Origin: a virus
Taxonomy: Duplodnaviria > Caudoviricetes
Direction: 5' to 3' (one strand)
DNA length: 52,479 nucleotides
Virus record (IMG/VR): IMGVR_UViG_3300030685_000004
Coordinates: 1 to 52,479 of that record
Of the stretch, positions 1 through 52,479 are shown piece by piece. Within the stretch, counting starts at the first letter, position 1; the number at the start of each line of letters is the position of its first letter. Position numbers and translations under genes: made by a program. The notes under the pieces are model-generated. The model worked only from the letters and a program-made list of their open reading frames with translations, did no database searches and was not told the origin of the DNA.

Positions 1-127
1 CCTGAAAGAAACTACGAAATAACACCAATTCCTGGAAGAAATGGAGAATTAACATTAGACCGAGGTGGTTATAAAAATGTTAACCGTTCATACCAGATAG
101 CGATCGGTGCTGTTGGAGGGGACTTTA
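1..127. repeat. Terminal direct repeat (identical to 52353-52479); assembly overlap of a circular contig
   Basis: First 127 nt match the last 127 nt exactly. The repeat lies inside a continuous ORF and 127 is a common assembler k-mer length. Confidence 0.95.
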
Positions 128-636
128 CGACTCTAGCAAATAAGATTTCAAAGTGGCTTCATTCTGGTTCAGGATATGCCCGACTTGAGGATTCATATGA
201 ACCTGATCATTACAAGTTAGCAACCTACTCAGAAGATGGATCTATATCGAACATACTTCAACAGGCAGGTAGACTCACAATAAACTTCAACCGTAAACCT
301 CAAAGATTTTTAAAGACGGGGGATACAAAGAGTATAATAACAATACCAACTACTTTAGTTAACCCAACTGACCAATCAGCATTACCGATAATAACAGTAA
401 AGGGTTCAGGTGCTGGAGTACTACATGTTGGAAGTTATGTTGTAACAATATCTGACATTATAAATTATATTGATCTAAACAGTGATATAGAAGAAGCATA
501 TAATGGTATCATTAACTTAAATGGATATATTACATTAAGCAATGGATTCCCTAAACTAATTCCTGGGGATAATCTAATCTCCTTTTCAGGGGGAATAACA
601 TCAGTCGAAGTACTGCCTAAATGGTGGACGATATGA
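1..636 (+). CDS. Distal tail (Dit-like) protein, 3' part; gene starts at 52275 and wraps the origin (~237 aa)
   Basis: Frame 1 is open from nt 1 (PERNYEITPIPGRNGEL...) to TGA at 634-636 (...VEVLPKWWTI). It sits between the tape measure and Tal genes. Confidence 0.85.
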   Translation, partial: PERNYEITPIPGRNGELTLDRGGYKNVNRSYQIAIGAVGGDFTTLANKISKWLHSGSGYARLEDSYEPDHYKLATYSEDGSISNILQQAGRLTINFNRKPQRFLKTGDTKSIITIPTTLVNPTDQSALPIITVKGSGAGVLHVGSYVVTISDIINYIDLNSDIEEAYNGIINLNGYITLSNGFPKLIPGDNLISFSGGITSVEVLPKWWTI

Positions 637-2288
637 TTACGTTATTTCCATCAAGTGCAACCACATTTACTACTAATGGTTTGGGAAGTCTTAATGAGTC
701 CATATCTTGTATTGTAACTGAAGAAAAAAATGGAGAGTTTGAATTAGAACTAGAATATCCTATAATAGGAAGGCGATATTCTGACTTAGAGTTACGAAGG
801 ATCATACTAGCAAAACCTAATCTGTACGACGATCCACAACCATTCCGAATATACAATATATCTAAGCCAATGGATGGCATCATAACAGTTAGTGCTCACC
901 ATATAAGCTATGACTTAACCGGATATCCAGTATCACCATTTACTGGTAGTTCCATATCGATTTCCTTAGCAAACATGAAAATAGCATCGACATTAACCTG
1001 TCCTTTTACGTTCGTAACAAATTCAGAAGTAGTTGCAGATCTACAAGTCATTAAGCCTGTTAGTATAAGGTCCTTATTAGGTAACGAAATCATTGGTACC
1101 TATGGAGGAGACTATGAGTTTGATAAGTACGCAGTTAAACATCATGCTGATAGAGGCTTTAACCGAGGAGTCTCTATTCGCTATGGTAAGAACCTATTAG
1201 ACCTAAAACAGGAAGAGAATTGTGCTGCTGTTTATACAGGAGTATATCCTTTCTGGTATTCTGAAGCAGATGGTCTTATTCAACTTACAAATAAAATAGT
1301 AAATGCAATAGGTACTTATGACTTTGATAGGATATTTCCTTTAGACCTATCATCATCCTTTTCGGAAGTACCAACAGAAACTGAATTAAGAGCAGCGGCC
1401 AATGAATTTATGGTAACTAATAATATAGGGATTCCAAAGGTATCAATTGATGTATCATTCATGCAACTAACACAATCTGAAGAGTATAAAGATTTTGCTA
1501 TTCTAGAGACAGTTAAGTTATGCGACTATGTCAATGTAGAATTTCCTATAATGGGTGTTAGTGCAGTTGCTAAATGTATAAAAACTATCTATGATGTACT
1601 TACTAAAAGATATGAGAACATAGAACTTGGCGAGGCTAAATCTAATATTGCTCGTACTATTGCTGATGGATTTCAATCCGCTTCACAAAAGATTGCTGAG
1701 ATCAATACTTACTTTAGTAAAGAAGTAGATACAATCAAAATAGGACTAGCTGATATTGACTTTGCCATGGTTAACAAAGTTGATACTGAGGAATTAGAAG
1801 CAGGTTATGCTCATCTTGTAAACGGATATATAGATTTGGCTCAAATCGGAGACGCAACAATAGGACATGCTAAGATTGCCAATGCTGCGATAGAGACAGC
1901 CAACATTAAGGTTGGAGCAATAACAACCGCCTTATTAGGTACGGCTGCAGTAGATACAGCACAAATAAAAGATGGTAGTATTACTGATGCTAAAATCGTA
2001 GACTTAACTGCTAATAAGATCACTGCTGGAACTATCGATGCTTCTGAAATTGATGTTATTAACTTGCATGCAGTAAATATAACCGTTGGTACAATCAATG
2101 GCGTACAGATTACAAATGGTGCCATATCATCAACTAAATTAGGGACAGGTGCCGTTACAACAGCAAAAATTGCAGTAGGTGCAATAACTGTAGATAAGAT
2201 AGCAGCAGGAACTATTACTGGTGATAAACTAGCATTGGGAACAATAGCAGCACAAAATCTAAATGTCACAAGTCATATGCTGTATTAA
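633..2288 (+). CDS. Tail tip/Tal-like protein (prophage tail endopeptidase family) with C-terminal 10-residue I-T-x-x-K-I repeats
   Basis: 'CIVTEEKNGEFELELEYP', 'QPFRIY', 'IRYGKNL' motifs; ATGA overlap with the Dit stop; located after Dit. Confidence 0.85.
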   Translation: MITLFPSSATTFTTNGLGSLNESISCIVTEEKNGEFELELEYPIIGRRYSDLELRRIILAKPNLYDDPQPFRIYNISKPMDGIITVSAHHISYDLTGYPVSPFTGSSISISLANMKIASTLTCPFTFVTNSEVVADLQVIKPVSIRSLLGNEIIGTYGGDYEFDKYAVKHHADRGFNRGVSIRYGKNLLDLKQEENCAAVYTGVYPFWYSEADGLIQLTNKIVNAIGTYDFDRIFPLDLSSSFSEVPTETELRAAANEFMVTNNIGIPKVSIDVSFMQLTQSEEYKDFAILETVKLCDYVNVEFPIMGVSAVAKCIKTIYDVLTKRYENIELGEAKSNIARTIADGFQSASQKIAEINTYFSKEVDTIKIGLADIDFAMVNKVDTEELEAGYAHLVNGYIDLAQIGDATIGHAKIANAAIETANIKVGAITTALLGTAAVDTAQIKDGSITDAKIVDLTANKITAGTIDASEIDVINLHAVNITVGTINGVQITNGAISSTKLGTGAVTTAKIAVGAITVDKIAAGTITGDKLALGTIAAQNLNVTSHMLY

Positions 2289-2300
2289 GGGGGATTATTA

Positions 2301-3575
2301 ATGAGTAAAAAACGCACAAGTAAGAACATGAGAAAAAATATTAAGACATCAATTGAGGGTGCCTTGGAAGGAAAACTCCAAAGCATTCTACACGACATTG
2401 AATATAGACTCGATTGTCTGTATCAGAAATCAGAGCAGAATTTAACAGGTATGGCTATGAAATTAGGAAGTAGAGACTTGAACTTAGCAAAACATCAGTT
2501 AGATGGATATACTATTACAGATAATACACCTACTGGATCAATTGCCTGGACATCATGTAATGTTGTTTATAAGGGGACTAACTATCCTATTACGAATGGT
2601 GCTACTGCATTGAAATTTGTATACTGGACATTAGCTCAAGTAGACAAAACTATATTCTTAACTAGTAATACTAAACCAACACTTGGTGAGGATGATGTTC
2701 TTGTATTTATAAATGATGGTGGAATACACAGTACTGTAATGGATACATTCAAATCTGGTTATGCAATGCTTGATGGTTCTATAACTGGAAGTGAAATAAA
2801 AGCCGCATCAATAGCAGGAGCAAATATAGTAGCAGGTGGAGTAGGAACTACTCAAATAGCTAGTGGAGCAATAACATCAACTTTAATTGGTGCAGATGCA
2901 GTAACAACAGCTGCAATAGCTACAGGAGCAGTTACAAGTACTGAACTAGGAGCGGGAGCAGTAGTTGCAGCGGCAATAGGAACTGGTGCAGTAGGGACTA
3001 CAGCTTTAGCAGCAAATGCAGTTGACGGAACAAAGATAGCCACGGGTGCTGTTGCAACAGCCAATCTAGCAGCAAATGCCGTAGATGCTACTAAACTAGC
3101 AAATGGTGCTGTAGGAGCCACTCAGATAGCTACTGGTGCTGTCGGAGCCACTCAATTGGGAACAGGTGCAGTAACCACTATTAAAATAACAGCAGGAGCA
3201 GTTGACTCAGCAGCACTAGGAGCAAATGCGGTAACCACTGCTAAACTAGCCCTGACCTCTGTAGATTCAACCATCTTAGCAGCAAATGCGGTAACCTCTG
3301 CTAAGATAGCCACGGGTGCTGTTGCAACAGCCAATCTAGCAGCAAATGCCGTAGATGCTACTAAACTCGCAAATGGGGCAGTTGGTACAACTCAATTAGC
3401 AGCTAATGCTGTAGATAGTACAAAACTAGCAAATGGTGCAGTTGGTAGTACACAGATAGCTACGGGTGGTGTGGCAACTGGTAACCTAGCAGATGCAGCA
3501 ATCACAGGCGTCAAAATAGGAGCAGGAGCAGTTGCGGCAGATAAGTTAAATACCGCCATGCACATGTTATTTTAA
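2301..3575 (+). CDS. Minor tail/fibre protein with ~25 Ala/Gly/Thr-rich decapeptide repeats
   Basis: GAV(T/G/D)xx(K/Q)(I/L)Ax repeats; N-terminal domain similar to the next gene; RBS GGGGGG. Confidence 0.75.
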   Translation: MSKKRTSKNMRKNIKTSIEGALEGKLQSILHDIEYRLDCLYQKSEQNLTGMAMKLGSRDLNLAKHQLDGYTITDNTPTGSIAWTSCNVVYKGTNYPITNGATALKFVYWTLAQVDKTIFLTSNTKPTLGEDDVLVFINDGGIHSTVMDTFKSGYAMLDGSITGSEIKAASIAGANIVAGGVGTTQIASGAITSTLIGADAVTTAAIATGAVTSTELGAGAVVAAAIGTGAVGTTALAANAVDGTKIATGAVATANLAANAVDATKLANGAVGATQIATGAVGATQLGTGAVTTIKITAGAVDSAALGANAVTTAKLALTSVDSTILAANAVTSAKIATGAVATANLAANAVDATKLANGAVGTTQLAANAVDSTKLANGAVGSTQIATGGVATGNLADAAITGVKIGAGAVAADKLNTAMHMLF

Positions 3576-3599
3576 ACATTTTAGGACTGAGGTGAGGAT

Positions 3600-6065
3600 A
3601 TGGCTTATACAATAGAAAACAATCTACCAAGTGCTGGGTGTATAAGATGGACAAATCTACATATGCAATATTTAGGAACCAATTATACAATTGTGGATGG
3701 ATATACTAATTATATCTATGTATATTGGACACCAGCTACCCCAACAACTCTTGTAGTGTCAAATACATTCCCAACTCTTGGTGTAAATGATTGTCTTATT
3801 TTCTTAAATAAAAGTGGAACAGCCGTTGTAGTACCTTCTGCCACAGTTCTAAATGGTGACCTAATAGTTCCAGGTAGTATTGTAGCTAATGCTATTGCTG
3901 CCAATACTATTACGGGAGATAAACTATTAGCAGGTACTATAACTGCAACTCAAATAGCAGCAGATGCAATAACTGCAAATCAAATAGCTACAGGGGCAGT
4001 AACCGCCGATTCATTAGCCGCGAATGCTATAGGTGCAGGAGCCATAGCAGCAGATGCTATAACATCAGACAAAATAGTAGCGGGCGCCATAACTACAGCC
4101 AAGATAGCAGCAAATGCAATAACCTCTAACGAAATCGAAGCAGGTACTATACAGGCCAGTGATATAAAATCATCAACTATAACAGCTACTCAGATAGCAG
4201 CAGGCACGATAACAGCAGCAAAAATAGCAACTGGAACCATAACAACCACTCAGTTGGCATCCACAGTTGGTGCTGGATTGGATATATCAAGTAATACTAA
4301 TATTACATCAAGGGCTACTAAGACCGAAATGGCTAAGTACGTAGGGTCCAGAGGCGAAAATCTAGTAACAAATGGCACCGGATTGCTTGGAACAAATCAA
4401 AATTTTAGTTCATTTCTATTTAGTGGACTAGACGCCTATGGAGCAAGCGGATCATTTAAGAGTGGGGATTATCAAGCTGGATATAGTATTGATGAATTGA
4501 TCCCAGTAAACCCAGATAAAAATTATAGATTTGGTTTCTATGGAAAGACAAACCCCTATGTTGGGGCGCACTACTATGGAACTGTATCTTGTTTTGATGC
4601 TGATGGTAATGGAATATCTCCCGACCATACTATGCATATAGGGTCTCTTGCCACATTGACACAAGATTTAAAAGCAGGAGATACGGTCATGAAATTATCT
4701 ACAACTGCGGGTTGGAACAATGCAGGAAATGGATATCAACGAGGGTTAATAGCATGGAATTATGTAAATAGTTTCGGTTATCTATATCCACCAGAAACAT
4801 ATAGTAGAAATACTTATGGTGACTATACATTAGGACTTTGGTCTGCAGGAGGTATAGTTGATGGTACTACCATTAATTTAAGGGTCCCTTGGTCTGGAGC
4901 TACAATACCTTCAGGTACATCTGTAAGTAATAAAAGTTCAGGAGGAACCTACAAATATCCAACTAATTGTAGTGGAATTGCAATCCCAAATGTATGGACT
5001 CCATATACAGGAGTTATAGGAACAACAGATTTAAGTGGAACAAGTTATGGTAATAAGTTTCATCCAGGTACGGCTGCTATAAAAATAGGTTGGTTAATAA
5101 ATCGAGATATTGCTGGGTCTACAGTATGGTTATCTAATATAAGTTTCAATATTGACTTAGCTATACAAGCTGATTTAGATGCTGCTGTAACTAGAATATC
5201 TACGGCTGAAACAAAAATAACACCAGCAGCAATAGTATCCACAGTTAGAACATCAACAGAATATGTTAATGACCTGGGCGAGAAACAGACAGTTGCTCAA
5301 GTTAAGTCGACAATAGAACAGACACCGGCAAGTGTATTGATAGGATTCAATGCTATAAATCCAAATGTCCAAAATTCCGCGGCGGGTGAATTCATAGTAT
5401 CAAATGCCAAATTCCGTATGAAAAATGCAGCAGCAAAGGATGTATTTTATGTGGAGACTGGTGGTCTAACTGCTAATGATGCAGGATATGTAGCATATGA
5501 CCCAGATGGTAAAACCAATGGTGGTACTCAGTTCCTTGGACATGAGATATTTAACATACCTGGCCAACCAGGCTCAGGACATGAATATGAACCTTTGTTC
5601 CTTGAATCTGATGGTAATGTCTATGTGAAGACTGCTACTATCGGTGGACATGGTGGACAATATGCTGATTTATATGCTAGGGATTTGAAACTTCAAGGCG
5701 TCTCGGGTTCATATGGAGGAGTATATTGTGCTGGAATATTAGTTGCTGATAAATCAGGAGCCGATATAATAGCACAGGGTTGGTCGGTTAATGGTAATAC
5801 AGTGCTAGGATATAAGAAGTATAGAAGTGGTCTTATAGAACAGTTCGGACGAAAGAGTGTTAGTGCTGCTGGCGGTACTGTTGATTTCCCAATAGTTTTT
5901 CCAACAGAGTGTATTGCTGTAATACCTGGAATAGACCCATCGGGGATGTATGCAACAAGTGCTAGATGTGATGTTAGACGAACAAATAGTTTTGATTGGT
6001 CTTCTTGGCAGGGTGGTACATCTATGTCAACTGGTTATATAACATTCTTCGCAACTGGTAATTAA
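3600..6065 (+). CDS. Tail fibre / receptor-binding protein (repeats, carbohydrate-binding-like middle, gp53-like C-terminus)
   Basis: Decapeptide repeats, 'GENLVTNG' domain start, and C-terminal 'GYKKYRSGLIEQFG...FPIVFPTEC...FATGN' typical of tail-fibre tips. Confidence 0.75.
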   Translation: MAYTIENNLPSAGCIRWTNLHMQYLGTNYTIVDGYTNYIYVYWTPATPTTLVVSNTFPTLGVNDCLIFLNKSGTAVVVPSATVLNGDLIVPGSIVANAIAANTITGDKLLAGTITATQIAADAITANQIATGAVTADSLAANAIGAGAIAADAITSDKIVAGAITTAKIAANAITSNEIEAGTIQASDIKSSTITATQIAAGTITAAKIATGTITTTQLASTVGAGLDISSNTNITSRATKTEMAKYVGSRGENLVTNGTGLLGTNQNFSSFLFSGLDAYGASGSFKSGDYQAGYSIDELIPVNPDKNYRFGFYGKTNPYVGAHYYGTVSCFDADGNGISPDHTMHIGSLATLTQDLKAGDTVMKLSTTAGWNNAGNGYQRGLIAWNYVNSFGYLYPPETYSRNTYGDYTLGLWSAGGIVDGTTINLRVPWSGATIPSGTSVSNKSSGGTYKYPTNCSGIAIPNVWTPYTGVIGTTDLSGTSYGNKFHPGTAAIKIGWLINRDIAGSTVWLSNISFNIDLAIQADLDAAVTRISTAETKITPAAIVSTVRTSTEYVNDLGEKQTVAQVKSTIEQTPASVLIGFNAINPNVQNSAAGEFIVSNAKFRMKNAAAKDVFYVETGGLTANDAGYVAYDPDGKTNGGTQFLGHEIFNIPGQPGSGHEYEPLFLESDGNVYVKTATIGGHGGQYADLYARDLKLQGVSGSYGGVYCAGILVADKSGADIIAQGWSVNGNTVLGYKKYRSGLIEQFGRKSVSAAGGTVDFPIVFPTECIAVIPGIDPSGMYATSARCDVRRTNSFDWSSWQGGTSMSTGYITFFATGN

Positions 6066-6075
6066 GGAGGAAAAT

Positions 6076-6423
6076 ATGAAGGTCTTCATGGATTATGACC
6101 ATACAACAGGAATAAGAACTGGATTTTACACAATAGATAATGAAGAGGATACAGCACCAGATACCGCCATATTAATTAGCGAAGAAGTATGGGGTTTGAT
6201 ACTATCTAGTAATAATGACTGTAAAGTTAGACTTGGTTTAAAAGGAGATACACTTAAAATGGGATTTTCTGATCTTATAATTGAGACGGAGATCCCACCA
6301 CCTCCTAAATCAGAGGCTGAGTTATTCAAGGAGAGTATTGCTGGTAAAACATTTAATTCATTAACTGATACTGAGATGTCAAAAATGATAAGGCTTATGG
6401 CTGAATCATTCGGATTAATGTGA
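6076..6423 (+). CDS. Putative tail fibre assembly/chaperone protein
   Basis: Follows the fibre gene; 'GFY...P..AI.ISEE.W' pattern; RBS AAGGAGG. Confidence 0.55.
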   Translation: MKVFMDYDHTTGIRTGFYTIDNEEDTAPDTAILISEEVWGLILSSNNDCKVRLGLKGDTLKMGFSDLIIETEIPPPPKSEAELFKESIAGKTFNSLTDTEMSKMIRLMAESFGLM

Positions 6424-6465
6424 CTGGCCCAGAAAAGAAGGACCGGTCCGTAAGGAGGACGGGTA

Positions 6466-6927
6466 ATGACAGATACACAGGTAGCAGAATATGTCAAATG
6501 TAGTAATGATATATGGTCTATGGAGGCTTATATCATGCATAATGAGGCAATGAGAGCGGCTGCTCGGAGGTTTAATGACGAAAGGGATCGTAGATATGCT
6601 GAGGTAAATGTCGAAAAGGAGAAGGCTTTGAAGATAAAAGAAACAGCCGATTTGGCAGCATTAAGCCTGGCCCGAGAAAGTCAGGTATATAAGGATCAGC
6701 AAGCAGATGTCATGCGAGAAAAGAATTTAGCAGCCAGTGGAATATATGCAACTAATGCGGACCTGGCAGGGGTGGTTGAGAAAATGGAGAAAACACTCAA
6801 ACCCATTATTGAGTTTGTCAATACCCAGCAAGGAGCTACAAAAGGTAATGAAATTACTTGGGGCAAAATATTCGCATCTATAGGCGCATTAGGTGTAATT
6901 ATAGGTATCATATTTAATTATTTATAA
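6466..6927 (+). CDS. Coiled-coil protein with C-terminal TM helix (lysis-module, holin/XhlA-like position)
   Basis: Helical body, hydrophobic C-terminus, directly upstream of the endolysin. Confidence 0.5.
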   Translation: MTDTQVAEYVKCSNDIWSMEAYIMHNEAMRAAARRFNDERDRRYAEVNVEKEKALKIKETADLAALSLARESQVYKDQQADVMREKNLAASGIYATNADLAGVVEKMEKTLKPIIEFVNTQQGATKGNEITWGKIFASIGALGVIIGIIFNYL

Positions 6928-6940
6928 AAGGAGGAACAAT

Positions 6941-7798
6941 ATGTTTGAAATTATCGACATTAACGAGCTACTTAGAAGGTTAGCACAATACAATTATAAA
7001 GAAGGTCAGTTTCATCATACATGGTCGCCTAACAAGACAGCTTATGACGGTTCAGATGCAAGTGCACAGAGACTACAGCAGGGAATGAAAACATATCATA
7101 TGAATACTATGCATTGGAGTGATATCGGTCAGCATGTAACACTGTTGACGGACGGAAGATTTATAACGGGAAGACCGTTTGGTCAAACGCCAGCTAGCAT
7201 ACTCGGATATAACACAGGTGCATTCGCTTGTGAGACATTAGGCAATTTTGATGCTGGGTTTGAAGTACTTACAGGACCGCAGAAAGATAGTGCATTAAGA
7301 CTAGCCAAATACTTCGATGATAAGGGTCTATATTTCAGATTCCATCGAGAAAATGCCGCAAAAACATGCCCAGGTTCAGGAATTGATAAGGGCGTATTTA
7401 TGGCACAGGCAAGAGGTCAGGTTATGGCACCTTCGCCAGTATCAGTACATCCAGGAAATGAATTGGTAAGACAGTTACAGGAACTGGAATATGAAGCAGG
7501 TCTTAAAGGTAGTAATGGTAGTGTAATACATGTTGATGGCGTATGGGGCACTCAGACACAGTGGGCAGCACCTACACTCAAACTTGGTATTACAAAGACC
7601 AGACCCGATGCCATATGGATAGTTAAATTCCTTCAGAAGAGATTGTTGGCAATTGGATATCCACTTCCTAAATATGGTGCTGATGGAGACTATGGTGCTG
7701 AAACTGTAGAATGCATTAAATCATACCAGAGGGATCATTTCCTTGTTCCTGATGGAGTCGTTGGTTCAATTACTTGGACTAGATTGTTAGGGGTGTAA
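6941..7798 (+). CDS. Endolysin: N-acetylmuramoyl-L-alanine amidase (Amidase_2-type) with C-terminal PG-binding domains
   Basis: HHTW, DIGQH, FHRE and KTCPG Zn-amidase motifs; 'LQKRL...GY...ADGDYG.ET...YQ...L.PDGVVG..TW' PG_binding_1 motif. Confidence 0.92.
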   Translation: MFEIIDINELLRRLAQYNYKEGQFHHTWSPNKTAYDGSDASAQRLQQGMKTYHMNTMHWSDIGQHVTLLTDGRFITGRPFGQTPASILGYNTGAFACETLGNFDAGFEVLTGPQKDSALRLAKYFDDKGLYFRFHRENAAKTCPGSGIDKGVFMAQARGQVMAPSPVSVHPGNELVRQLQELEYEAGLKGSNGSVIHVDGVWGTQTQWAAPTLKLGITKTRPDAIWIVKFLQKRLLAIGYPLPKYGADGDYGAETVECIKSYQRDHFLVPDGVVGSITWTRLLGV

Positions 7799-7799
7799 T

Positions 7800-8102
7800 A
7801 TGGAAAAAGGAAAATTCTTACAAGTTAATGAAGCAGAAATTGGAGATGACGTTCAAGTACCAGGAGTTCAGTTCTCCAAAGTAATAGTGATGTTAATTAT
7901 AATCATGAATATATGGTTTACAGTAGCAGTTCTTAGTGTATTTGCTAAGACAGGAGTTGAACCTACTTCATTAGTAGTAGCTTTCTTTGGTTTTACTACA
8001 GGTGAATTATGGCTTATGGCTACAATTAAAAAGACAAAAGTAAAGGGAGTTGCTATTAATGCCAATAACAAAAGCGGACTTGATCAGGAAATTAACAAGT
8101 AG
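7800..8102 (+). CDS. Two-TM membrane protein (lysis cassette)
   Basis: Two hydrophobic segments; located between lysin and holin. Confidence 0.65.
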   Translation: MEKGKFLQVNEAEIGDDVQVPGVQFSKVIVMLIIIMNIWFTVAVLSVFAKTGVEPTSLVVAFFGFTTGELWLMATIKKTKVKGVAINANNKSGLDQEINK

Positions 8103-8280
8103 GAAATTATGGTCTATGGTATGTGGAGTTACCACTTTAGTACTTACTGCTCGAGGAATGACCCCTGGTTCGGTAGAACAGATTGCATCGATCATAATGG
8201 CAGGTGGTGCAATTATAGCATATATATTTGCAGAAGCTTGGACGGACGTAGCCTATGCTCCAAAAGACACCATAGTATAA
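8059..8280 (+). CDS. Holin-like two-TM protein
   Basis: 'KLTSRKLW' start, two TM helices, 'AYIFAEAWTD'; lysis module position. Confidence 0.7.
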   Translation: MPITKADLIRKLTSRKLWSMVCGVTTLVLTARGMTPGSVEQIASIIMAGGAIIAYIFAEAWTDVAYAPKDTIV

Positions 8281-8308
8281 TCGCGAGAATAACATAGGTT
8301 ATAATGAA
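8281..8308 (+). promoter_or_regulatory. Phage promoter repeat P1
   Basis: TCGCGA-gaata-ACAT-aggt-TATAAT-GAA. Confidence 0.85.
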
Positions 8309-8336
8309 GGCAAAAACCTTGAAAGGGGAGAAGGAA

Positions 8337-8627
8337 ATGAAAAGATTTCGTAAAGATAAAAGGAATCCAATAACAAAGGAGGTAGATGAGATAATTAGTA
8401 TTATGGCTACTACAGATAGAGGTTCCGATAAATATAAGCAATTAGCTGGTAATTTAGAAACATTAATGAAGGTAAGGTCTAGTTATAAAGACCCATCCAG
8501 AGTTGATGTAAACACATTAGCAATAGTTGTAGGTAATTTATTGGGAATCGCTATTATAGTGGGATATGAGCAAAGTCATATCATCACCACCAAAGCATTA
8601 GGATTTGTTTTAAAGGGACGTGTGTAA
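8337..8627 (+). CDS. Early cassette membrane protein
   Basis: RBS TTGAAAGGGGAGA; C-terminal TM segment; terminator overlaps the stop codon. Confidence 0.75.
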   Translation: MKRFRKDKRNPITKEVDEIISIMATTDRGSDKYKQLAGNLETLMKVRSSYKDPSRVDVNTLAIVVGNLLGIAIIVGYEQSHIITTKALGFVLKGRV

Positions 8628-8647
8628 TACATGTCCTTCTCTTTTTT
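8613..8647 (+). terminator. Intrinsic terminator
   Basis: AAGGGACGTGT-gtaat-ACATGTCCTT followed by a T-tract. Confidence 0.75.
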
Positions 8648-8652
8648 GCCTA

Positions 8653-8680
8653 TCGCACAAATTACACAGCCTATAATGAA
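8653..8680 (+). promoter_or_regulatory. Phage promoter repeat P2
   Basis: TCGCAC-aaatt-ACAC-agcc-TATAAT-GAA. Confidence 0.85.
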
Positions 8681-8797
8681 GAGATGATTATATGCGAACA
8701 GTATAATCTGAGAAAGGTGTTGTCCTTGAAGGTTTAGCTGATGGCTATCGAAATACGGAACAACTTAATGGTTAATGGTTGAGCCGCCTATCTCTTC
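8678..8797 (+). ncRNA. Structured ~120-nt small RNA of unknown family (sRNA-A)
   Basis: Has its own promoter and no RBS/ORF. 5' GAAGAGATG pairs with 3' TATCTCTTC, internal hairpins are present, and a T10 tract follows. Confidence 0.65.
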
Positions 8798-8810
8798 TTT
8801 TTTTTTTGCC

Positions 8811-8838
8811 TCGCACAATTTACACACCCTATAATGAA
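8811..8838 (+). promoter_or_regulatory. Phage promoter repeat P3
   Basis: TCGCAC-aattt-ACAC-accc-TATAAT-GAA. Confidence 0.85.
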
Positions 8839-8867
8839 AGATATTTCAGAAAGGGGATTAGAATATT

Positions 8868-8948
8868 ATGATAACAATGTTAGTAATAGCGTTAATAATA
8901 AAAATTCTTAAAAGAAAATCAGGACAAAAGGTAGTAGAGGCAATTTAA
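8868..8948 (+). CDS. 26-aa hydrophobic/basic microprotein (MITMLVIALIIKILKRKSGQKVVEAI)
   Basis: Own promoter, RBS GAAAGGGG, and a terminator hairpin (GTAGTAGAGG...CTTCTACTAT-T tract) over the stop codon. Confidence 0.65.
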   Translation: MITMLVIALIIKILKRKSGQKVVEAI

Positions 8949-8969
8949 ACTTCTACTATTTTTTTTGCC

Positions 8970-8997
8970 TCGCATAGATTACATATAGTATAATGAA
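8970..8997 (+). promoter_or_regulatory. Phage promoter repeat P4
   Basis: TCGCAT-agatt-ACAT-atag-TATAAT-GAA. Confidence 0.85.
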
Positions 8998-9024
8998 AGA
9001 AATTGTGAAAGGGGATTAAAAATC

Positions 9025-9246
9025 ATGGAGAAAAAAGCAATGGTAGTTTTAGGATTATTTAGTTTAGGAGGTTATGTATTAGGACTCTCTATAGATAGAC
9101 GCATTATGAAAAAGAGACATGCAAAAATCGAAAGGGAATTCTTCGCATTGATTACTAAAGACAAAGAATTAATAGAATTATCAAAACGAATCAATATGAA
9201 AAATAAAATTCTTCACAGTAAAATTAGAGAGTTTGGGTGCTTATAA
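9025..9246 (+). CDS. Early cassette protein, N-terminal TM helix
   Basis: Promoter, GAAAGGGG RBS, terminator. Confidence 0.7.
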   Translation: MEKKAMVVLGLFSLGGYVLGLSIDRRIMKKRHAKIEREFFALITKDKELIELSKRINMKNKILHSKIREFGCL

Positions 9247-9268
9247 AGCATCCTTTCTTTTTTGCCTA

Positions 9269-9296
9269 TCGCGAAAATTACATATATTACAATGAA
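9269..9296 (+). promoter_or_regulatory. Phage promoter repeat P5
   Basis: TCGCGA-aaatt-ACAT-atat-TACAAT-GAA. Confidence 0.8.
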
Positions 9297-9325
9297 AGAA
9301 TAATAAATTTAAGGAGTGATAAATT

Positions 9326-9550
9326 ATGTTTAAAAAAGAAATGGTTGTTGAGACGACATTAGAACATGGTAATAATCTAGAGGTTCAGGCTTTAGCAAGT
9401 ATATATACAGTAAGTACTGTTCATATAAATGCTAGGAATGACGATCAGGTTATTGTCAGATTCATAATAAAGAAATCAAAAATCAAAGATTTTAAAGCTA
9501 ATTTAAGATTGTTAAATGGATTAGGAATTAAAGGAAGAATAGTAGAGTAA
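9326..9550 (+). CDS. Early cassette hypothetical protein
   Basis: Promoter, RBS AAGGAG, terminator over the stop codon. Confidence 0.7.
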   Translation: MFKKEMVVETTLEHGNNLEVQALASIYTVSTVHINARNDDQVIVRFIIKKSKIKDFKANLRLLNGLGIKGRIVE

Positions 9551-17350: not shown

Positions 17351-17500
17351 TAATGACAAAGATAGGTAAGTATAAATTGAGAAAATATAGTGTACTAGAT
17401 ATAGGTTGGTTCTGGTTGCGTTGCACAATAGCAGCGGTAGCGGTTTGTGTAGTTATATATGGACTTGGTGATATGATAGAGATGGTTGCTCGTTTCTAAC

Positions 17501-17528
17501 TCGCGAAGATTACACAGTATATAATGAA
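17501..17528 (+). promoter_or_regulatory. Phage promoter repeat P14
   Basis: TCGCGA-agatt-ACAC-agta-TATAAT-GAA. Confidence 0.85.
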
Positions 17529-17554
17529 GATAAAACTTGAAAGGTGGAGTTAAA

Positions 17555-17809
17555 ATGATGAACAGAGAACAGGTTAAATTTGTAGGAGAATTAGTAATTT
17601 CAGTATGTGTTAATACAGTAATAGGTAATGTTATAAAGGGGACTACCCCTGAGGATATAGGTAAGCTCGAAGGAGCTGCTGTTAGACTTGGGAAGGCAGT
17701 ACTCAGTATAGCAATAGCTAATATAGTAGTTGACAATATTGAGAAGAGATTCGATGCAAGGATGGCAAAAATCGATGAACAGAATAAAAACGAAACAGTT
17801 AAAGCGTAA
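17555..17809 (+). CDS. Early cassette hydrophobic-hairpin protein
   Basis: Own promoter and terminator. Confidence 0.7.
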   Translation: MMNREQVKFVGELVISVCVNTVIGNVIKGTTPEDIGKLEGAAVRLGKAVLSIAIANIVVDNIEKRFDARMAKIDEQNKNETVKA

Positions 17810-17813
17810 TCAG

Positions 17814-17857
17814 AAAGGAGTAGGTACTATTAACATAGTACTTATTCTTTTCGTTTT
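17814..17857 (+). terminator. Intrinsic terminator
   Basis: AAAGGAGTAGGTACTAT-taac-ATAGTACTTATTCTTTT followed by a T-tract. Confidence 0.75.
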
Positions 17858-17874
17858 TGAAAGGGGCGATAAAA

Positions 17875-18123
17875 GTGAGTGGAGATACTGGCAAATCAAT
17901 AATGGCCTTTGTAGAAATACAAGAAAATGGTATAATAAGAAAAGACAATATTGTAATAGGTCACTTAACCGACTATGCAAAGGATAATTTCGAAAAAACA
18001 TATATAGAGATGGTTAATAAAAGTATAGACCTTGCTATGAAACAAATAAAAGATCAAACTAAGACTATATATATGGGAGCCACTTCTACAATTAATACTG
18101 GTTTTAAAAGGGGAGATAAATAA
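17875..18123 (+). CDS. Hypothetical protein (GTG start)
   Basis: RBS TTGAAAGGGG. Confidence 0.55.
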   Translation: MSGDTGKSIMAFVEIQENGIIRKDNIVIGHLTDYAKDNFEKTYIEMVNKSIDLAMKQIKDQTKTIYMGATSTINTGFKRGDK

Positions 18124-18266
18124 TGGTATTATTAACAGTTTTTATAGTTGGATGGATAGGTGGGTCTTTAATGGTGTGCTTAGGTCAAGGTAGACCTAGA
18201 AAATATAAAGATGGAATAATGTTCTTTGATGACGAACTTAATCTGGATGAAAGGGAGAGATAAATA

Positions 18267-18455
18267 GTGGACTATATAACCTGCACGATTCCAAATCAAG
18301 AATATACTGGGATATTTATAATTGATAGTCATTTGGTTAAACACAAGTTAATTGAAGCAGGCTTTTATTTAAATAGACCCATGACTCATATATATGACAC
18401 GGTGAATGATACAGTTGTATTCAAACAAGAAAAGGGAGAGATAAATAATGGATAA
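18267..18455 (+). CDS. Hypothetical protein
   Basis: RBS GAAAGGGAGAG; GTG start. Confidence 0.55.
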   Translation: MDYITCTIPNQEYTGIFIIDSHLVKHKLIEAGFYLNRPMTHIYDTVNDTVVFKQEKGEINNG

Positions 18456-19080
18456 AAGAGATTACGTAAATATTAATGATTTTCCAAGCAATTCAAAAGA
18501 GGCACAGAAAGATGAAACTATAGAAAGAAAGGTTGTTAGTAAAGTAACTACTGGTAAAGTTCTAAAAAGGAAAAAATCATTTGGTAAGAAGGTTGTAGAG
18601 ACTTTTGTTGGAGAAGAGATATTTGATGTTAAGACTTATATTCTTCAGGATGTATTAGTGCCAGCATTTAAGAACACGGTAGTAGAGATGTTCAGAGATA
18701 TTCCAGAGTTACTCTTATTTGGAGAAAGACGAAATTCTAGGTCATCATCGTCAAGAGGTATGGGTCGTATTGCTTATGACAGTATGTCTAGTAGAAGAGA
18801 TGTCAATACAAGAGAAATATCTAATAGAGACAGAGCTACTCATAACTTTGATGAGATAGTTCTTACCACTAGAAACGATGCGGTTGAGGTTCTTGGTAGC
18901 CTAATGGATTTGATACAGGATTATGGACAGGCAACAGTGGCAGACTTGTATGACTTTGTAGGAGTGACCGGAGAATACACAGATAGGAAATATGGTTGGT
19001 TAGATTTATCAAGAGCAGGCTTAAGACCAGTCAGAGGTGGATTCATGTTGGATTTACCTAGACCTATATTAGTAGATTAG
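18448..19080 (+). CDS. Conserved phage protein with ATVADLY...YGW domain
   Basis: C-terminal 'TR.DA.EVL..L...I..YG.ATVADLYD..G...D.KYGW..L...LDLPRP'. Confidence 0.75.
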   Translation: MDKRDYVNINDFPSNSKEAQKDETIERKVVSKVTTGKVLKRKKSFGKKVVETFVGEEIFDVKTYILQDVLVPAFKNTVVEMFRDIPELLLFGERRNSRSSSSRGMGRIAYDSMSSRRDVNTREISNRDRATHNFDEIVLTTRNDAVEVLGSLMDLIQDYGQATVADLYDFVGVTGEYTDRKYGWLDLSRAGLRPVRGGFMLDLPRPILVD

Positions 19081-19088
19081 GTGTTATT

Positions 19089-19268
19089 ATGACTATAGTT
19101 GAAATGCGTAGATATGTCGCTAACAAATATTATAGTGACACTTGGAAAAACAAAGTTAAAATGATGAATGACAACCAGGTACTAGCAATATATACCAAAA
19201 TGAAACTAGATGATGATAATGCATTCTATATTATAAAGGATCGAGACCGTTATTTGTATGGCCAATAA
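19089..19268 (+). CDS. 59-aa protein, paralog of 20662-20796
   Basis: 'MR..V...Y...W..KVK.M.D.QVLAIY'. Confidence 0.65.
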   Translation: MTIVEMRRYVANKYYSDTWKNKVKMMNDNQVLAIYTKMKLDDDNAFYIIKDRDRYLYGQ

Positions 19269-19285
19269 TGAAAGGGGATATTATA

Positions 19286-19978
19286 ATGGAAATAAAGTTT
19301 GAAACAAGAGAAGAAGCAGGAAGGGTATTAGCAAAACTTGATGCAAAAATACTTTTGGATGGAATTGCTACTTTAAAAGATTATCATGATTTTAGGTCAA
19401 TGTTATCTATTCTTGGAGATAGTCAGTGTGGTTGGAGAGGACTTCAAACTGCCATAATTCAAAGAGACTACATTGAAAATGCTTGGTTATTAATATTACC
19501 AGACCCAATACACTTAGGGGGAGATTATAAGATAAACCCACCAAATAGAACATTTAATAGTAAAGAATGTGCAGATTTGGTACTTCTAGCTATGACCGAG
19601 AATATAGAATATCAAGGAAAGACTAGTCTTGTTGATTACTACAAAATTCTTGGTTGTGAGGATTATCAGGAGTCAGATGATGAATGGGGTTGGACTGATC
19701 TAAGAGAGGCAAGAATAAGAGAAAATACAATTGCTGGCTTTACTTTATTGTTACCCCCAATAGTACGCTTACATGGTCCACAAAACGTAAAAGAAGAGGA
19801 ATATGAGTATCCTAAACTTGAAGGCCTAGCTGTAGAATTTAATAACACCGGATTAGAACCTATATTGTTTGTATGTAAACCCACTAATAAGGGTCTCGTA
19901 TATGTGTCCAGATGCAAAGGAGTAGAAGCAATTAAGATATACAACCTACTGCTTGGTAAGAAAGAAGGAGCGAAATAA
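19286..19978 (+). CDS. Protein with two ATVADLY/GW-family domains
   Basis: Two repeats of F.(T/S)(R/K)E.A..VL...GW..L..A.I...L.LP. Confidence 0.7.
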   Translation: MEIKFETREEAGRVLAKLDAKILLDGIATLKDYHDFRSMLSILGDSQCGWRGLQTAIIQRDYIENAWLLILPDPIHLGGDYKINPPNRTFNSKECADLVLLAMTENIEYQGKTSLVDYYKILGCEDYQESDDEWGWTDLREARIRENTIAGFTLLLPPIVRLHGPQNVKEEEYEYPKLEGLAVEFNNTGLEPILFVCKPTNKGLVYVSRCKGVEAIKIYNLLLGKKEGAK

Positions 19979-19979
19979 T

Positions 19980-20153
19980 ATGGTGACTGATTTATATATT
20001 GTAGGTTTTGACTTATCTGAACAAGATGACATGACTGCATCTATAGGAATACTAGGAACTGGAGTTATGAATGTTGAAATAAAGAAAACTATTCATGGAG
20101 AAAAAGCAATCGAACTATATGAAAAATTGAAAGGGGAGATAAATAATGAATAA
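19980..20153 (+). CDS. Small hypothetical protein
   Basis: RBS AAGGAG; 'G..AI.(I/L)Y..L' C-terminus like that of the upstream gene. Confidence 0.55.
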   Translation: MVTDLYIVGFDLSEQDDMTASIGILGTGVMNVEIKKTIHGEKAIELYEKLKGEINNE

Positions 20154-20541
20154 AATATTATTAGTTGTTGGCGGATTTGTTGGGGGTTATTGTGTTCATA
20201 GAAAGATAATGACAATTGCACTTACCGAGATGTTAGAGAAGGATTATCCTAAACCAAGATATACAAACTATCGTGATATAATAATAGGTACGAGAGAAGA
20301 TGCAAGAGAAGTATTAGGTTTACTTCAGAATTTCATAGATAATTATGGTGTAGTTACCGTTGCTGATTTATTAGATTCAGTAGGAGAAACAAGTTCTATT
20401 ATAGATGTTAAATATGGTTGGGTAACATCATTCGGTGCATATGTGGCAAAAGATAAAAATGGTTGGACACTTAAATTACCTAGACCAAGGTTGTTAGATA
20501 ATGACACAAGTTATGTTCCATACTCGAAAAGGAGTAAATAA
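20146..20541 (+). CDS. ATVADLY/GW-family protein with N-terminal TM
   Basis: 'TREDAREVL...NYGVVTVADLLD..G...KYGW...LKLPRP'. Confidence 0.75.
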   Translation: MNKILLVVGGFVGGYCVHRKIMTIALTEMLEKDYPKPRYTNYRDIIIGTREDAREVLGLLQNFIDNYGVVTVADLLDSVGETSSIIDVKYGWVTSFGAYVAKDKNGWTLKLPRPRLLDNDTSYVPYSKRSK

Positions 20542-20661
20542 TATGAATAGATATAAGCAGTTTGAAGAGAAATGCAAAGTGTGTCCTTGGAATACTATGT
20601 GTAGTGTGGAGTTGACTCAAGTGTTAGGATGTATGTCTGATAACGAAAAGGAGAATGACAA

Positions 20662-20796
20662 ATGTCAACCGATCAAATGAGAAATGCTGTAGCCACTGTA
20701 TATGCTGGTAGAAAATGGGCACTTAAAGTCAAGGTTATGAGTGATCATCAGGTACTTGCCATATATAAAAGATTTGTAAATTCCAAATTATTATAA
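20662..20796 (+). CDS. 44-aa protein, paralog of 19089-19268
   Basis: MSTDQMRNAVATVYAGRKWALKVKVMSDHQVLAIYKRF. Confidence 0.65.
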   Translation: MSTDQMRNAVATVYAGRKWALKVKVMSDHQVLAIYKRFVNSKLL

Positions 20797-20816
20797 AAAG
20801 AAAAGGGGAGAGGCCC

Positions 20817-21281
20817 ATGAAAATTTTAACATTTACAGATAGAGAATCTGCTGAAGCAATTTTAAAGAGTCTTGATGTCTGTATACAATGTAAAGGAGTT
20901 GCCACAGTTGCAGACTTATATTACTATATAAATACTCCAACTTATTGTATGATGTATCCGGAATCACCTGACGATACTAAAATGGGATGGACTACTATAG
21001 ATACAGCTAAGTTATCTAGAGATTTATACCACAATACTTATCGGTTAATGGTACCAGATCCTATAGCGTTAGATAAGCAATCTGGTCCAGTCGAACCAGT
21101 AGCATCAACAATTATTCTCAGTGAGGATTATATGATTGAATATGACCTTAAGGACGATGGTCAAGCCGCATTAACTGTAAAGGTTAAAAATGGACGTAAT
21201 GAAAGAGTTATAAATGTACTTTTCGACGATATTGCAAAACTAGTTTATAAAATATTAATAATTGAAAGGGGTAATAAATAA
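20817..21281 (+). CDS. ATVADLY/GW-family protein
   Basis: 'FTDRESAEAIL...GVATVADLY...MGW...L.VPDP'. Confidence 0.7.
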   Translation: MKILTFTDRESAEAILKSLDVCIQCKGVATVADLYYYINTPTYCMMYPESPDDTKMGWTTIDTAKLSRDLYHNTYRLMVPDPIALDKQSGPVEPVASTIILSEDYMIEYDLKDDGQAALTVKVKNGRNERVINVLFDDIAKLVYKILIIERGNK

Positions 21282-22186
21282 TGAATAAATTAACTACAAT
21301 CAAAAATGTAGTAACATCCAAAGCAGGAAGAGGTCTGTTACAGATTAGAAAGGTTAGTCCAGAAATACTGTTAGTTGCTGGAGTTGCTGGAGTAATAACC
21401 AGTACAGTGCTAGCATGCAGAGCCACACTTAAAGTAGAAGAGATTGTTGGGGATGCGTTAATAGATATTAACAAAATAGAACAGGTTGCTGCAGAAAACA
21501 ACGAAACAAAGTATTCAAAGAAGGATGCTGCAAAAGATTTGTTCATAGTAAGGGTTCAGACAGGAGCGAAGATTGCTAAGTTATATGGTCCATCAATAGC
21601 AGTAGGTGTTGTATCACTAGCATGCTTACTTGGTTCACACAATATTCTACAGAAGAGAAATGTTGCTCTTATGTCAGCATACAAAGCTCTTGAGACTGGT
21701 TTCAACGAATATAGGAAAAGAGTTGTTGATGAGTTAGGTGTTGATAAGGATACTGAGTATAGATATGGAATATCTAAAGTTAAAGTAACTACTATTGACG
21801 AGAATGGTGTTGAAACTTCAAAAATGGTTAACAACATTAACATGACTGATAGTATATATGCAAGAGAATTCTCAGAAAAGACAGCAAAAGAATGGTCACC
21901 AAATCCTGAATACAATCTTATGACTCTTAAATGTCGTCAGAACTATGCCAACGATTTACTGAATGCTAGAGGACATCTATTCTTAAATGAAGTATACGAC
22001 ATGCTTGGTATCAAAAGGTCTGATGCTGGTGCTGTTGTAGGATGGGTTAAGGATAATGTTGATGGAGATGGTTTTGTAGATTTCGGGATTTACAAAGATT
22101 TAAATTGTCAGGAATATGTTAATGAATATGGAACTAGCTGGTTGTTAGACTTCAATGTTGATGGTGTCATATTTGATTTGATTTAA
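21281..22186 (+). CDS. DUF6353-like protein
   Basis: 'SPEILLVAGVAGV..STVLACRATLK', 'GHLFLNEVYDMLG...VVGW', 'LLDFNVDG'. Confidence 0.75.
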   Translation: MNKLTTIKNVVTSKAGRGLLQIRKVSPEILLVAGVAGVITSTVLACRATLKVEEIVGDALIDINKIEQVAAENNETKYSKKDAAKDLFIVRVQTGAKIAKLYGPSIAVGVVSLACLLGSHNILQKRNVALMSAYKALETGFNEYRKRVVDELGVDKDTEYRYGISKVKVTTIDENGVETSKMVNNINMTDSIYAREFSEKTAKEWSPNPEYNLMTLKCRQNYANDLLNARGHLFLNEVYDMLGIKRSDAGAVVGWVKDNVDGDGFVDFGIYKDLNCQEYVNEYGTSWLLDFNVDGVIFDLI

Positions 22187-22313
22187 TGAAAGGGGTAGAA
22201 AAAAATGAAAAAATACGGATGTATGGCAATGTTGTTTGACCTATTTATGATATTTATAACTGGTGGTCTATGGCTCATATGGATTCTAGTTAGGTTCTTG
22301 AGGACTCACTAAA

Positions 22314-22556
22314 ATGAGCACGAAGTATATTCCAATGGAGTATGATAATCTTGGAGGGTATGTACGACAATTGTTCTATCTACTAGAAGACAATGTGTTT
22401 GTTAATGAATTTGGTATAGTTGTATTTAATATCTTTGATTACATTACTCCAAACGAGTTAATGTTGTTTAAAGCAACAAAAGAATATACACAGATACCAT
22501 CAAGAAACGGGTTTATGATAGAACTATTATGCCAAGAGTTAAATTTTGATTATTGA
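22314..22556 (+). CDS. Hypothetical protein
   Basis: RBS GAGGA; open frame. Confidence 0.55.
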   Translation: MSTKYIPMEYDNLGGYVRQLFYLLEDNVFVNEFGIVVFNIFDYITPNELMLFKATKEYTQIPSRNGFMIELLCQELNFDY

Positions 22557-22570
22557 AAGGGGAGAATGAT

Positions 22571-23233
22571 ATGTATAAAAATATAGGATTAGTATTATTA
22601 GGGGCCTTAATCGGGTCCCTTATTACTTACAAATATCTTACAGTGAACTATGAAGAAGTTGAAGATGACAAGAAATCAGCTGAAAAATTAGCAGCGGAAC
22701 TTGCAGAATATAGAAAACCGAAAGAGCATCTATCAATTGGAGGTTATAATATACCAACACCTGGCGAAGTTATAGAGTTAATTGATAAGGCATCTTTACA
22801 CCCAGGTATGGACTCTGAAGAAAGAACCAGGACCAGAGAAGATATAGAAGAAGAACGAATCGAATATGCCAAAGAGGTACTTGGATATACTGGTGATGAA
22901 GATGAGGAAATTGAATTCATACCTAATCCAAGGCAGACAGAAATACAGGATAAACCCTTTGTAATTACTGTAGACTTATTTGCCGAGGACTGTGTCAACT
23001 ATGATAAACTCACAGTCTATTATTATGAGGTTGATAATGTTTTAGTAGATGAGGGTGATGATGCACAGATGGATATTGAAACATCTATAGGTTATGAGGC
23101 TTTAGATGAATTCGGATATGGCAATCCTAACCCTGACTTAGTGTATGTACGTAATGATCATTTAGAGATTGATTATGAGGTTATACGACTTGGTGATTCT
23201 TATGAAGAGAGCGTGATGGAGTATGAAAAGTAG
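22571..23233 (+). CDS. Acidic protein with N-terminal membrane anchor
   Basis: N-terminal TM; C-terminal 'P.VI....F...L.YY..D.VL.D...VYVRN..L.IDYEV'. Confidence 0.75.
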   Translation: MYKNIGLVLLGALIGSLITYKYLTVNYEEVEDDKKSAEKLAAELAEYRKPKEHLSIGGYNIPTPGEVIELIDKASLHPGMDSEERTRTREDIEEERIEYAKEVLGYTGDEDEEIEFIPNPRQTEIQDKPFVITVDLFAEDCVNYDKLTVYYYEVDNVLVDEGDDAQMDIETSIGYEALDEFGYGNPNPDLVYVRNDHLEIDYEVIRLGDSYEESVMEYEK

Positions 23234-23756
23234 ACTAGCGGATAACTATTATGAATGGTTATGTAACCTTATAGATGTGGAACAGGAGGGGGCATCCTAT
23301 TGGAAATTAACCAATGATATGCAATCTAAACCATTCTATTGGACAGTACCCAATGATGATAATCGAGCATATGATGGTAAATTACTTAGGACAGATTTTT
23401 GCGATGCGATGGATATCGAATACAATTATGATGATTTTGACCAGGAGACGTCTATGCTCGAATTGATTATTGGAGTAGCATATCGATGTGAAAGTATTAC
23501 CATACAACATGGTCGAGGCTTCAAAATGATAGACTGGTTTTGGAGATTATTGGACAATTGCGGACTGGGAAAGTGTACGGACGATAACTACGATGAAGAG
23601 TACGTTTGTTGCACTTTGGAGGCAATTATTAAAAGAACCTATAAAAGAGATGGGTATGGAGGTCTTTTCCCCCTTAAAAAGGCTAACCAAGACCAGAGAA
23701 AAATAGAGATTTGGTATCAAATGCATGCATATTTGAATGAAAACTACTATAATTGA
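23223..23756 (+). CDS. Conserved phage protein
   Basis: 'YYEWL', 'ND.NRA.DG..LR', 'GGLFPL...DQR..EIWYQM..YL'. Confidence 0.75.
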   Translation: MKSRLADNYYEWLCNLIDVEQEGASYWKLTNDMQSKPFYWTVPNDDNRAYDGKLLRTDFCDAMDIEYNYDDFDQETSMLELIIGVAYRCESITIQHGRGFKMIDWFWRLLDNCGLGKCTDDNYDEEYVCCTLEAIIKRTYKRDGYGGLFPLKKANQDQRKIEIWYQMHAYLNENYYN

Positions 23757-23761
23757 GTAAA

Positions 23762-23941
23762 AAATGTTGCAGTTGTTGCAGTTGTTGCAGTTTCAAAATA
23801 AAAGTGCAACACCCTCTAGACCTTGATATGACTGGGTTAAGAGACTTTTGTTGCATTGTTGCACTTTTTTTCTATAACTATATAGGAGAAAATAAGTAGT
23901 ATATATAAGAGTTTTACAAAATAAAAGTGCAACAGCAACAT
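23762..23941. repeat. Putative replication origin: 8 TGTTGC(A) iterons in both orientations around AT-rich spacers
   Basis: TGTTGCA at 23765, 23774, 23783, 23849 and 23857; reverse copies at 23805, 23928 and 23935; non-coding gap upstream of the replicase. Confidence 0.7.
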
Positions 23942-23964
23942 TTTACAAAGAAAGGAGGACATTC

Positions 23965-26900
23965 TTGGATTTTTACAAAATAAAATCAAGACCAGTTAAG
24001 CAGGGAGTCATCGAACTATCTCCTGATTTCAAAGTATGTAAATGCAAAGATTTGATGATTCGTGGTAAATCATTTTATGCAATATGGGACGAAGAAAAAG
24101 GATTATGGTCTACTGATGAATATGAAGTACAAAGATTAGTAGATGAAGAATTGATTAAAGCTAGAGATGATGAAACCAAAAATAGTGATTCAATTGTAAA
24201 AGTAAAATTGATGATGGAGTTTTCAAATAAGTCATGGGTAGAGTATAGAAACTTTATGAAAAACATATCTGACAATTCCCATCAGTTGGACACAGAATTA
24301 ACATTCCAGAATACCGAGATAAAAAAGAAAGACTATGTAAGTAAGAAGCTACCATATCCATTAGAGGAAGGAAGGTGTGATGCTTTTGATGAACTCATCG
24401 GAACCTTATATGACCCAGAAGAAAGAGCAAAACTCGAATGGGCAATTGGAGCAGTTATCGCAGGAGACGCAAAGAATATACAAAAATTTATTGTGCTCTA
24501 TGGAGAGGCGGGAGCAGGTAAATCCACAATCCTCAACATTATCCAAAAATTATTTGAAGGCTACTATACAACCTTTGAAGCAAAGGCCCTAACTACAAAT
24601 AATAATTCTTTTGCCATGGAAGTATTTAGAACAAATCCACTAGTGGCAATACAACATGATGGTGACCTCTCAAAGATTGAAGATAATACAAAACTCAATT
24701 CAATCATATCTCACGAAGAGATGACTATGAATGAGAAGTATAAGCCATCATATACATCTAGAGTTAATTGTTTTCTGTTTATGGCTACTAATAAACCAGT
24801 AAAGATAACAGATGCAAAATCAGGTATCATAAGAAGACTTATAGATGTTAAACCATCTGGTAAAAGACTTCCATCCAAGAAGTATATGGCTCTTATGTCT
24901 AAGATAGACTTTGAACTTGGAGCAATAGCACAACATTGTTTTAATGTATATAAGAATATGGGTAAGCACTATTATAATTCTTATAAACCATTAGAGATGA
25001 TGTTTCAAACTGATATGTTCTTTAATTTTGTAGAAGATAATTTCTATGAATTTAAAAAAGATGATGGTATAACCTTAAGTAGAGCATTTACCTTATACAA
25101 GGAATATTGTGAGGATTCATTGATAGATTACAAACTATCAAAGACAAAGTTTAGAGAGGAACTTAGAAATTATTTTAAATATTTCTCAGGTGGAACTGCC
25201 ATTCGTGTAAATGGGGTTATAACTAGAAATTATTATTCTGGGTTCTTAGATACCAAGTTCAATTCTGAATCAAAAAAAGAAGAGGAAATACCAAACACCC
25301 TAGTGTTAGACTCAACCGAATCCATATTTGATAAAGAGTGTTCCGAGTGCCTAGCTCAGTATGCTAATGAATATGATACTCCAAACAAAAAATGGGCAGA
25401 TGTAAAAACTAAATTAAAAGATATAGATACATCACAGGTACATTATGTTAGATTACCAGAGAATCATATTGTAGTAGACTTTGATTTAAAGGATGACAAA
25501 GGGGAGAAGTCACTAGAATTAAATACAGAAGCAGCAAGTAAATGGCCACCTACATATGCCGAGTATAGTAAGAGTCAAGCAGGAGTGCATCTTCATTATA
25601 TTTATGAAGGCGATCCAAACCAACTTAGTAGACTATATTCAGAAGGCATAGAAATCAAAGTGTTTAATGGTAATAGTTCTTTGCGAAGAAAGTTGTCTAA
25701 GTGCAACCATATTCCCATTGCTACCATAAACTCTGGATTACCACTGAAAGGAGAAAAAATGATCAACTTTGAAAGTGTAAAAAGTGAGAAAGGATTAAGA
25801 GAATTAATCAAACGAAACATGGAAAAAGAAATTCATGCTGGAACAAAACCTAGTATGGACTTCATATACAAGATATTAGAAGATGCCTATAATTCAGGTT
25901 TGGGTTATGACATTACTGATATGCGACCTAGACTATTAGCATTCGCTAGTAACAGCAGTCACCAAGCAGATTACTGTATAAAACTACTTGGTCAGATGAA
26001 ACTCAAATCTGAGGACATAAGTTCACCTTTGAATGATTATGATCCCAAAGAAGAATTAATGTTTTTCGATGTTGAAGTATTCCCTAATCTATTTGTAGTT
26101 GTTTGGAAGACCAAAGGGAAACAGGCAGTAAAGATGATCAACCCAACACCATTAGAGATAGAATCACTTCTGAAATATAGGTTAGTGGGATTCAATTGTC
26201 GTAGGTATGATAACCATATTATGTATGCTCGTTATATTGGGTACACTAATGCAGAGTTATACACCTTAAGTCAGAGGATTATATCCAATAGTCCTAATTG
26301 TATGTTTGGAGAGGCTTACAATCTATCCTATACTGATGTATATGACTTTGCATCAGCTGGTAATAAGAAGAGTCTTAAGAAATTTGAAATAGAATTAGGT
26401 ATACATCATCAAGAACTTGGACTTCCATGGGATGAGCCAGTGCCAGAAGAGCTGTGGACTAAGGTAGCAGAATATTGTGTTAATGATGTAGAGGCTACTG
26501 AAGCAGTATTTGATCATCTTGTAGGTGACTGGACAGCAAGACAGATATTAGCAGAGTTGAGTGGATTGACAGTTAATGATACAACAAATGCTCACTCTAC
26601 AAGAATCATATTTGGTACCAATAGAAAGCCACAAGATGTATTTGTGTATACTGATCTTAGTGAACAGTTTCCAGGTTATAAATTTGATTTTGGAAAGAGT
26701 ACTTATAGAGGCGAAGAGGTTAGTGAAGGTGGACATGTATATTCAGAACCAGGAATGTATACTAAGGTAGCCCTACTAGATGTGGCATCAATGCATCCAT
26801 CAAGTATTGAGTTACTAGATATGTTTGGCCCATATACTAAAAAATTCTCCGAAATCAAGAAAGCAAGACTGGCAATTAAACATGACAACTATGAAGCTGC

Positions 26901-27894
26901 TAGTAAAATGTTGGATGGTAAGCTAGCTAAATTCTTGAACAATCCTAATTACAAATCTGATGATTTATCAAATGCTTTGAAGACAGTAATCAATTCAGTA
27001 TATGGATTAACCTCAGCTAAATTTGAGAATGCTTTCAGAGACCCAAGAAACATAGATAATATAGTAGCCAAAAGAGGAGCTCTCTTTATGGTAGACCTCA
27101 AATATGCAGTACAAGAAAAAGGATTTACTGTAGCACATATTAAGACAGACTCCATAAAGATACCAAATGCAACTGAGGAAATTATTCAGTTTGTTATGGA
27201 CTTTGGACTCAAATATGGGTATGACTTCGAACATGAAGCTACCTATGAAAAGATGTGTTTAGTTAATGATGCTGTATATATTGCTAAATATGACAGTAAG
27301 GGTTTAATAGGTAAAGGTGGGAAACATGCTGGTGAGTGGACAGCTACAGGAGCACAGTTTATTCAGCCATATGTATTTAAATCATTGTTTAGTAAAGAAC
27401 TATTAACTTTTGCGGATACCTGTGAAACAAAATCTGTAACTACAGCCTTATATTTAGATATGAATGAAGACCTACCACCAGAAGAACATAAATATCACTT
27501 TGTAGGAAAGGTTGGGTCGTTCTGTCCAATCAAACCAGGAAAGGGTGGTGGTATATTACTAAGAGAAAAAGAAGGAAATTATCATGCAGCAAGTGGTAGT
27601 AAAGGATTTAGATGGCTTGAAGCAGAGATGGTTCATATTCTTAATAAAGAAGCAGACATCGATCATGCATATTATAATAAGTTGGTTGATGATGCATTAA
27701 CTAATATATCCAACTTTGGTGATACTGAATGGTTTATATATAGTGAGTCACCTAAACCAAGAAATTTATGTTCAACCCCATGTGGAAAAAATAATGATAC
27801 TCTTTGTGAAAGTTGTAATAACTTATCAGAAGAAGAGGATATCTTATTATGTAAACTTGGTTCACATTTTAAACCAACACTATTACCATTTTGA
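23965..27894 (+). CDS. Fused SF3 helicase - primase(AEP-like) - 3'-5' exonuclease - family B DNA polymerase
   Basis: Walker A GEAGAGKS and ATNK; DFDLKD and SKSQAGVHLHY; exonuclease FFDVEVF/GFNCRRYD/YCVNDV; PolB LDVASMHPS, K...NSVYG, IKTDS; TTG start with AAGGAGG RBS. Confidence 0.9.
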   Translation: MDFYKIKSRPVKQGVIELSPDFKVCKCKDLMIRGKSFYAIWDEEKGLWSTDEYEVQRLVDEELIKARDDETKNSDSIVKVKLMMEFSNKSWVEYRNFMKNISDNSHQLDTELTFQNTEIKKKDYVSKKLPYPLEEGRCDAFDELIGTLYDPEERAKLEWAIGAVIAGDAKNIQKFIVLYGEAGAGKSTILNIIQKLFEGYYTTFEAKALTTNNNSFAMEVFRTNPLVAIQHDGDLSKIEDNTKLNSIISHEEMTMNEKYKPSYTSRVNCFLFMATNKPVKITDAKSGIIRRLIDVKPSGKRLPSKKYMALMSKIDFELGAIAQHCFNVYKNMGKHYYNSYKPLEMMFQTDMFFNFVEDNFYEFKKDDGITLSRAFTLYKEYCEDSLIDYKLSKTKFREELRNYFKYFSGGTAIRVNGVITRNYYSGFLDTKFNSESKKEEEIPNTLVLDSTESIFDKECSECLAQYANEYDTPNKKWADVKTKLKDIDTSQVHYVRLPENHIVVDFDLKDDKGEKSLELNTEAASKWPPTYAEYSKSQAGVHLHYIYEGDPNQLSRLYSEGIEIKVFNGNSSLRRKLSKCNHIPIATINSGLPLKGEKMINFESVKSEKGLRELIKRNMEKEIHAGTKPSMDFIYKILEDAYNSGLGYDITDMRPRLLAFASNSSHQADYCIKLLGQMKLKSEDISSPLNDYDPKEELMFFDVEVFPNLFVVVWKTKGKQAVKMINPTPLEIESLLKYRLVGFNCRRYDNHIMYARYIGYTNAELYTLSQRIISNSPNCMFGEAYNLSYTDVYDFASAGNKKSLKKFEIELGIHHQELGLPWDEPVPEELWTKVAEYCVNDVEATEAVFDHLVGDWTARQILAELSGLTVNDTTNAHSTRIIFGTNRKPQDVFVYTDLSEQFPGYKFDFGKSTYRGEEVSEGGHVYSEPGMYTKVALLDVASMHPSSIELLDMFGPYTKKFSEIKKARLAIKHDNYEAASKMLDGKLAKFLNNPNYKSDDLSNALKTVINSVYGLTSAKFENAFRDPRNIDNIVAKRGALFMVDLKYAVQEKGFTVAHIKTDSIKIPNATEEIIQFVMDFGLKYGYDFEHEATYEKMCLVNDAVYIAKYDSKGLIGKGGKHAGEWTATGAQFIQPYVFKSLFSKELLTFADTCETKSVTTALYLDMNEDLPPEEHKYHFVGKVGSFCPIKPGKGGGILLREKEGNYHAASGSKGFRWLEAEMVHILNKEADIDHAYYNKLVDDALTNISNFGDTEWFIYSESPKPRNLCSTPCGKNNDTLCESCNNLSEEEDILLCKLGSHFKPTLLPF

Positions 27895-27907
27895 AAGGAG
27901 AACAATA

Positions 27908-28072
27908 ATGAAATGTCCAGATGAGAGGATATATATTGGAAAGTGTAACAAATGTCAAAAAGAATATAGCATGCCATATATTTACTGTTGTTTAACAGAA
28001 TGTGGAGAACATGAATTTTGTCAAAATTGTAAAGTAAGAAAGGGGATTAATAATAATGATGATCAAGAATAA
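27908..28072 (+). CDS. Small Cys-rich protein
   Basis: RBS TTGAAAGGAG; CxxC...CC...C...CxxC. Confidence 0.55.
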   Translation: MKCPDERIYIGKCNKCQKEYSMPYIYCCLTECGEHEFCQNCKVRKGINNNDDQE

Positions 28073-28502
28073 TTTAGTAATAGAAAACGCGAGGATAGGA
28101 TTCAGAAACTTTAGTGGAAAGGCTGCCAAGTTTAATCCAGTAGGAAGAAGAAATTTCTGTGTGTTCCTAGATATGGTTGATGGTCATAAATTGGAAAACG
28201 ATGGATGGAATGTCCGTTGGTTACAGCCTAGAGAAGAAGGAGAGGATATGGTACCATATTTACAGGTTGCAGTATCATATGATAACATAGCGCCTAAGAT
28301 AGTCTTAGTAACTAAGAAGAGGAAGACTGTACTTGATGATATTTCAGTAAGTGAATTAGATACTGCTGAGATAGAAAATGTCGATTTGATCATTAGACCT
28401 TATAATTGGGATGTTCAGGGTAAAGAAGGAGTTAAAGCATATGTTAAGAGTATGTATGTTACAATAGTAGAAGACGAATTCGCCGAAAAGTATTATGATT
28501 AG
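28056..28502 (+). CDS. Putative ssDNA-binding protein
   Basis: 'FRNFSG...N..G.RNF.V', 'VKAYVKSMYVTI'; replication module position; acidic C-terminus. Confidence 0.65.
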   Translation: MMIKNNLVIENARIGFRNFSGKAAKFNPVGRRNFCVFLDMVDGHKLENDGWNVRWLQPREEGEDMVPYLQVAVSYDNIAPKIVLVTKKRKTVLDDISVSELDTAEIENVDLIIRPYNWDVQGKEGVKAYVKSMYVTIVEDEFAEKYYD

Positions 28503-29709
28503 TCTTCGAGACTATCAGATAGAAGCAATTGATAAACTAAAGTCAGGCTCCATCCTTTGTGGTGGGGTCGGCTCTGGTAAATCGAGAACTGCCATAGCTT
28601 ATTATTTTCTGAAAGAATGTAAAGGTACTATGAATGTAAATGGTGTTGGGGAATTCTCTCCCATGACAAAACCAAAAGACCTTTATATCATTACAACAGC
28701 TAAGAAAAGAGATACTTTAGAATGGGAAGGGGAATGTACTCCTTTCCTTATATCAACAAAGAAAGATTGTGGTATGAGTACAGTCATCGTTGACTCATGG
28801 AATAATATATCAAAGTATATCAAAGTTAGGAATGCATTCTTTATATTTGATGAACAGCGATTAGTTGGTTCAGGCACCTGGGTCAAATCATTCTTAAAGA
28901 TAGTAAAGAACAATAATTGGATTCTTCTTAGTGCTACACCAGGTGATACTTGGACCGACTATATTCCTGTCTTCATAGCTAATAAGTTCTATAAGAACCG
29001 TACTGAGTTTCTTAGGCGACACGCCGTATATAATCGATTTACAAAATATCCAAAGATAGAGAGCTTTATGGAGCAAGGTCACCTTAGCCGATTAAGAGAA
29101 CAGATAACCATAAGAATGGAATATACCAAACAAACAATTGCAATTGATAAAACTATAAATGTTCCATTTAAAAAAGAACCTCTTGACACAGTTCTCCTTA
29201 AACGATGGAACCCATATACTGAGAAACCAATCAAGTCCATCAGTGAAGTATGCTATCTAATGAGAAAGGTGGTTAATAGTGATCCGTCTAGGTTGGAAGA
29301 AATAACTAAGATAATCAAGGAGCATCCGAAAGTAATCATATTCTATAATTTTGATTATGAGTTGTCTATGCTTAAAGAATTAGGTGACACATTAAAAATA
29401 TCAACCAGTGAATGGAATGGACATGCCCATCAAGAGATTCCAAAAACTAAATCATGGATATATTTAGTTCAGTATACAGCGGGTGCAGAGGGTTGGAATT
29501 GTATAGAGACAGACACAATCATATTCTACTCACAAAACTATTCATACAAGACCATGGTTCAGGCAGCGGGACGAATCGACCGTCTTAATACACCATTCAC
29601 ATACTTGTATTACTATCATATTAAGTCAAACTCAATAATAGACCTAGCAATAGCAAGGGCATTAAAAAATAAAAAGAATTTCAACATACATCGTTTTATA
29701 GATTCTTAA
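28495..29709 (+). CDS. SF2 (SNF2-like) DNA helicase
   Basis: LRDYQ, GGVGSGKS, FDEQ, SATPG, EGWN and QAAGRIDR motifs. Confidence 0.9.
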   Translation: MISLRDYQIEAIDKLKSGSILCGGVGSGKSRTAIAYYFLKECKGTMNVNGVGEFSPMTKPKDLYIITTAKKRDTLEWEGECTPFLISTKKDCGMSTVIVDSWNNISKYIKVRNAFFIFDEQRLVGSGTWVKSFLKIVKNNNWILLSATPGDTWTDYIPVFIANKFYKNRTEFLRRHAVYNRFTKYPKIESFMEQGHLSRLREQITIRMEYTKQTIAIDKTINVPFKKEPLDTVLLKRWNPYTEKPIKSISEVCYLMRKVVNSDPSRLEEITKIIKEHPKVIIFYNFDYELSMLKELGDTLKISTSEWNGHAHQEIPKTKSWIYLVQYTAGAEGWNCIETDTIIFYSQNYSYKTMVQAAGRIDRLNTPFTYLYYYHIKSNSIIDLAIARALKNKKNFNIHRFIDS

Positions 29710-29711
29710 CC

Positions 29712-29739
29712 TCGCGAAAATAACATATACTATAATAGA
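29712..29739 (+). promoter_or_regulatory. Phage promoter repeat P15 (upstream of the nuclease-RNA polymerase operon)
   Basis: TCGCGA-aaata-ACAT-atac-TATAAT-AGA. Confidence 0.85.
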
Positions 29740-29790
29740 GGGATAGAATAAGCCCATCTTATTATTTTGTTTTTGCAAAGGAGATAATCC

Positions 29791-30102
29791 ATGTTAGAAA
29801 GTAAGTTCCAATCTAAGTTAATTGATGAACTTGAATTCCTATTTAAAGGATGTATAATTCTAAAAAATGATGCTAATTACATTCAAGGCTTTCCTGATTT
29901 ATTAATACTATATAATAATACCTGGGCTGCTCTAGAATGTAAACAAAATTCTAAATCCAGCTATCAACCTAACCAAGAATACTATCTTGGAGTACTGGAT
30001 AAGATGTCCTATGCTAGTGCAATATGGCCTGAGATAAAGGAGGAAGTAATAAATGAACTTCAACACACATTTCGAACTAGCAGGTCAACATGCATTCCTT
30101 AG
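29791..30102 (+). CDS. VRR-NUC / Holliday junction resolvase-like PD-(D/E)xK nuclease
   Basis: 'LESKFQ', 'GFPDLLI', 'ALECK', 'PNQ'. Confidence 0.8.
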   Translation: MLESKFQSKLIDELEFLFKGCIILKNDANYIQGFPDLLILYNNTWAALECKQNSKSSYQPNQEYYLGVLDKMSYASAIWPEIKEEVINELQHTFRTSRSTCIP

Positions 30103-30622
30103 TGCATCCAAATATCATTGGGTGAACTATGATGAAGAGAAACTTGCATCTACTTACTCTAAATTTTTAGCAACTATGCAGGGAACTAGATTGCATGAGT
30201 TTGCTAGTGAGTGTATAAAATTAGGAATCAAACTTCCTAAATCAAAGAAGACAATGAACCTTTATGTAAATGATGCTATAGGTTATAAGATGGCAACAGA
30301 ACAACCTTTGTATTATTCAGAGAATTGTTTTGGCACAGCGGATGCCATATCCTATAGACAAAACTTGCTTAGAATTCATGATTTAAAAACTGGAATTACT
30401 CCAGCATCTATGAGACAACTAGAAGTATATACTGCTTTATTCTGTTTAGAATACAAGATAGACCCAACTTCTATAGATACAGAATTAAGATTATACCAAA
30501 TGGATGAGGTTCTAATTCATACCCCACCAACAGAAGATATCCTACATATCATGGACAAAATTATAGTATTCGACCAAAAGATTACTAAATTAAAGATTGG
30601 AGGAGAATATGATTATCTATAA
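30053..30622 (+). CDS. PD-(D/E)xK exonuclease-like protein (Cas4/DUF2800-like)
   Basis: 'LSAS', 'GTRLH', 'FGTADAI', 'IHDLKTG', 'QLEVY'. Confidence 0.8.
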   Translation: MNFNTHFELAGQHAFLSASKYHWVNYDEEKLASTYSKFLATMQGTRLHEFASECIKLGIKLPKSKKTMNLYVNDAIGYKMATEQPLYYSENCFGTADAISYRQNLLRIHDLKTGITPASMRQLEVYTALFCLEYKIDPTSIDTELRLYQMDEVLIHTPPTEDILHIMDKIIVFDQKITKLKIGGEYDYL

Positions 30623-33521
30623 TGAACTAAGTCATATTGGCACTGGCACCTCTGGTCGATATCCAAAAGGGTCAGGACAAATGCCACAAAGAAGTAAAAC
30701 ACTACTAACTCAAATAGAAGAATTGAAAAAACAAGGTATGACTGATAATGAAATAGCAACAGGATTAGGCATGAACTCTAACCAATATAGACAAAGAAGA
30801 TCAATTGCCAACGCTGACCAGAAAATAGCAGATGCTCATAAAGCTATGATGTTAGAACAAAAGGGATATAGTAATGTTAAGATTGGTGAAATCATGGGTA
30901 GAAATGAATCATCAATTCGAGATTTATTAAAACCAGGTGTTTTAGAAAAAGCCAGTACAATTAGAAACATATCTAATATGTTGAAAGATGAACTAGACAC
31001 AAAACCTGGTTATGTTGATATTGGTGTTCAAACAGAACAATATATTGGTATTAAAAGAACTCAACTTAAAACAGCTGTTAGATTACTAGAAGAAGAAGGG
31101 TATGTAACACATGAAATTCCAATTGACCAACAAGGTACTGGTAAAATAACAACTATGTTAGTAGTTGCTAAACCAGGAACTACATGGGCAGAAGTTATGA
31201 ACAACAAAGATAAAATTCACATGATTAATGATAAATATTCTGAAGATGGTGGTCGAACTATTCTTGGAATTGAGACCCCTAATAGTATAAGTTCCAAACG
31301 AGTTAAAATAAACTATGCGGATGATGGTAGTGGCGGAAAAGAAATGGATGGTGTTATCCAATTAAGAATGGGTGTTCCTGAATTATCTTTAGGGAGTAAG
31401 CGATATGCTCAAGTTCGTATAGCTGTAGATGATACTCATTACTTAAAAGGTATGGCTATATATACTGATAAACTCCCTCCAGGAATTGATGTAATGTATA
31501 ACTCCAATAAATCAAAAACTACACCAGCTAGTAAAGTGTTTAAATCAATGGCCGATGAGAAAACTGGATTAATAGATCCTGATAACCCATTTGGTGCAAC
31601 CATTAGACAAAAACATTTTGTAACTGAAGAAGGTAAAAAAACACCAGGTTCAGGTAAAATGTTAGAATTAAAGAATGAAGGTAAATCTTATTCTGAAATA
31701 GCTAAAATAATGAAAATACCAGAAGATTTGGTTAAAAAAAGTGTAAAGGTAAGTGCCTTAAATATAGTTAATGAAGAAGGCGATTGGGAAAAATGGTCTA
31801 AAAATATATCATCTCAGATGTTATCTAAACAAACCCCAGATCTTGCCAAACAACAACTCGGATTAGCTTATGCCTCTAAGAAAAAAGAATTTGATGAAAT
31901 TATGACTCTGACTAATCCAACTGTTAGAAAAAAACTACTTGATGGCTTTTCTGATGATTGTGATTCAGCAGCTGTACATCTAAAAGCAGCGGCTCTACCA
32001 AGACAAGGGTCAAGAGTTATATTACCAATTCCAAGTATGAAGGATACAGAGATATATGCTCCAACCTATCGAAATGGGGAAAAAGTAGTTCTTGTTAGAT
32101 ATCCACATGGTGGTATATTTGAAATACCAGAACTAACAGTTAACAATCAGCAACCAATTGCTAAAAAACTTCATGGAAAACTAATTGATGCTGTTGGTAT
32201 ACATCCTAAAGTAGCTGAAAGATTGTCAGGAGCAGATTTTGATGGTGATACTGTTTTAGTTATTCCTAATAGAGGAAGAAATGGTAAACCATTAATAAGA
32301 ACTGAACCAGCTCTTAAACAACTTGAGGATTTCGATCCAAAAGCATTATACAAATTACCTGACTCAGCACCAAAAATGTCATCTCGTACTAAAGGTATTG
32401 AAATGGGAAATGTTTCTAATCTTATTACAGATATGACTATTAAGGGTGCAAAAAATGAGGAAATAGTTAGAGCCGTTAAACATAGCATGGTTGTAATCGA
32501 TGCTGAAAAACATCATTTAGATTATAAACAATCAGCTATTGATAATGGTATTGCTGCTTTAAAAAAGACTTATCAAGGTGGTGCAATAAGAGGAGCTTCT
32601 ACCTTAATATCCAAAGCCTCTTCTGATTATAGAGTTGATGATCGAGTAATTGGAACCGGTAATGGTATTATTAATCCCAAAACAGGTAAAGAAAAGAGAA
32701 TATATATTGACCCTGTTACAGGAAATAAATTATATACAAATACAGGAAAGTCCTATATCAAGAAAACTGTAACTATAACCGATCCAGAAACAGGAAAGAA
32801 GAAAATACTTAGTGTATATAATGCTCTTGTTAAAAAGGCATTGTTAGAGAATCCTAATCTGCCTATTAAAGAAACAGTTGTCACGAAAACAATCAAGTCT
32901 ACTAAGATGGCAGAAGCAAAAGATGCATTTGAGTTATCATCTGGAACTACTATGGAAACGGTATATGCTGAGCATGCAAACAAATTAAAAGCATTAGCAA
33001 ATGAGTCAAGGAAAGCATACATCAGTACCCCACCTTCTTTGTACTCCGCCTCTGCAGCAAAGACCTATGCTAAAGAAGTAGCTACACTTAATGCTAAACT
33101 AAACGTAGCGTTAAAGAATGCTCCTCTAGAGAGGAATGCAAATAGAATAGCAGGACTCAATATAGCAGCCAAGAAGGCAGCCAACCCTGACATGGAACTC
33201 AGTGAGATTAAAAAGTACAAGTATCAAGCCTTAGCAGAAGCAAGAGCTAGAATGGGTGCGAAAAAAGATCCTGTCGAGATAACAAATAAAGAATGGGAAG
33301 CTATACAAGCAGGTGCTGTTAGTAATAACACATTAAGTCAGATACTTAACAATGCTAGCCCTGATTTAGTTAAGCAATTAGCAACACCTAGAGTTAAACC
33401 TACAGTGACAACAGCACAAGAATCAAGGATGAAAAACTTAATTAAGAGTGGCCATACTCAAGCAGAGATAGCCGATGAATTAGGTGTATCAACTTCTACA
33501 GTATCATCATACATGAACTAA
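30609..33521 (+). CDS. Single-subunit two-barrel (double-psi beta-barrel) RNA polymerase with four HTH modules
   Basis: LSGADFDGD (ADFDGD at nt 32232-32249), VLVRYP, MDGVI, YAQVRI...LKGM and VIDAEK match motifs of the cellular RdRP/YonO-like clade; four HTH segments. Confidence 0.85.
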   Translation: MIIYNELSHIGTGTSGRYPKGSGQMPQRSKTLLTQIEELKKQGMTDNEIATGLGMNSNQYRQRRSIANADQKIADAHKAMMLEQKGYSNVKIGEIMGRNESSIRDLLKPGVLEKASTIRNISNMLKDELDTKPGYVDIGVQTEQYIGIKRTQLKTAVRLLEEEGYVTHEIPIDQQGTGKITTMLVVAKPGTTWAEVMNNKDKIHMINDKYSEDGGRTILGIETPNSISSKRVKINYADDGSGGKEMDGVIQLRMGVPELSLGSKRYAQVRIAVDDTHYLKGMAIYTDKLPPGIDVMYNSNKSKTTPASKVFKSMADEKTGLIDPDNPFGATIRQKHFVTEEGKKTPGSGKMLELKNEGKSYSEIAKIMKIPEDLVKKSVKVSALNIVNEEGDWEKWSKNISSQMLSKQTPDLAKQQLGLAYASKKKEFDEIMTLTNPTVRKKLLDGFSDDCDSAAVHLKAAALPRQGSRVILPIPSMKDTEIYAPTYRNGEKVVLVRYPHGGIFEIPELTVNNQQPIAKKLHGKLIDAVGIHPKVAERLSGADFDGDTVLVIPNRGRNGKPLIRTEPALKQLEDFDPKALYKLPDSAPKMSSRTKGIEMGNVSNLITDMTIKGAKNEEIVRAVKHSMVVIDAEKHHLDYKQSAIDNGIAALKKTYQGGAIRGASTLISKASSDYRVDDRVIGTGNGIINPKTGKEKRIYIDPVTGNKLYTNTGKSYIKKTVTITDPETGKKKILSVYNALVKKALLENPNLPIKETVVTKTIKSTKMAEAKDAFELSSGTTMETVYAEHANKLKALANESRKAYISTPPSLYSASAAKTYAKEVATLNAKLNVALKNAPLERNANRIAGLNIAAKKAANPDMELSEIKKYKYQALAEARARMGAKKDPVEITNKEWEAIQAGAVSNNTLSQILNNASPDLVKQLATPRVKPTVTTAQESRMKNLIKSGHTQAEIADELGVSTSTVSSYMN

Positions 33522-33537
33522 GAAAGGAGTAATCTTT

Positions 33538-33780
33538 ATGAAACAATCAATGTTAACTACAACCGATAATCCATTCGATCCATTCGATGATTTCGATGAA
33601 TGGTATGCCTTTGATGAATCAAAAGGTTATCATTCTCTTAGTTACTTATCTAGAATAGTAAGAACAAGTGATGAACTAAGTGAACTCGATCAGCATTTAG
33701 CAATTGAATCTGCTATTGATGACATAATTAAATTAAATCTTTTAGGAATCTATACGCGAGCAACTAAAGATGTAGAATAA
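33538..33780 (+). CDS. Conserved acidic small protein
   Basis: 'MLTTTDNPFDPFDDFDEW..FD..KGY'; RBS GAAAGGAG. Confidence 0.75.
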   Translation: MKQSMLTTTDNPFDPFDDFDEWYAFDESKGYHSLSYLSRIVRTSDELSELDQHLAIESAIDDIIKLNLLGIYTRATKDVE

Positions 33781-33860
33781 ACCAATAGTGGGGGGTCCCT
33801 CGCAAATCCTACCCCCCCTCCATATCGCGTTCGTCCTAAAAAAAGCTCCGGTGGGACATT

Positions 33861-33988
33861 TTCCTAGACCTTTTCAAGTATGGCGACGGCTTCTTTAGTC
33901 AAAAGTGGTTCATGGTGGCCATTCTCTCCCCTTTCAAGAGATGTTGATTGTCCAAAGTCGGGTCGCCATACCTGAAAGTGTCTAGGAA
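33861..33988 (+). ncRNA. Long-hairpin RNA presenting an anti-RBS loop (CCCCUUUCA)
   Basis: 27-bp outer stem with 2 mismatches (TTCCTAGAC.../...GTCTAGGAA), further inner helices, and an apical TCTCT-CCCCTTTCA-AGAGA hairpin in a non-coding gap. Confidence 0.7.
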
Positions 33989-34033
33989 CACATTAAAACT
34001 TACATAAAAGTAATAGAAAGGAGTGAACAACTG

Positions 34034-34366
34034 ATGGCCGTGTCCAAGAAAGATGATTCACCGAAACGCCAGCCTCCTGCTACTACACCAGAAGCAAGAG
34101 AAAGTCAAATGATAGCCTTTGCTGTAGACTTGGCAGAGAAACAACTTCTCAAAGGAACGGCATCGTCACAAGTTATAACTCACTTCTTAAAACTTGGTTC
34201 GACCAAAGAAAGAATTGAGAAAGAGATTCTTATGAAACAAAAAGAACTCATACAAGCCAAGACAGATGCTATTCAATCAGCAAAGAAGGTAGAAGAATTA
34301 TATGCAAATGCCCTTAATGCAATGAAATCATACAGTGGAAAAGGAGGTAATGACGATGGAGACTAG
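34034..34366 (+). CDS. Putative terminase small subunit
   Basis: Helical 110-aa protein heading the packaging module; assignment mainly positional. Confidence 0.55.
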   Translation: MAVSKKDDSPKRQPPATTPEARESQMIAFAVDLAEKQLLKGTASSQVITHFLKLGSTKERIEKEILMKQKELIQAKTDAIQSAKKVEELYANALNAMKSYSGKGGNDDGD

Positions 34367-35678
34367 TATAGACAATCCTTCTTTAGATGAACTTGCACAT
34401 CATGGTATTATGGGAATGCATTGGGGACATCATAAAGGAGAAATATCTGCATCCATCGAAAAAGCTCATGCAAATCTAAAGAGTCAAGAAAAGATTCTTA
34501 GAAAAGAGACTGAAAGGTATAATAGAGCAGGATCAACGTATGCAAGTGCATCTGATCAGAAAAGATTTGACTCAGCAATGAGAGAGTATGATTATGCTCG
34601 AACAGATTTAAAAAGTGCTAAGATTTTAGATAAAATAAATTCAAGTCCTAAATCTAAATCCCAACTTAAAGTTGAATCTAAGTATAAAGAGAAAGGTATG
34701 TCTAACGACGAAGCATCAGTGGCGGCCTATAAGCATATAAAAACTAGGAATTTATTGATAGCCGTTGGAGCCACAACAGTTGTAGCCGGAGGTGCATATC
34801 TAGCTTACAAGTATCATGATGATAGAGTCGATAAGATAATAAAAAGTGGTACCAAGTTATCGAACATATCAGCGGAGAATACCAAGGATATTCGTGATGC
34901 ATTCTACTCAACAAGAGTTGGTGAAAAGGGAAAGATACTGGATAAAATAGATAACTCTAAGTATAAAGGTATCTTTGCCAGAAATATATCTGGTTTTGGC
35001 AAAACTCCATATGATAAAGAAATTCATGTTTTAAAAGACATTAAGATGGTATCGCCAGAGAATAGTAGAAAAACAATAGCCTCACTTATTAAGACTGACC
35101 CAGATTACCATGAAAAACTAAAGTCTTACATCTTATACCAGACTGGTGATTATGTTGATAGTTGGCCTGGACTTGATAAAGTTAGAAAGAGAGCTGTTGA
35201 CGATATAGTTGATGGTAAAGTCACAAAAGATGTTTATAAAATAGTTAATATGGCAATGGCTGATCATAGACCAAATGCGGAATCAATAACCGAACCTTTT
35301 AAGAAAGCATTAAGTAAAGATGGTTATAATGCTATAAAAGATATAACCGATAACCAATTAAGTGGATTCCGAACCTTCAATCCAATTATAACATTCAACT
35401 CTAAAGGTTTGGTGGATGTAGTAGGGGTTAAAGAAGTAACAGAAGATATAATTAAAAAATCTGAGAAATTAGCATACGGGCATTTACATACGGTAGAAAA
35501 TGTTAAAGCAGGAGGTCAACTTGCGGGCATAATATTAGGGTTTACTGGTATCAATACAGGAGTCAAAGCACTAGGTAAACAATCACTGACTAGGGAAACA
35601 CTTAACTATCGTAAAGATAATCCTAATACCAAGTTATCAAACACTGAAATAACGCGTATGTTGGAAAGGAGTAGATAG
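34356..35678 (+). CDS. HxGxxGMxWG-tagged protein (440 aa) with central TM and unknown C-terminal domain
   Basis: 'DELAHHGIMGMHWG' at the N-terminus. Confidence 0.75.
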   Translation: METSIDNPSLDELAHHGIMGMHWGHHKGEISASIEKAHANLKSQEKILRKETERYNRAGSTYASASDQKRFDSAMREYDYARTDLKSAKILDKINSSPKSKSQLKVESKYKEKGMSNDEASVAAYKHIKTRNLLIAVGATTVVAGGAYLAYKYHDDRVDKIIKSGTKLSNISAENTKDIRDAFYSTRVGEKGKILDKIDNSKYKGIFARNISGFGKTPYDKEIHVLKDIKMVSPENSRKTIASLIKTDPDYHEKLKSYILYQTGDYVDSWPGLDKVRKRAVDDIVDGKVTKDVYKIVNMAMADHRPNAESITEPFKKALSKDGYNAIKDITDNQLSGFRTFNPIITFNSKGLVDVVGVKEVTEDIIKKSEKLAYGHLHTVENVKAGGQLAGIILGFTGINTGVKALGKQSLTRETLNYRKDNPNTKLSNTEITRMLERSR

Positions 35679-35679
35679 T

Positions 35680-35805
35680 ATGGATGTTAAGAAAATATTA
35701 GTAATAGGTTCACTAATTATATCAGTGTTGGTTTATAAGAACATGACTTTAAAAGTAGGACCAAGTGCTCCAGAGATGGAATATATATTAAACCATAAGA
35801 AATGA
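35680..35805 (+). CDS. 41-aa single-TM microprotein (not in ORF track)
   Basis: RBS GAAAGGAG; ATGA overlap with the HNH gene. Confidence 0.5.
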   Translation: MDVKKILVIGSLIISVLVYKNMTLKVGPSAPEMEYILNHKK

Positions 35806-36209
35806 AGACCTATTCAGAATTAAAAAAACTTAATTCCTTTGATGAACGATACCAATACTTAAGACTTAAGGGTAAGGTTGGAGAAACTACATTTGGATTT
35901 GACCGATACCTAAATCAAATTCTATACACATCCAAAAGATGGAAACGAACTAGAAATGATATAATCATAAGAGATAACGGATGTGACTTAGGCATAGAAG
36001 GACAAGAGATTCATAGGCATATACTAGTTCATCACATGAATCCAATAAGTATAGAAGATGTTGAACTTGATAGAGATATTCTATACGATCAAAAGTTTTT
36101 AATCTGTACTACATTCAGAACACATAATGCCATACACTATGGTGATCCATCACTACTACCACAAACCCCAAATGAGAGATGCCAAAACGATACTTGTCCT
36201 TGGCGTTAA
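35802..36209 (+). CDS. HNH endonuclease (terminase-associated)
   Basis: 'W...R..II.RD.GC', 'VHHMNP', 'L.C....HN.IH'. Confidence 0.85.
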   Translation: MKTYSELKKLNSFDERYQYLRLKGKVGETTFGFDRYLNQILYTSKRWKRTRNDIIIRDNGCDLGIEGQEIHRHILVHHMNPISIEDVELDRDILYDQKFLICTTFRTHNAIHYGDPSLLPQTPNERCQNDTCPWR

Positions 36210-36225
36210 GAAAGGAGAACTTAGT

Positions 36226-36627
36226 ATGACCGATGTAATTACACCAGACCCAATTAACATGGATAGTATTCTTATATCTATTAAAAAGATGTTGGGCATA
36301 GAACCCGATATGACTAACTTTGATGTTGAAATCATAATATATATTAATTCAGTTATAATGACCCTAAATCAAATAGGCGTAACTCCGGATGGATTTATAA
36401 TCTTAAATTCAGATGATGTTTGGAACGATATGATTGGTGAACGTACTGATATAGAAGCAATTAAAACTTTTATTTACTTAAAAGTTCGTTTATTATTTGA
36501 TCCACCATCCAGTTCTTTTGTATTAGAGGCTATGAAACAACTAGCCTCAGAGATGGAGTGGCGATTAAATGTACAAGTTGAGAATAAGACTTACGTTCCA
36601 GAAGTCATAGTTCCAGAGGAGGTGTAA
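36226..36627 (+). CDS. Putative head-tail connector protein
   Basis: 'DSIL.SIKKMLG...FD..II..IN...L.Q.G', 'LKVRLLFDPP', 'E.EWRL'. Confidence 0.65.
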   Translation: MTDVITPDPINMDSILISIKKMLGIEPDMTNFDVEIIIYINSVIMTLNQIGVTPDGFIILNSDDVWNDMIGERTDIEAIKTFIYLKVRLLFDPPSSSFVLEAMKQLASEMEWRLNVQVENKTYVPEVIVPEEV

Positions 36628-36628
36628 A

Positions 36629-37489
36629 ATGAGAGATAATGAGTATCTAGAGCATCATGGTGTTATGGGAATGAAGTGGGGACATACAAGCGGGAGTATT
36701 GAAAAAACTGCATATTCAGTAGGAGCAAAAATTAATCCTCGAGAACTAAAATACAAAGTTCATAAGATGACAACTAAAGTAAATGACGATACAAAATTAT
36801 TAGCAGATCTTACTAAAGCATCTAGTAAAGAATCCGGTGTTCTTCCAAATAATAAAAATGCACTTCTAGCAATAGAAAAAGTAGGTATCAAAACTCATGC
36901 TAAAACAGTGTATGATAATTTGGATAAACAAGATATTCTTAATTTAAAGACTTATACTGACTCGGCTAGGTATTCTAGAAGTGTTAATAATTATCTAGCA
37001 ATAGGAACACCTAAAGAGATTGCAGCAGAAGCAGCAAAGTTAAAACAAACACTTGGAAAGAATGCAATAAACGATGTTACAGTGTATCGAAGTTGTAATT
37101 TTAAATTTTCCATAAATGGCGTAGCGAAAAAACTAGATACGATGTCTGAAGAAGAACTACAAAATAACATTTCATTACTTTCTAAAAACTTCAGTGGAAA
37201 ATCGCTAAAAGAAAATAGAGTTTTCTCGACAAGTACATCTCCTTTATTTGCAATAGATACCTGGAGAGCAGTTAATCCAACAGCAGCTTCAACCTACAAT
37301 ACATATATGATTATTAATTGTAAGGGAACACCTGGAGTCTTAGCCGATGGTAAAACAAATGATGGAAAATCTCTTGTTAATACAAGAAGTAATCAAGAGG
37401 GCATATTAGCCCCAAATAAGTTAACTTATAAGAAATTAGAGTTTGATAGTGAACGCAAAATGTTTGCTATAACAGTAGATGCCACTTAA
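36629..37489 (+). CDS. HxGxxGMKWG-tagged ADP-ribosyltransferase (VIP2/C3-like, R-S-E class)
   Basis: 'LKTYT...Y..VNNYL', 'VYRS', 'FSTSTS', 'NQEGIL'. Confidence 0.75.
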   Translation: MRDNEYLEHHGVMGMKWGHTSGSIEKTAYSVGAKINPRELKYKVHKMTTKVNDDTKLLADLTKASSKESGVLPNNKNALLAIEKVGIKTHAKTVYDNLDKQDILNLKTYTDSARYSRSVNNYLAIGTPKEIAAEAAKLKQTLGKNAINDVTVYRSCNFKFSINGVAKKLDTMSEEELQNNISLLSKNFSGKSLKENRVFSTSTSPLFAIDTWRAVNPTAASTYNTYMIINCKGTPGVLADGKTNDGKSLVNTRSNQEGILAPNKLTYKKLEFDSERKMFAITVDAT

Positions 37490-37515
37490 AACATAAGGAT
37501 AGAGGTGATAATAAA

Positions 37516-37998
37516 ATGGATAAAGACTATCAAAATTTTGTAGGAAGAATGGGAAGTTTTGACGATACACTAGAGGTTGAAACTGATTTTGTAAAGCATT
37601 ATGGTAAGATAGGTATGCATTGGGGACGTAGATCAGGCAGATCAGGGACTCTTAGTAAAAAAATGGGAGCCAAGTTATCAGAAATGAAAACTCACTCTAC
37701 TGATAGCGAAGATTTTAAACAAAAACAGACACTTAAAACTAAGAAAATTAGAGAAATGTCTAATGCCGATCTTCAGACTCTAAATACTAGACTTCAGTTA
37801 GAAAGATCATATAAAGATTTAAGTAAACAGGATATGTCAGCTGGTAGAAAATATGCCAATGATGTCCTAGTTAATTCTTCCAAGCAAGCTCTTAGTAATG
37901 TGGTAATTAAGGGTATGTCAGCTGGATTAGACTCGTTATTAAAAAAAGCCATAAAACCAAAAGGTCCTGTTCAACTAAGTTTCGTTAAAGGTATGTAA
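37516..37998 (+). CDS. HxGxxGMxWG-tagged protein
   Basis: 'FVKHYGKIGMHWGRR', 'MSNADLQ..N.RLQLE..Y'. Confidence 0.75.
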   Translation: MDKDYQNFVGRMGSFDDTLEVETDFVKHYGKIGMHWGRRSGRSGTLSKKMGAKLSEMKTHSTDSEDFKQKQTLKTKKIREMSNADLQTLNTRLQLERSYKDLSKQDMSAGRKYANDVLVNSSKQALSNVVIKGMSAGLDSLLKKAIKPKGPVQLSFVKGM

Positions 37999-39744
37999 AT
38001 GGGACTATCAAATACAGCAACACCAAAATATTATGGAGAATTTCGTGATGCAGTTATTCGTGGAGAGATACCAGTCTGTAAAGAAATCTCTATGGAGATG
38101 AATCGTATAGACGAACTAATAAGTAATCCTGGAGTCTACTATGATAGTGGTGTTGTAGATGGATTTGTTAAGTATTGTGAAAAAGAACTTACTCTAACTG
38201 ATGGTGCTGATTTGGTACTACTAGATTCATTCAAACTATGGGCTGAAGCAGTATTTGGATGGTACTATTTTGTTGAACGAAGTATCTATGAACCATCACC
38301 AGACAACCATGGTGGTAAGTATGTACGTAAGATGATTAAGAAGCGATTGATTAACAAACAGTATTTGATTGTTGGCCGAGGTGCTGCAAAATCATTATAT
38401 GATTCATGTATTCAATCTTACTTTCATAATGTTGATACTACAACCACTCATCAGATTACTACAGCTCCAACCATGAAGCAGGCTGATGAAGTTATGTCTC
38501 CTATACGAACTGCCATTACAAGATCAAGAGGTCCTTTGTTTCAATTCTTAACCGAGGGTTCTCTACAGAACACAACAGGCTCTAGAGCCAACAGGATTAA
38601 GTTAGCATCCACTAAGAAGGGTGTTGAGAACTTCCTTACAGGCTCACTAATAGAAGTACGACCTATGAGCATTGATAAACTACAAGGACTACGACCAAAG
38701 ATAGCAACTGTTGATGAGTGGCTCTCTGGTGACATTCGAGAGGATGTTGTTGGTGCCATTGAGCAGGGTGCATCTAAACTTGATGACTACTTAATTGTAG
38801 CAACGAGTTCAGAAGGTACTGTTCGAAACGGAAGTGGAGATACAATCAAAATGGAGCTAATGGACATACTTAGAGGTGACTACATAAATCCACATGTTTC
38901 TATCTGGTGGTATAAACTCGATGATGTCAAAGAAATTAATGATCCATCAACCTGGCAGAAGGCAAATCCTAATCTTGGCAAGACTGTTACATATGAAGTC
39001 TATCAATTAGACGTTGAACGAGCAGAGAAAGCACCTGCTTCTAGGAATGATATCTTAGCAAAGAGGTTTGGTCTCCCAATGGAAGGCTATACCTACTTCT
39101 TTACTTATGAAGAAACTTTGCCACATAAGAAACGTAATTTCTGGAAGATGGTTTGTTCTATGGGAGCTGATATGTCTCAGGGAGATGACTTCTGTGCATT
39201 CACATTCTTGTTTCCGTTAGCTGGTGGTAAGTTTGGGATTAAGACTAGATGCTATATCACGTCATTAACTCTTATGAAGCTTCCAGGAGCGATGAGAAGT
39301 AAATACAACCAGTTCTTAGATGAAGGAAGTTTGATGGTCTTAGAAGGGACCGTACTAGACATGATGGAGGTCTATGAAGACTTAGATCAGTTTGTTATTG
39401 ATGAAGATTATGATGTGCGAAGTTTTGGATTTGACCCTTACAATGCTAAAGAATTTGTTACTCGATGGGAAACAGAGAATGGTCCTTACGGAATTGAGAA
39501 AGTAATCCAGGGTGCCAAGACTGAATCAGTACCATTGGGTGAACTTAAGAATTTAGCAGAAGAACGAATGCTTATATTTGATCAGGAACTAATGTCATTT
39601 ACAATGGGTAACTGTGTTACTCTAGAAGATACAAATGGTAATCGTAAATTGCTGAAAAAACGATATGAGCAAAAGATTGATAGTGTCTCTGCTCTTATGG
39701 ATGCCTATATTGCTTATAAAGTAAATAAAGATGCCTTTGAATAA
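37999..39744 (+). CDS. terL: Terminase large subunit
   Basis: Walker A-like VGRGAAKS, Walker B TVDE, W.KANPNLG, nuclease GADMS..DD, FDPYNA, KIDSVSALMDA. Confidence 0.93.
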   Translation: MGLSNTATPKYYGEFRDAVIRGEIPVCKEISMEMNRIDELISNPGVYYDSGVVDGFVKYCEKELTLTDGADLVLLDSFKLWAEAVFGWYYFVERSIYEPSPDNHGGKYVRKMIKKRLINKQYLIVGRGAAKSLYDSCIQSYFHNVDTTTTHQITTAPTMKQADEVMSPIRTAITRSRGPLFQFLTEGSLQNTTGSRANRIKLASTKKGVENFLTGSLIEVRPMSIDKLQGLRPKIATVDEWLSGDIREDVVGAIEQGASKLDDYLIVATSSEGTVRNGSGDTIKMELMDILRGDYINPHVSIWWYKLDDVKEINDPSTWQKANPNLGKTVTYEVYQLDVERAEKAPASRNDILAKRFGLPMEGYTYFFTYEETLPHKKRNFWKMVCSMGADMSQGDDFCAFTFLFPLAGGKFGIKTRCYITSLTLMKLPGAMRSKYNQFLDEGSLMVLEGTVLDMMEVYEDLDQFVIDEDYDVRSFGFDPYNAKEFVTRWETENGPYGIEKVIQGAKTESVPLGELKNLAEERMLIFDQELMSFTMGNCVTLEDTNGNRKLLKKRYEQKIDSVSALMDAYIAYKVNKDAFE

Positions 39745-39755
39745 GGGGGTGCAAA

Positions 39756-40235
39756 ATGAACAACTTAGAACATTCTGGTAAATTAGGAATGAAATGGGGA
39801 CAACGACATGCCGAAAAAAAACTCAATAAGTCAGCAAAGAAAGATGCAACTAAGCATGAAGTAGCCCGTCAAGCATATGGAAAAGGTGCTGGTATACAGA
39901 GACGACTTGTTAAAAAAGAAATTGAGGAGAAGATGAAAAATCCTCAGTATAAAGCAGCATATGATAAAGCCTTATCTGAAATCAACTATTCCAAAATAAA
40001 TAATAAAGCTATAGCGAACAGTAGAGGCCGAGCAACTAAAGATCAAGCAAATAGAAGTGCGGCAATCGTAGCTAAGACTCTAACAGGAACAACATCATTA
40101 GCAGCTGGCTATATTCTATACACTCAAAATAAACCAGCGATAGATAGTGCAGTTAGTTCAGCTTTGAAGTCAGCAAAAACGGCAGTTGATACCTACCAAA
40201 CTGCTAGACAATGGAAAAAGAACTTCGGTGGATAA
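39756..40235 (+). CDS. HxGxxGMKWG-tagged basic protein
   Basis: 'NNLEHSGKLGMKWGQR'. Confidence 0.75.
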   Translation: MNNLEHSGKLGMKWGQRHAEKKLNKSAKKDATKHEVARQAYGKGAGIQRRLVKKEIEEKMKNPQYKAAYDKALSEINYSKINNKAIANSRGRATKDQANRSAAIVAKTLTGTTSLAAGYILYTQNKPAIDSAVSSALKSAKTAVDTYQTARQWKKNFGG

Positions 40236-40255
40236 ACTAGACAGGAGGTGAAATA

Positions 40256-40660
40256 ATGGACAATGAAGCACAACACTTTGGTGTAATGGGTATGCATTGG
40301 GGAAACACTAATGATGAGCATTTAGAACATTACGGTAAGCCAGGAATGAAATGGGGTCATCGTAGTAAAGTATGGGCTAAAGATCGAGTGTTTGGAAGTG
40401 TTAAGTTTGTAAAAAATGCAGTTACGCATCCAATACTAACGACGGTTGCAGAAGTAAAAACTATACCAAGACATAAAGTAAGTACTGTAGCGGCTCTTGC
40501 TACCGGTGGACAATTAATGTCAAATAGACAGATAAAAGATATTAATACTACTACAAATGCGATGGTGGCAGCAAAAAAAGCTAAGAAAATAGCAAAAGCT
40601 CAAGCTCATGCTGCTTCGATTCTTACAAAACATGGTGGTAAAAAAGTGAGTGCTCTTTAA
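40256..40660 (+). CDS. Double-tagged HxGxxGMxWG basic protein
   Basis: 'EAQHFGVMGMHWG...LEHYGKPGMKWG'. Confidence 0.75.
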   Translation: MDNEAQHFGVMGMHWGNTNDEHLEHYGKPGMKWGHRSKVWAKDRVFGSVKFVKNAVTHPILTTVAEVKTIPRHKVSTVAALATGGQLMSNRQIKDINTTTNAMVAAKKAKKIAKAQAHAASILTKHGGKKVSAL

Positions 40661-40693
40661 TTAAAACTAACATGTAGGCCAGGAGGTGAAATA

Positions 40694-41194
40694 ATGGATA
40701 ATGAGTTAAGACATCATGGTGTTATGGGAATGCAGTGGGGTAAAGGTACAATATCTGAAGATTCACTAGAACATTACGGTAAGACAGGAATGAAGTGGGG
40801 ACGACGTGGCAGAGGTCTCACTGCAAATAGACAAGATGCTTTTAACAAACGAGATTTGAATAGACTTAATAATGGCGGACATGTAAGTGTCGGTTTTACA
40901 AAGAAAAGACAAGCTGCCTATGATAAACGAGACAAACAGTCAATAGAAAAATCAATAGAAAAAAGAGATAAACAAATCTCAATCAGAAAATTAGGAAATG
41001 GTAAAACACTGAGTCAGAATCTACTAAAAGATTTAAAAACGGTAGCTCTATCACAAGTAGCTGGTGCCGTTTTAATAAAAACTGGTCATCTACAAGCTGG
41101 AGTTCTTTTAGGAACTTTTGGAACTTATTGTGGTGTAGGACATGCCATAGGTAGTACTATAGCCGCAGGAGTCAATAAAAAGAATAACTACTAA
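40694..41194 (+). CDS. Double-tagged HxGxxGMxWG basic protein with hydrophobic C-terminus
   Basis: 'ELRHHGVMGMQWG...LEHYGKTGMKWG'. Confidence 0.75.
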   Translation: MDNELRHHGVMGMQWGKGTISEDSLEHYGKTGMKWGRRGRGLTANRQDAFNKRDLNRLNNGGHVSVGFTKKRQAAYDKRDKQSIEKSIEKRDKQISIRKLGNGKTLSQNLLKDLKTVALSQVAGAVLIKTGHLQAGVLLGTFGTYCGVGHAIGSTIAAGVNKKNNY

Positions 41195-41222
41195 AATCTA
41201 AAAAGAAAGAGGGAAATTTAAA

Positions 41223-42191
41223 ATGGTAAGATTAACCGCTAGACAGATTGCAAAGATTAATGGTATCAATATTCACACAAAAGAAATGAACCTTGGAACC
41301 AGAATTTCCGAAATGGAAGTTATCAGTGGAACACCAGTAAACGCAGTTAGTGCTGGAAAAATTCTAACTCTAACAGGTGTAGTTATTGATGGTGAAAAAG
41401 TAACTATTGATAACCCATTAGTTGCTGGATCTGATGTCTATGAATTCTTAGCAGATACTGCTCAGACCAAAACAGCAGTAACAAACAAAGCTGTAGATAT
41501 TTCTACATATACAGGTAAAGCTTCTGTTGTATTAACTGTTGATACTAAACCAACAAGTGGCGATATTATGACTATCGGTACTAAGGTATATACTTTTGTT
41601 CCAGTTGGTACTGCTGATGGCGATGGTGAAATATCAGTAGGTGCTGATCTAGCTGCTGCTAAGATAAACATTGTTGCTGCTATAAACGGAACAGATGCCT
41701 TTAACTTAGCTCATCCGTTAGTTACAGCTGCAAACTTTACAACAAATACCTGTACTATAACCGCTTTGGTTGGTGGAGTTGCTGGTAATGCAATTGCTTC
41801 AACTAAAACCTTCACTGCAGGAACAAATCTATTTGCTAGTTCTACCTTAACATCGGGAACAAATTGTACTGCCGCTAATGCTATAATAGCTTTAGTATCT
41901 GCAATAACCACCTTGGATACACAGGGCGTTGGAGCAGTAGATGGTACTGGTGATACAGTTGAACTTACTGCCAAAGTTGGTGGTGTTATTGGAAACAATG
42001 TAGTTATTGGAAAAGTAATGGCTAATGCAACCTTTGCTGGAGCAGCTACTAAACTTTCGGGTGGTGTAGATGGAACAGTTGGAACCATAAATCAGGTAAT
42101 GGTCGATGCTACATATATGTATAGATGCATTGCTGATAACACACTTGGTGGTAAAAACTGGAGAAGAGTCTCTCTCGGATCAGCTTATTAA
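41223..42191 (+). CDS. Putative virion structural/decoration protein (Thr/Ala/Gly-rich beta protein)
   Basis: Composition; two '(L/I)TA..GG..GN' repeats; C-terminal 'D..YMYRC...N...NWRR'. Confidence 0.6.
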   Translation: MVRLTARQIAKINGINIHTKEMNLGTRISEMEVISGTPVNAVSAGKILTLTGVVIDGEKVTIDNPLVAGSDVYEFLADTAQTKTAVTNKAVDISTYTGKASVVLTVDTKPTSGDIMTIGTKVYTFVPVGTADGDGEISVGADLAAAKINIVAAINGTDAFNLAHPLVTAANFTTNTCTITALVGGVAGNAIASTKTFTAGTNLFASSTLTSGTNCTAANAIIALVSAITTLDTQGVGAVDGTGDTVELTAKVGGVIGNNVVIGKVMANATFAGAATKLSGGVDGTVGTINQVMVDATYMYRCIADNTLGGKNWRRVSLGSAY

Positions 42192-42236
42192 AGCTAAATG
42201 AAGAGCGTAACCTCACAGCATAAAGGAGGTGAGAAG

Positions 42237-43466
42237 TTGCAAGAAAAAGAAACATTTAGGACAAGATTGAAACATGCTTGGAATTCATTCAAGGGTGATC
42301 AACCAAATAGTTACACTGATTACGGACCTAGTAATTATACTAGACCAGATAAAGCTAGATTATCGATGGGTAATGAACGATCTATAGTTAATTCAATCTA
42401 TAGTCGTATCTCAACAGATGTAGCTGCAATCTCCATACAGCATGTTCGGACAGATCAAAATGGTAGGTTCTTAGAGCCTATTCTATCTGGACTCAATGAT
42501 TGTTTATCATTAGATGCGAACGTGGATCAGACAGGAAGATCTTTTATTAAGGATATTGTGTTATCAATGTTCGATGAGGGACAGGTTGCTATAGTCCCAA
42601 CAGATACTACTATAAATCCATCATTATCTAGCTCATATGAAATTCAAAAGGTAAGAGTTGGGAAGATATTAGAGTGGTATCCAGCTCATGTCAAGCTTCA
42701 GGTTTATAATGAAAAGACAGCTAAGAAAGAAGACATAACAGTTCCAAAAAGTATGGTCGCTATTATAGAAAATCCATTCTACTCGGTTATGAACGAGCCA
42801 AACTCAACCCTCCAACGTCTAATACGAAAGTTAAATCTGCTGGATGCTATTGACGAACAGAGTGGTTCAGGTAAACTCGATCTTATAATACAATTGCCTT
42901 ATGTAATTAAAACCGCAGCCAGAAAGGAACAAGCCGAAATTCGTAGACAGGATATAGTGGATCAACTTTCAGGTTCAAAATACGGTATAGCTTATACTGA
43001 TGGTACAGAACGTATCACTCAGTTAAACCGACCCACTGAGAATAATTTGATGGGGCAGATTACATATCTAACAAGTATGCTATATGGCCAGTTAGGTATT
43101 ACCGAATCCATCTTTAATGGCTCAGCAAGTGAACAAGAAATGTTGAACTACTTTAACCGAACTATCGAACCAATCCTATCAGCATTAGTTGATGAGATGA
43201 AACGTAAGTTCCTAACTAAGACTGCAAGGTCTCAGAATCAATCAATACTATTCTTTAGAGACCCATTCAAGTTGGTCCCAGTCAGTCAATTAGCTGATAT
43301 GGCCGATAAGTTTACTCGTAATGAAATTCTATCATCTAATGAATTTAGAGGTATTATTGGATTTAAGCCGTCGAGTGATCCTAAAGCTGATGAGTTAAAG
43401 AACAAGAATATTAACTCACCAGTGAACCCTGAAACTCCACTCTTACCAAGTGGAACCACTACTTAA
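42237..43466 (+). CDS. Portal protein (HK97-like)
   Basis: Size and position between terminase and protease/capsid; 'RTIEPI', 'ILSSNEFR...G'; TTG start with AAGGAGGTG RBS. Confidence 0.88.
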   Translation: MQEKETFRTRLKHAWNSFKGDQPNSYTDYGPSNYTRPDKARLSMGNERSIVNSIYSRISTDVAAISIQHVRTDQNGRFLEPILSGLNDCLSLDANVDQTGRSFIKDIVLSMFDEGQVAIVPTDTTINPSLSSSYEIQKVRVGKILEWYPAHVKLQVYNEKTAKKEDITVPKSMVAIIENPFYSVMNEPNSTLQRLIRKLNLLDAIDEQSGSGKLDLIIQLPYVIKTAARKEQAEIRRQDIVDQLSGSKYGIAYTDGTERITQLNRPTENNLMGQITYLTSMLYGQLGITESIFNGSASEQEMLNYFNRTIEPILSALVDEMKRKFLTKTARSQNQSILFFRDPFKLVPVSQLADMADKFTRNEILSSNEFRGIIGFKPSSDPKADELKNKNINSPVNPETPLLPSGTTT

Positions 43467-43484
43467 AAAGGAGGACAAACTAAT

Positions 43485-52479: not shown

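Follow-up and report, generated by a model that had tools for sequence, protein, structure and literature searches.

Fifteen copies of a three-box motif in a phage genome as candidate promoters for the phage's own RNA polymerase

In the phage genome considered here, a motif of 31 bases is repeated fifteen times, in one orientation and with rigid internal spacing, ahead of early, replication and polymerase-operon genes, and we consider it likely that these copies are promoters for the phage's own single-chain RNA polymerase rather than for the sigmaA holoenzyme of the host. An earlier note, made from the letters of this DNA alone, had arrived at the same reading, and the evidence from sequence now supports it in three ways, namely by the association of the motif with the polymerase gene in related genomes, by the offsets at which Shine-Dalgarno sequences follow the motif, and by the purine that stands directly 3' of its hexamer in 81 of 81 copies across 10 genomes.

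The motif array and its setting

The window, that is, the whole stretch of DNA that was analysed (52,479 nucleotides; IMG/VR record IMGVR_UViG_3300030685_000004), is a complete 52-kb phage genome whose source is peat metagenomes (24 DNA runs). The pattern TCGYR-N6-ACAY-N4-TAYAAT matches it exactly 15 times in a pattern scan, in every case on the + strand (15/15), and 100 shuffles of the sequence gave no match at all; these are the fifteen sites of fixed spacing that the earlier note had described. With RRA added 3' of the hexamer and two mismatches tolerated, the same 15 sites were recovered against 0.18 expected, and since this looser scan adds no site, the set of 15 is a discrete one. Counted with the first base 3' of the hexamer as +1, the motif extends from -25 to +6, over which the 15 copies carry a relative entropy of 40.5 bits; the invariant positions are T-25, C-24, G-23, A-14, C-13, A-12, T-6, A-5, A-3, A-2, T-1 and A+3. 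The hexamer is TATAAT in 14 copies and TACAAT in one, and the triplet that follows it, correctly given beforehand as GAA or AGA, is GAA in 13 of the 15 copies and AGA in the other 2. The late genes of the window are without any copy. The copies, as candidate promoters, and the elements that surround them are the following.

8281..8311, + strand: candidate promoter copy 1, which opens the array behind the lysis genes; the nearest downstream ATG that has a ribosome-binding site lies at about 8337
8614..8638, + strand: intrinsic-terminator-like hairpin and T-run, immediately 5' of copy 2
8653..8683, + strand: candidate promoter copy 2, which would serve a structured RNA of about 123 nt (8678-8800)
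8811..8841, + strand: candidate promoter copy 3, with TTGCCT 18 nt 5' of the hexamer; a small ORF runs from about 8868
8970..9000, + strand: candidate promoter copy 4, 5' of the ORF 9025-9246
9235-9253, 10023-10042 and 11103-11119: similar terminator-like sites, 5' of copies 5, 7 and 10
9269..9299, + strand: candidate promoter copy 5, the sole TACAAT copy, 5' of the ORF 9326-9550
9769..9799, + strand: candidate promoter copy 6, 5' of an ORF ending at 10034 (ATG at about 9822)
10051..10081, + strand: candidate promoter copy 7, which would serve a tRNA-like RNA (10076-10156) and then a DUF6378 ORF ending at 10456
10445..10475, + strand: candidate promoter copy 8, 5' of the ORF 10498-10800, with no -35-like hexamer
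10830..10860, + strand: candidate promoter copy 9, 5' of an ORF ending at 11111 (ATG at about 10887)
11134..11164, + strand: candidate promoter copy 10, AGA type, which would serve a tRNA (11164-11237)
11249..11279, + strand: candidate promoter copy 11, 5' of an ORF ending at 11510 (ATG at about 11307)
11526..11556, + strand: candidate promoter copy 12, a TCGT variant with TTGACT at 18 nt, which would serve a tRNA-like RNA (11552-11624)
11654-12430: DUF6353 ORF, 3' of the tRNA-like RNA of copy 12
12705..12735, + strand: candidate promoter copy 13, first in a gene block of about 4.8 kb (12754 to about 17350)
17501..17531, + strand: candidate promoter copy 14, first in a block of about 12 kb whose products include a DNA primase/polymerase (23965-27894), a helicase and an ssDNA-binding/annealing protein
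29712..29742, + strand: candidate promoter copy 15, AGA type, first in the nuclease-exonuclease-polymerase operon
29737..29775, + strand: hairpin and T-run, directly 3' of copy 15
29791-30102: VRR-Nuc nuclease, in the operon of copy 15
30053-30622: Cas4-like exonuclease, in the same operon
30597..33521, + strand: candidate single-chain RNA polymerase (PHROG 4291), with a DFDGD metal loop, in the same operon
33780..34034: GC-rich stretch that separates the polymerase module from the late genes and contains runs of G6 and C7 but no motif copy

Terminator-like sites are frequent in this part of the genome (15 between 8000 and 18000, against 3.3 expected). The hairpin and T-run behind copy 15, which has an equivalent in 7/7 genomes examined, would act as a terminator or attenuator in the leader or else form a small RNA, and the GC-rich stretch is probably the cos/packaging region, because the genome ends of relatives fall at this position. 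As the earlier note had observed, one copy, at 29712, precedes the polymerase operon itself, a layout that fits the positive feedback proposed there.

Sequences downstream of the hexamer

TATAAT is the universal -10 consensus of sigmaA, which starts transcription some 6-8 nt 3' of that hexamer. In the relatives of the window, Shine-Dalgarno sequences follow the hexamer at offsets of 1 (3 copies), 3 (2), 4 (3), 6 (2) and 7 (6), and in the eight copies where they lie at offsets 1-4 they would be lost if transcription began 6-8 nt downstream, so that such a start does not fit. The structured RNAs of the window lie just as close. In minimum-free-energy folds their closing stems begin at nt 1 after the hexamer in three cassettes (8678, 10076 and 11551) and at nt 2 in one (11159), which bears out the spacing of 1-2 nt claimed at the outset, and each of the four stems is then followed by a U-run. 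In the RNA at 8678-8800 the 5' end pairs with the 3' end just ahead of that run; behind copy 10, Rfam places a tRNA (11164-11237), extended to an 11-bp stem from nt 2; and the RNAs at 11552-11624 and 10076-10156 are tRNA-like, the former by ARAGORN and the latter by its T-arm and fold. An Rfam scan of 8000-18000 at E<=1 returned tRNA alone, leaving the RNA at 8678-8800 without a family. Thus, of the earlier claim of four ncRNA cassettes, the four structured RNAs stand, although three of them are one tRNA and two tRNA-like forms. When the DNA of the early region was compared with database phages, a single match of 142 nt appeared, tRNA-like and to phage P092.

Because ribosome-binding sites stand at 1-4 nt and RNA stems at 1-2 nt, transcription would start at the purine directly after TATAAT, a geometry that would lie outside the reach of host sigmaA. 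The initial transcribed sequence differs by lineage, being GAAAGA, GAGACCCC or AGAAAGAAGG, and in the window it is purine-rich, either GAAAGA or AGAAGA. As to the elements on which sigmaA would rely, a -35-like hexamer (at least 4/6) occurs in 5 of the 15 copies, always at 18 nt, as TTGCCT, TTGACT or TTCACT, and in another two TTGCCT lies 20 nt away, in agreement with the remark in the note that only some copies carry a TTG -35 at 18-20 nt. The TGn of an extended -10 is found in none of the 15 copies, ten of which lack both TGn and a -35. Nor is the region enriched in sigma70-like matches, which number 51 vs 46.6 in shuffles.

The polymerase and its relatives

The same arrangement, box-N6-ACA-N5-TATA(A/G)T-purine, recurs, always on the gene strand, in nine relatives known from metagenomes (38-55% GC) and in phages that infect Arthrobacter, Gordonia or Lactococcus. 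The architecture is shared by Arthrobacter phage Circum, Gordonia phage Conley, Lactococcus phages 1706 and P092 and the genomes G001-G010, and Streptomyces phage Bilo has a looser form of it; phage 1706 uses TATAGT as the hexamer of 11/12 copies. The TCGCG and ACA boxes are conserved across hosts of different phyla, and the -35 is not conserved across these phages. In nine polymerase-positive records, 52/52 copies lie on the strand of the polymerase gene, and the reversed-pattern control gave 0. The earlier note had proposed to look for co-occurrence of motif and polymerase gene in related genomes, and this was found: the gene is present in 9/10 long motif-bearing IMG/VR contigs (5/5 with several copies of the motif, 4/5 with one), as well as in Circum, Bilo, Conley, P092 and 1706. 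This co-occurrence suggests that the polymerase is what recognizes the motif. Polymerase identity across the aligned phages is 39-55%, and a recent duplication of cassettes fails as an explanation, because genomes so far apart share the motif. Polymerase and DNA polymerase occur together in all of about 250 database phages, with no polymerase-less relative among them. It may be recorded that P092 is both the sole phage without the YCRCR box and the sole one in which the second HTH helix departs from ES(S/T)(I/V)R; this parallel between box and HTH concerns one lineage only and carries no weight as evidence.

The gene at 30597-33521 is, from its sequence, a candidate single-chain RNA polymerase of the two-barrel type. 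The segment SGADFDGD is invariant in 47/47 aligned homologs and in 4/4 named phages, and around the catalytic part are arranged two HTH-like modules at the N-terminus, a further one inserted at about aa 355-385, and a C-terminal HTH that resembles sigma70 region 4. The TTG start at 30597 retains the conserved N-terminus, the database gene call beginning 28 codons later. Matches to PF05183 (RdRP) stay under the 23.8-bit cut-off, one scoring 12.5 bits (E=0.06) and the other 13.7 bits (E=4e-4), and among 14 control genomes such a sub-threshold signal was seen in B. subtilis only. When the family profile was aligned by hhalign with YonO of SPbeta, the probability was 21.5%, with the alignment outside the catalytic loop. 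A PDB profile search returned HTH proteins only (best E 9e-4); a tblastn search (E<=10) with the catalytic part as query gave nothing significant, its leads being a polymerase beta subunit (E=6) and a virion protein (E=2), both from jumbo phages; and Pfam gave no match to the T7-type polymerase family. In the ESM Atlas there is a PF05183-bearing cluster at 0.88, to be taken as a lead only. The family is large and counts no fewer than 7,998 protein clusters at E<=1e-10. Koert et al. (10.1101/842583) report that HHpred matched RdRP with a probability of 95.68% and that there are HTH modules at both ends. The phage of the window is a member of the known Actinobacteria/Firmicutes supercluster that encodes a YonO-like polymerase with HTH modules.

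In GenBank EU081845 the homologous orf75 of phage 1706 bears the label 'structural protein', and because of this annotation, by analogy, the polymerase of the window probably enters the cell along with the DNA, which would ease the bootstrap problem of a polymerase that depends on its own promoter. In the window itself, eight DUF7211-like tags are found on six ORFs of the head module, and the tape measure matches tape-measure families only. A capsid-targeting tag on the N-terminus of the polymerase was considered and rejected, an HMM built from the head-protein tags giving no match there at E<=100; the likeness of the two in L-x-H-x-G is visual only.

The promoter reading, its rivals and known systems

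Arrays of strong host promoters are common in the early regions of many phages, and the fifteen copies could be such an array, of ordinary strong sigmaA promoters that start 6-8 nt downstream and in which TCGCG and ACA are spacer kept by cassette duplication. The perfect -10 consensus in 14/15 copies and the usable -35-like hexamer at 18 nt in five of them are what would be expected in that case, and the host enzyme might read some of the copies even if the phage enzyme reads them too. Transcripts that run through from a promoter farther upstream could also, in principle, supply a closely placed ribosome-binding site, and the Gordonia phage announcements, in the parts available, take the motif as a sigma70 -10 (PMC9671010, PMC10868162). 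However, ten copies have neither a -35 nor TGn; across phages of different phyla it is the non-sigma boxes that are conserved and not the -35; phage 1706 has TATAGT instead of the consensus in nearly all of its copies; Shine-Dalgarno sequences at offsets 1-4 would be lost, and RNA stems begin at nt 1-2; and duplication is unable to account for conservation between genomes at the polymerase identities given above, so that we hold ordinary sigmaA promoters to be unlikely. The Shine-Dalgarno offsets, the stems and the +1 purines, in pointing to a start right after the hexamer, also argue against mixed or assisted promoters, where host core or holoenzyme would synthesize and a phage protein would read the boxes in the manner of T4 MotA/AsiA, whether the HTH-rich 'polymerase' were itself an activator or sigma substitute, or both enzymes used the same sites at different times. 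Such assistance would find some agreement in the boxes, which reckoned from a sigmaA start fall at about -31 to -16, the position of the MotA box in T4, in the likeness of the C-terminal HTH to sigma70 region 4, and in the -10 consensus and the five -35-like hexamers. Yet among the 57 other ORFs scanned, Pfam at E<=0.01 found no MotA/AsiA-like families and no other sigma or HTH proteins, and the DFDGD loop is invariant across 47 diverse homologs, which an activator would not need; we regard this explanation, too, as improbable.

That the repeats are operator sites, similar to 'stoperators', or a recombination or mobility repeat overlapping generic promoters, seems to us very improbable indeed. 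They are multi-copy, intergenic and of a single orientation, like the stoperators of Cluster A and CA actinophages as far as the accessible part of that source describes them (PMC13313380), and 9/15 copies contain the palindromic TCGCGA. Beyond TCGCGA, however, the sites lack dyad symmetry, and the scanned ORFs of the window include no repressor-like protein. The boxes also keep a constant distance from the hexamer and from a conserved +1 purine, precede nearly every early transcription unit and stand directly behind terminators, all of which are properties of promoters.

If, as we favor, the copies are promoters for the phage polymerase, each would consist of a TCGCR box (-25 to -21), an A/T-rich tract, an ACA box (-14 to -12), the hexamer (-6 to -1) and a +1 purine. 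The two boxes would lie on one face of the helix, because they are about 10 bp apart, and the HTH modules of the polymerase would probably dock on them, with TATAAT serving as the melting segment that opens and transcription starting at G or A. The fifteen promoters would then serve the genes for early functions, for replication and of the polymerase operon, and four of the fifteen would produce small structured RNAs (a tRNA, two tRNA-like RNAs and one of unassigned kind). The injected enzyme would carry out early transcription independently of host sigma, and copy 15, ahead of its own operon, would renew the polymerase for later transcription and packaging. More tentatively, and at somewhat less than even chances, we propose that all this forms a self-contained module, in which a virion-borne two-barrel polymerase with fused sigma-like HTH and a three-box promoter starting after TATAAT would act without host sigma, the same pair being employed in Actinobacteria and Firmicutes. 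The pair would be usable in both because no host sigma factor is needed, and this independence may have let the phage lineage cross phyla.

The phage supercluster for which this polymerase family is a marker extends over two bacterial phyla, and what the enzyme reads is unstated in the literature searched. The promoter model is precise and mutable, with both boxes, the melting hexamer and the +1 purine at defined positions, and it is addressable in cultured relatives on Lactococcus, Arthrobacter and Gordonia. If true, it would correct the published sigma70 reading of the motif, provide the first defined promoter for the YonO-like class of polymerases, suggest how a minimal HTH-bearing polymerase locates its promoters without sigma, and offer a compact, host-independent (orthogonal) polymerase-promoter pair for Gram-positive synthetic biology.

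Among known systems, the T7-type promoters of single-subunit phage polymerases resemble the motif of the window as it is read here. In both, rigid copies (about 15-17 of them, 23-31 bp long) share one orientation, a binding part lies upstream of an AT-rich TATA melting part that ends at -1, a +1 purine opens a conserved initial transcript, and one copy stands upstream of polymerase-dependent genes; the motif of the window differs in that the enzyme has a DFDGD loop of the two-barrel type and in that the late genes have no copy. In N4-like and crAss-like phages giant virion polymerases are injected and perform early transcription, that of N4 having a T7-like domain and reading hairpin promoters; the likeness is of an enzyme that arrives with the DNA for early transcription, suggested here via the annotation in phage 1706 only. 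The middle promoters of T4, which join a MotA box to a sigma70 -10, need MotA and AsiA and start 7 nt downstream, are similar in that a conserved non-sigma box takes the place of the -35, 5' of a TATAAT-like hexamer, but neither that need nor that start fits the promoters of the window.

Closer to the enzyme itself, YonO of the Bacillus prophage SPbeta transcribes one late operon, from a promoter left undetermined in the available part of the report (PMC5467207). The enzyme of the window would, like YonO, be a single-chain polymerase of the two-barrel kind from a siphovirus, and both give sub-threshold PF05183 matches; it differs in its HTH modules and in its link to many early promoters. In Thermus phage P23-45 there are a virion polymerase, fused to the tape measure, and a non-virion one, both two-barrel, and an AT-rich motif is found at 14/23 early starts (PMC10770324); as far as the accessible part of that work goes, it is alike in its phage-specific conserved motifs 5' of mapped early starts and its delivery of a polymerase in the virion, and unlike in having two enzymes and two motifs, with HTH modules unmentioned. 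In the literature searched, the motif is described only in the Gordonia cluster DJ phages Vardy and Conley, and no paper ties it to a phage polymerase. There it appears as an intergenic motif of 43-50 bp, reported in 5 copies, whose TATAAT is called a sigma70 -10; in the parts of these papers available, a phage polymerase is unmentioned, and a start right after the hexamer and conservation across phyla are unproposed (PMC9671010, PMC10868162). Conley carries the same element as the window: its early region has YCGCA-N6-ACA-N5-TATAAT-GAGACCCC in 10-11 copies, and its gene 89 encodes the homologous polymerase.

The motif set and the gene map

The window covers an entire phage genome. No other contig belongs to its assembly, it carries a 127-bp repeat at its ends and is classed in IMG/VR under direct terminal repeats, and near-identical DNA was found in 24 peat-metagenome runs, all of DNA. 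Its GC content is about 35%, and every credible gene lies on the + strand.

Genes and regions of the window (PHROG and Pfam scans)
1-6065, +, tail genes
6941-7798, +, endolysin
ending at 8102, +, holin-like ORF
8.3-23.7 kb, +, dozens of small ORFs
23965-27894, +, DNA primase/polymerase
after the primase/polymerase, +, ssDNA-binding/annealing protein, then helicase ending at 29709
between helicase and polymerase, +, VRR-Nuc nuclease and Cas4-like exonuclease
30597-33521, +, 974-residue protein (PHROG 4291, labeled 'RNA-dependent RNA polymerase')
33780-34034, GC-rich gap
after the gap to the contig end and round it, +, head and tail genes

The early genes include a NADAR-domain protein (14072-14488; Pfam E=5e-26), which may have an ADP-ribose-processing or counter-defence role, and the early/middle region also holds two paralogous DUF6353 proteins (PHROG 2152; 11654-12430 and 21281-22186) and four ORFs in a row at 18448-21281, all of PHROG 4079, both groups with unassigned function.

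The three-box signal TCGYR-N6-ACAY-N4-TAYAAT is present in 15 copies, all on the + strand, as the earlier note had counted and placed them, and a pattern scan returned exactly these 15 against none in 100 shuffles. With a trailing RRA added and two mismatches tolerated, exactly 15 were again found against 0.18 expected, so that the set is discrete, and this pattern gave no copy in the late region. If the first base past the TATAAT-like hexamer is numbered +1, the invariant positions are T-25, C-24, G-23, A-14, C-13, A-12, T-6, A-5, A-3, A-2, T-1 and A+3, +1 carries G in 13 of the copies and A in the other two, and the information content of -25 to +6 is 40.5 bits. Of the copies, 13 lie within 8281-12735, one is at 17501 and one at 29712. 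The 8000-18000 region has an excess of terminator-like hairpins with T-runs (15 versus 3.3 expected), several of them directly 5′ of a copy, and the T-rich flank of the copies is in large part due to these T-runs just upstream.

Where transcription would start

As a host sigmaA promoter the motif fits poorly on the points raised earlier: the TCGCG and ACA boxes fall within what would be the sigmaA spacer, and a -35-like hexamer accompanies only part of the set (5/15 copies, in each case at 18 nt, a long spacing). A TG extended -10 is found in 0/15, and sigma70-like matches in the motif region are no commoner than in shuffles. Nor do the motif positions of the window offer an alternative -10 hexamer 6-8 nt 5′ of the proposed +1, because -12 to -7 read A-Y-A-N-N-N.

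With the position after the hexamer left free in the pattern, that base is a purine in all 81 copies from 10 genomes (G 67, A 14), opposite-strand copies being 0. A scan of 11 genomes for the motif and a ribosome-binding site gave 90 matches, at least one of them spurious (P092 12030), with a ribosome-binding site and start codon in 60; the former begins at offset 1 from the hexamer in three cases, 3 in two, 4 in three, 6 in two and 7 in six, and in the metagenomic relative G010 the hexamer is followed by GAGGAGGTG and by ATG at offset 15-16. A sigmaA start, lying 6-8 nt past the hexamer, would mean the loss of the early-offset ribosome-binding sites. This argument is stronger than that from tRNAs directly after a copy, in the relatives and the window itself, which on a reading of the flanks begin about 6-8 nt past the hexamer (except one of phage 1706, at about 24 nt); taken alone the latter is weak, since such starts fit either model.

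In the window, the closing stems of four RNA cassettes do open at nucleotide 1 or 2 past the hexamer and finish at a U-run when folded. The earlier note had called all four ncRNAs; the number stands, and one of them is a tRNA (Rfam) and two are tRNA-like. The RNA at 11552-11624 is tRNA-like by ARAGORN ('tRNA-???'), with an odd 6- or 8-nt anticodon loop, and that at 10076-10156 by its T-arm and fold, without a clear anticodon arm; both begin at the predicted +1, their acceptor stems being made from the conserved initial transcript. The structured RNA at 8678-8800 (about 123 nt, MFE -32.9 kcal/mol) is closed by pairing of its first 9 nt with the final 9 nt ahead of the U-run; it matches no Rfam family and contains no ORF of at least 50 aa. 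Straight after the copy that heads the recombination/nuclease/polymerase module there is a hairpin (starting at nt 1-5) with a T-run in 7/7 genomes examined, the window included; this could represent a conserved leader terminator or attenuator, or a small RNA, timing the expression of the polymerase operon.

Hairpin and T-run after the module-heading copy
Window, 29737-29775
Circum, 54431
1706, 46482
P092, 44453
Metagenomic relatives G005, G007 and G010

The candidate reader of the motif

In Arthrobacter phage Circum the top repeated 14-mers by simple word counts are TCGCGTAAATTACA and ACAAGGGCTATAAT, and about 10 copies of TCGCGTAAATT-ACA-N5-TATAAT, then G or A, are present, one of them 0.9 kb 5′ of the polymerase gene. 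Gordonia phage Conley has YCGCA-N6-ACA-N5-TATAAT-GAGACCCC in 10-11 copies, and Lactococcus phage 1706 has 12 copies, with TATAGT and AGAAAGAAGG in 11; P092 retains TTTT-ACAYACCC-TATAAT-GAAAGG and has lost the upstream box, and Streptomyces phage Bilo shows TCGCA and TAAT-GAGACCCC in three copies at variable spacing, with both ACA and the full hexamer kept in only one. Across IMG/VR the exact pattern occurs in at least 139 stretches, many bunched on a single contig. The co-occurrence check proposed earlier found the polymerase gene in 5/5 long multi-copy and 4/5 long single-copy contigs; by a looser pattern the nine polymerase-positive records have 6, 11, 5, 3, 4, 1, 9, 2 and 11 copies, all 52 on the strand of the polymerase gene, the polymerase-negative record has one, and the reversed pattern gave 0 in every one of these records. 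The GC content of these genomes is 38-55%. The motif is constant while the hosts change phylum, which points to a phage-encoded reader, and among the 57 other window ORFs scanned Pfam detected no further sigma or HTH (helix-turn-helix) protein.

The candidate is the 974-residue protein, with full-length relatives in about 250 database phage records (tblastn identity about 36-50%), from phages of Arthrobacter, Gordonia, Streptomyces, Lactococcus, Curtobacterium, Microbacterium, Rhodococcus and Faecalibacterium and from gut contigs; the large DNA polymerase is found in the same phage groups. Koert et al. (10.1101/842583) described this supercluster and listed the protein as a possible YonO-like polymerase, noting a DxDGD loop and HTH modules at its N- and C-termini; the word 'promoter' does not occur in their text. 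SGADFDGD is invariant in the alignments; the Pfam RdRP match around it is below threshold, and of 14 control genomes scanned likewise, B. subtilis, which hosts YonO, was alone in giving a match. A direct hhalign comparison with SPbeta YonO gave a probability of 21.5%, with the aligned part outside the catalytic region. The two-barrel YonO-like fold is a putative assignment, based on the literature and the catalytic motif. The C-terminal HTH, similar to sigma70 region 4, scores above the Pfam cut-offs, and two N-terminal modules and one inserted module are HTH-like below threshold. The insert (window 31650-31750, aa ~355-385; Sigma70_r4_2, E=7e-4, below cut-off) is missing from the homologs of P092, Circum and Bilo.

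In summary, several independent kinds of sequence evidence support the proposal of the earlier note that the motif would constitute the promoters of the phage's own polymerase, with +1 directly after TATAAT.

First molecules, late genes and known systems

One copy does precede the polymerase's own operon, and should all 15 be read by the phage enzyme, this one included, the enzyme's first molecules would need another supply. The label 'structural protein' of the phage 1706 homolog reportedly came from virion mass spectrometry; it stands in the original GenBank record (orf75, later renamed by RefSeq) and was taken over by similarity in that of Rhodococcus phage ReqiPoco6. Alternatively, weak initial reading by the host could take place at the five copies that have a -35-like hexamer. 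Eight DUF7211-like N-terminal tags (L-x-H-[HY]-G-x-x-G-M-x-W-G), which may be capsid-cargo or protease-site tags, lie on six head-module ORFs, two of which carry two; an HMM of the eight gave no match to the polymerase N-terminus.

Tag-bearing ORFs, located among the terminase, portal and capsid genes
34335-35678
36629-37489
37516-37998
39756-40235
40256-40660
40694-41194

The polymerase gene lies at the genome end, beside the head genes and what is probably the cos region, likewise in all relatives; the GC-rich gap has runs of G6 and C7 where relatives have cos ends. The 26-kb late operon (34034-52479/1-8102) is free of motif copies and is not divided from the polymerase operon by any terminator-like site; transcription of the late genes might come from read-through over the joined cos site or from the host enzyme.

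In Gordonia phages Vardy and Conley the same motif has been published as an intergenic element (50 or 43 bases) that includes a -10 sigma70 promoter sequence (PMC9671010, PMC10868162), with no mention of a phage polymerase in the available text of either. The word 'promoter' is absent from the Arthrobacter phage survey (PMC5513430), as are 'promoter' and 'motif' from the eleven-genome DJ paper, and the YonO paper (PMC5467207) leaves the YonO promoter open. Among the freely accessible main texts searched, no paper assigning the motif to the phage polymerase was found. The result is a promoter model, defined and testable, for a polymerase class that is large and unstudied. The polymerase family has already been described (Koert et al., 10.1101/842583); the closest worked example is P23-45, with phage two-barrel polymerases and mapped motifs (PMC10770324).

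What the first reader, a model, noticed from the sequence alone, without database searches (positions are those of the whole stretch)
30609..33521. Phage-encoded single-chain two-barrel RNA polymerase with built-in sigma-like HTH modules
Seen: LSGADFDGD catalytic loop, upstream RYP, and DG, QVR...KG and VIDAEK motifs in the order found in cellular RdRP/YonO-like double-psi beta-barrel polymerases. Four HTH segments are present (KQGMTDNEIATGLGM; QKGYSNVKIGEIMGRNESSIR; EGKSYSEIAKIMKI; SGHTQAEIADELGVSTSTVS), so automated annotation could call it only an HTH protein. Inference: a DNA-dependent RNAP that reads promoters itself without a sigma factor. From memory, not verified, homologues occur in phages with the same gene order, but I know of no biochemical characterisation.
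Basis: partly seen in the sequence, partly recalled or inferred. Interest (0 to 1): 0.85.

Follow-up and report, generated by a model that had tools for sequence, protein, structure and literature searches.

The report
Phage two-barrel RNA polymerase with promoters
This phage gene encodes a compact one-chain relative of the cellular RNA polymerase core with DNA-binding modules attached; the family was already predicted by computer but never tested at the bench, and it travels with a conserved promoter-like DNA signal that it probably reads.

Summary
ORF 30609-33521 (+) carries every motif and HTH segment quoted. The catalytic residues are invariant in 121 aligned homologues. An AlphaFold model (pLDDT 91.5) matches QDE-1 and RDR2 two-barrel polymerases best.

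It is not new. It is a full-length member of PHROG 4291. The same HTH-flanked "putative RNA polymerase" was described in 2021 (bioRxiv 10.1101/842583). This scan has reported the family on other DNA. I found no biochemical test in print.

- The window's 15 promoter-like sites share TCGC-N7-ACA-N5-TATAAT, all on the + strand, against 0.08 expected.
- The motif recurs in Streptomyces and Arthrobacter phages and in 20 of 21 related uncultured phage records.
- Of 39 long records found through the motif alone, 37 encode the polymerase.
- The homologue in Lactococcus phage 1706 is labelled "structural protein" by its depositors.

Best reading: a DNA-dependent phage transcriptase that finds these promoters through its own HTH modules and may be carried in the virion. 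"Sigma-like" is not shown, and one of the four HTHs is a lineage-specific insert.

The parts
30609..33521 (+). Gene for the single-chain two-barrel RNA polymerase homologue (970 aa from ATG 30609; 974 aa if read from TTG 30597)
   Evidence: ORF. PHROG 4291, E 0, 1166 bits, residues 8-973 on profile positions 9-905 of 909; model and fold match.
30621..30689 (+). Conserved, disordered N-terminal peptide (residues 9-31; family consensus L-x-H-Y-G-T-P-R-x-S-G-R-Y-P-W-G-S-G-x-x-P-Q)
   Evidence: H13 in 117/121; G15, S19 and G20 in 121/121; R21 120; Y22 115; G25 and G27 120; residues 1-32 have pLDDT < 50; same motif in the loci translated there.
30702..30764 (+). HTH-like unit 1 (residues 36-56)
   Evidence: helices 36-45, 50-56, 61-88. 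Occupied in 121/121 of A1. Pfam only weak.
30873..30929 (+). HTH-like unit 2 (residues 93-111)
   Evidence: helices 93-100, 104-111, 113-135. Occupied in 121/121. No Pfam HTH hit.
31011..31169 (+). Helix-plus-beta-hairpin domain (residues 139-191), possibly winged-helix-like
   Evidence: secondary structure; only weak winged-helix matches (RTP E 0.06; TFIIE-alpha E 0.12, probability 0.96).
31302..31502 (+). First (beta-like) barrel region with D251-G252, Q272-V-R274 and K284-G285. Boundaries are approximate, taken from the strand pattern.
31629..31745 (+). HTH unit 3 (residues 345-383), a lineage-specific insertion
   Evidence: present in 3 of 121; absent from phage 1706 orf75. Sigma70_r4_2 E 8.8e-4, below cut-off.
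32007..32267 (+). Second (beta-prime-like) barrel region with R501-Y-P503 and the metal-binding loop. Boundaries are approximate.
   Evidence: this stretch is the one that aligns in register with YonO's R-x-P-H ... D-x-D-G-D.
32223..32249 (+). Catalytic loop LSGADFDGD (residues 543-551)
   Evidence: S544, G545, A546, D547, D549, G550 and D551 in 121/121.
32493..32513 (+). VIDAEKH motif (residues 633-639)
   Evidence: D635, K638 and H639 in 121/121.
33411..33515 (+). C-terminal HTH (residues 939-973), the only one over Pfam cut-offs
8281..8305 (+). Promoter-like site 1 (TCGC-N7-ACA-N5-TATAAT)
8653..8677 (+). Promoter-like site 2
8811..8835 (+). Promoter-like site 3
8970..8994 (+). Promoter-like site 4
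9269..9293 (+). Promoter-like site 5 (TACAAT variant)
9769..9793 (+). Promoter-like site 6
10051..10075 (+). Promoter-like site 7 (best score)
10445..10469 (+). Promoter-like site 8
10830..10854 (+). Promoter-like site 9
11134..11158 (+). Promoter-like site 10, directly before a tRNA-like hairpin RNA
11249..11273 (+). Promoter-like site 11
11526..11550 (+). Promoter-like site 12 (TCGT variant). ARAGORN's tRNA-like gene starts 2 nt after its TATAAT.
12705..12729 (+). Promoter-like site 13
17501..17525 (+). Promoter-like site 14, ahead of the replication module
29712..29736 (+). Promoter-like site 15, between helicase and endonuclease, about 870 nt upstream of the polymerase gene. No further site follows through the late genes.
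   Evidence: no + strand terminator-like site in 29000-38000.

Best explanation
[quoted passage not shown] It serves as the phage's own transcriptase.

Shown here:
- The fold class and the invariant catalytic set: D251, R274 and K284 in the first barrel; R501, P503 and D547-x-D549-G-D551 in the second.
- The family's size and conserved gene position.
- A tight two-way association between the family and a promoter-like motif, TCGC-N7-ACA-N5-TATA(A/G)T-G.

Inferred:
- The enzyme finds these sites by itself, through its fused HTH and winged-helix-like modules. The three conserved blocks lie about 10 bp apart, so they face one side of the helix and could each be read by one module.
- It melts the AT-rich TATAAT block and starts at or just after it.
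- From the 15 sites it transcribes the short early cassettes (8.3-12.7 kb), the replication module (from 17.5 kb), and, from the site at 29.7 kb, its own gene and probably the late genes behind it.

Probable but less sure (about even odds):
- Copies of the enzyme are packed in the virion and enter with the DNA, so that early transcription needs no host polymerase.
For: Identity:
- PHROG 4291, E 0, full length.
- AlphaFold2 model with 121-sequence alignment: pLDDT 91.5, pTM 0.85.
- Foldseek against PDB: QDE-1 chains E 2.8e-8 to 2.4e-7, probability 1.00; maize RDR2 5.7e-5; Arabidopsis RDR2 2.1e-4; then beta-prime chains at E about 0.03.
- Foldseek against BFVD: phage 'RNA dependent RNA polymerase' models E 1.8e-10 and 7.4e-8.
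- Catalytic residues invariant in 121 of 121, D251 in 119 of 121.
- Print: HHpred 95.68% to PF05183, DxDGD and terminal HTHs reported for this protein family (bioRxiv 10.1101/842583, passages read).
- YonO, another single-chain member, is a processive DNA-dependent RNAP that transcribes SPbeta late genes (PMC5467207, passages read).

Promoter link:
- 15 matches to TCGC-N7-ACA-N5-TATAAT with up to 1 mismatch, all on the + strand. Expected 0.08 +/- 0.31; 0 of 100 shuffles reached 15.
- A PWM scan gave the same 15 sites, with the next score far below.
- Same motif in Streptomyces phage Scap1 (61% GC) and Arthrobacter phage Circum (6 sites on +, 0 on -, in 16 kb).
- A TTACA-N5-TATAATGAAAG form occurs 12 times in Lactococcus phage P162.
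- Of the 80 loci, all 21 on contigs >= 40 kb were scanned with TCGC-N15-TATRRT, and 20 of 21 records matched. That gave 104 matches on the polymerase's strand, 4 on the other strand, and 11 for the back-to-front control on both strands together. ACA appeared at the unspecified positions.
- Per-genome consensus is the same from 36 to 61% GC.
All 40 of the 80 listed rows on contigs >= 40 kb were tested. 39 were held, and 37 of 39 encode the polymerase, 27 of 28 among records >= 90% complete. One of the 39 was already in the first set.
- The same letters with the spacing 2 nt too long gave only 10 stretches, and 0 of 10 encode the polymerase, though those records are fragments.
- Only 5 of the 15 sites have a -35-like hexamer, at a long 18-nt spacing. 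Sigma-70-type matches in 8-18 kb are not above shuffles (51 against 46.6 +/- 5.6).

Virion idea:
- Phage 1706 orf75 is a full-length homologue (36% identity, E 3e-177). The depositors' record EU081845 calls it 'structural protein'.
- 1706 orf7, also 'structural protein', carries two DUF7211-like tags.
- The N-terminal 32 residues are disordered yet nearly invariant.
- The gene lies next to the head module, which is the right genome end in relatives.
Against: - No activity, template or start-site data exist for any member that I could find. No RNA run was available.
- Direct sequence kinship to the one characterised enzyme is not demonstrable here. The family profile against YonO alone gave hhalign probability 0.7%. 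Against a 24-sequence YonO alignment it gave 2.85%, although the aligned stretch is the right barrel in register.
- Pfam PF05183 (RdRP) does not hit this protein, and NCBIfam has no model for the core.
- The sites contain a perfect sigma-A -10 hexamer. 5 of 15 have TTGCCT, TTGACT or TTCACT 18 nt upstream. Hairpin-plus-T terminator-like sites are enriched between them (15 against 3.3 +/- 2.0). Host polymerase could therefore read them.
- All motif-bearing phages belong to one supercluster, so co-occurrence of motif and polymerase may partly be shared descent rather than function.
- Exceptions: 1 of 21 polymerase-encoding records (G005) and phage P162 lack the TCGC-N15 form. 2 of 39 motif-bearing records show no polymerase.
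- The N-terminal domain resembles no sigma or other solved protein at E <= 0.001.
- On the virion idea: I could not read the 2008 paper behind the 'structural protein' label. The RefSeq copy relabels the gene as RdRP. This protein's N-terminus does not hit DUF7211. hhalign against the window's tags gives 19.7%. Only 2 of 21 relatives give sub-threshold half-matches.
Confidence: 0.6

Rival explanations
1. YonO-style division of labour. The host sigma-A polymerase reads all 15 TATAAT sites. The conserved TCGC and ACA blocks are an operator for some phage regulator, or simply inherited. The phage polymerase is made in the middle of infection, is not in the virion, and reads one or a few different late promoters that cannot be found by repetition.
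For: - Perfect TATAAT at the sites; TTGnCT 18 nt upstream at 5 of 15; enriched intrinsic-terminator-like hairpins.
- YonO transcribes only the late operon, from a single start site (PMC5467207).
- The polymerase gene lies directly upstream of the late genes.
- The site at 29712-29736 is the weakest of the 15 (score 16.9).
Against: - Host sigma does not explain TCGC and ACA being kept from 36 to 61% GC and in phages of both Actinomycetota and Bacillota hosts.
- No second repeated motif was seen. No + strand terminator separates site 15 from the late genes.
- It leaves the 'structural protein' label of 1706 orf75 unexplained.
- ARAGORN's tRNA-like gene starts 2 nt after a TATAAT. That is closer than the roughly 6-8 nt usual for sigma-70 promoters (established knowledge), which is a weak point against it.
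Confidence: 0.27
2. The enzyme is not the phage's transcriptase. It would be an RNA-dependent or untemplated RNA polymerase, or a primer or small-RNA synthase, for example for replication priming or for countering host defence. The HTH modules would only tether it to DNA.
For: - The nearest solved folds are RNA-dependent enzymes, QDE-1 and RDR2.
- The database name is 'RNA-dependent RNA polymerase'.
- The gene sits at the end of the replication and recombination module.
Against: - The replicase next door already has its own primase domain (PMC12205980 abstract).
- YonO, from the same single-chain branch, is DNA-dependent.
- Three or four DNA-binding modules and a co-travelling promoter-like motif fit transcription of DNA.
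- The 'RdRP' name comes from distant similarity only.
Confidence: 0.08
3. An HTH transcription regulator whose polymerase core is a catalytically dead relic.
For: Many records annotate it only as an HTH DNA-binding protein.
Against: All metal-binding and basic active-site residues are invariant across 121 sequences that are otherwise about 50% identical. That is not expected of a dead site.
Confidence: 0.02

Closest known systems
The same family as already catalogued: PHROG 4291 ('RNA-dependent RNA polymerase'). This is the 'HTH domain-containing protein / putative RNA polymerase' signature gene of the actinobacteriophage supercluster plus Lactococcus and Faecalibacterium phages (bioRxiv 10.1101/842583), and includes Lactococcus phage 1706 orf75.
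   Same: Full-length profile match. 36% identity over the whole length to 1706 orf75. HTHs at both ends, DxDGD loop, and the same neighbours and genome position.
   Different: This lineage has an extra internal HTH (residues 345-383; 3 of 121 sequences). The paper says nothing on promoters or on virion location: the word 'promoter' occurs 0 times and 'transcri' 0 times.
YonO of Bacillus phage SPbeta (PMC5467207)
   Same: Single-chain two-barrel enzyme of similar size (839 aa against 970 aa) in a siphophage. R-x-P-H and D-x-D-G-D align in register. Its gene lies just upstream of the late operon it transcribes.
   Different: No significant sequence or profile similarity. YonO has no fused HTH modules that I saw, and no NCBIfam hits. 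Its promoter determinants are unknown and a single start site is known. The present family has a many-copy motif.
QDE-1 (Neurospora) and plant RDR2, cellular RNA-dependent RNA polymerases
   Same: Best structural matches, probability 1.00. Same two-barrel active site.
   Different: 10-12% identity, TM-score only 0.22-0.28 over the whole chain. Eukaryotic silencing enzymes without HTH modules.
Virion RNA polymerases of phages: crAss-like phi14:2 gp66 and the tape-measure-fused RNAP of Thermus phage P23-45 (abstracts seen in the listing); N4 vRNAP (recalled)
   Same: These are two-barrel enzymes, except N4, that are packed in the particle and transcribe early genes from phage-specific promoters. 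That is the working model proposed here.
   Different: Those enzymes are far larger or are fused to structural proteins. Virion location is measured for them. Here it rests on one depositor's label for a homologue.

Membership tests
Two-double-psi-beta-barrel RNA polymerase superfamily | D-x-D-G-D metal-binding loop with an R-x-P a few dozen residues upstream (beta-prime-like barrel) | tested here: met
   R501-Y-P503 and D547-F-D549-G-D551. R, P and the three D are in 121/121.
Two-double-psi-beta-barrel RNA polymerase superfamily | Second barrel supplying one acidic and two basic residues. These complete the 'eight invariant' residues of PMC2919709 (passages read). | tested here: met
   D251 (119/121), R274 and K284 (121/121) lie N-terminal to the DxDGD barrel, as in QDE-1's order D709, R738, K743 ... 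R962, P964, D1007-1011. The equivalence is by motif order, not by residue-level superposition.
Two-double-psi-beta-barrel RNA polymerase superfamily | Overall fold like solved members | tested here: met
   Foldseek against PDB: QDE-1 E 2.8e-8, RDR2 5.7e-5 and 2.1e-4, all probability 1.00; beta-prime chains follow weakly. VIA-align libraries were not available.
Two-double-psi-beta-barrel RNA polymerase superfamily | Template-dependent NTP polymerisation | not testable with these tools
   Needs purified protein.
PHROG 4291 / HTH-flanked signature polymerase of the actinophage-Lactococcus-Faecalibacterium supercluster | Full-length profile match | tested here: met
   E 0, 1166 bits, residues 8-973 on profile positions 9-905 of 909. 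249 of 250 phage records matched over at least 80% of the length.
PHROG 4291 / HTH-flanked signature polymerase of the actinophage-Lactococcus-Faecalibacterium supercluster | Conserved position: after helicase, endonuclease and exonuclease; before a small conserved ORF and the genome end or head module | tested here: met
   Window; P162; Scap1; 1706.
YonO family proper (SPbeta-like) | Detectable sequence homology to YonO | tested here: not met
   hhalign probability 0.7% against YonO alone and 2.85% against a 24-sequence YonO alignment.
Pfam PF05183 (RdRP) | HMM match over the gathering score | tested here: not met
   No PF05183 among the Pfam hits listed at E <= 1: 34 families, best 25 shown, all 25 below E 0.04. 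The HHpred match with a family alignment (95.68%) is from print only.
Sigma-70-like promoter-recognition modules | Domains homologous to sigma regions 2 to 4 | tested here: inconclusive
   C-terminal HTH: Sigma70_r4_2 at 37.8 bits (cut-off 25.7), but only profile positions 26-47 of 54, among many generic HTH hits. The N-terminal domain model found no sigma. No region 2-like part was seen.
Virion-packaged phage RNA polymerases | Protein present in purified particles | not testable with these tools
   Indirect only: the 1706 homologue is labelled 'structural protein' in EU081845. The source paper is not held.
Pfam PF23847 (DUF7211) N-terminal tag | HMM match at the N-terminus | tested here: not met
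   No hit for residues 5-44 at E <= 10. In 2 of 21 related records there were sub-threshold matches to HMM positions 3/4-12/13 only, on the polymerase N-terminus. hhalign against the window's tags gave 19.7%.

The most novel reading that the evidence does not exclude
The polymerase is loaded into the capsid through its invariant, disordered N-terminal peptide, a half-relative of the DUF7211 tags on the head-module proteins. It is injected with the DNA and then runs the phage's whole transcription programme from a single promoter class. Its tandem HTH and winged-helix modules would act as a built-in initiation factor, reading three blocks (TCGC, ACA, TATAAT) one helical turn apart, with initiation right after the TATAAT. 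That would make this very large siphophage supercluster independent of the host RNA polymerase. The enzyme would be the smallest self-sufficient, promoter-specific two-barrel transcription machine known.
Probability: 0.35. Interest if true: 0.8.

Novelty: new member of a known kind. Interest (0 to 1): 0.55.

Why it matters
The family is very large. At least 7,998 clusters at 90% identity were scored (capped), and 1,925 clusters at 50% identity had E <= 0.001. It is the signature gene of phages of Arthrobacter, Gordonia, Streptomyces, Lactococcus and gut bacteria.

It is still labelled 'HTH DNA-binding protein' or 'RNA-dependent RNA polymerase'. A 2026 paper (passage read) still treats that label as a feature typical of RNA viruses.

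If the enzyme reads the 25-nt motif by itself, it would be a roughly 110-kDa one-chain model for how a two-barrel polymerase can recognise promoters without sigma or TFIIB. It would also be a candidate orthogonal transcription tool and a key to the gene-expression programme of hundreds of sequenced phages. The motif now gives bench workers defined templates to test.

Tried and rejected
- Near-identical DNA in the phage collection: none.
- phmmer and profile search of PDB sequences: only HTH-type and chance hits, no polymerase.
- hhalign of the family against YonO, alone and as a family: not significant. I therefore do not file it as a YonO family member.
- N-terminal domain refolded alone (pLDDT 90.2) and searched in PDB: nothing at E <= 0.001. 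I therefore dropped 'sigma-like'.
- DUF7211 at this protein's N-terminus: no hit. Comparison with a small HMM of the window's own tags is weak. I keep 'same tag' only as a possibility.
- Sequencing runs: no RNA holder was listed.
None holds 'DUF7211'. None holds both 'Arthrobacter phage' and 'TATAAT'. The '1706' plus 'orf75' search gave only unrelated herpesvirus and phage papers. The library lacks most subscription journals. A test or a motif report could therefore exist unseen.
- Considered and rejected: a dead polymerase core, because the active-site residues are invariant.
- Not run: complex prediction, because no defined partner for the N-terminal peptide could be named. Also protein-atlas search, the listing of cluster members, the look-up of encoding contigs and build_rna_model.

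Full report
WHAT IS THERE

The window is a complete 52,479-bp virus record with a 127-bp terminal repeat. All long ORFs are on the + strand. The finding's ORF runs from 30597 (TTG) or 30609 (ATG) to 33521. A database gene call of 946 aa (P0002) starts 28 codons later and would cut off a conserved N-terminus. Residue numbers below refer to the 974-aa translation P0001.

FAMILY AND CONSERVATION

- PHROGs gives a full-length match to phrog_4291, 'RNA-dependent RNA polymerase' (E 0, 1166 bits).
- Pfam sees only HTH families, chiefly at the C-terminal HTH, plus two weak sub-threshold hits elsewhere.
- NCBIfam has no model for the core.
- tblastn against 50,697 phage records finds 250 records, 249 of them over at least 80% of the length and all below 60% identity. 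They are Arthrobacter 95, Gordonia 55, Streptomyces 54, Lactococcus 13, Faecalibacterium 2 and others. The feature names vary: 'helix-turn-helix DNA-binding domain protein', 'RNA-dependent RNA polymerase', 'hypothetical protein'.
- The large protein searches give at least 7,998 clusters at 90% identity (capped) and 1,925 clusters at 50% identity with E <= 0.001, of which 858 have E <= 1e-30.
- In an alignment of 121 members (A1), these residues are invariant: G252, Q272, R274, K284, G285, R501, P503, S544-G-A-D547, D549-G-D551, D635, K638, H639. D251 is D in 119.

This is the residue set that Ruprich-Robert and Thuriaux describe as common to all two-barrel polymerases: four Asp, three Lys/Arg and one Pro (PMC2919709, passages read).

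FOLD

AlphaFold2 with A1 gives mean pLDDT 91.5 and pTM 0.85. Only residues 1-32 are disordered. Foldseek results:
- PDB: QDE-1 chains rank first (E 2.8e-8 to 2.4e-7, probability 1.00). Then come QDE-1 of Thielavia, maize RDR2 (5.7e-5) and Arabidopsis RDR2 (2.1e-4). Bacterial, archaeal, eukaryotic and viral largest-subunit chains follow at E about 0.03-0.1.
- Whole-chain TM-scores are low (0.22-0.28), as expected for a shared core in otherwise different proteins.
- BFVD: the best hits are phage proteins named RNA-dependent RNA polymerase. Weaker hits include crAss-like phage pieces and LEF-9.
- The two VIA-align libraries were unavailable.

The fold is there.

RELATION TO YonO

YonO was taken from the SPbeta record. 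The family profile finds neither YonO alone (probability 0.7%) nor a 24-sequence YonO alignment (2.85%). The one aligned stretch is nonetheless the DxDGD barrel, with R-x-P-H and D-x-D-G-D in register. I therefore place the protein in the same superfamily branch as YonO and QDE-1 but not in the YonO family.

THE HTH MODULES

- The model shows four three-helix units (36-88, 93-135, 352-382, 939-973) and a helix-plus-hairpin domain (139-191).
- Only the last unit passes Pfam cut-offs. The third is sub-threshold, the first weak, and the second has no HTH hit.
- The third unit is an insertion found in 3 of 121 sequences and is missing from phage 1706.
- A separate model of residues 33-240 (pLDDT 90.2) has no PDB match at E <= 0.001. 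The best are winged-helix proteins: RTP at 0.06 and TFIIE-alpha at 0.12.

DNA-binding modules are plausible. 'Sigma-like' is not shown.

PRIOR KNOWLEDGE

- Koert et al. (bioRxiv 10.1101/842583, passages read) describe this protein as a signature gene of an actinophage supercluster plus Lactococcus and Faecalibacterium phages. They report HTHs at both ends, an HHpred match to PF05183 and the DxDGD loop, and suggest RNA polymerase activity.
- The 2010 review lists Lactococcus phage 1706 among the YonO-like groups.
- I found no bench work. Recent Streptomyces phage papers merely repeat the RdRP label.
- This scan has also reported the family on other DNA several times.

The finding is therefore a new member of a known, uncharacterised kind.

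THE PROMOTER-LIKE MOTIF

- A k-mer count and a PWM scan of the window give exactly 15 sites, all on the + strand.
- With the pattern TCGC-N7-ACA-N5-TATAAT and up to one mismatch there are 15 matches against 0.08 +/- 0.31 expected.
- Thirteen sites lie at 8.3-12.7 kb before short genes or RNAs. One (17501) is before the replication module. One (29712) lies between helicase and endonuclease, about 870 nt before the polymerase gene. None lies in the late genes.
- If TATAAT were a -10 element, the three conserved blocks would centre at about -29.5, -19 and -9.5, that is, one helical turn apart.

THE MOTIF FOLLOWS THE POLYMERASE

- Streptomyces phage Scap1 (61% GC) has TCGCAAG..TTACA.....TATAGTGAGACCCC in its early region: six copies by eye, four by the strict pattern.
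- Arthrobacter phage Circum has six copies on + and none on - in 16 kb.
- Lactococcus phage P162 has twelve copies of a TTTTACAyrCCCTATAATGAAAGG form without the TCGC block.
- From polymerase to motif: among the 80 IMG/VR loci that encode the polymerase, I scanned all 21 on contigs >= 40 kb with the loose pattern TCGC-N15-TATRRT. 20 of 21 records matched. There were 104 matches on the polymerase's strand, 4 on the other strand, and 11 for the reversed-pattern control on both strands together. ACA appeared at the unspecified positions.
- Consensus sequences from genomes of 36-61% GC agree.
All 40 listed rows on contigs >= 40 kb were tested. 39 were held and 37 encode the polymerase. One of these records was already in the first set.
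- My first attempt had the spacing 2 nt too long. It returned only 10 stretches, none with the polymerase, though those records are 2-60% complete.

HOW TO READ THIS

The motif is under selection in phages whose hosts span two phyla. Only its TATAAT block corresponds to what primary sigma factors recognise. A conserved phage-encoded reader is therefore the simplest explanation. Among the genes conserved across the supercluster, I saw HTH modules only on the polymerase.

This is an inference. All these phages share ancestry, so co-occurrence is not independent evidence of function, and a host-polymerase reading remains possible. In its favour are the perfect -10 hexamer, a TTGnCT-type hexamer 18 nt upstream at 5 of 15 sites, and enriched terminator-like hairpins at 15 against 3.3 +/- 2.0. 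Against it, sigma-70-type matches are not enriched (51 against 46.6 +/- 5.6).

One small point bears on the start site. ARAGORN calls a tRNA-like gene that starts 2 nt after the TATAAT of site 12. A second tRNA-like hairpin starts 3-6 nt after that of site 10. If both RNAs are made whole, transcription starts right after the TATAAT, closer than is usual for sigma-70 promoters (established knowledge).

IS IT IN THE VIRION?

I checked this.
- In EU081845, the depositors' record of Lactococcus phage 1706, orf75 (52082-55171) is 'structural protein'. It is a full-length homologue (36% identity, E 3e-177), including the N-terminal LQHYGTKRHSGRYPWGSG.
- The RefSeq copy renames it RdRP. The 2008 paper is not held, so I cannot say what the label rests on.
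- orf7 of 1706, also 'structural protein' and lying between connector and terminase, carries two DUF7211-like tags.
- In the window, six head-module genes carry DUF7211 (PF23847) tags. The domain occurs in 19 of 21 related records and in 0 of 14 control genomes.
- The polymerase's own N-terminus is disordered yet nearly invariant. It shares only the opening L-x-H-Y-G with the tag. Pfam does not hit it here, hhalign gives 19.7%, and two relatives give sub-threshold half-matches.

Virion carriage would also resolve a logical point. The polymerase gene itself lies behind a site of the same class (29712), so if only the phage enzyme read these sites, some enzyme would have to arrive with the DNA. 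I rate virion carriage at about even odds.

CONTEXT

- Upstream lie a helicase-primase-PolB replicase (phrog_4210, E 0), a single-strand annealing protein, a helicase, an endonuclease and an exonuclease.
- Downstream lie two small conserved ORFs, then HNH, connector, tagged proteins, large terminase, portal, a protease-capsid fusion and the major tail protein.
- In P162, Scap1 and 1706 the linear genome ends fall just after the polymerase and its small downstream ORF. The window is therefore a circular permutation. The GC-rich 254-nt gap at 33781-34033 is the likely cos region.
- No + strand terminator-like site lies between site 15 and 38 kb. That fits one long transcript through the polymerase gene into the late genes once the genome is circular.

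VERDICT

The family is known but untested. The conserved motif and the virion lead make it directly testable.

Noticed in passing
window 23965-27894 (+): The 1309-aa ORF is a full-length match to phrog_4210 (E 0) with primase, helicase and PolB parts. Its counterpart in Lactococcus phage 1706, GP55, was characterised in 2025 as a 'four-in-one replicase' (PMC12205980, abstract and passages).
   Followed up: partly
window 34335-41194 (+): Six genes around the terminase start with Pfam DUF7211 (PF23847) tags, two of them in tandem. The domain is in 19 of 21 related phage records and in 0 of 14 control genomes. No paper in the library holds the name.
   Followed up: partly
window 33781-34033: A GC-rich non-coding gap (GGGGGGTCCCTCGCAAATCCTACCCCCCCTCC ...) lies just after the polymerase's small downstream ORF. 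In relatives the linear genome ends fall at this place, so it is probably the cos region. The 127-bp terminal repeat of the record would then be an assembly overlap of a circular map.
   Followed up: partly
window 11552-11624 and about 11159-11240 (+): ARAGORN calls one tRNA-like gene of undetermined identity (11552-11624). A second T-arm-like hairpin (GTGGGTTCGAATCCCAC) lies at 11213-11229. Each sits directly behind one of the 15 promoter-like sites.
   Followed up: partly
window 30597-30680: A database gene call for this protein (946 aa; P0002) starts at an internal Met. It omits the conserved N-terminal peptide that is aligned in 121 of 121 homologues.
   Followed up: yes
window 8000-18000: Terminator-like hairpins with T-runs are enriched (15 against 3.3 +/- 2.0). 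Several run straight into the next promoter-like site, giving self-contained cassettes.
   Followed up: partly
window 8319-22553 (+): TTGAAAGGGG occurs 11 times just ahead of early and middle genes, apparently as an unusual ribosome-binding site.
   Followed up: no
L002 (Lactococcus phage P162) 23-46.5 kb: P162's version of the motif lacks the TCGC block and adds a conserved GAAAGGATATAGGTA after TATAAT. This could serve to test whether motif changes track changes in the polymerase's HTH helices.
   Followed up: no

What the first reader, a model, noticed from the sequence alone, without database searches (positions are those of the whole stretch)
33861..33988. Hairpin RNA whose loop is antisense to the phage's own early-gene ribosome-binding sites: candidate early-to-late translational switch
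Seen: the gap before the packaging genes holds a 128-nt fold-back with a 27-bp outer stem and inner helices whose G:U pairs favour the + strand. At its tip is TCTCT-[CCCCTTTCA]-AGAGA (33923-33941). TCTCTCCCCTTTCAA is the reverse complement of TTGAAAGGGGAGAGA. Early/middle genes repeatedly use that RBS: 13-14 nt perfect matches at 8319, 14471, 15984, 20128 and 22553, and TTGAAAGGGG or GAAAGGGG at about 12 more. Late genes mostly use AGGAGG/GAGGTG. Known: C-rich loops that seed pairing with SD sequences are how Gram-positive sRNAs such as S. aureus RNAIII and RsaE repress translation. The 16S tail (CCUCCUUUC) accepts both GGAG and GGGG, whereas this loop (CCCC) would mismatch GGAG. Inference: one late-expressed RNA could silence the GGGG-class early genes as a group while sparing late and most host genes.
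Basis: partly seen in the sequence, partly recalled or inferred. Interest (0 to 1): 0.9.

Follow-up and report, generated by a model that had tools for sequence, protein, structure and literature searches.

The report
Phage leader hairpin with anti-RBS loop
Just inside the left end of this phage's DNA lies a conserved, undescribed folded RNA whose exposed tip is the mirror image of the ribosome-binding sites of the phage's own early genes, so it probably switches their translation off, although the RNA itself has not yet been seen.

Summary
Bases 33861-33988 fold into a long hairpin with the 9-nt loop CCCCUUUCA at 33928-33936. That loop is the exact antisense of the (TT)GAAAGGGG(AGA) ribosome-binding sites used by the early genes.

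The hairpin is not in a gap before the packaging genes. It lies about 26 nt inside the inferred left cohesive end (~33835), in the leader of the first late gene. The phage belongs to the 1706/Rima/Gordon-like family, which encodes a two-barrel RNA polymerase.

The element is family-wide:
- Stems differ completely in sequence between relatives but stay paired (17 of 33 pairs compensatory).
- In-stem G·T outnumber A·C 162 to 52, which points to the + strand.
- 49 of 56 non-redundant leaders carry an unpaired CTCCTTTC, which resembles the 16S anti-Shine-Dalgarno.

The loop and its flanks match each phage's own ribosome-binding sites better than those of other phages, across 14 lineages (0 of 200,000 permutations reach the observed value). 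The window's CCCC/GGGG pair is one such case.

Expression, pairing in vivo and repression are untested. Early-gene preference is strong here but only modest across the family.

The element is absent from Rfam 15, and my literature searches did not find it. Earlier notes of this scan describe what appears to be the same kind of element on other phage DNA.

The parts
33861..33988 (+). Long leader hairpin: an outer helix of about 25 bp with two single mismatches, an inner helix, and two apical stem-loops.
   Evidence: MFE -52.7 kcal/mol, z -3.95. Identical at 127 of 128 positions in a sister genotype that is about 81% identical in the flanks. Covariation is shown in alignment A1.
33923..33941 (+). 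Apical stem-loop TCTCT-[CCCCTTTCA]-AGAGA. The loop at 33928-33936 is the proposed seed for pairing with ribosome-binding sites.
   Evidence: The motif is predicted unpaired across the family (mean probability 0.79; above 0.7 in 45 of 56 leaders).
33835..33860 (.). Inferred left cohesive end and the conserved end-proximal motif (CCT-A7-GCTCCGGTGGG-ACATTTT).
   Evidence: The lab-sequenced genomes Rima, Gordon, 1706, Petito and Eevee begin at the homologous motif. Of 37 IMG/VR contigs that end within 800 nt of the gene-1 homolog, 16 begin at it.
33790..33829 (.). Conserved right-end element: G6 ... C7 inverted repeat followed by ATCGCG. Probably part of the cos site.
   Evidence: Conserved in the upstream regions of relatives. 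The fold energy alone is not significant (z 0.10).
34034..34366 (+). Gene 1, the first late or left-end gene: 110 aa, phrog_4259, function unknown. Its Shine-Dalgarno GAAAGGAG lies at 34016-34023.
   Evidence: The model shows two helices with no structural match.
30609..33521 (+). Phage single-chain two-barrel RNA polymerase (labelled 'RdRP-like') with a C-terminal HTH. It is the presumed transcriber of the late operon that begins with the hairpin.
   Evidence: phrog_4291, E = 0. Pfam sigma-70 region 4 / HTH hits at residues 939-974. Family description in bioRxiv 10.1101/842583, passages read.
8318..8331 (+). Predicted target RBS: 14-nt exact antisense match, gene 8337-8627.
   Evidence: duplex -27.0 kcal/mol.
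14471..14484 (+). Predicted target RBS: 14-nt exact match, gene 14489-14698.
   Evidence: -25.1 kcal/mol.
15984..15997 (+). Predicted target RBS: 14-nt exact match, gene 16003-16329.
   Evidence: -25.9 kcal/mol.
20127..20139 (+). Predicted target RBS: 13-nt exact match, gene 20146-20541.
   Evidence: -22.6 kcal/mol.
22553..22565 (+). Predicted target RBS: 13-nt exact match, gene 22571-23233.
   Evidence: -22.8 kcal/mol.

Best explanation
The hairpin is a + strand RNA element at the very start of the late (left-end) transcription unit. Its long stem holds out an unpaired, pyrimidine-rich tip whose core resembles the 16S anti-Shine-Dalgarno sequence. In this phage the core is CCCCUUUC; in most relatives it is CUCCUUUC.

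The proposed mechanism is as follows. The tip seeds base pairing with the Shine-Dalgarno and its flanks on a class of the phage's own mRNAs. Here that class is the (UU)GAAAGGGG(AGA) sites of about 20 early genes. Pairing extends into the short apical stem, up to 14-15 bp. This would compete with the 30S subunit, and perhaps create double-stranded substrates for RNase III. Translation of those genes would then fall once late transcription produces the leader.

Shown here: the structure, its conservation, the strand bias, loop accessibility by prediction, the complementarity, and co-variation of the loop with each phage's own RBSs across lineages.

Inferred, not shown: that the RNA is made, that it is made late, that it pairs in vivo, and that pairing represses.
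For: Structure.
- In alignment A1 (6 sequences), 93.8% of cells are paired. 17 of 33 pairs show changes on both sides, against a shuffled mean of 7.4 (0 of 500 shuffles reach 17) and 2-4 when partners are slid.
- Stems in the other subfamilies are unalignable in sequence yet still paired.

Strand.
- A strand-symmetric palindrome alignment of 56 leaders gives in-stem G·T 162 against A·C 52 when both neighbours are Watson-Crick pairs, and 285 against 105 overall.

Loop.
- CTCCTTTC is exact in 49 of 56 non-redundant leaders.
- It is also present in Arthrobacter phage Gordon and Curtobacterium phage Eevee.
- Its predicted unpaired probability is 0.79, against 0.41 for the whole leader.

Window.
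- 19 of 46 early TIRs pair with the loop at -12 kcal/mol or better, against 1 of 31 late TIRs.
- The loop ranks 1st of 256 pyrimidine 8-mers.
- The sister genotype G001 shows the same result.

Co-variation.
- The apical 19-mer was scored against each genome's TIR set in 14 lineages. The diagonal sum is -258.0, against a permutation mean of -235.7 (sd 3.9); 0 of 200,000 permutations reach it, with TIRs within 400 nt of the loop excluded.
- It remains significant without the two strongest lineages (p = 0.0001 or less).
- Flank-shuffled controls give -0.62 +/- 0.22 kcal/mol against the observed -1.70; 0 of 32 reach it.
- Exact own-genome matches include 17 nt in G005. By my reading of the listing, 16 nt in G008 and 15 nt in G013.

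Position.
- In Eevee the hairpin sits directly upstream of the gene-1 homolog, 1.9 kb from the genome end. It is therefore not tied to the cos site.
Against: - No RNA data are available, so the transcript is hypothetical.
- In the window alone the - strand folds slightly better.
- The whole-leader +/- energy asymmetry (43 of 56 leaders, mean -9.8 kcal/mol) is only a little above that of coding controls (80 of 112, mean -5.7).
- With the core 9-mer alone, G002-G005 show no early-versus-late contrast (p = 0.3-0.65). G003's variant loop fits its own RBSs poorly.
- With the 19-mer, several lineages (G002, G003, G004, G012, G015, G017) show no own-genome excess.
- Early enrichment across the family is modest.
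- A canonical CUCCUUUC loop would also pair with host and late-gene Shine-Dalgarno sequences, so specificity must rest on the flanks.
- My gene starts come from a simple home-made caller.
- The late/early boundary of 26.7 kb downstream of the loop was set by eye.
Confidence: 0.55

Rival explanations
1. The hairpin is a purely cis-acting leader element of the late operon. It could be a 5'-terminal or RNase III-processed hairpin that stabilises the late mRNA. Alternatively, its anti-SD-like loop could pair with the Shine-Dalgarno of gene 1 to set gene-1 translation.
For: The hairpin always lies in the leader of the first late gene. Stems of 25-45 bp are the size of RNase III substrates (the size rule is recalled knowledge). 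Gene 1 usually carries GAAAGGAG(G), which is complementary to the loop core.
Against: The apical segment does not pair with its own gene-1 TIR better than with the gene-1 TIRs of other phages: own -8.75 against cross -8.16 kcal/mol, p = 0.34, median rank 22 of 56. In the window lineage the loop changed to CCCC while gene 1 kept GAAAGGAG. A stabiliser role does not explain an invariant anti-SD-like tip, nor flanks that track distant RBSs.
Confidence: 0.2
2. The element works at the DNA level as a packaging signal: a cosB-like terminase-binding site or a cruciform next to the cohesive end.
For: It lies about 26 nt from the inferred end in the window and in many relatives. Gene 1 next to it could be a small terminase; this is a guess from its size, its position and the HNH gene that follows it in named phages.
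Against: In Eevee the hairpin is 1.9 kb from the end, and in Gordon about 400 nt from it, but in both it stays next to gene 1. G·T outnumber A·C 3 to 1 in the stems, which duplex DNA or a two-strand cruciform would not produce. The arms vary freely while gene 1 is about 73% identical. A DNA site gives no reason for the tip to track the phage's own RBSs.
Confidence: 0.08
3. The element is a molecular mimic. Either the + strand tip imitates the 3' tail of 16S rRNA to bind a protein that recognises that tail, or a - strand transcript displays a decoy copy of the phage's RBS class that titrates ribosomes or an RBS-binding regulator.
For: The core equals 8 of the 9 nt of the anti-SD as I recall it. 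The - strand folds as well as the + strand in the window. Complementarity at the DNA level cannot tell antisense from a decoy on the opposite strand.
Against: All called genes lie on the + strand. The wobble bias favours the + strand. A mimic of the invariant 16S tail would not need flanks that co-vary with the phage's own RBSs, nor a CCCC variant. By eye, no conserved start codon follows the - strand SD-like motif in relatives (sequences); in the window it opens only 7 codons (read).
Confidence: 0.07
4. The element is a late promoter for the phage's two-barrel RNA polymerase, presented as single-stranded DNA at the tip of an extruded hairpin, as with N4 virion RNA polymerase promoters.
For: The polymerase gene lies immediately upstream. 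The element sits where a late promoter is expected, and its tip motif is conserved.
Against: N4-type hairpins form on the template strand (recalled knowledge). Here that would be the - strand, whereas the wobble bias is on the + strand. Stems of 25-45 bp are far larger than N4's 5-7 bp (also recalled). A promoter would not co-vary with RBS flanks.
Confidence: 0.05

Closest known systems
c4 antisense RNA of phages P1 and P7 (Rfam RF01695)
   Same: Both are phage-encoded and made from the leader of an operon. Both are structured RNAs whose loop sequences pair around a ribosome-binding site to block translation. Specificity co-varies between related phages, which underlies P1/P7 heteroimmunity (passages of PMC12197685 read).
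   Different: No Rfam match. c4 acts on one target in its own transcript and controls immunity. Here the predicted targets are about 10-25 distant genes sharing an RBS class, the element heads the late structural operon of a phage with no lysogeny genes noted, and the core is anti-SD-like.
C-rich-loop base-pairing RNAs of Gram-positive bacteria (RsaE/RoxS, hairpins of S. aureus RNAIII)
   Same: Unpaired C/U-rich loops (CCCC, UCCC) seed pairing with G-rich Shine-Dalgarno sequences of several mRNAs.
   Different: Those are chromosomal, stand-alone sRNAs with their own promoter and terminator. None matched in Rfam. The element here is a leader hairpin with a single apical motif and no terminator behind it.
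Cuckoo / CcsR-type RNAs with CCUCCUCCC anti-SD loops (Alphaproteobacteria)
   Same: These are hairpin loops that copy the anti-Shine-Dalgarno and target RBSs. The description is recalled, and they are named as closest known in earlier notes of this scan.
   Different: They carry several repeated hairpins, are host-encoded, and use a different motif. No Rfam match here.
Lambda cosB / terminase recognition region
   Same: It occupies the stretch between the cohesive end and the first left-end gene.
   Different: Position relative to the end is not conserved (Eevee and Gordon). The stem co-varies with a + strand wobble bias. The tip tracks RBSs.

Membership tests
c4 antisense RNA (RF01695) | Matches the Rfam covariance model. 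| tested here: not met
   No match in the window at gathering score. No match in 33700-34100 at E up to 10. No match in 15 relatives' loci.
c4 antisense RNA (RF01695) | Loop sequences are complementary to the RBS region of the target mRNA. | tested here: met
   Exact antisense runs of 13-14 nt at five early RBSs. 24 of 85 TIRs pair at -15 kcal/mol or better with the 19-mer.
c4 antisense RNA (RF01695) | The target lies downstream in the same transcript, and the RNA is processed out of it. | not testable with these tools
   Predicted targets lie 11-26 kb upstream on the circular map. No RNA data are available.
RsaE/RoxS, RNAIII-type sRNAs | Matches the Rfam models; a stand-alone gene with its own promoter and terminator. 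| tested here: not met
   No Rfam match. No terminator-like site on the + strand behind the hairpin.
RsaE/RoxS, RNAIII-type sRNAs | An unpaired C-rich loop pairs with G-rich Shine-Dalgarno sequences of several mRNAs. | tested here: met
   In silico only.
cos-site packaging element (cosB-like) | Fixed position next to the cleavage site. | tested here: not met
   1.9 kb from the end in Eevee and about 400 nt in Gordon.
cos-site packaging element (cosB-like) | Bound by the small terminase. | not testable with these tools
   The function of gene 1 is unknown.
Intrinsic terminator | A G+C-rich stem followed by a U run. | tested here: not met
   No + strand terminator-like site in 33000-34600. The 3' flank reads ACACAUUAAAAC.
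Structured RNA on the + strand (generic test) | Compensatory changes in the stems, and G·U but not A·C tolerated. | tested here: met
   (17 of 33 pairs; 0 of 500 shuffles). (162 against 52).

The most novel reading that the evidence does not exclude
A whole supercluster of phages of Firmicutes and Actinobacteria would carry, at the head of the late operon, a 'programmable anti-ribosome-binding-site' RNA. The invariant core copies the ribosome's own mRNA-docking sequence. The flanks co-evolve with a chosen class of the phage's own start sites. One leader hairpin would therefore shut down a whole regulon of early genes at the level of translation when late transcription begins. That would be a temporal switch that needs no protein regulator and is retuned lineage by lineage; GGGG/CCCC in this phage is one such retuning.
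Probability: 0.4. Interest if true: 0.85.

Novelty: new variant of a known kind. Interest (0 to 1): 0.75.

Why it matters
Temporal control in phages is known mainly at the level of transcription. A conserved multi-target antisense RNA embedded in the late leader would add a translational layer. It would also explain why early genes in these genomes share an extended, stereotyped ribosome-binding site.

The family has isolated, lab-sequenced members: Lactococcus phage 1706, Arthrobacter phage Gordon and Curtobacterium phage Eevee. Each carries a version of the element, so the idea can be tested directly.

The element is also a candidate new RNA family. It is absent from Rfam 15.

Tried and rejected
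Searches and data that led nowhere:
- The search for related loci with the 447-aa neighbour found no relative.
Only 2 of the 81 matches I examined were real leaders.
- RNA evidence: no RNA holder was listed.
- Logan contigs of 4 runs all break at 33961-33990. They show no molecule ends, so they say nothing on the cos site or on expression.
- Gene 1 function: no Pfam hit; PHROG of unknown function; no PDB sequence match or fold match; Atlas clusters are unnamed.

Tests with negative or weak results:
- Whole-leader +/- folding energies as a strand test proved too weak against coding controls.
- The core 9-mer early/late test in G002-G005 was negative.
- The test for cis co-evolution with gene 1's own TIR was negative.

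Readings considered and dropped:
- A - strand micro-ORF behind the SD-like motif. It is 7 codons in the window and has no conserved start in relatives; both were judged by eye.
- An altered host anti-SD as the cause of the GGGG class. Late genes use perfect GGAGGTG sites.
- The other + strand CTCCTTTC copies in the window (11117 and 28739). Both lie inside local stems.

Limits and omissions:
- G014 was fetched but dropped because the probe from L080 was not found in it.
- G006, G016, G018, G019 and G020 were not fetched, being duplicates, close kin or incomplete.
- Literature: searches (listings and abstracts seen) and passages of 10.1101/842583 and PMC12197685 do not describe this element. 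Supplements were not seen.

Full report
**What is there.**
The window is a complete 52,479-bp virus record, closed as a circle by the assembler. Every large open reading frame lies on the + strand.

Bases 33850-34000 fold on the + strand at -52.7 kcal/mol (z -3.95; 0 of 200 shuffles fold as well). The outer helix runs from 33861 to 33988. There is an inner helix and two small apical stem-loops. The second of these is TCTCT-[CCCCTTTCA]-AGAGA at 33923-33941.

The reverse complement of that tip, TTGAAAGGGGAGAGA, has seven + strand matches with at most 2 mismatches, against 0.21 expected. Exact antisense runs are 14 nt at 8318, 14471 and 15984, and 13 nt at 20127 and 22553. Each ends 4-6 nt before a start codon. 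GAAAGGGG occurs 20 times on the + strand and once on the - strand, which is the loop.

With my own simple gene calls, GAAAGGGG precedes 16 of 46 early genes (8.3-23.9 kb), 1 of 8 middle genes and 1 of 31 late genes. GGAGG precedes 3, 3 and 15 of the same sets. The observation therefore stands.

**Where it is.**
The gap is not simply 'before the packaging genes'.

The named phages include Streptomyces, Arthrobacter, Gordonia, Curtobacterium, Lactococcus (1706) and Faecalibacterium (FP_oengus) phages. This is the group described in bioRxiv 10.1101/842583 as sharing an 'RdRP-like' RNA polymerase (passages read). Here that polymerase is the 970-aa gene at 30609-33521 (phrog_4291, C-terminal HTH).

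The lab-sequenced genomes Rima, Gordon, 1706, Petito and Eevee begin with the same motif as window 33835-33860: CC-, an A/T run, -CCCCGG/CTCCGG-GGG-, then a T run. Of 37 IMG/VR contigs that end within 800 nt of the gene-1 homolog, 16 begin at that motif.

The physical left end of this genome is therefore at about 33835. The hairpin starts about 26 nt inside it, in the leader of the first left-end gene. The large terminase is 4 kb further on.

**It is a conserved structure, most likely RNA of the + strand.**
A sister genotype found in six contigs is about 81% identical in the flanking genes but identical at 127 of 128 positions in the hairpin. More distant relatives have stems of 25-45 bp that share no sequence with the window's stem yet remain paired.

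In an alignable subfamily (A1, six sequences), 93.8% of cells pair. 17 of 33 pairs changed on both sides, against a shuffled mean of 7.4 (0 of 500 shuffles reach 17) and 2-4 with slid partners.

Whole-leader energies favour the + strand in 43 of 56 leaders. Coding controls do so in 80 of 112, so that test is weak. A strand-symmetric palindrome alignment is decisive: isolated in-stem G·T pairs outnumber A·C by 162 to 52, and by 285 to 105 overall. Base composition does not predict this; that is my estimate from the skews.

In Eevee the hairpin sits directly upstream of the gene-1 homolog, 1.9 kb from the genome end. In Gordon it is about 400 nt from the end. In 1706 it is at the end, with the gene-1 homolog 1.3 kb away. 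It therefore behaves as a leader element, not as part of the cos site.

**The tip.**
Of 56 non-redundant leaders:

| Tip motif | Leaders |
|---|---|
| CTCCTTTC (exact) | 49 |
| CTCCCTTT | 3 |
| CCCCTTTC (window and sister) | 2 |
| CTCCCTTC | 1 |
| False hit in the right-end C run | 1 |

Fourteen of the 80 loci show no motif within the 420 nt or fewer that I examined; 8 of those had under 250 nt available.

The motif is predicted unpaired: mean probability 0.79 against 0.41 for the whole leader, and above 0.7 in 45 of 56.

Rfam 15 has no matching family in the window or in 15 relatives' loci.

**Does the tip track the phage's own start sites?**
In the window the 9-nt loop pairs at -12 kcal/mol or better with 19 of 46 early TIRs, 1 of 8 middle TIRs and 1 of 31 late TIRs (Mann-Whitney p = 0.002). 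The recalled 16S tail, by contrast, prefers late genes. Among all 256 pyrimidine 8-mers the real loop ranks first, both for early binding and for early-versus-late contrast. The same holds in the sister genome G001.

The GGGG class is specific to this lineage. GAAAGGGG precedes 18 of 85 genes in the window and 15 of 71 in G001, but 0-1 genes in G002-G005, whose loops are CUCCUUUC or CUCCCUUU. Late genes with perfect GGAGGTG sites argue that the host anti-SD is canonical.

With the core alone, G002-G005 show no early/late contrast. G003's variant loop fits its own RBSs poorly, ranking 150th of 256. That is a counter-example to simple core co-variation.

With the flanks included, a family-wide signal appears. 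The apical 19-mer of each of 14 lineages pairs better with its own genome's TIRs than with those of the other genomes:

| Test | Result |
|---|---|
| Diagonal sum against permutations, TIRs within 400 nt of the loop excluded | -258.0 against -235.7 (sd 3.9); 0 of 200,000 reach it |
| Same test without the window and G005 (neighbour TIRs not excluded) | p = 0.0001 or less |
| Flank-shuffled controls that keep composition and core | -0.62 +/- 0.22 against observed -1.70 kcal/mol; 0 of 32 reach it |

Examples include G005, whose tip has a 17-nt exact antisense match at one of its own start sites and 14-nt matches at two more. By my reading of the listing, G008 has a 16-nt match and G013 a 15-nt match.

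Several lineages show no excess (G002, G003, G004, G012, G015, G017).

The best ten predicted targets per genome are non-late in 101 of 140 cases, against 690 of 1112 genes overall (odds ratio 1.7, p = 0.005). In the window it is 10 of 10.

The tip does not fit its own gene-1 TIR better than the gene-1 TIRs of other phages (p = 0.34).

**Interpretation.**
The best-supported reading is a + strand leader RNA whose exposed anti-SD-like tip pairs with the Shine-Dalgarno and flanks of a class of the phage's own mRNAs and so lowers their translation once the late operon is transcribed.

The structure, strand, conservation, complementarity and co-variation are shown. Transcription, timing, pairing and repression are inferred. 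No RNA run holds this phage (which carries no evidential weight either way).

Four rivals remain:
- A purely cis-acting stabiliser or gene-1 regulator.
- A DNA packaging site.
- A 16S-tail or RBS mimic.
- A hairpin promoter for the phage polymerase.

Each fails to explain at least one of the wobble bias, the mobile position relative to the end, or the tracking of RBS flanks.

**Comparison and novelty.**
The element works like the c4 antisense RNA of P1/P7, a leader-derived RNA whose loops cover an RBS (PMC12197685, passages read). It also works like the C-rich-loop sRNAs of Gram-positive bacteria (recalled). It is a member of none of these families, because there is no Rfam match. It differs in being a single apical motif in the late-operon leader, with many distant predicted targets.

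My three literature searches found no description of it.

Earlier notes of this scan describe what appears to be the same kind of element just inside the left end of other gut, rumen and Clostridium phages or prophages (e1-6140083, e1-5973333, e1-5870153, e1-5853124). A sequence look-up found no look-alike window, so I could not confirm homology. The scan has therefore seen this before on other DNA. Those notes are leads, not independent evidence.

- The strand-symmetric wobble test.
- The anchoring of the genome end on lab-sequenced phages.
- The multi-lineage own-versus-cross test with its composition control.
- The negative cases.

Noticed in passing
window 33790-33860: The cos architecture is conserved across the family. 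The right end carries a G6-7 ... C6-7 inverted repeat followed by ATCGCG. The left end starts CC-, an A/T run, -CTCCGGNGGG-, then a T run, which is nearly palindromic. Independent contigs and lab-sequenced genomes start at the same base.
   Followed up: partly
window 34034-34366: Gene 1 (110 aa, phrog_4259) is unusually conserved for a phage protein. The model shows two long helices with a basic N-terminal tail and an acidic C-terminal tail. No Pfam, PDB or fold match was found, so its function is unknown. In named relatives an HNH endonuclease gene follows it.
   Followed up: partly
window 11164-11237 and 11552-11624: Rfam calls a tRNA at 11164-11237 that ARAGORN does not report. ARAGORN calls a tRNA with an undetermined anticodon at 11552-11624 that Rfam does not report. 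These may be two tRNA-like RNAs in the early region.
   Followed up: no
L108 (Curtobacterium phage Eevee) about 2040-2140: Between the hairpin and the gene-1 homolog there is a stretch with a tRNA-like T-arm (GGTTCGAATC-type). It is not annotated in the record.
   Followed up: no
window 33857-33990 in run X21: The unitig covering the hairpin has depth 33, against 4-9 for its flanks, and carries the sister genotype's T>C at 33951. Co-occurring strains evidently share the hairpin almost letter for letter. In all four runs laid, contigs break at 33961-33990.
   Followed up: partly
window 11654-12430 and 21281-22186: Two paralogous early genes (both phrog_2152, unknown function) both carry the TTGAAAGGGG class of RBS and are predicted targets.
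   Followed up: no
window 34335-35678 and 36629-37489: Two head-module proteins share an N-terminal DUF7211 segment of about 20 residues (Pfam PF23847) ahead of unrelated bodies.
   Followed up: no
L088 (Rima 1-1500) and L107 (Petito 1-3700): These two named family members show no CTCCTTTC-like motif in the stretch examined, so the element is not universal in the family.
   Followed up: partly
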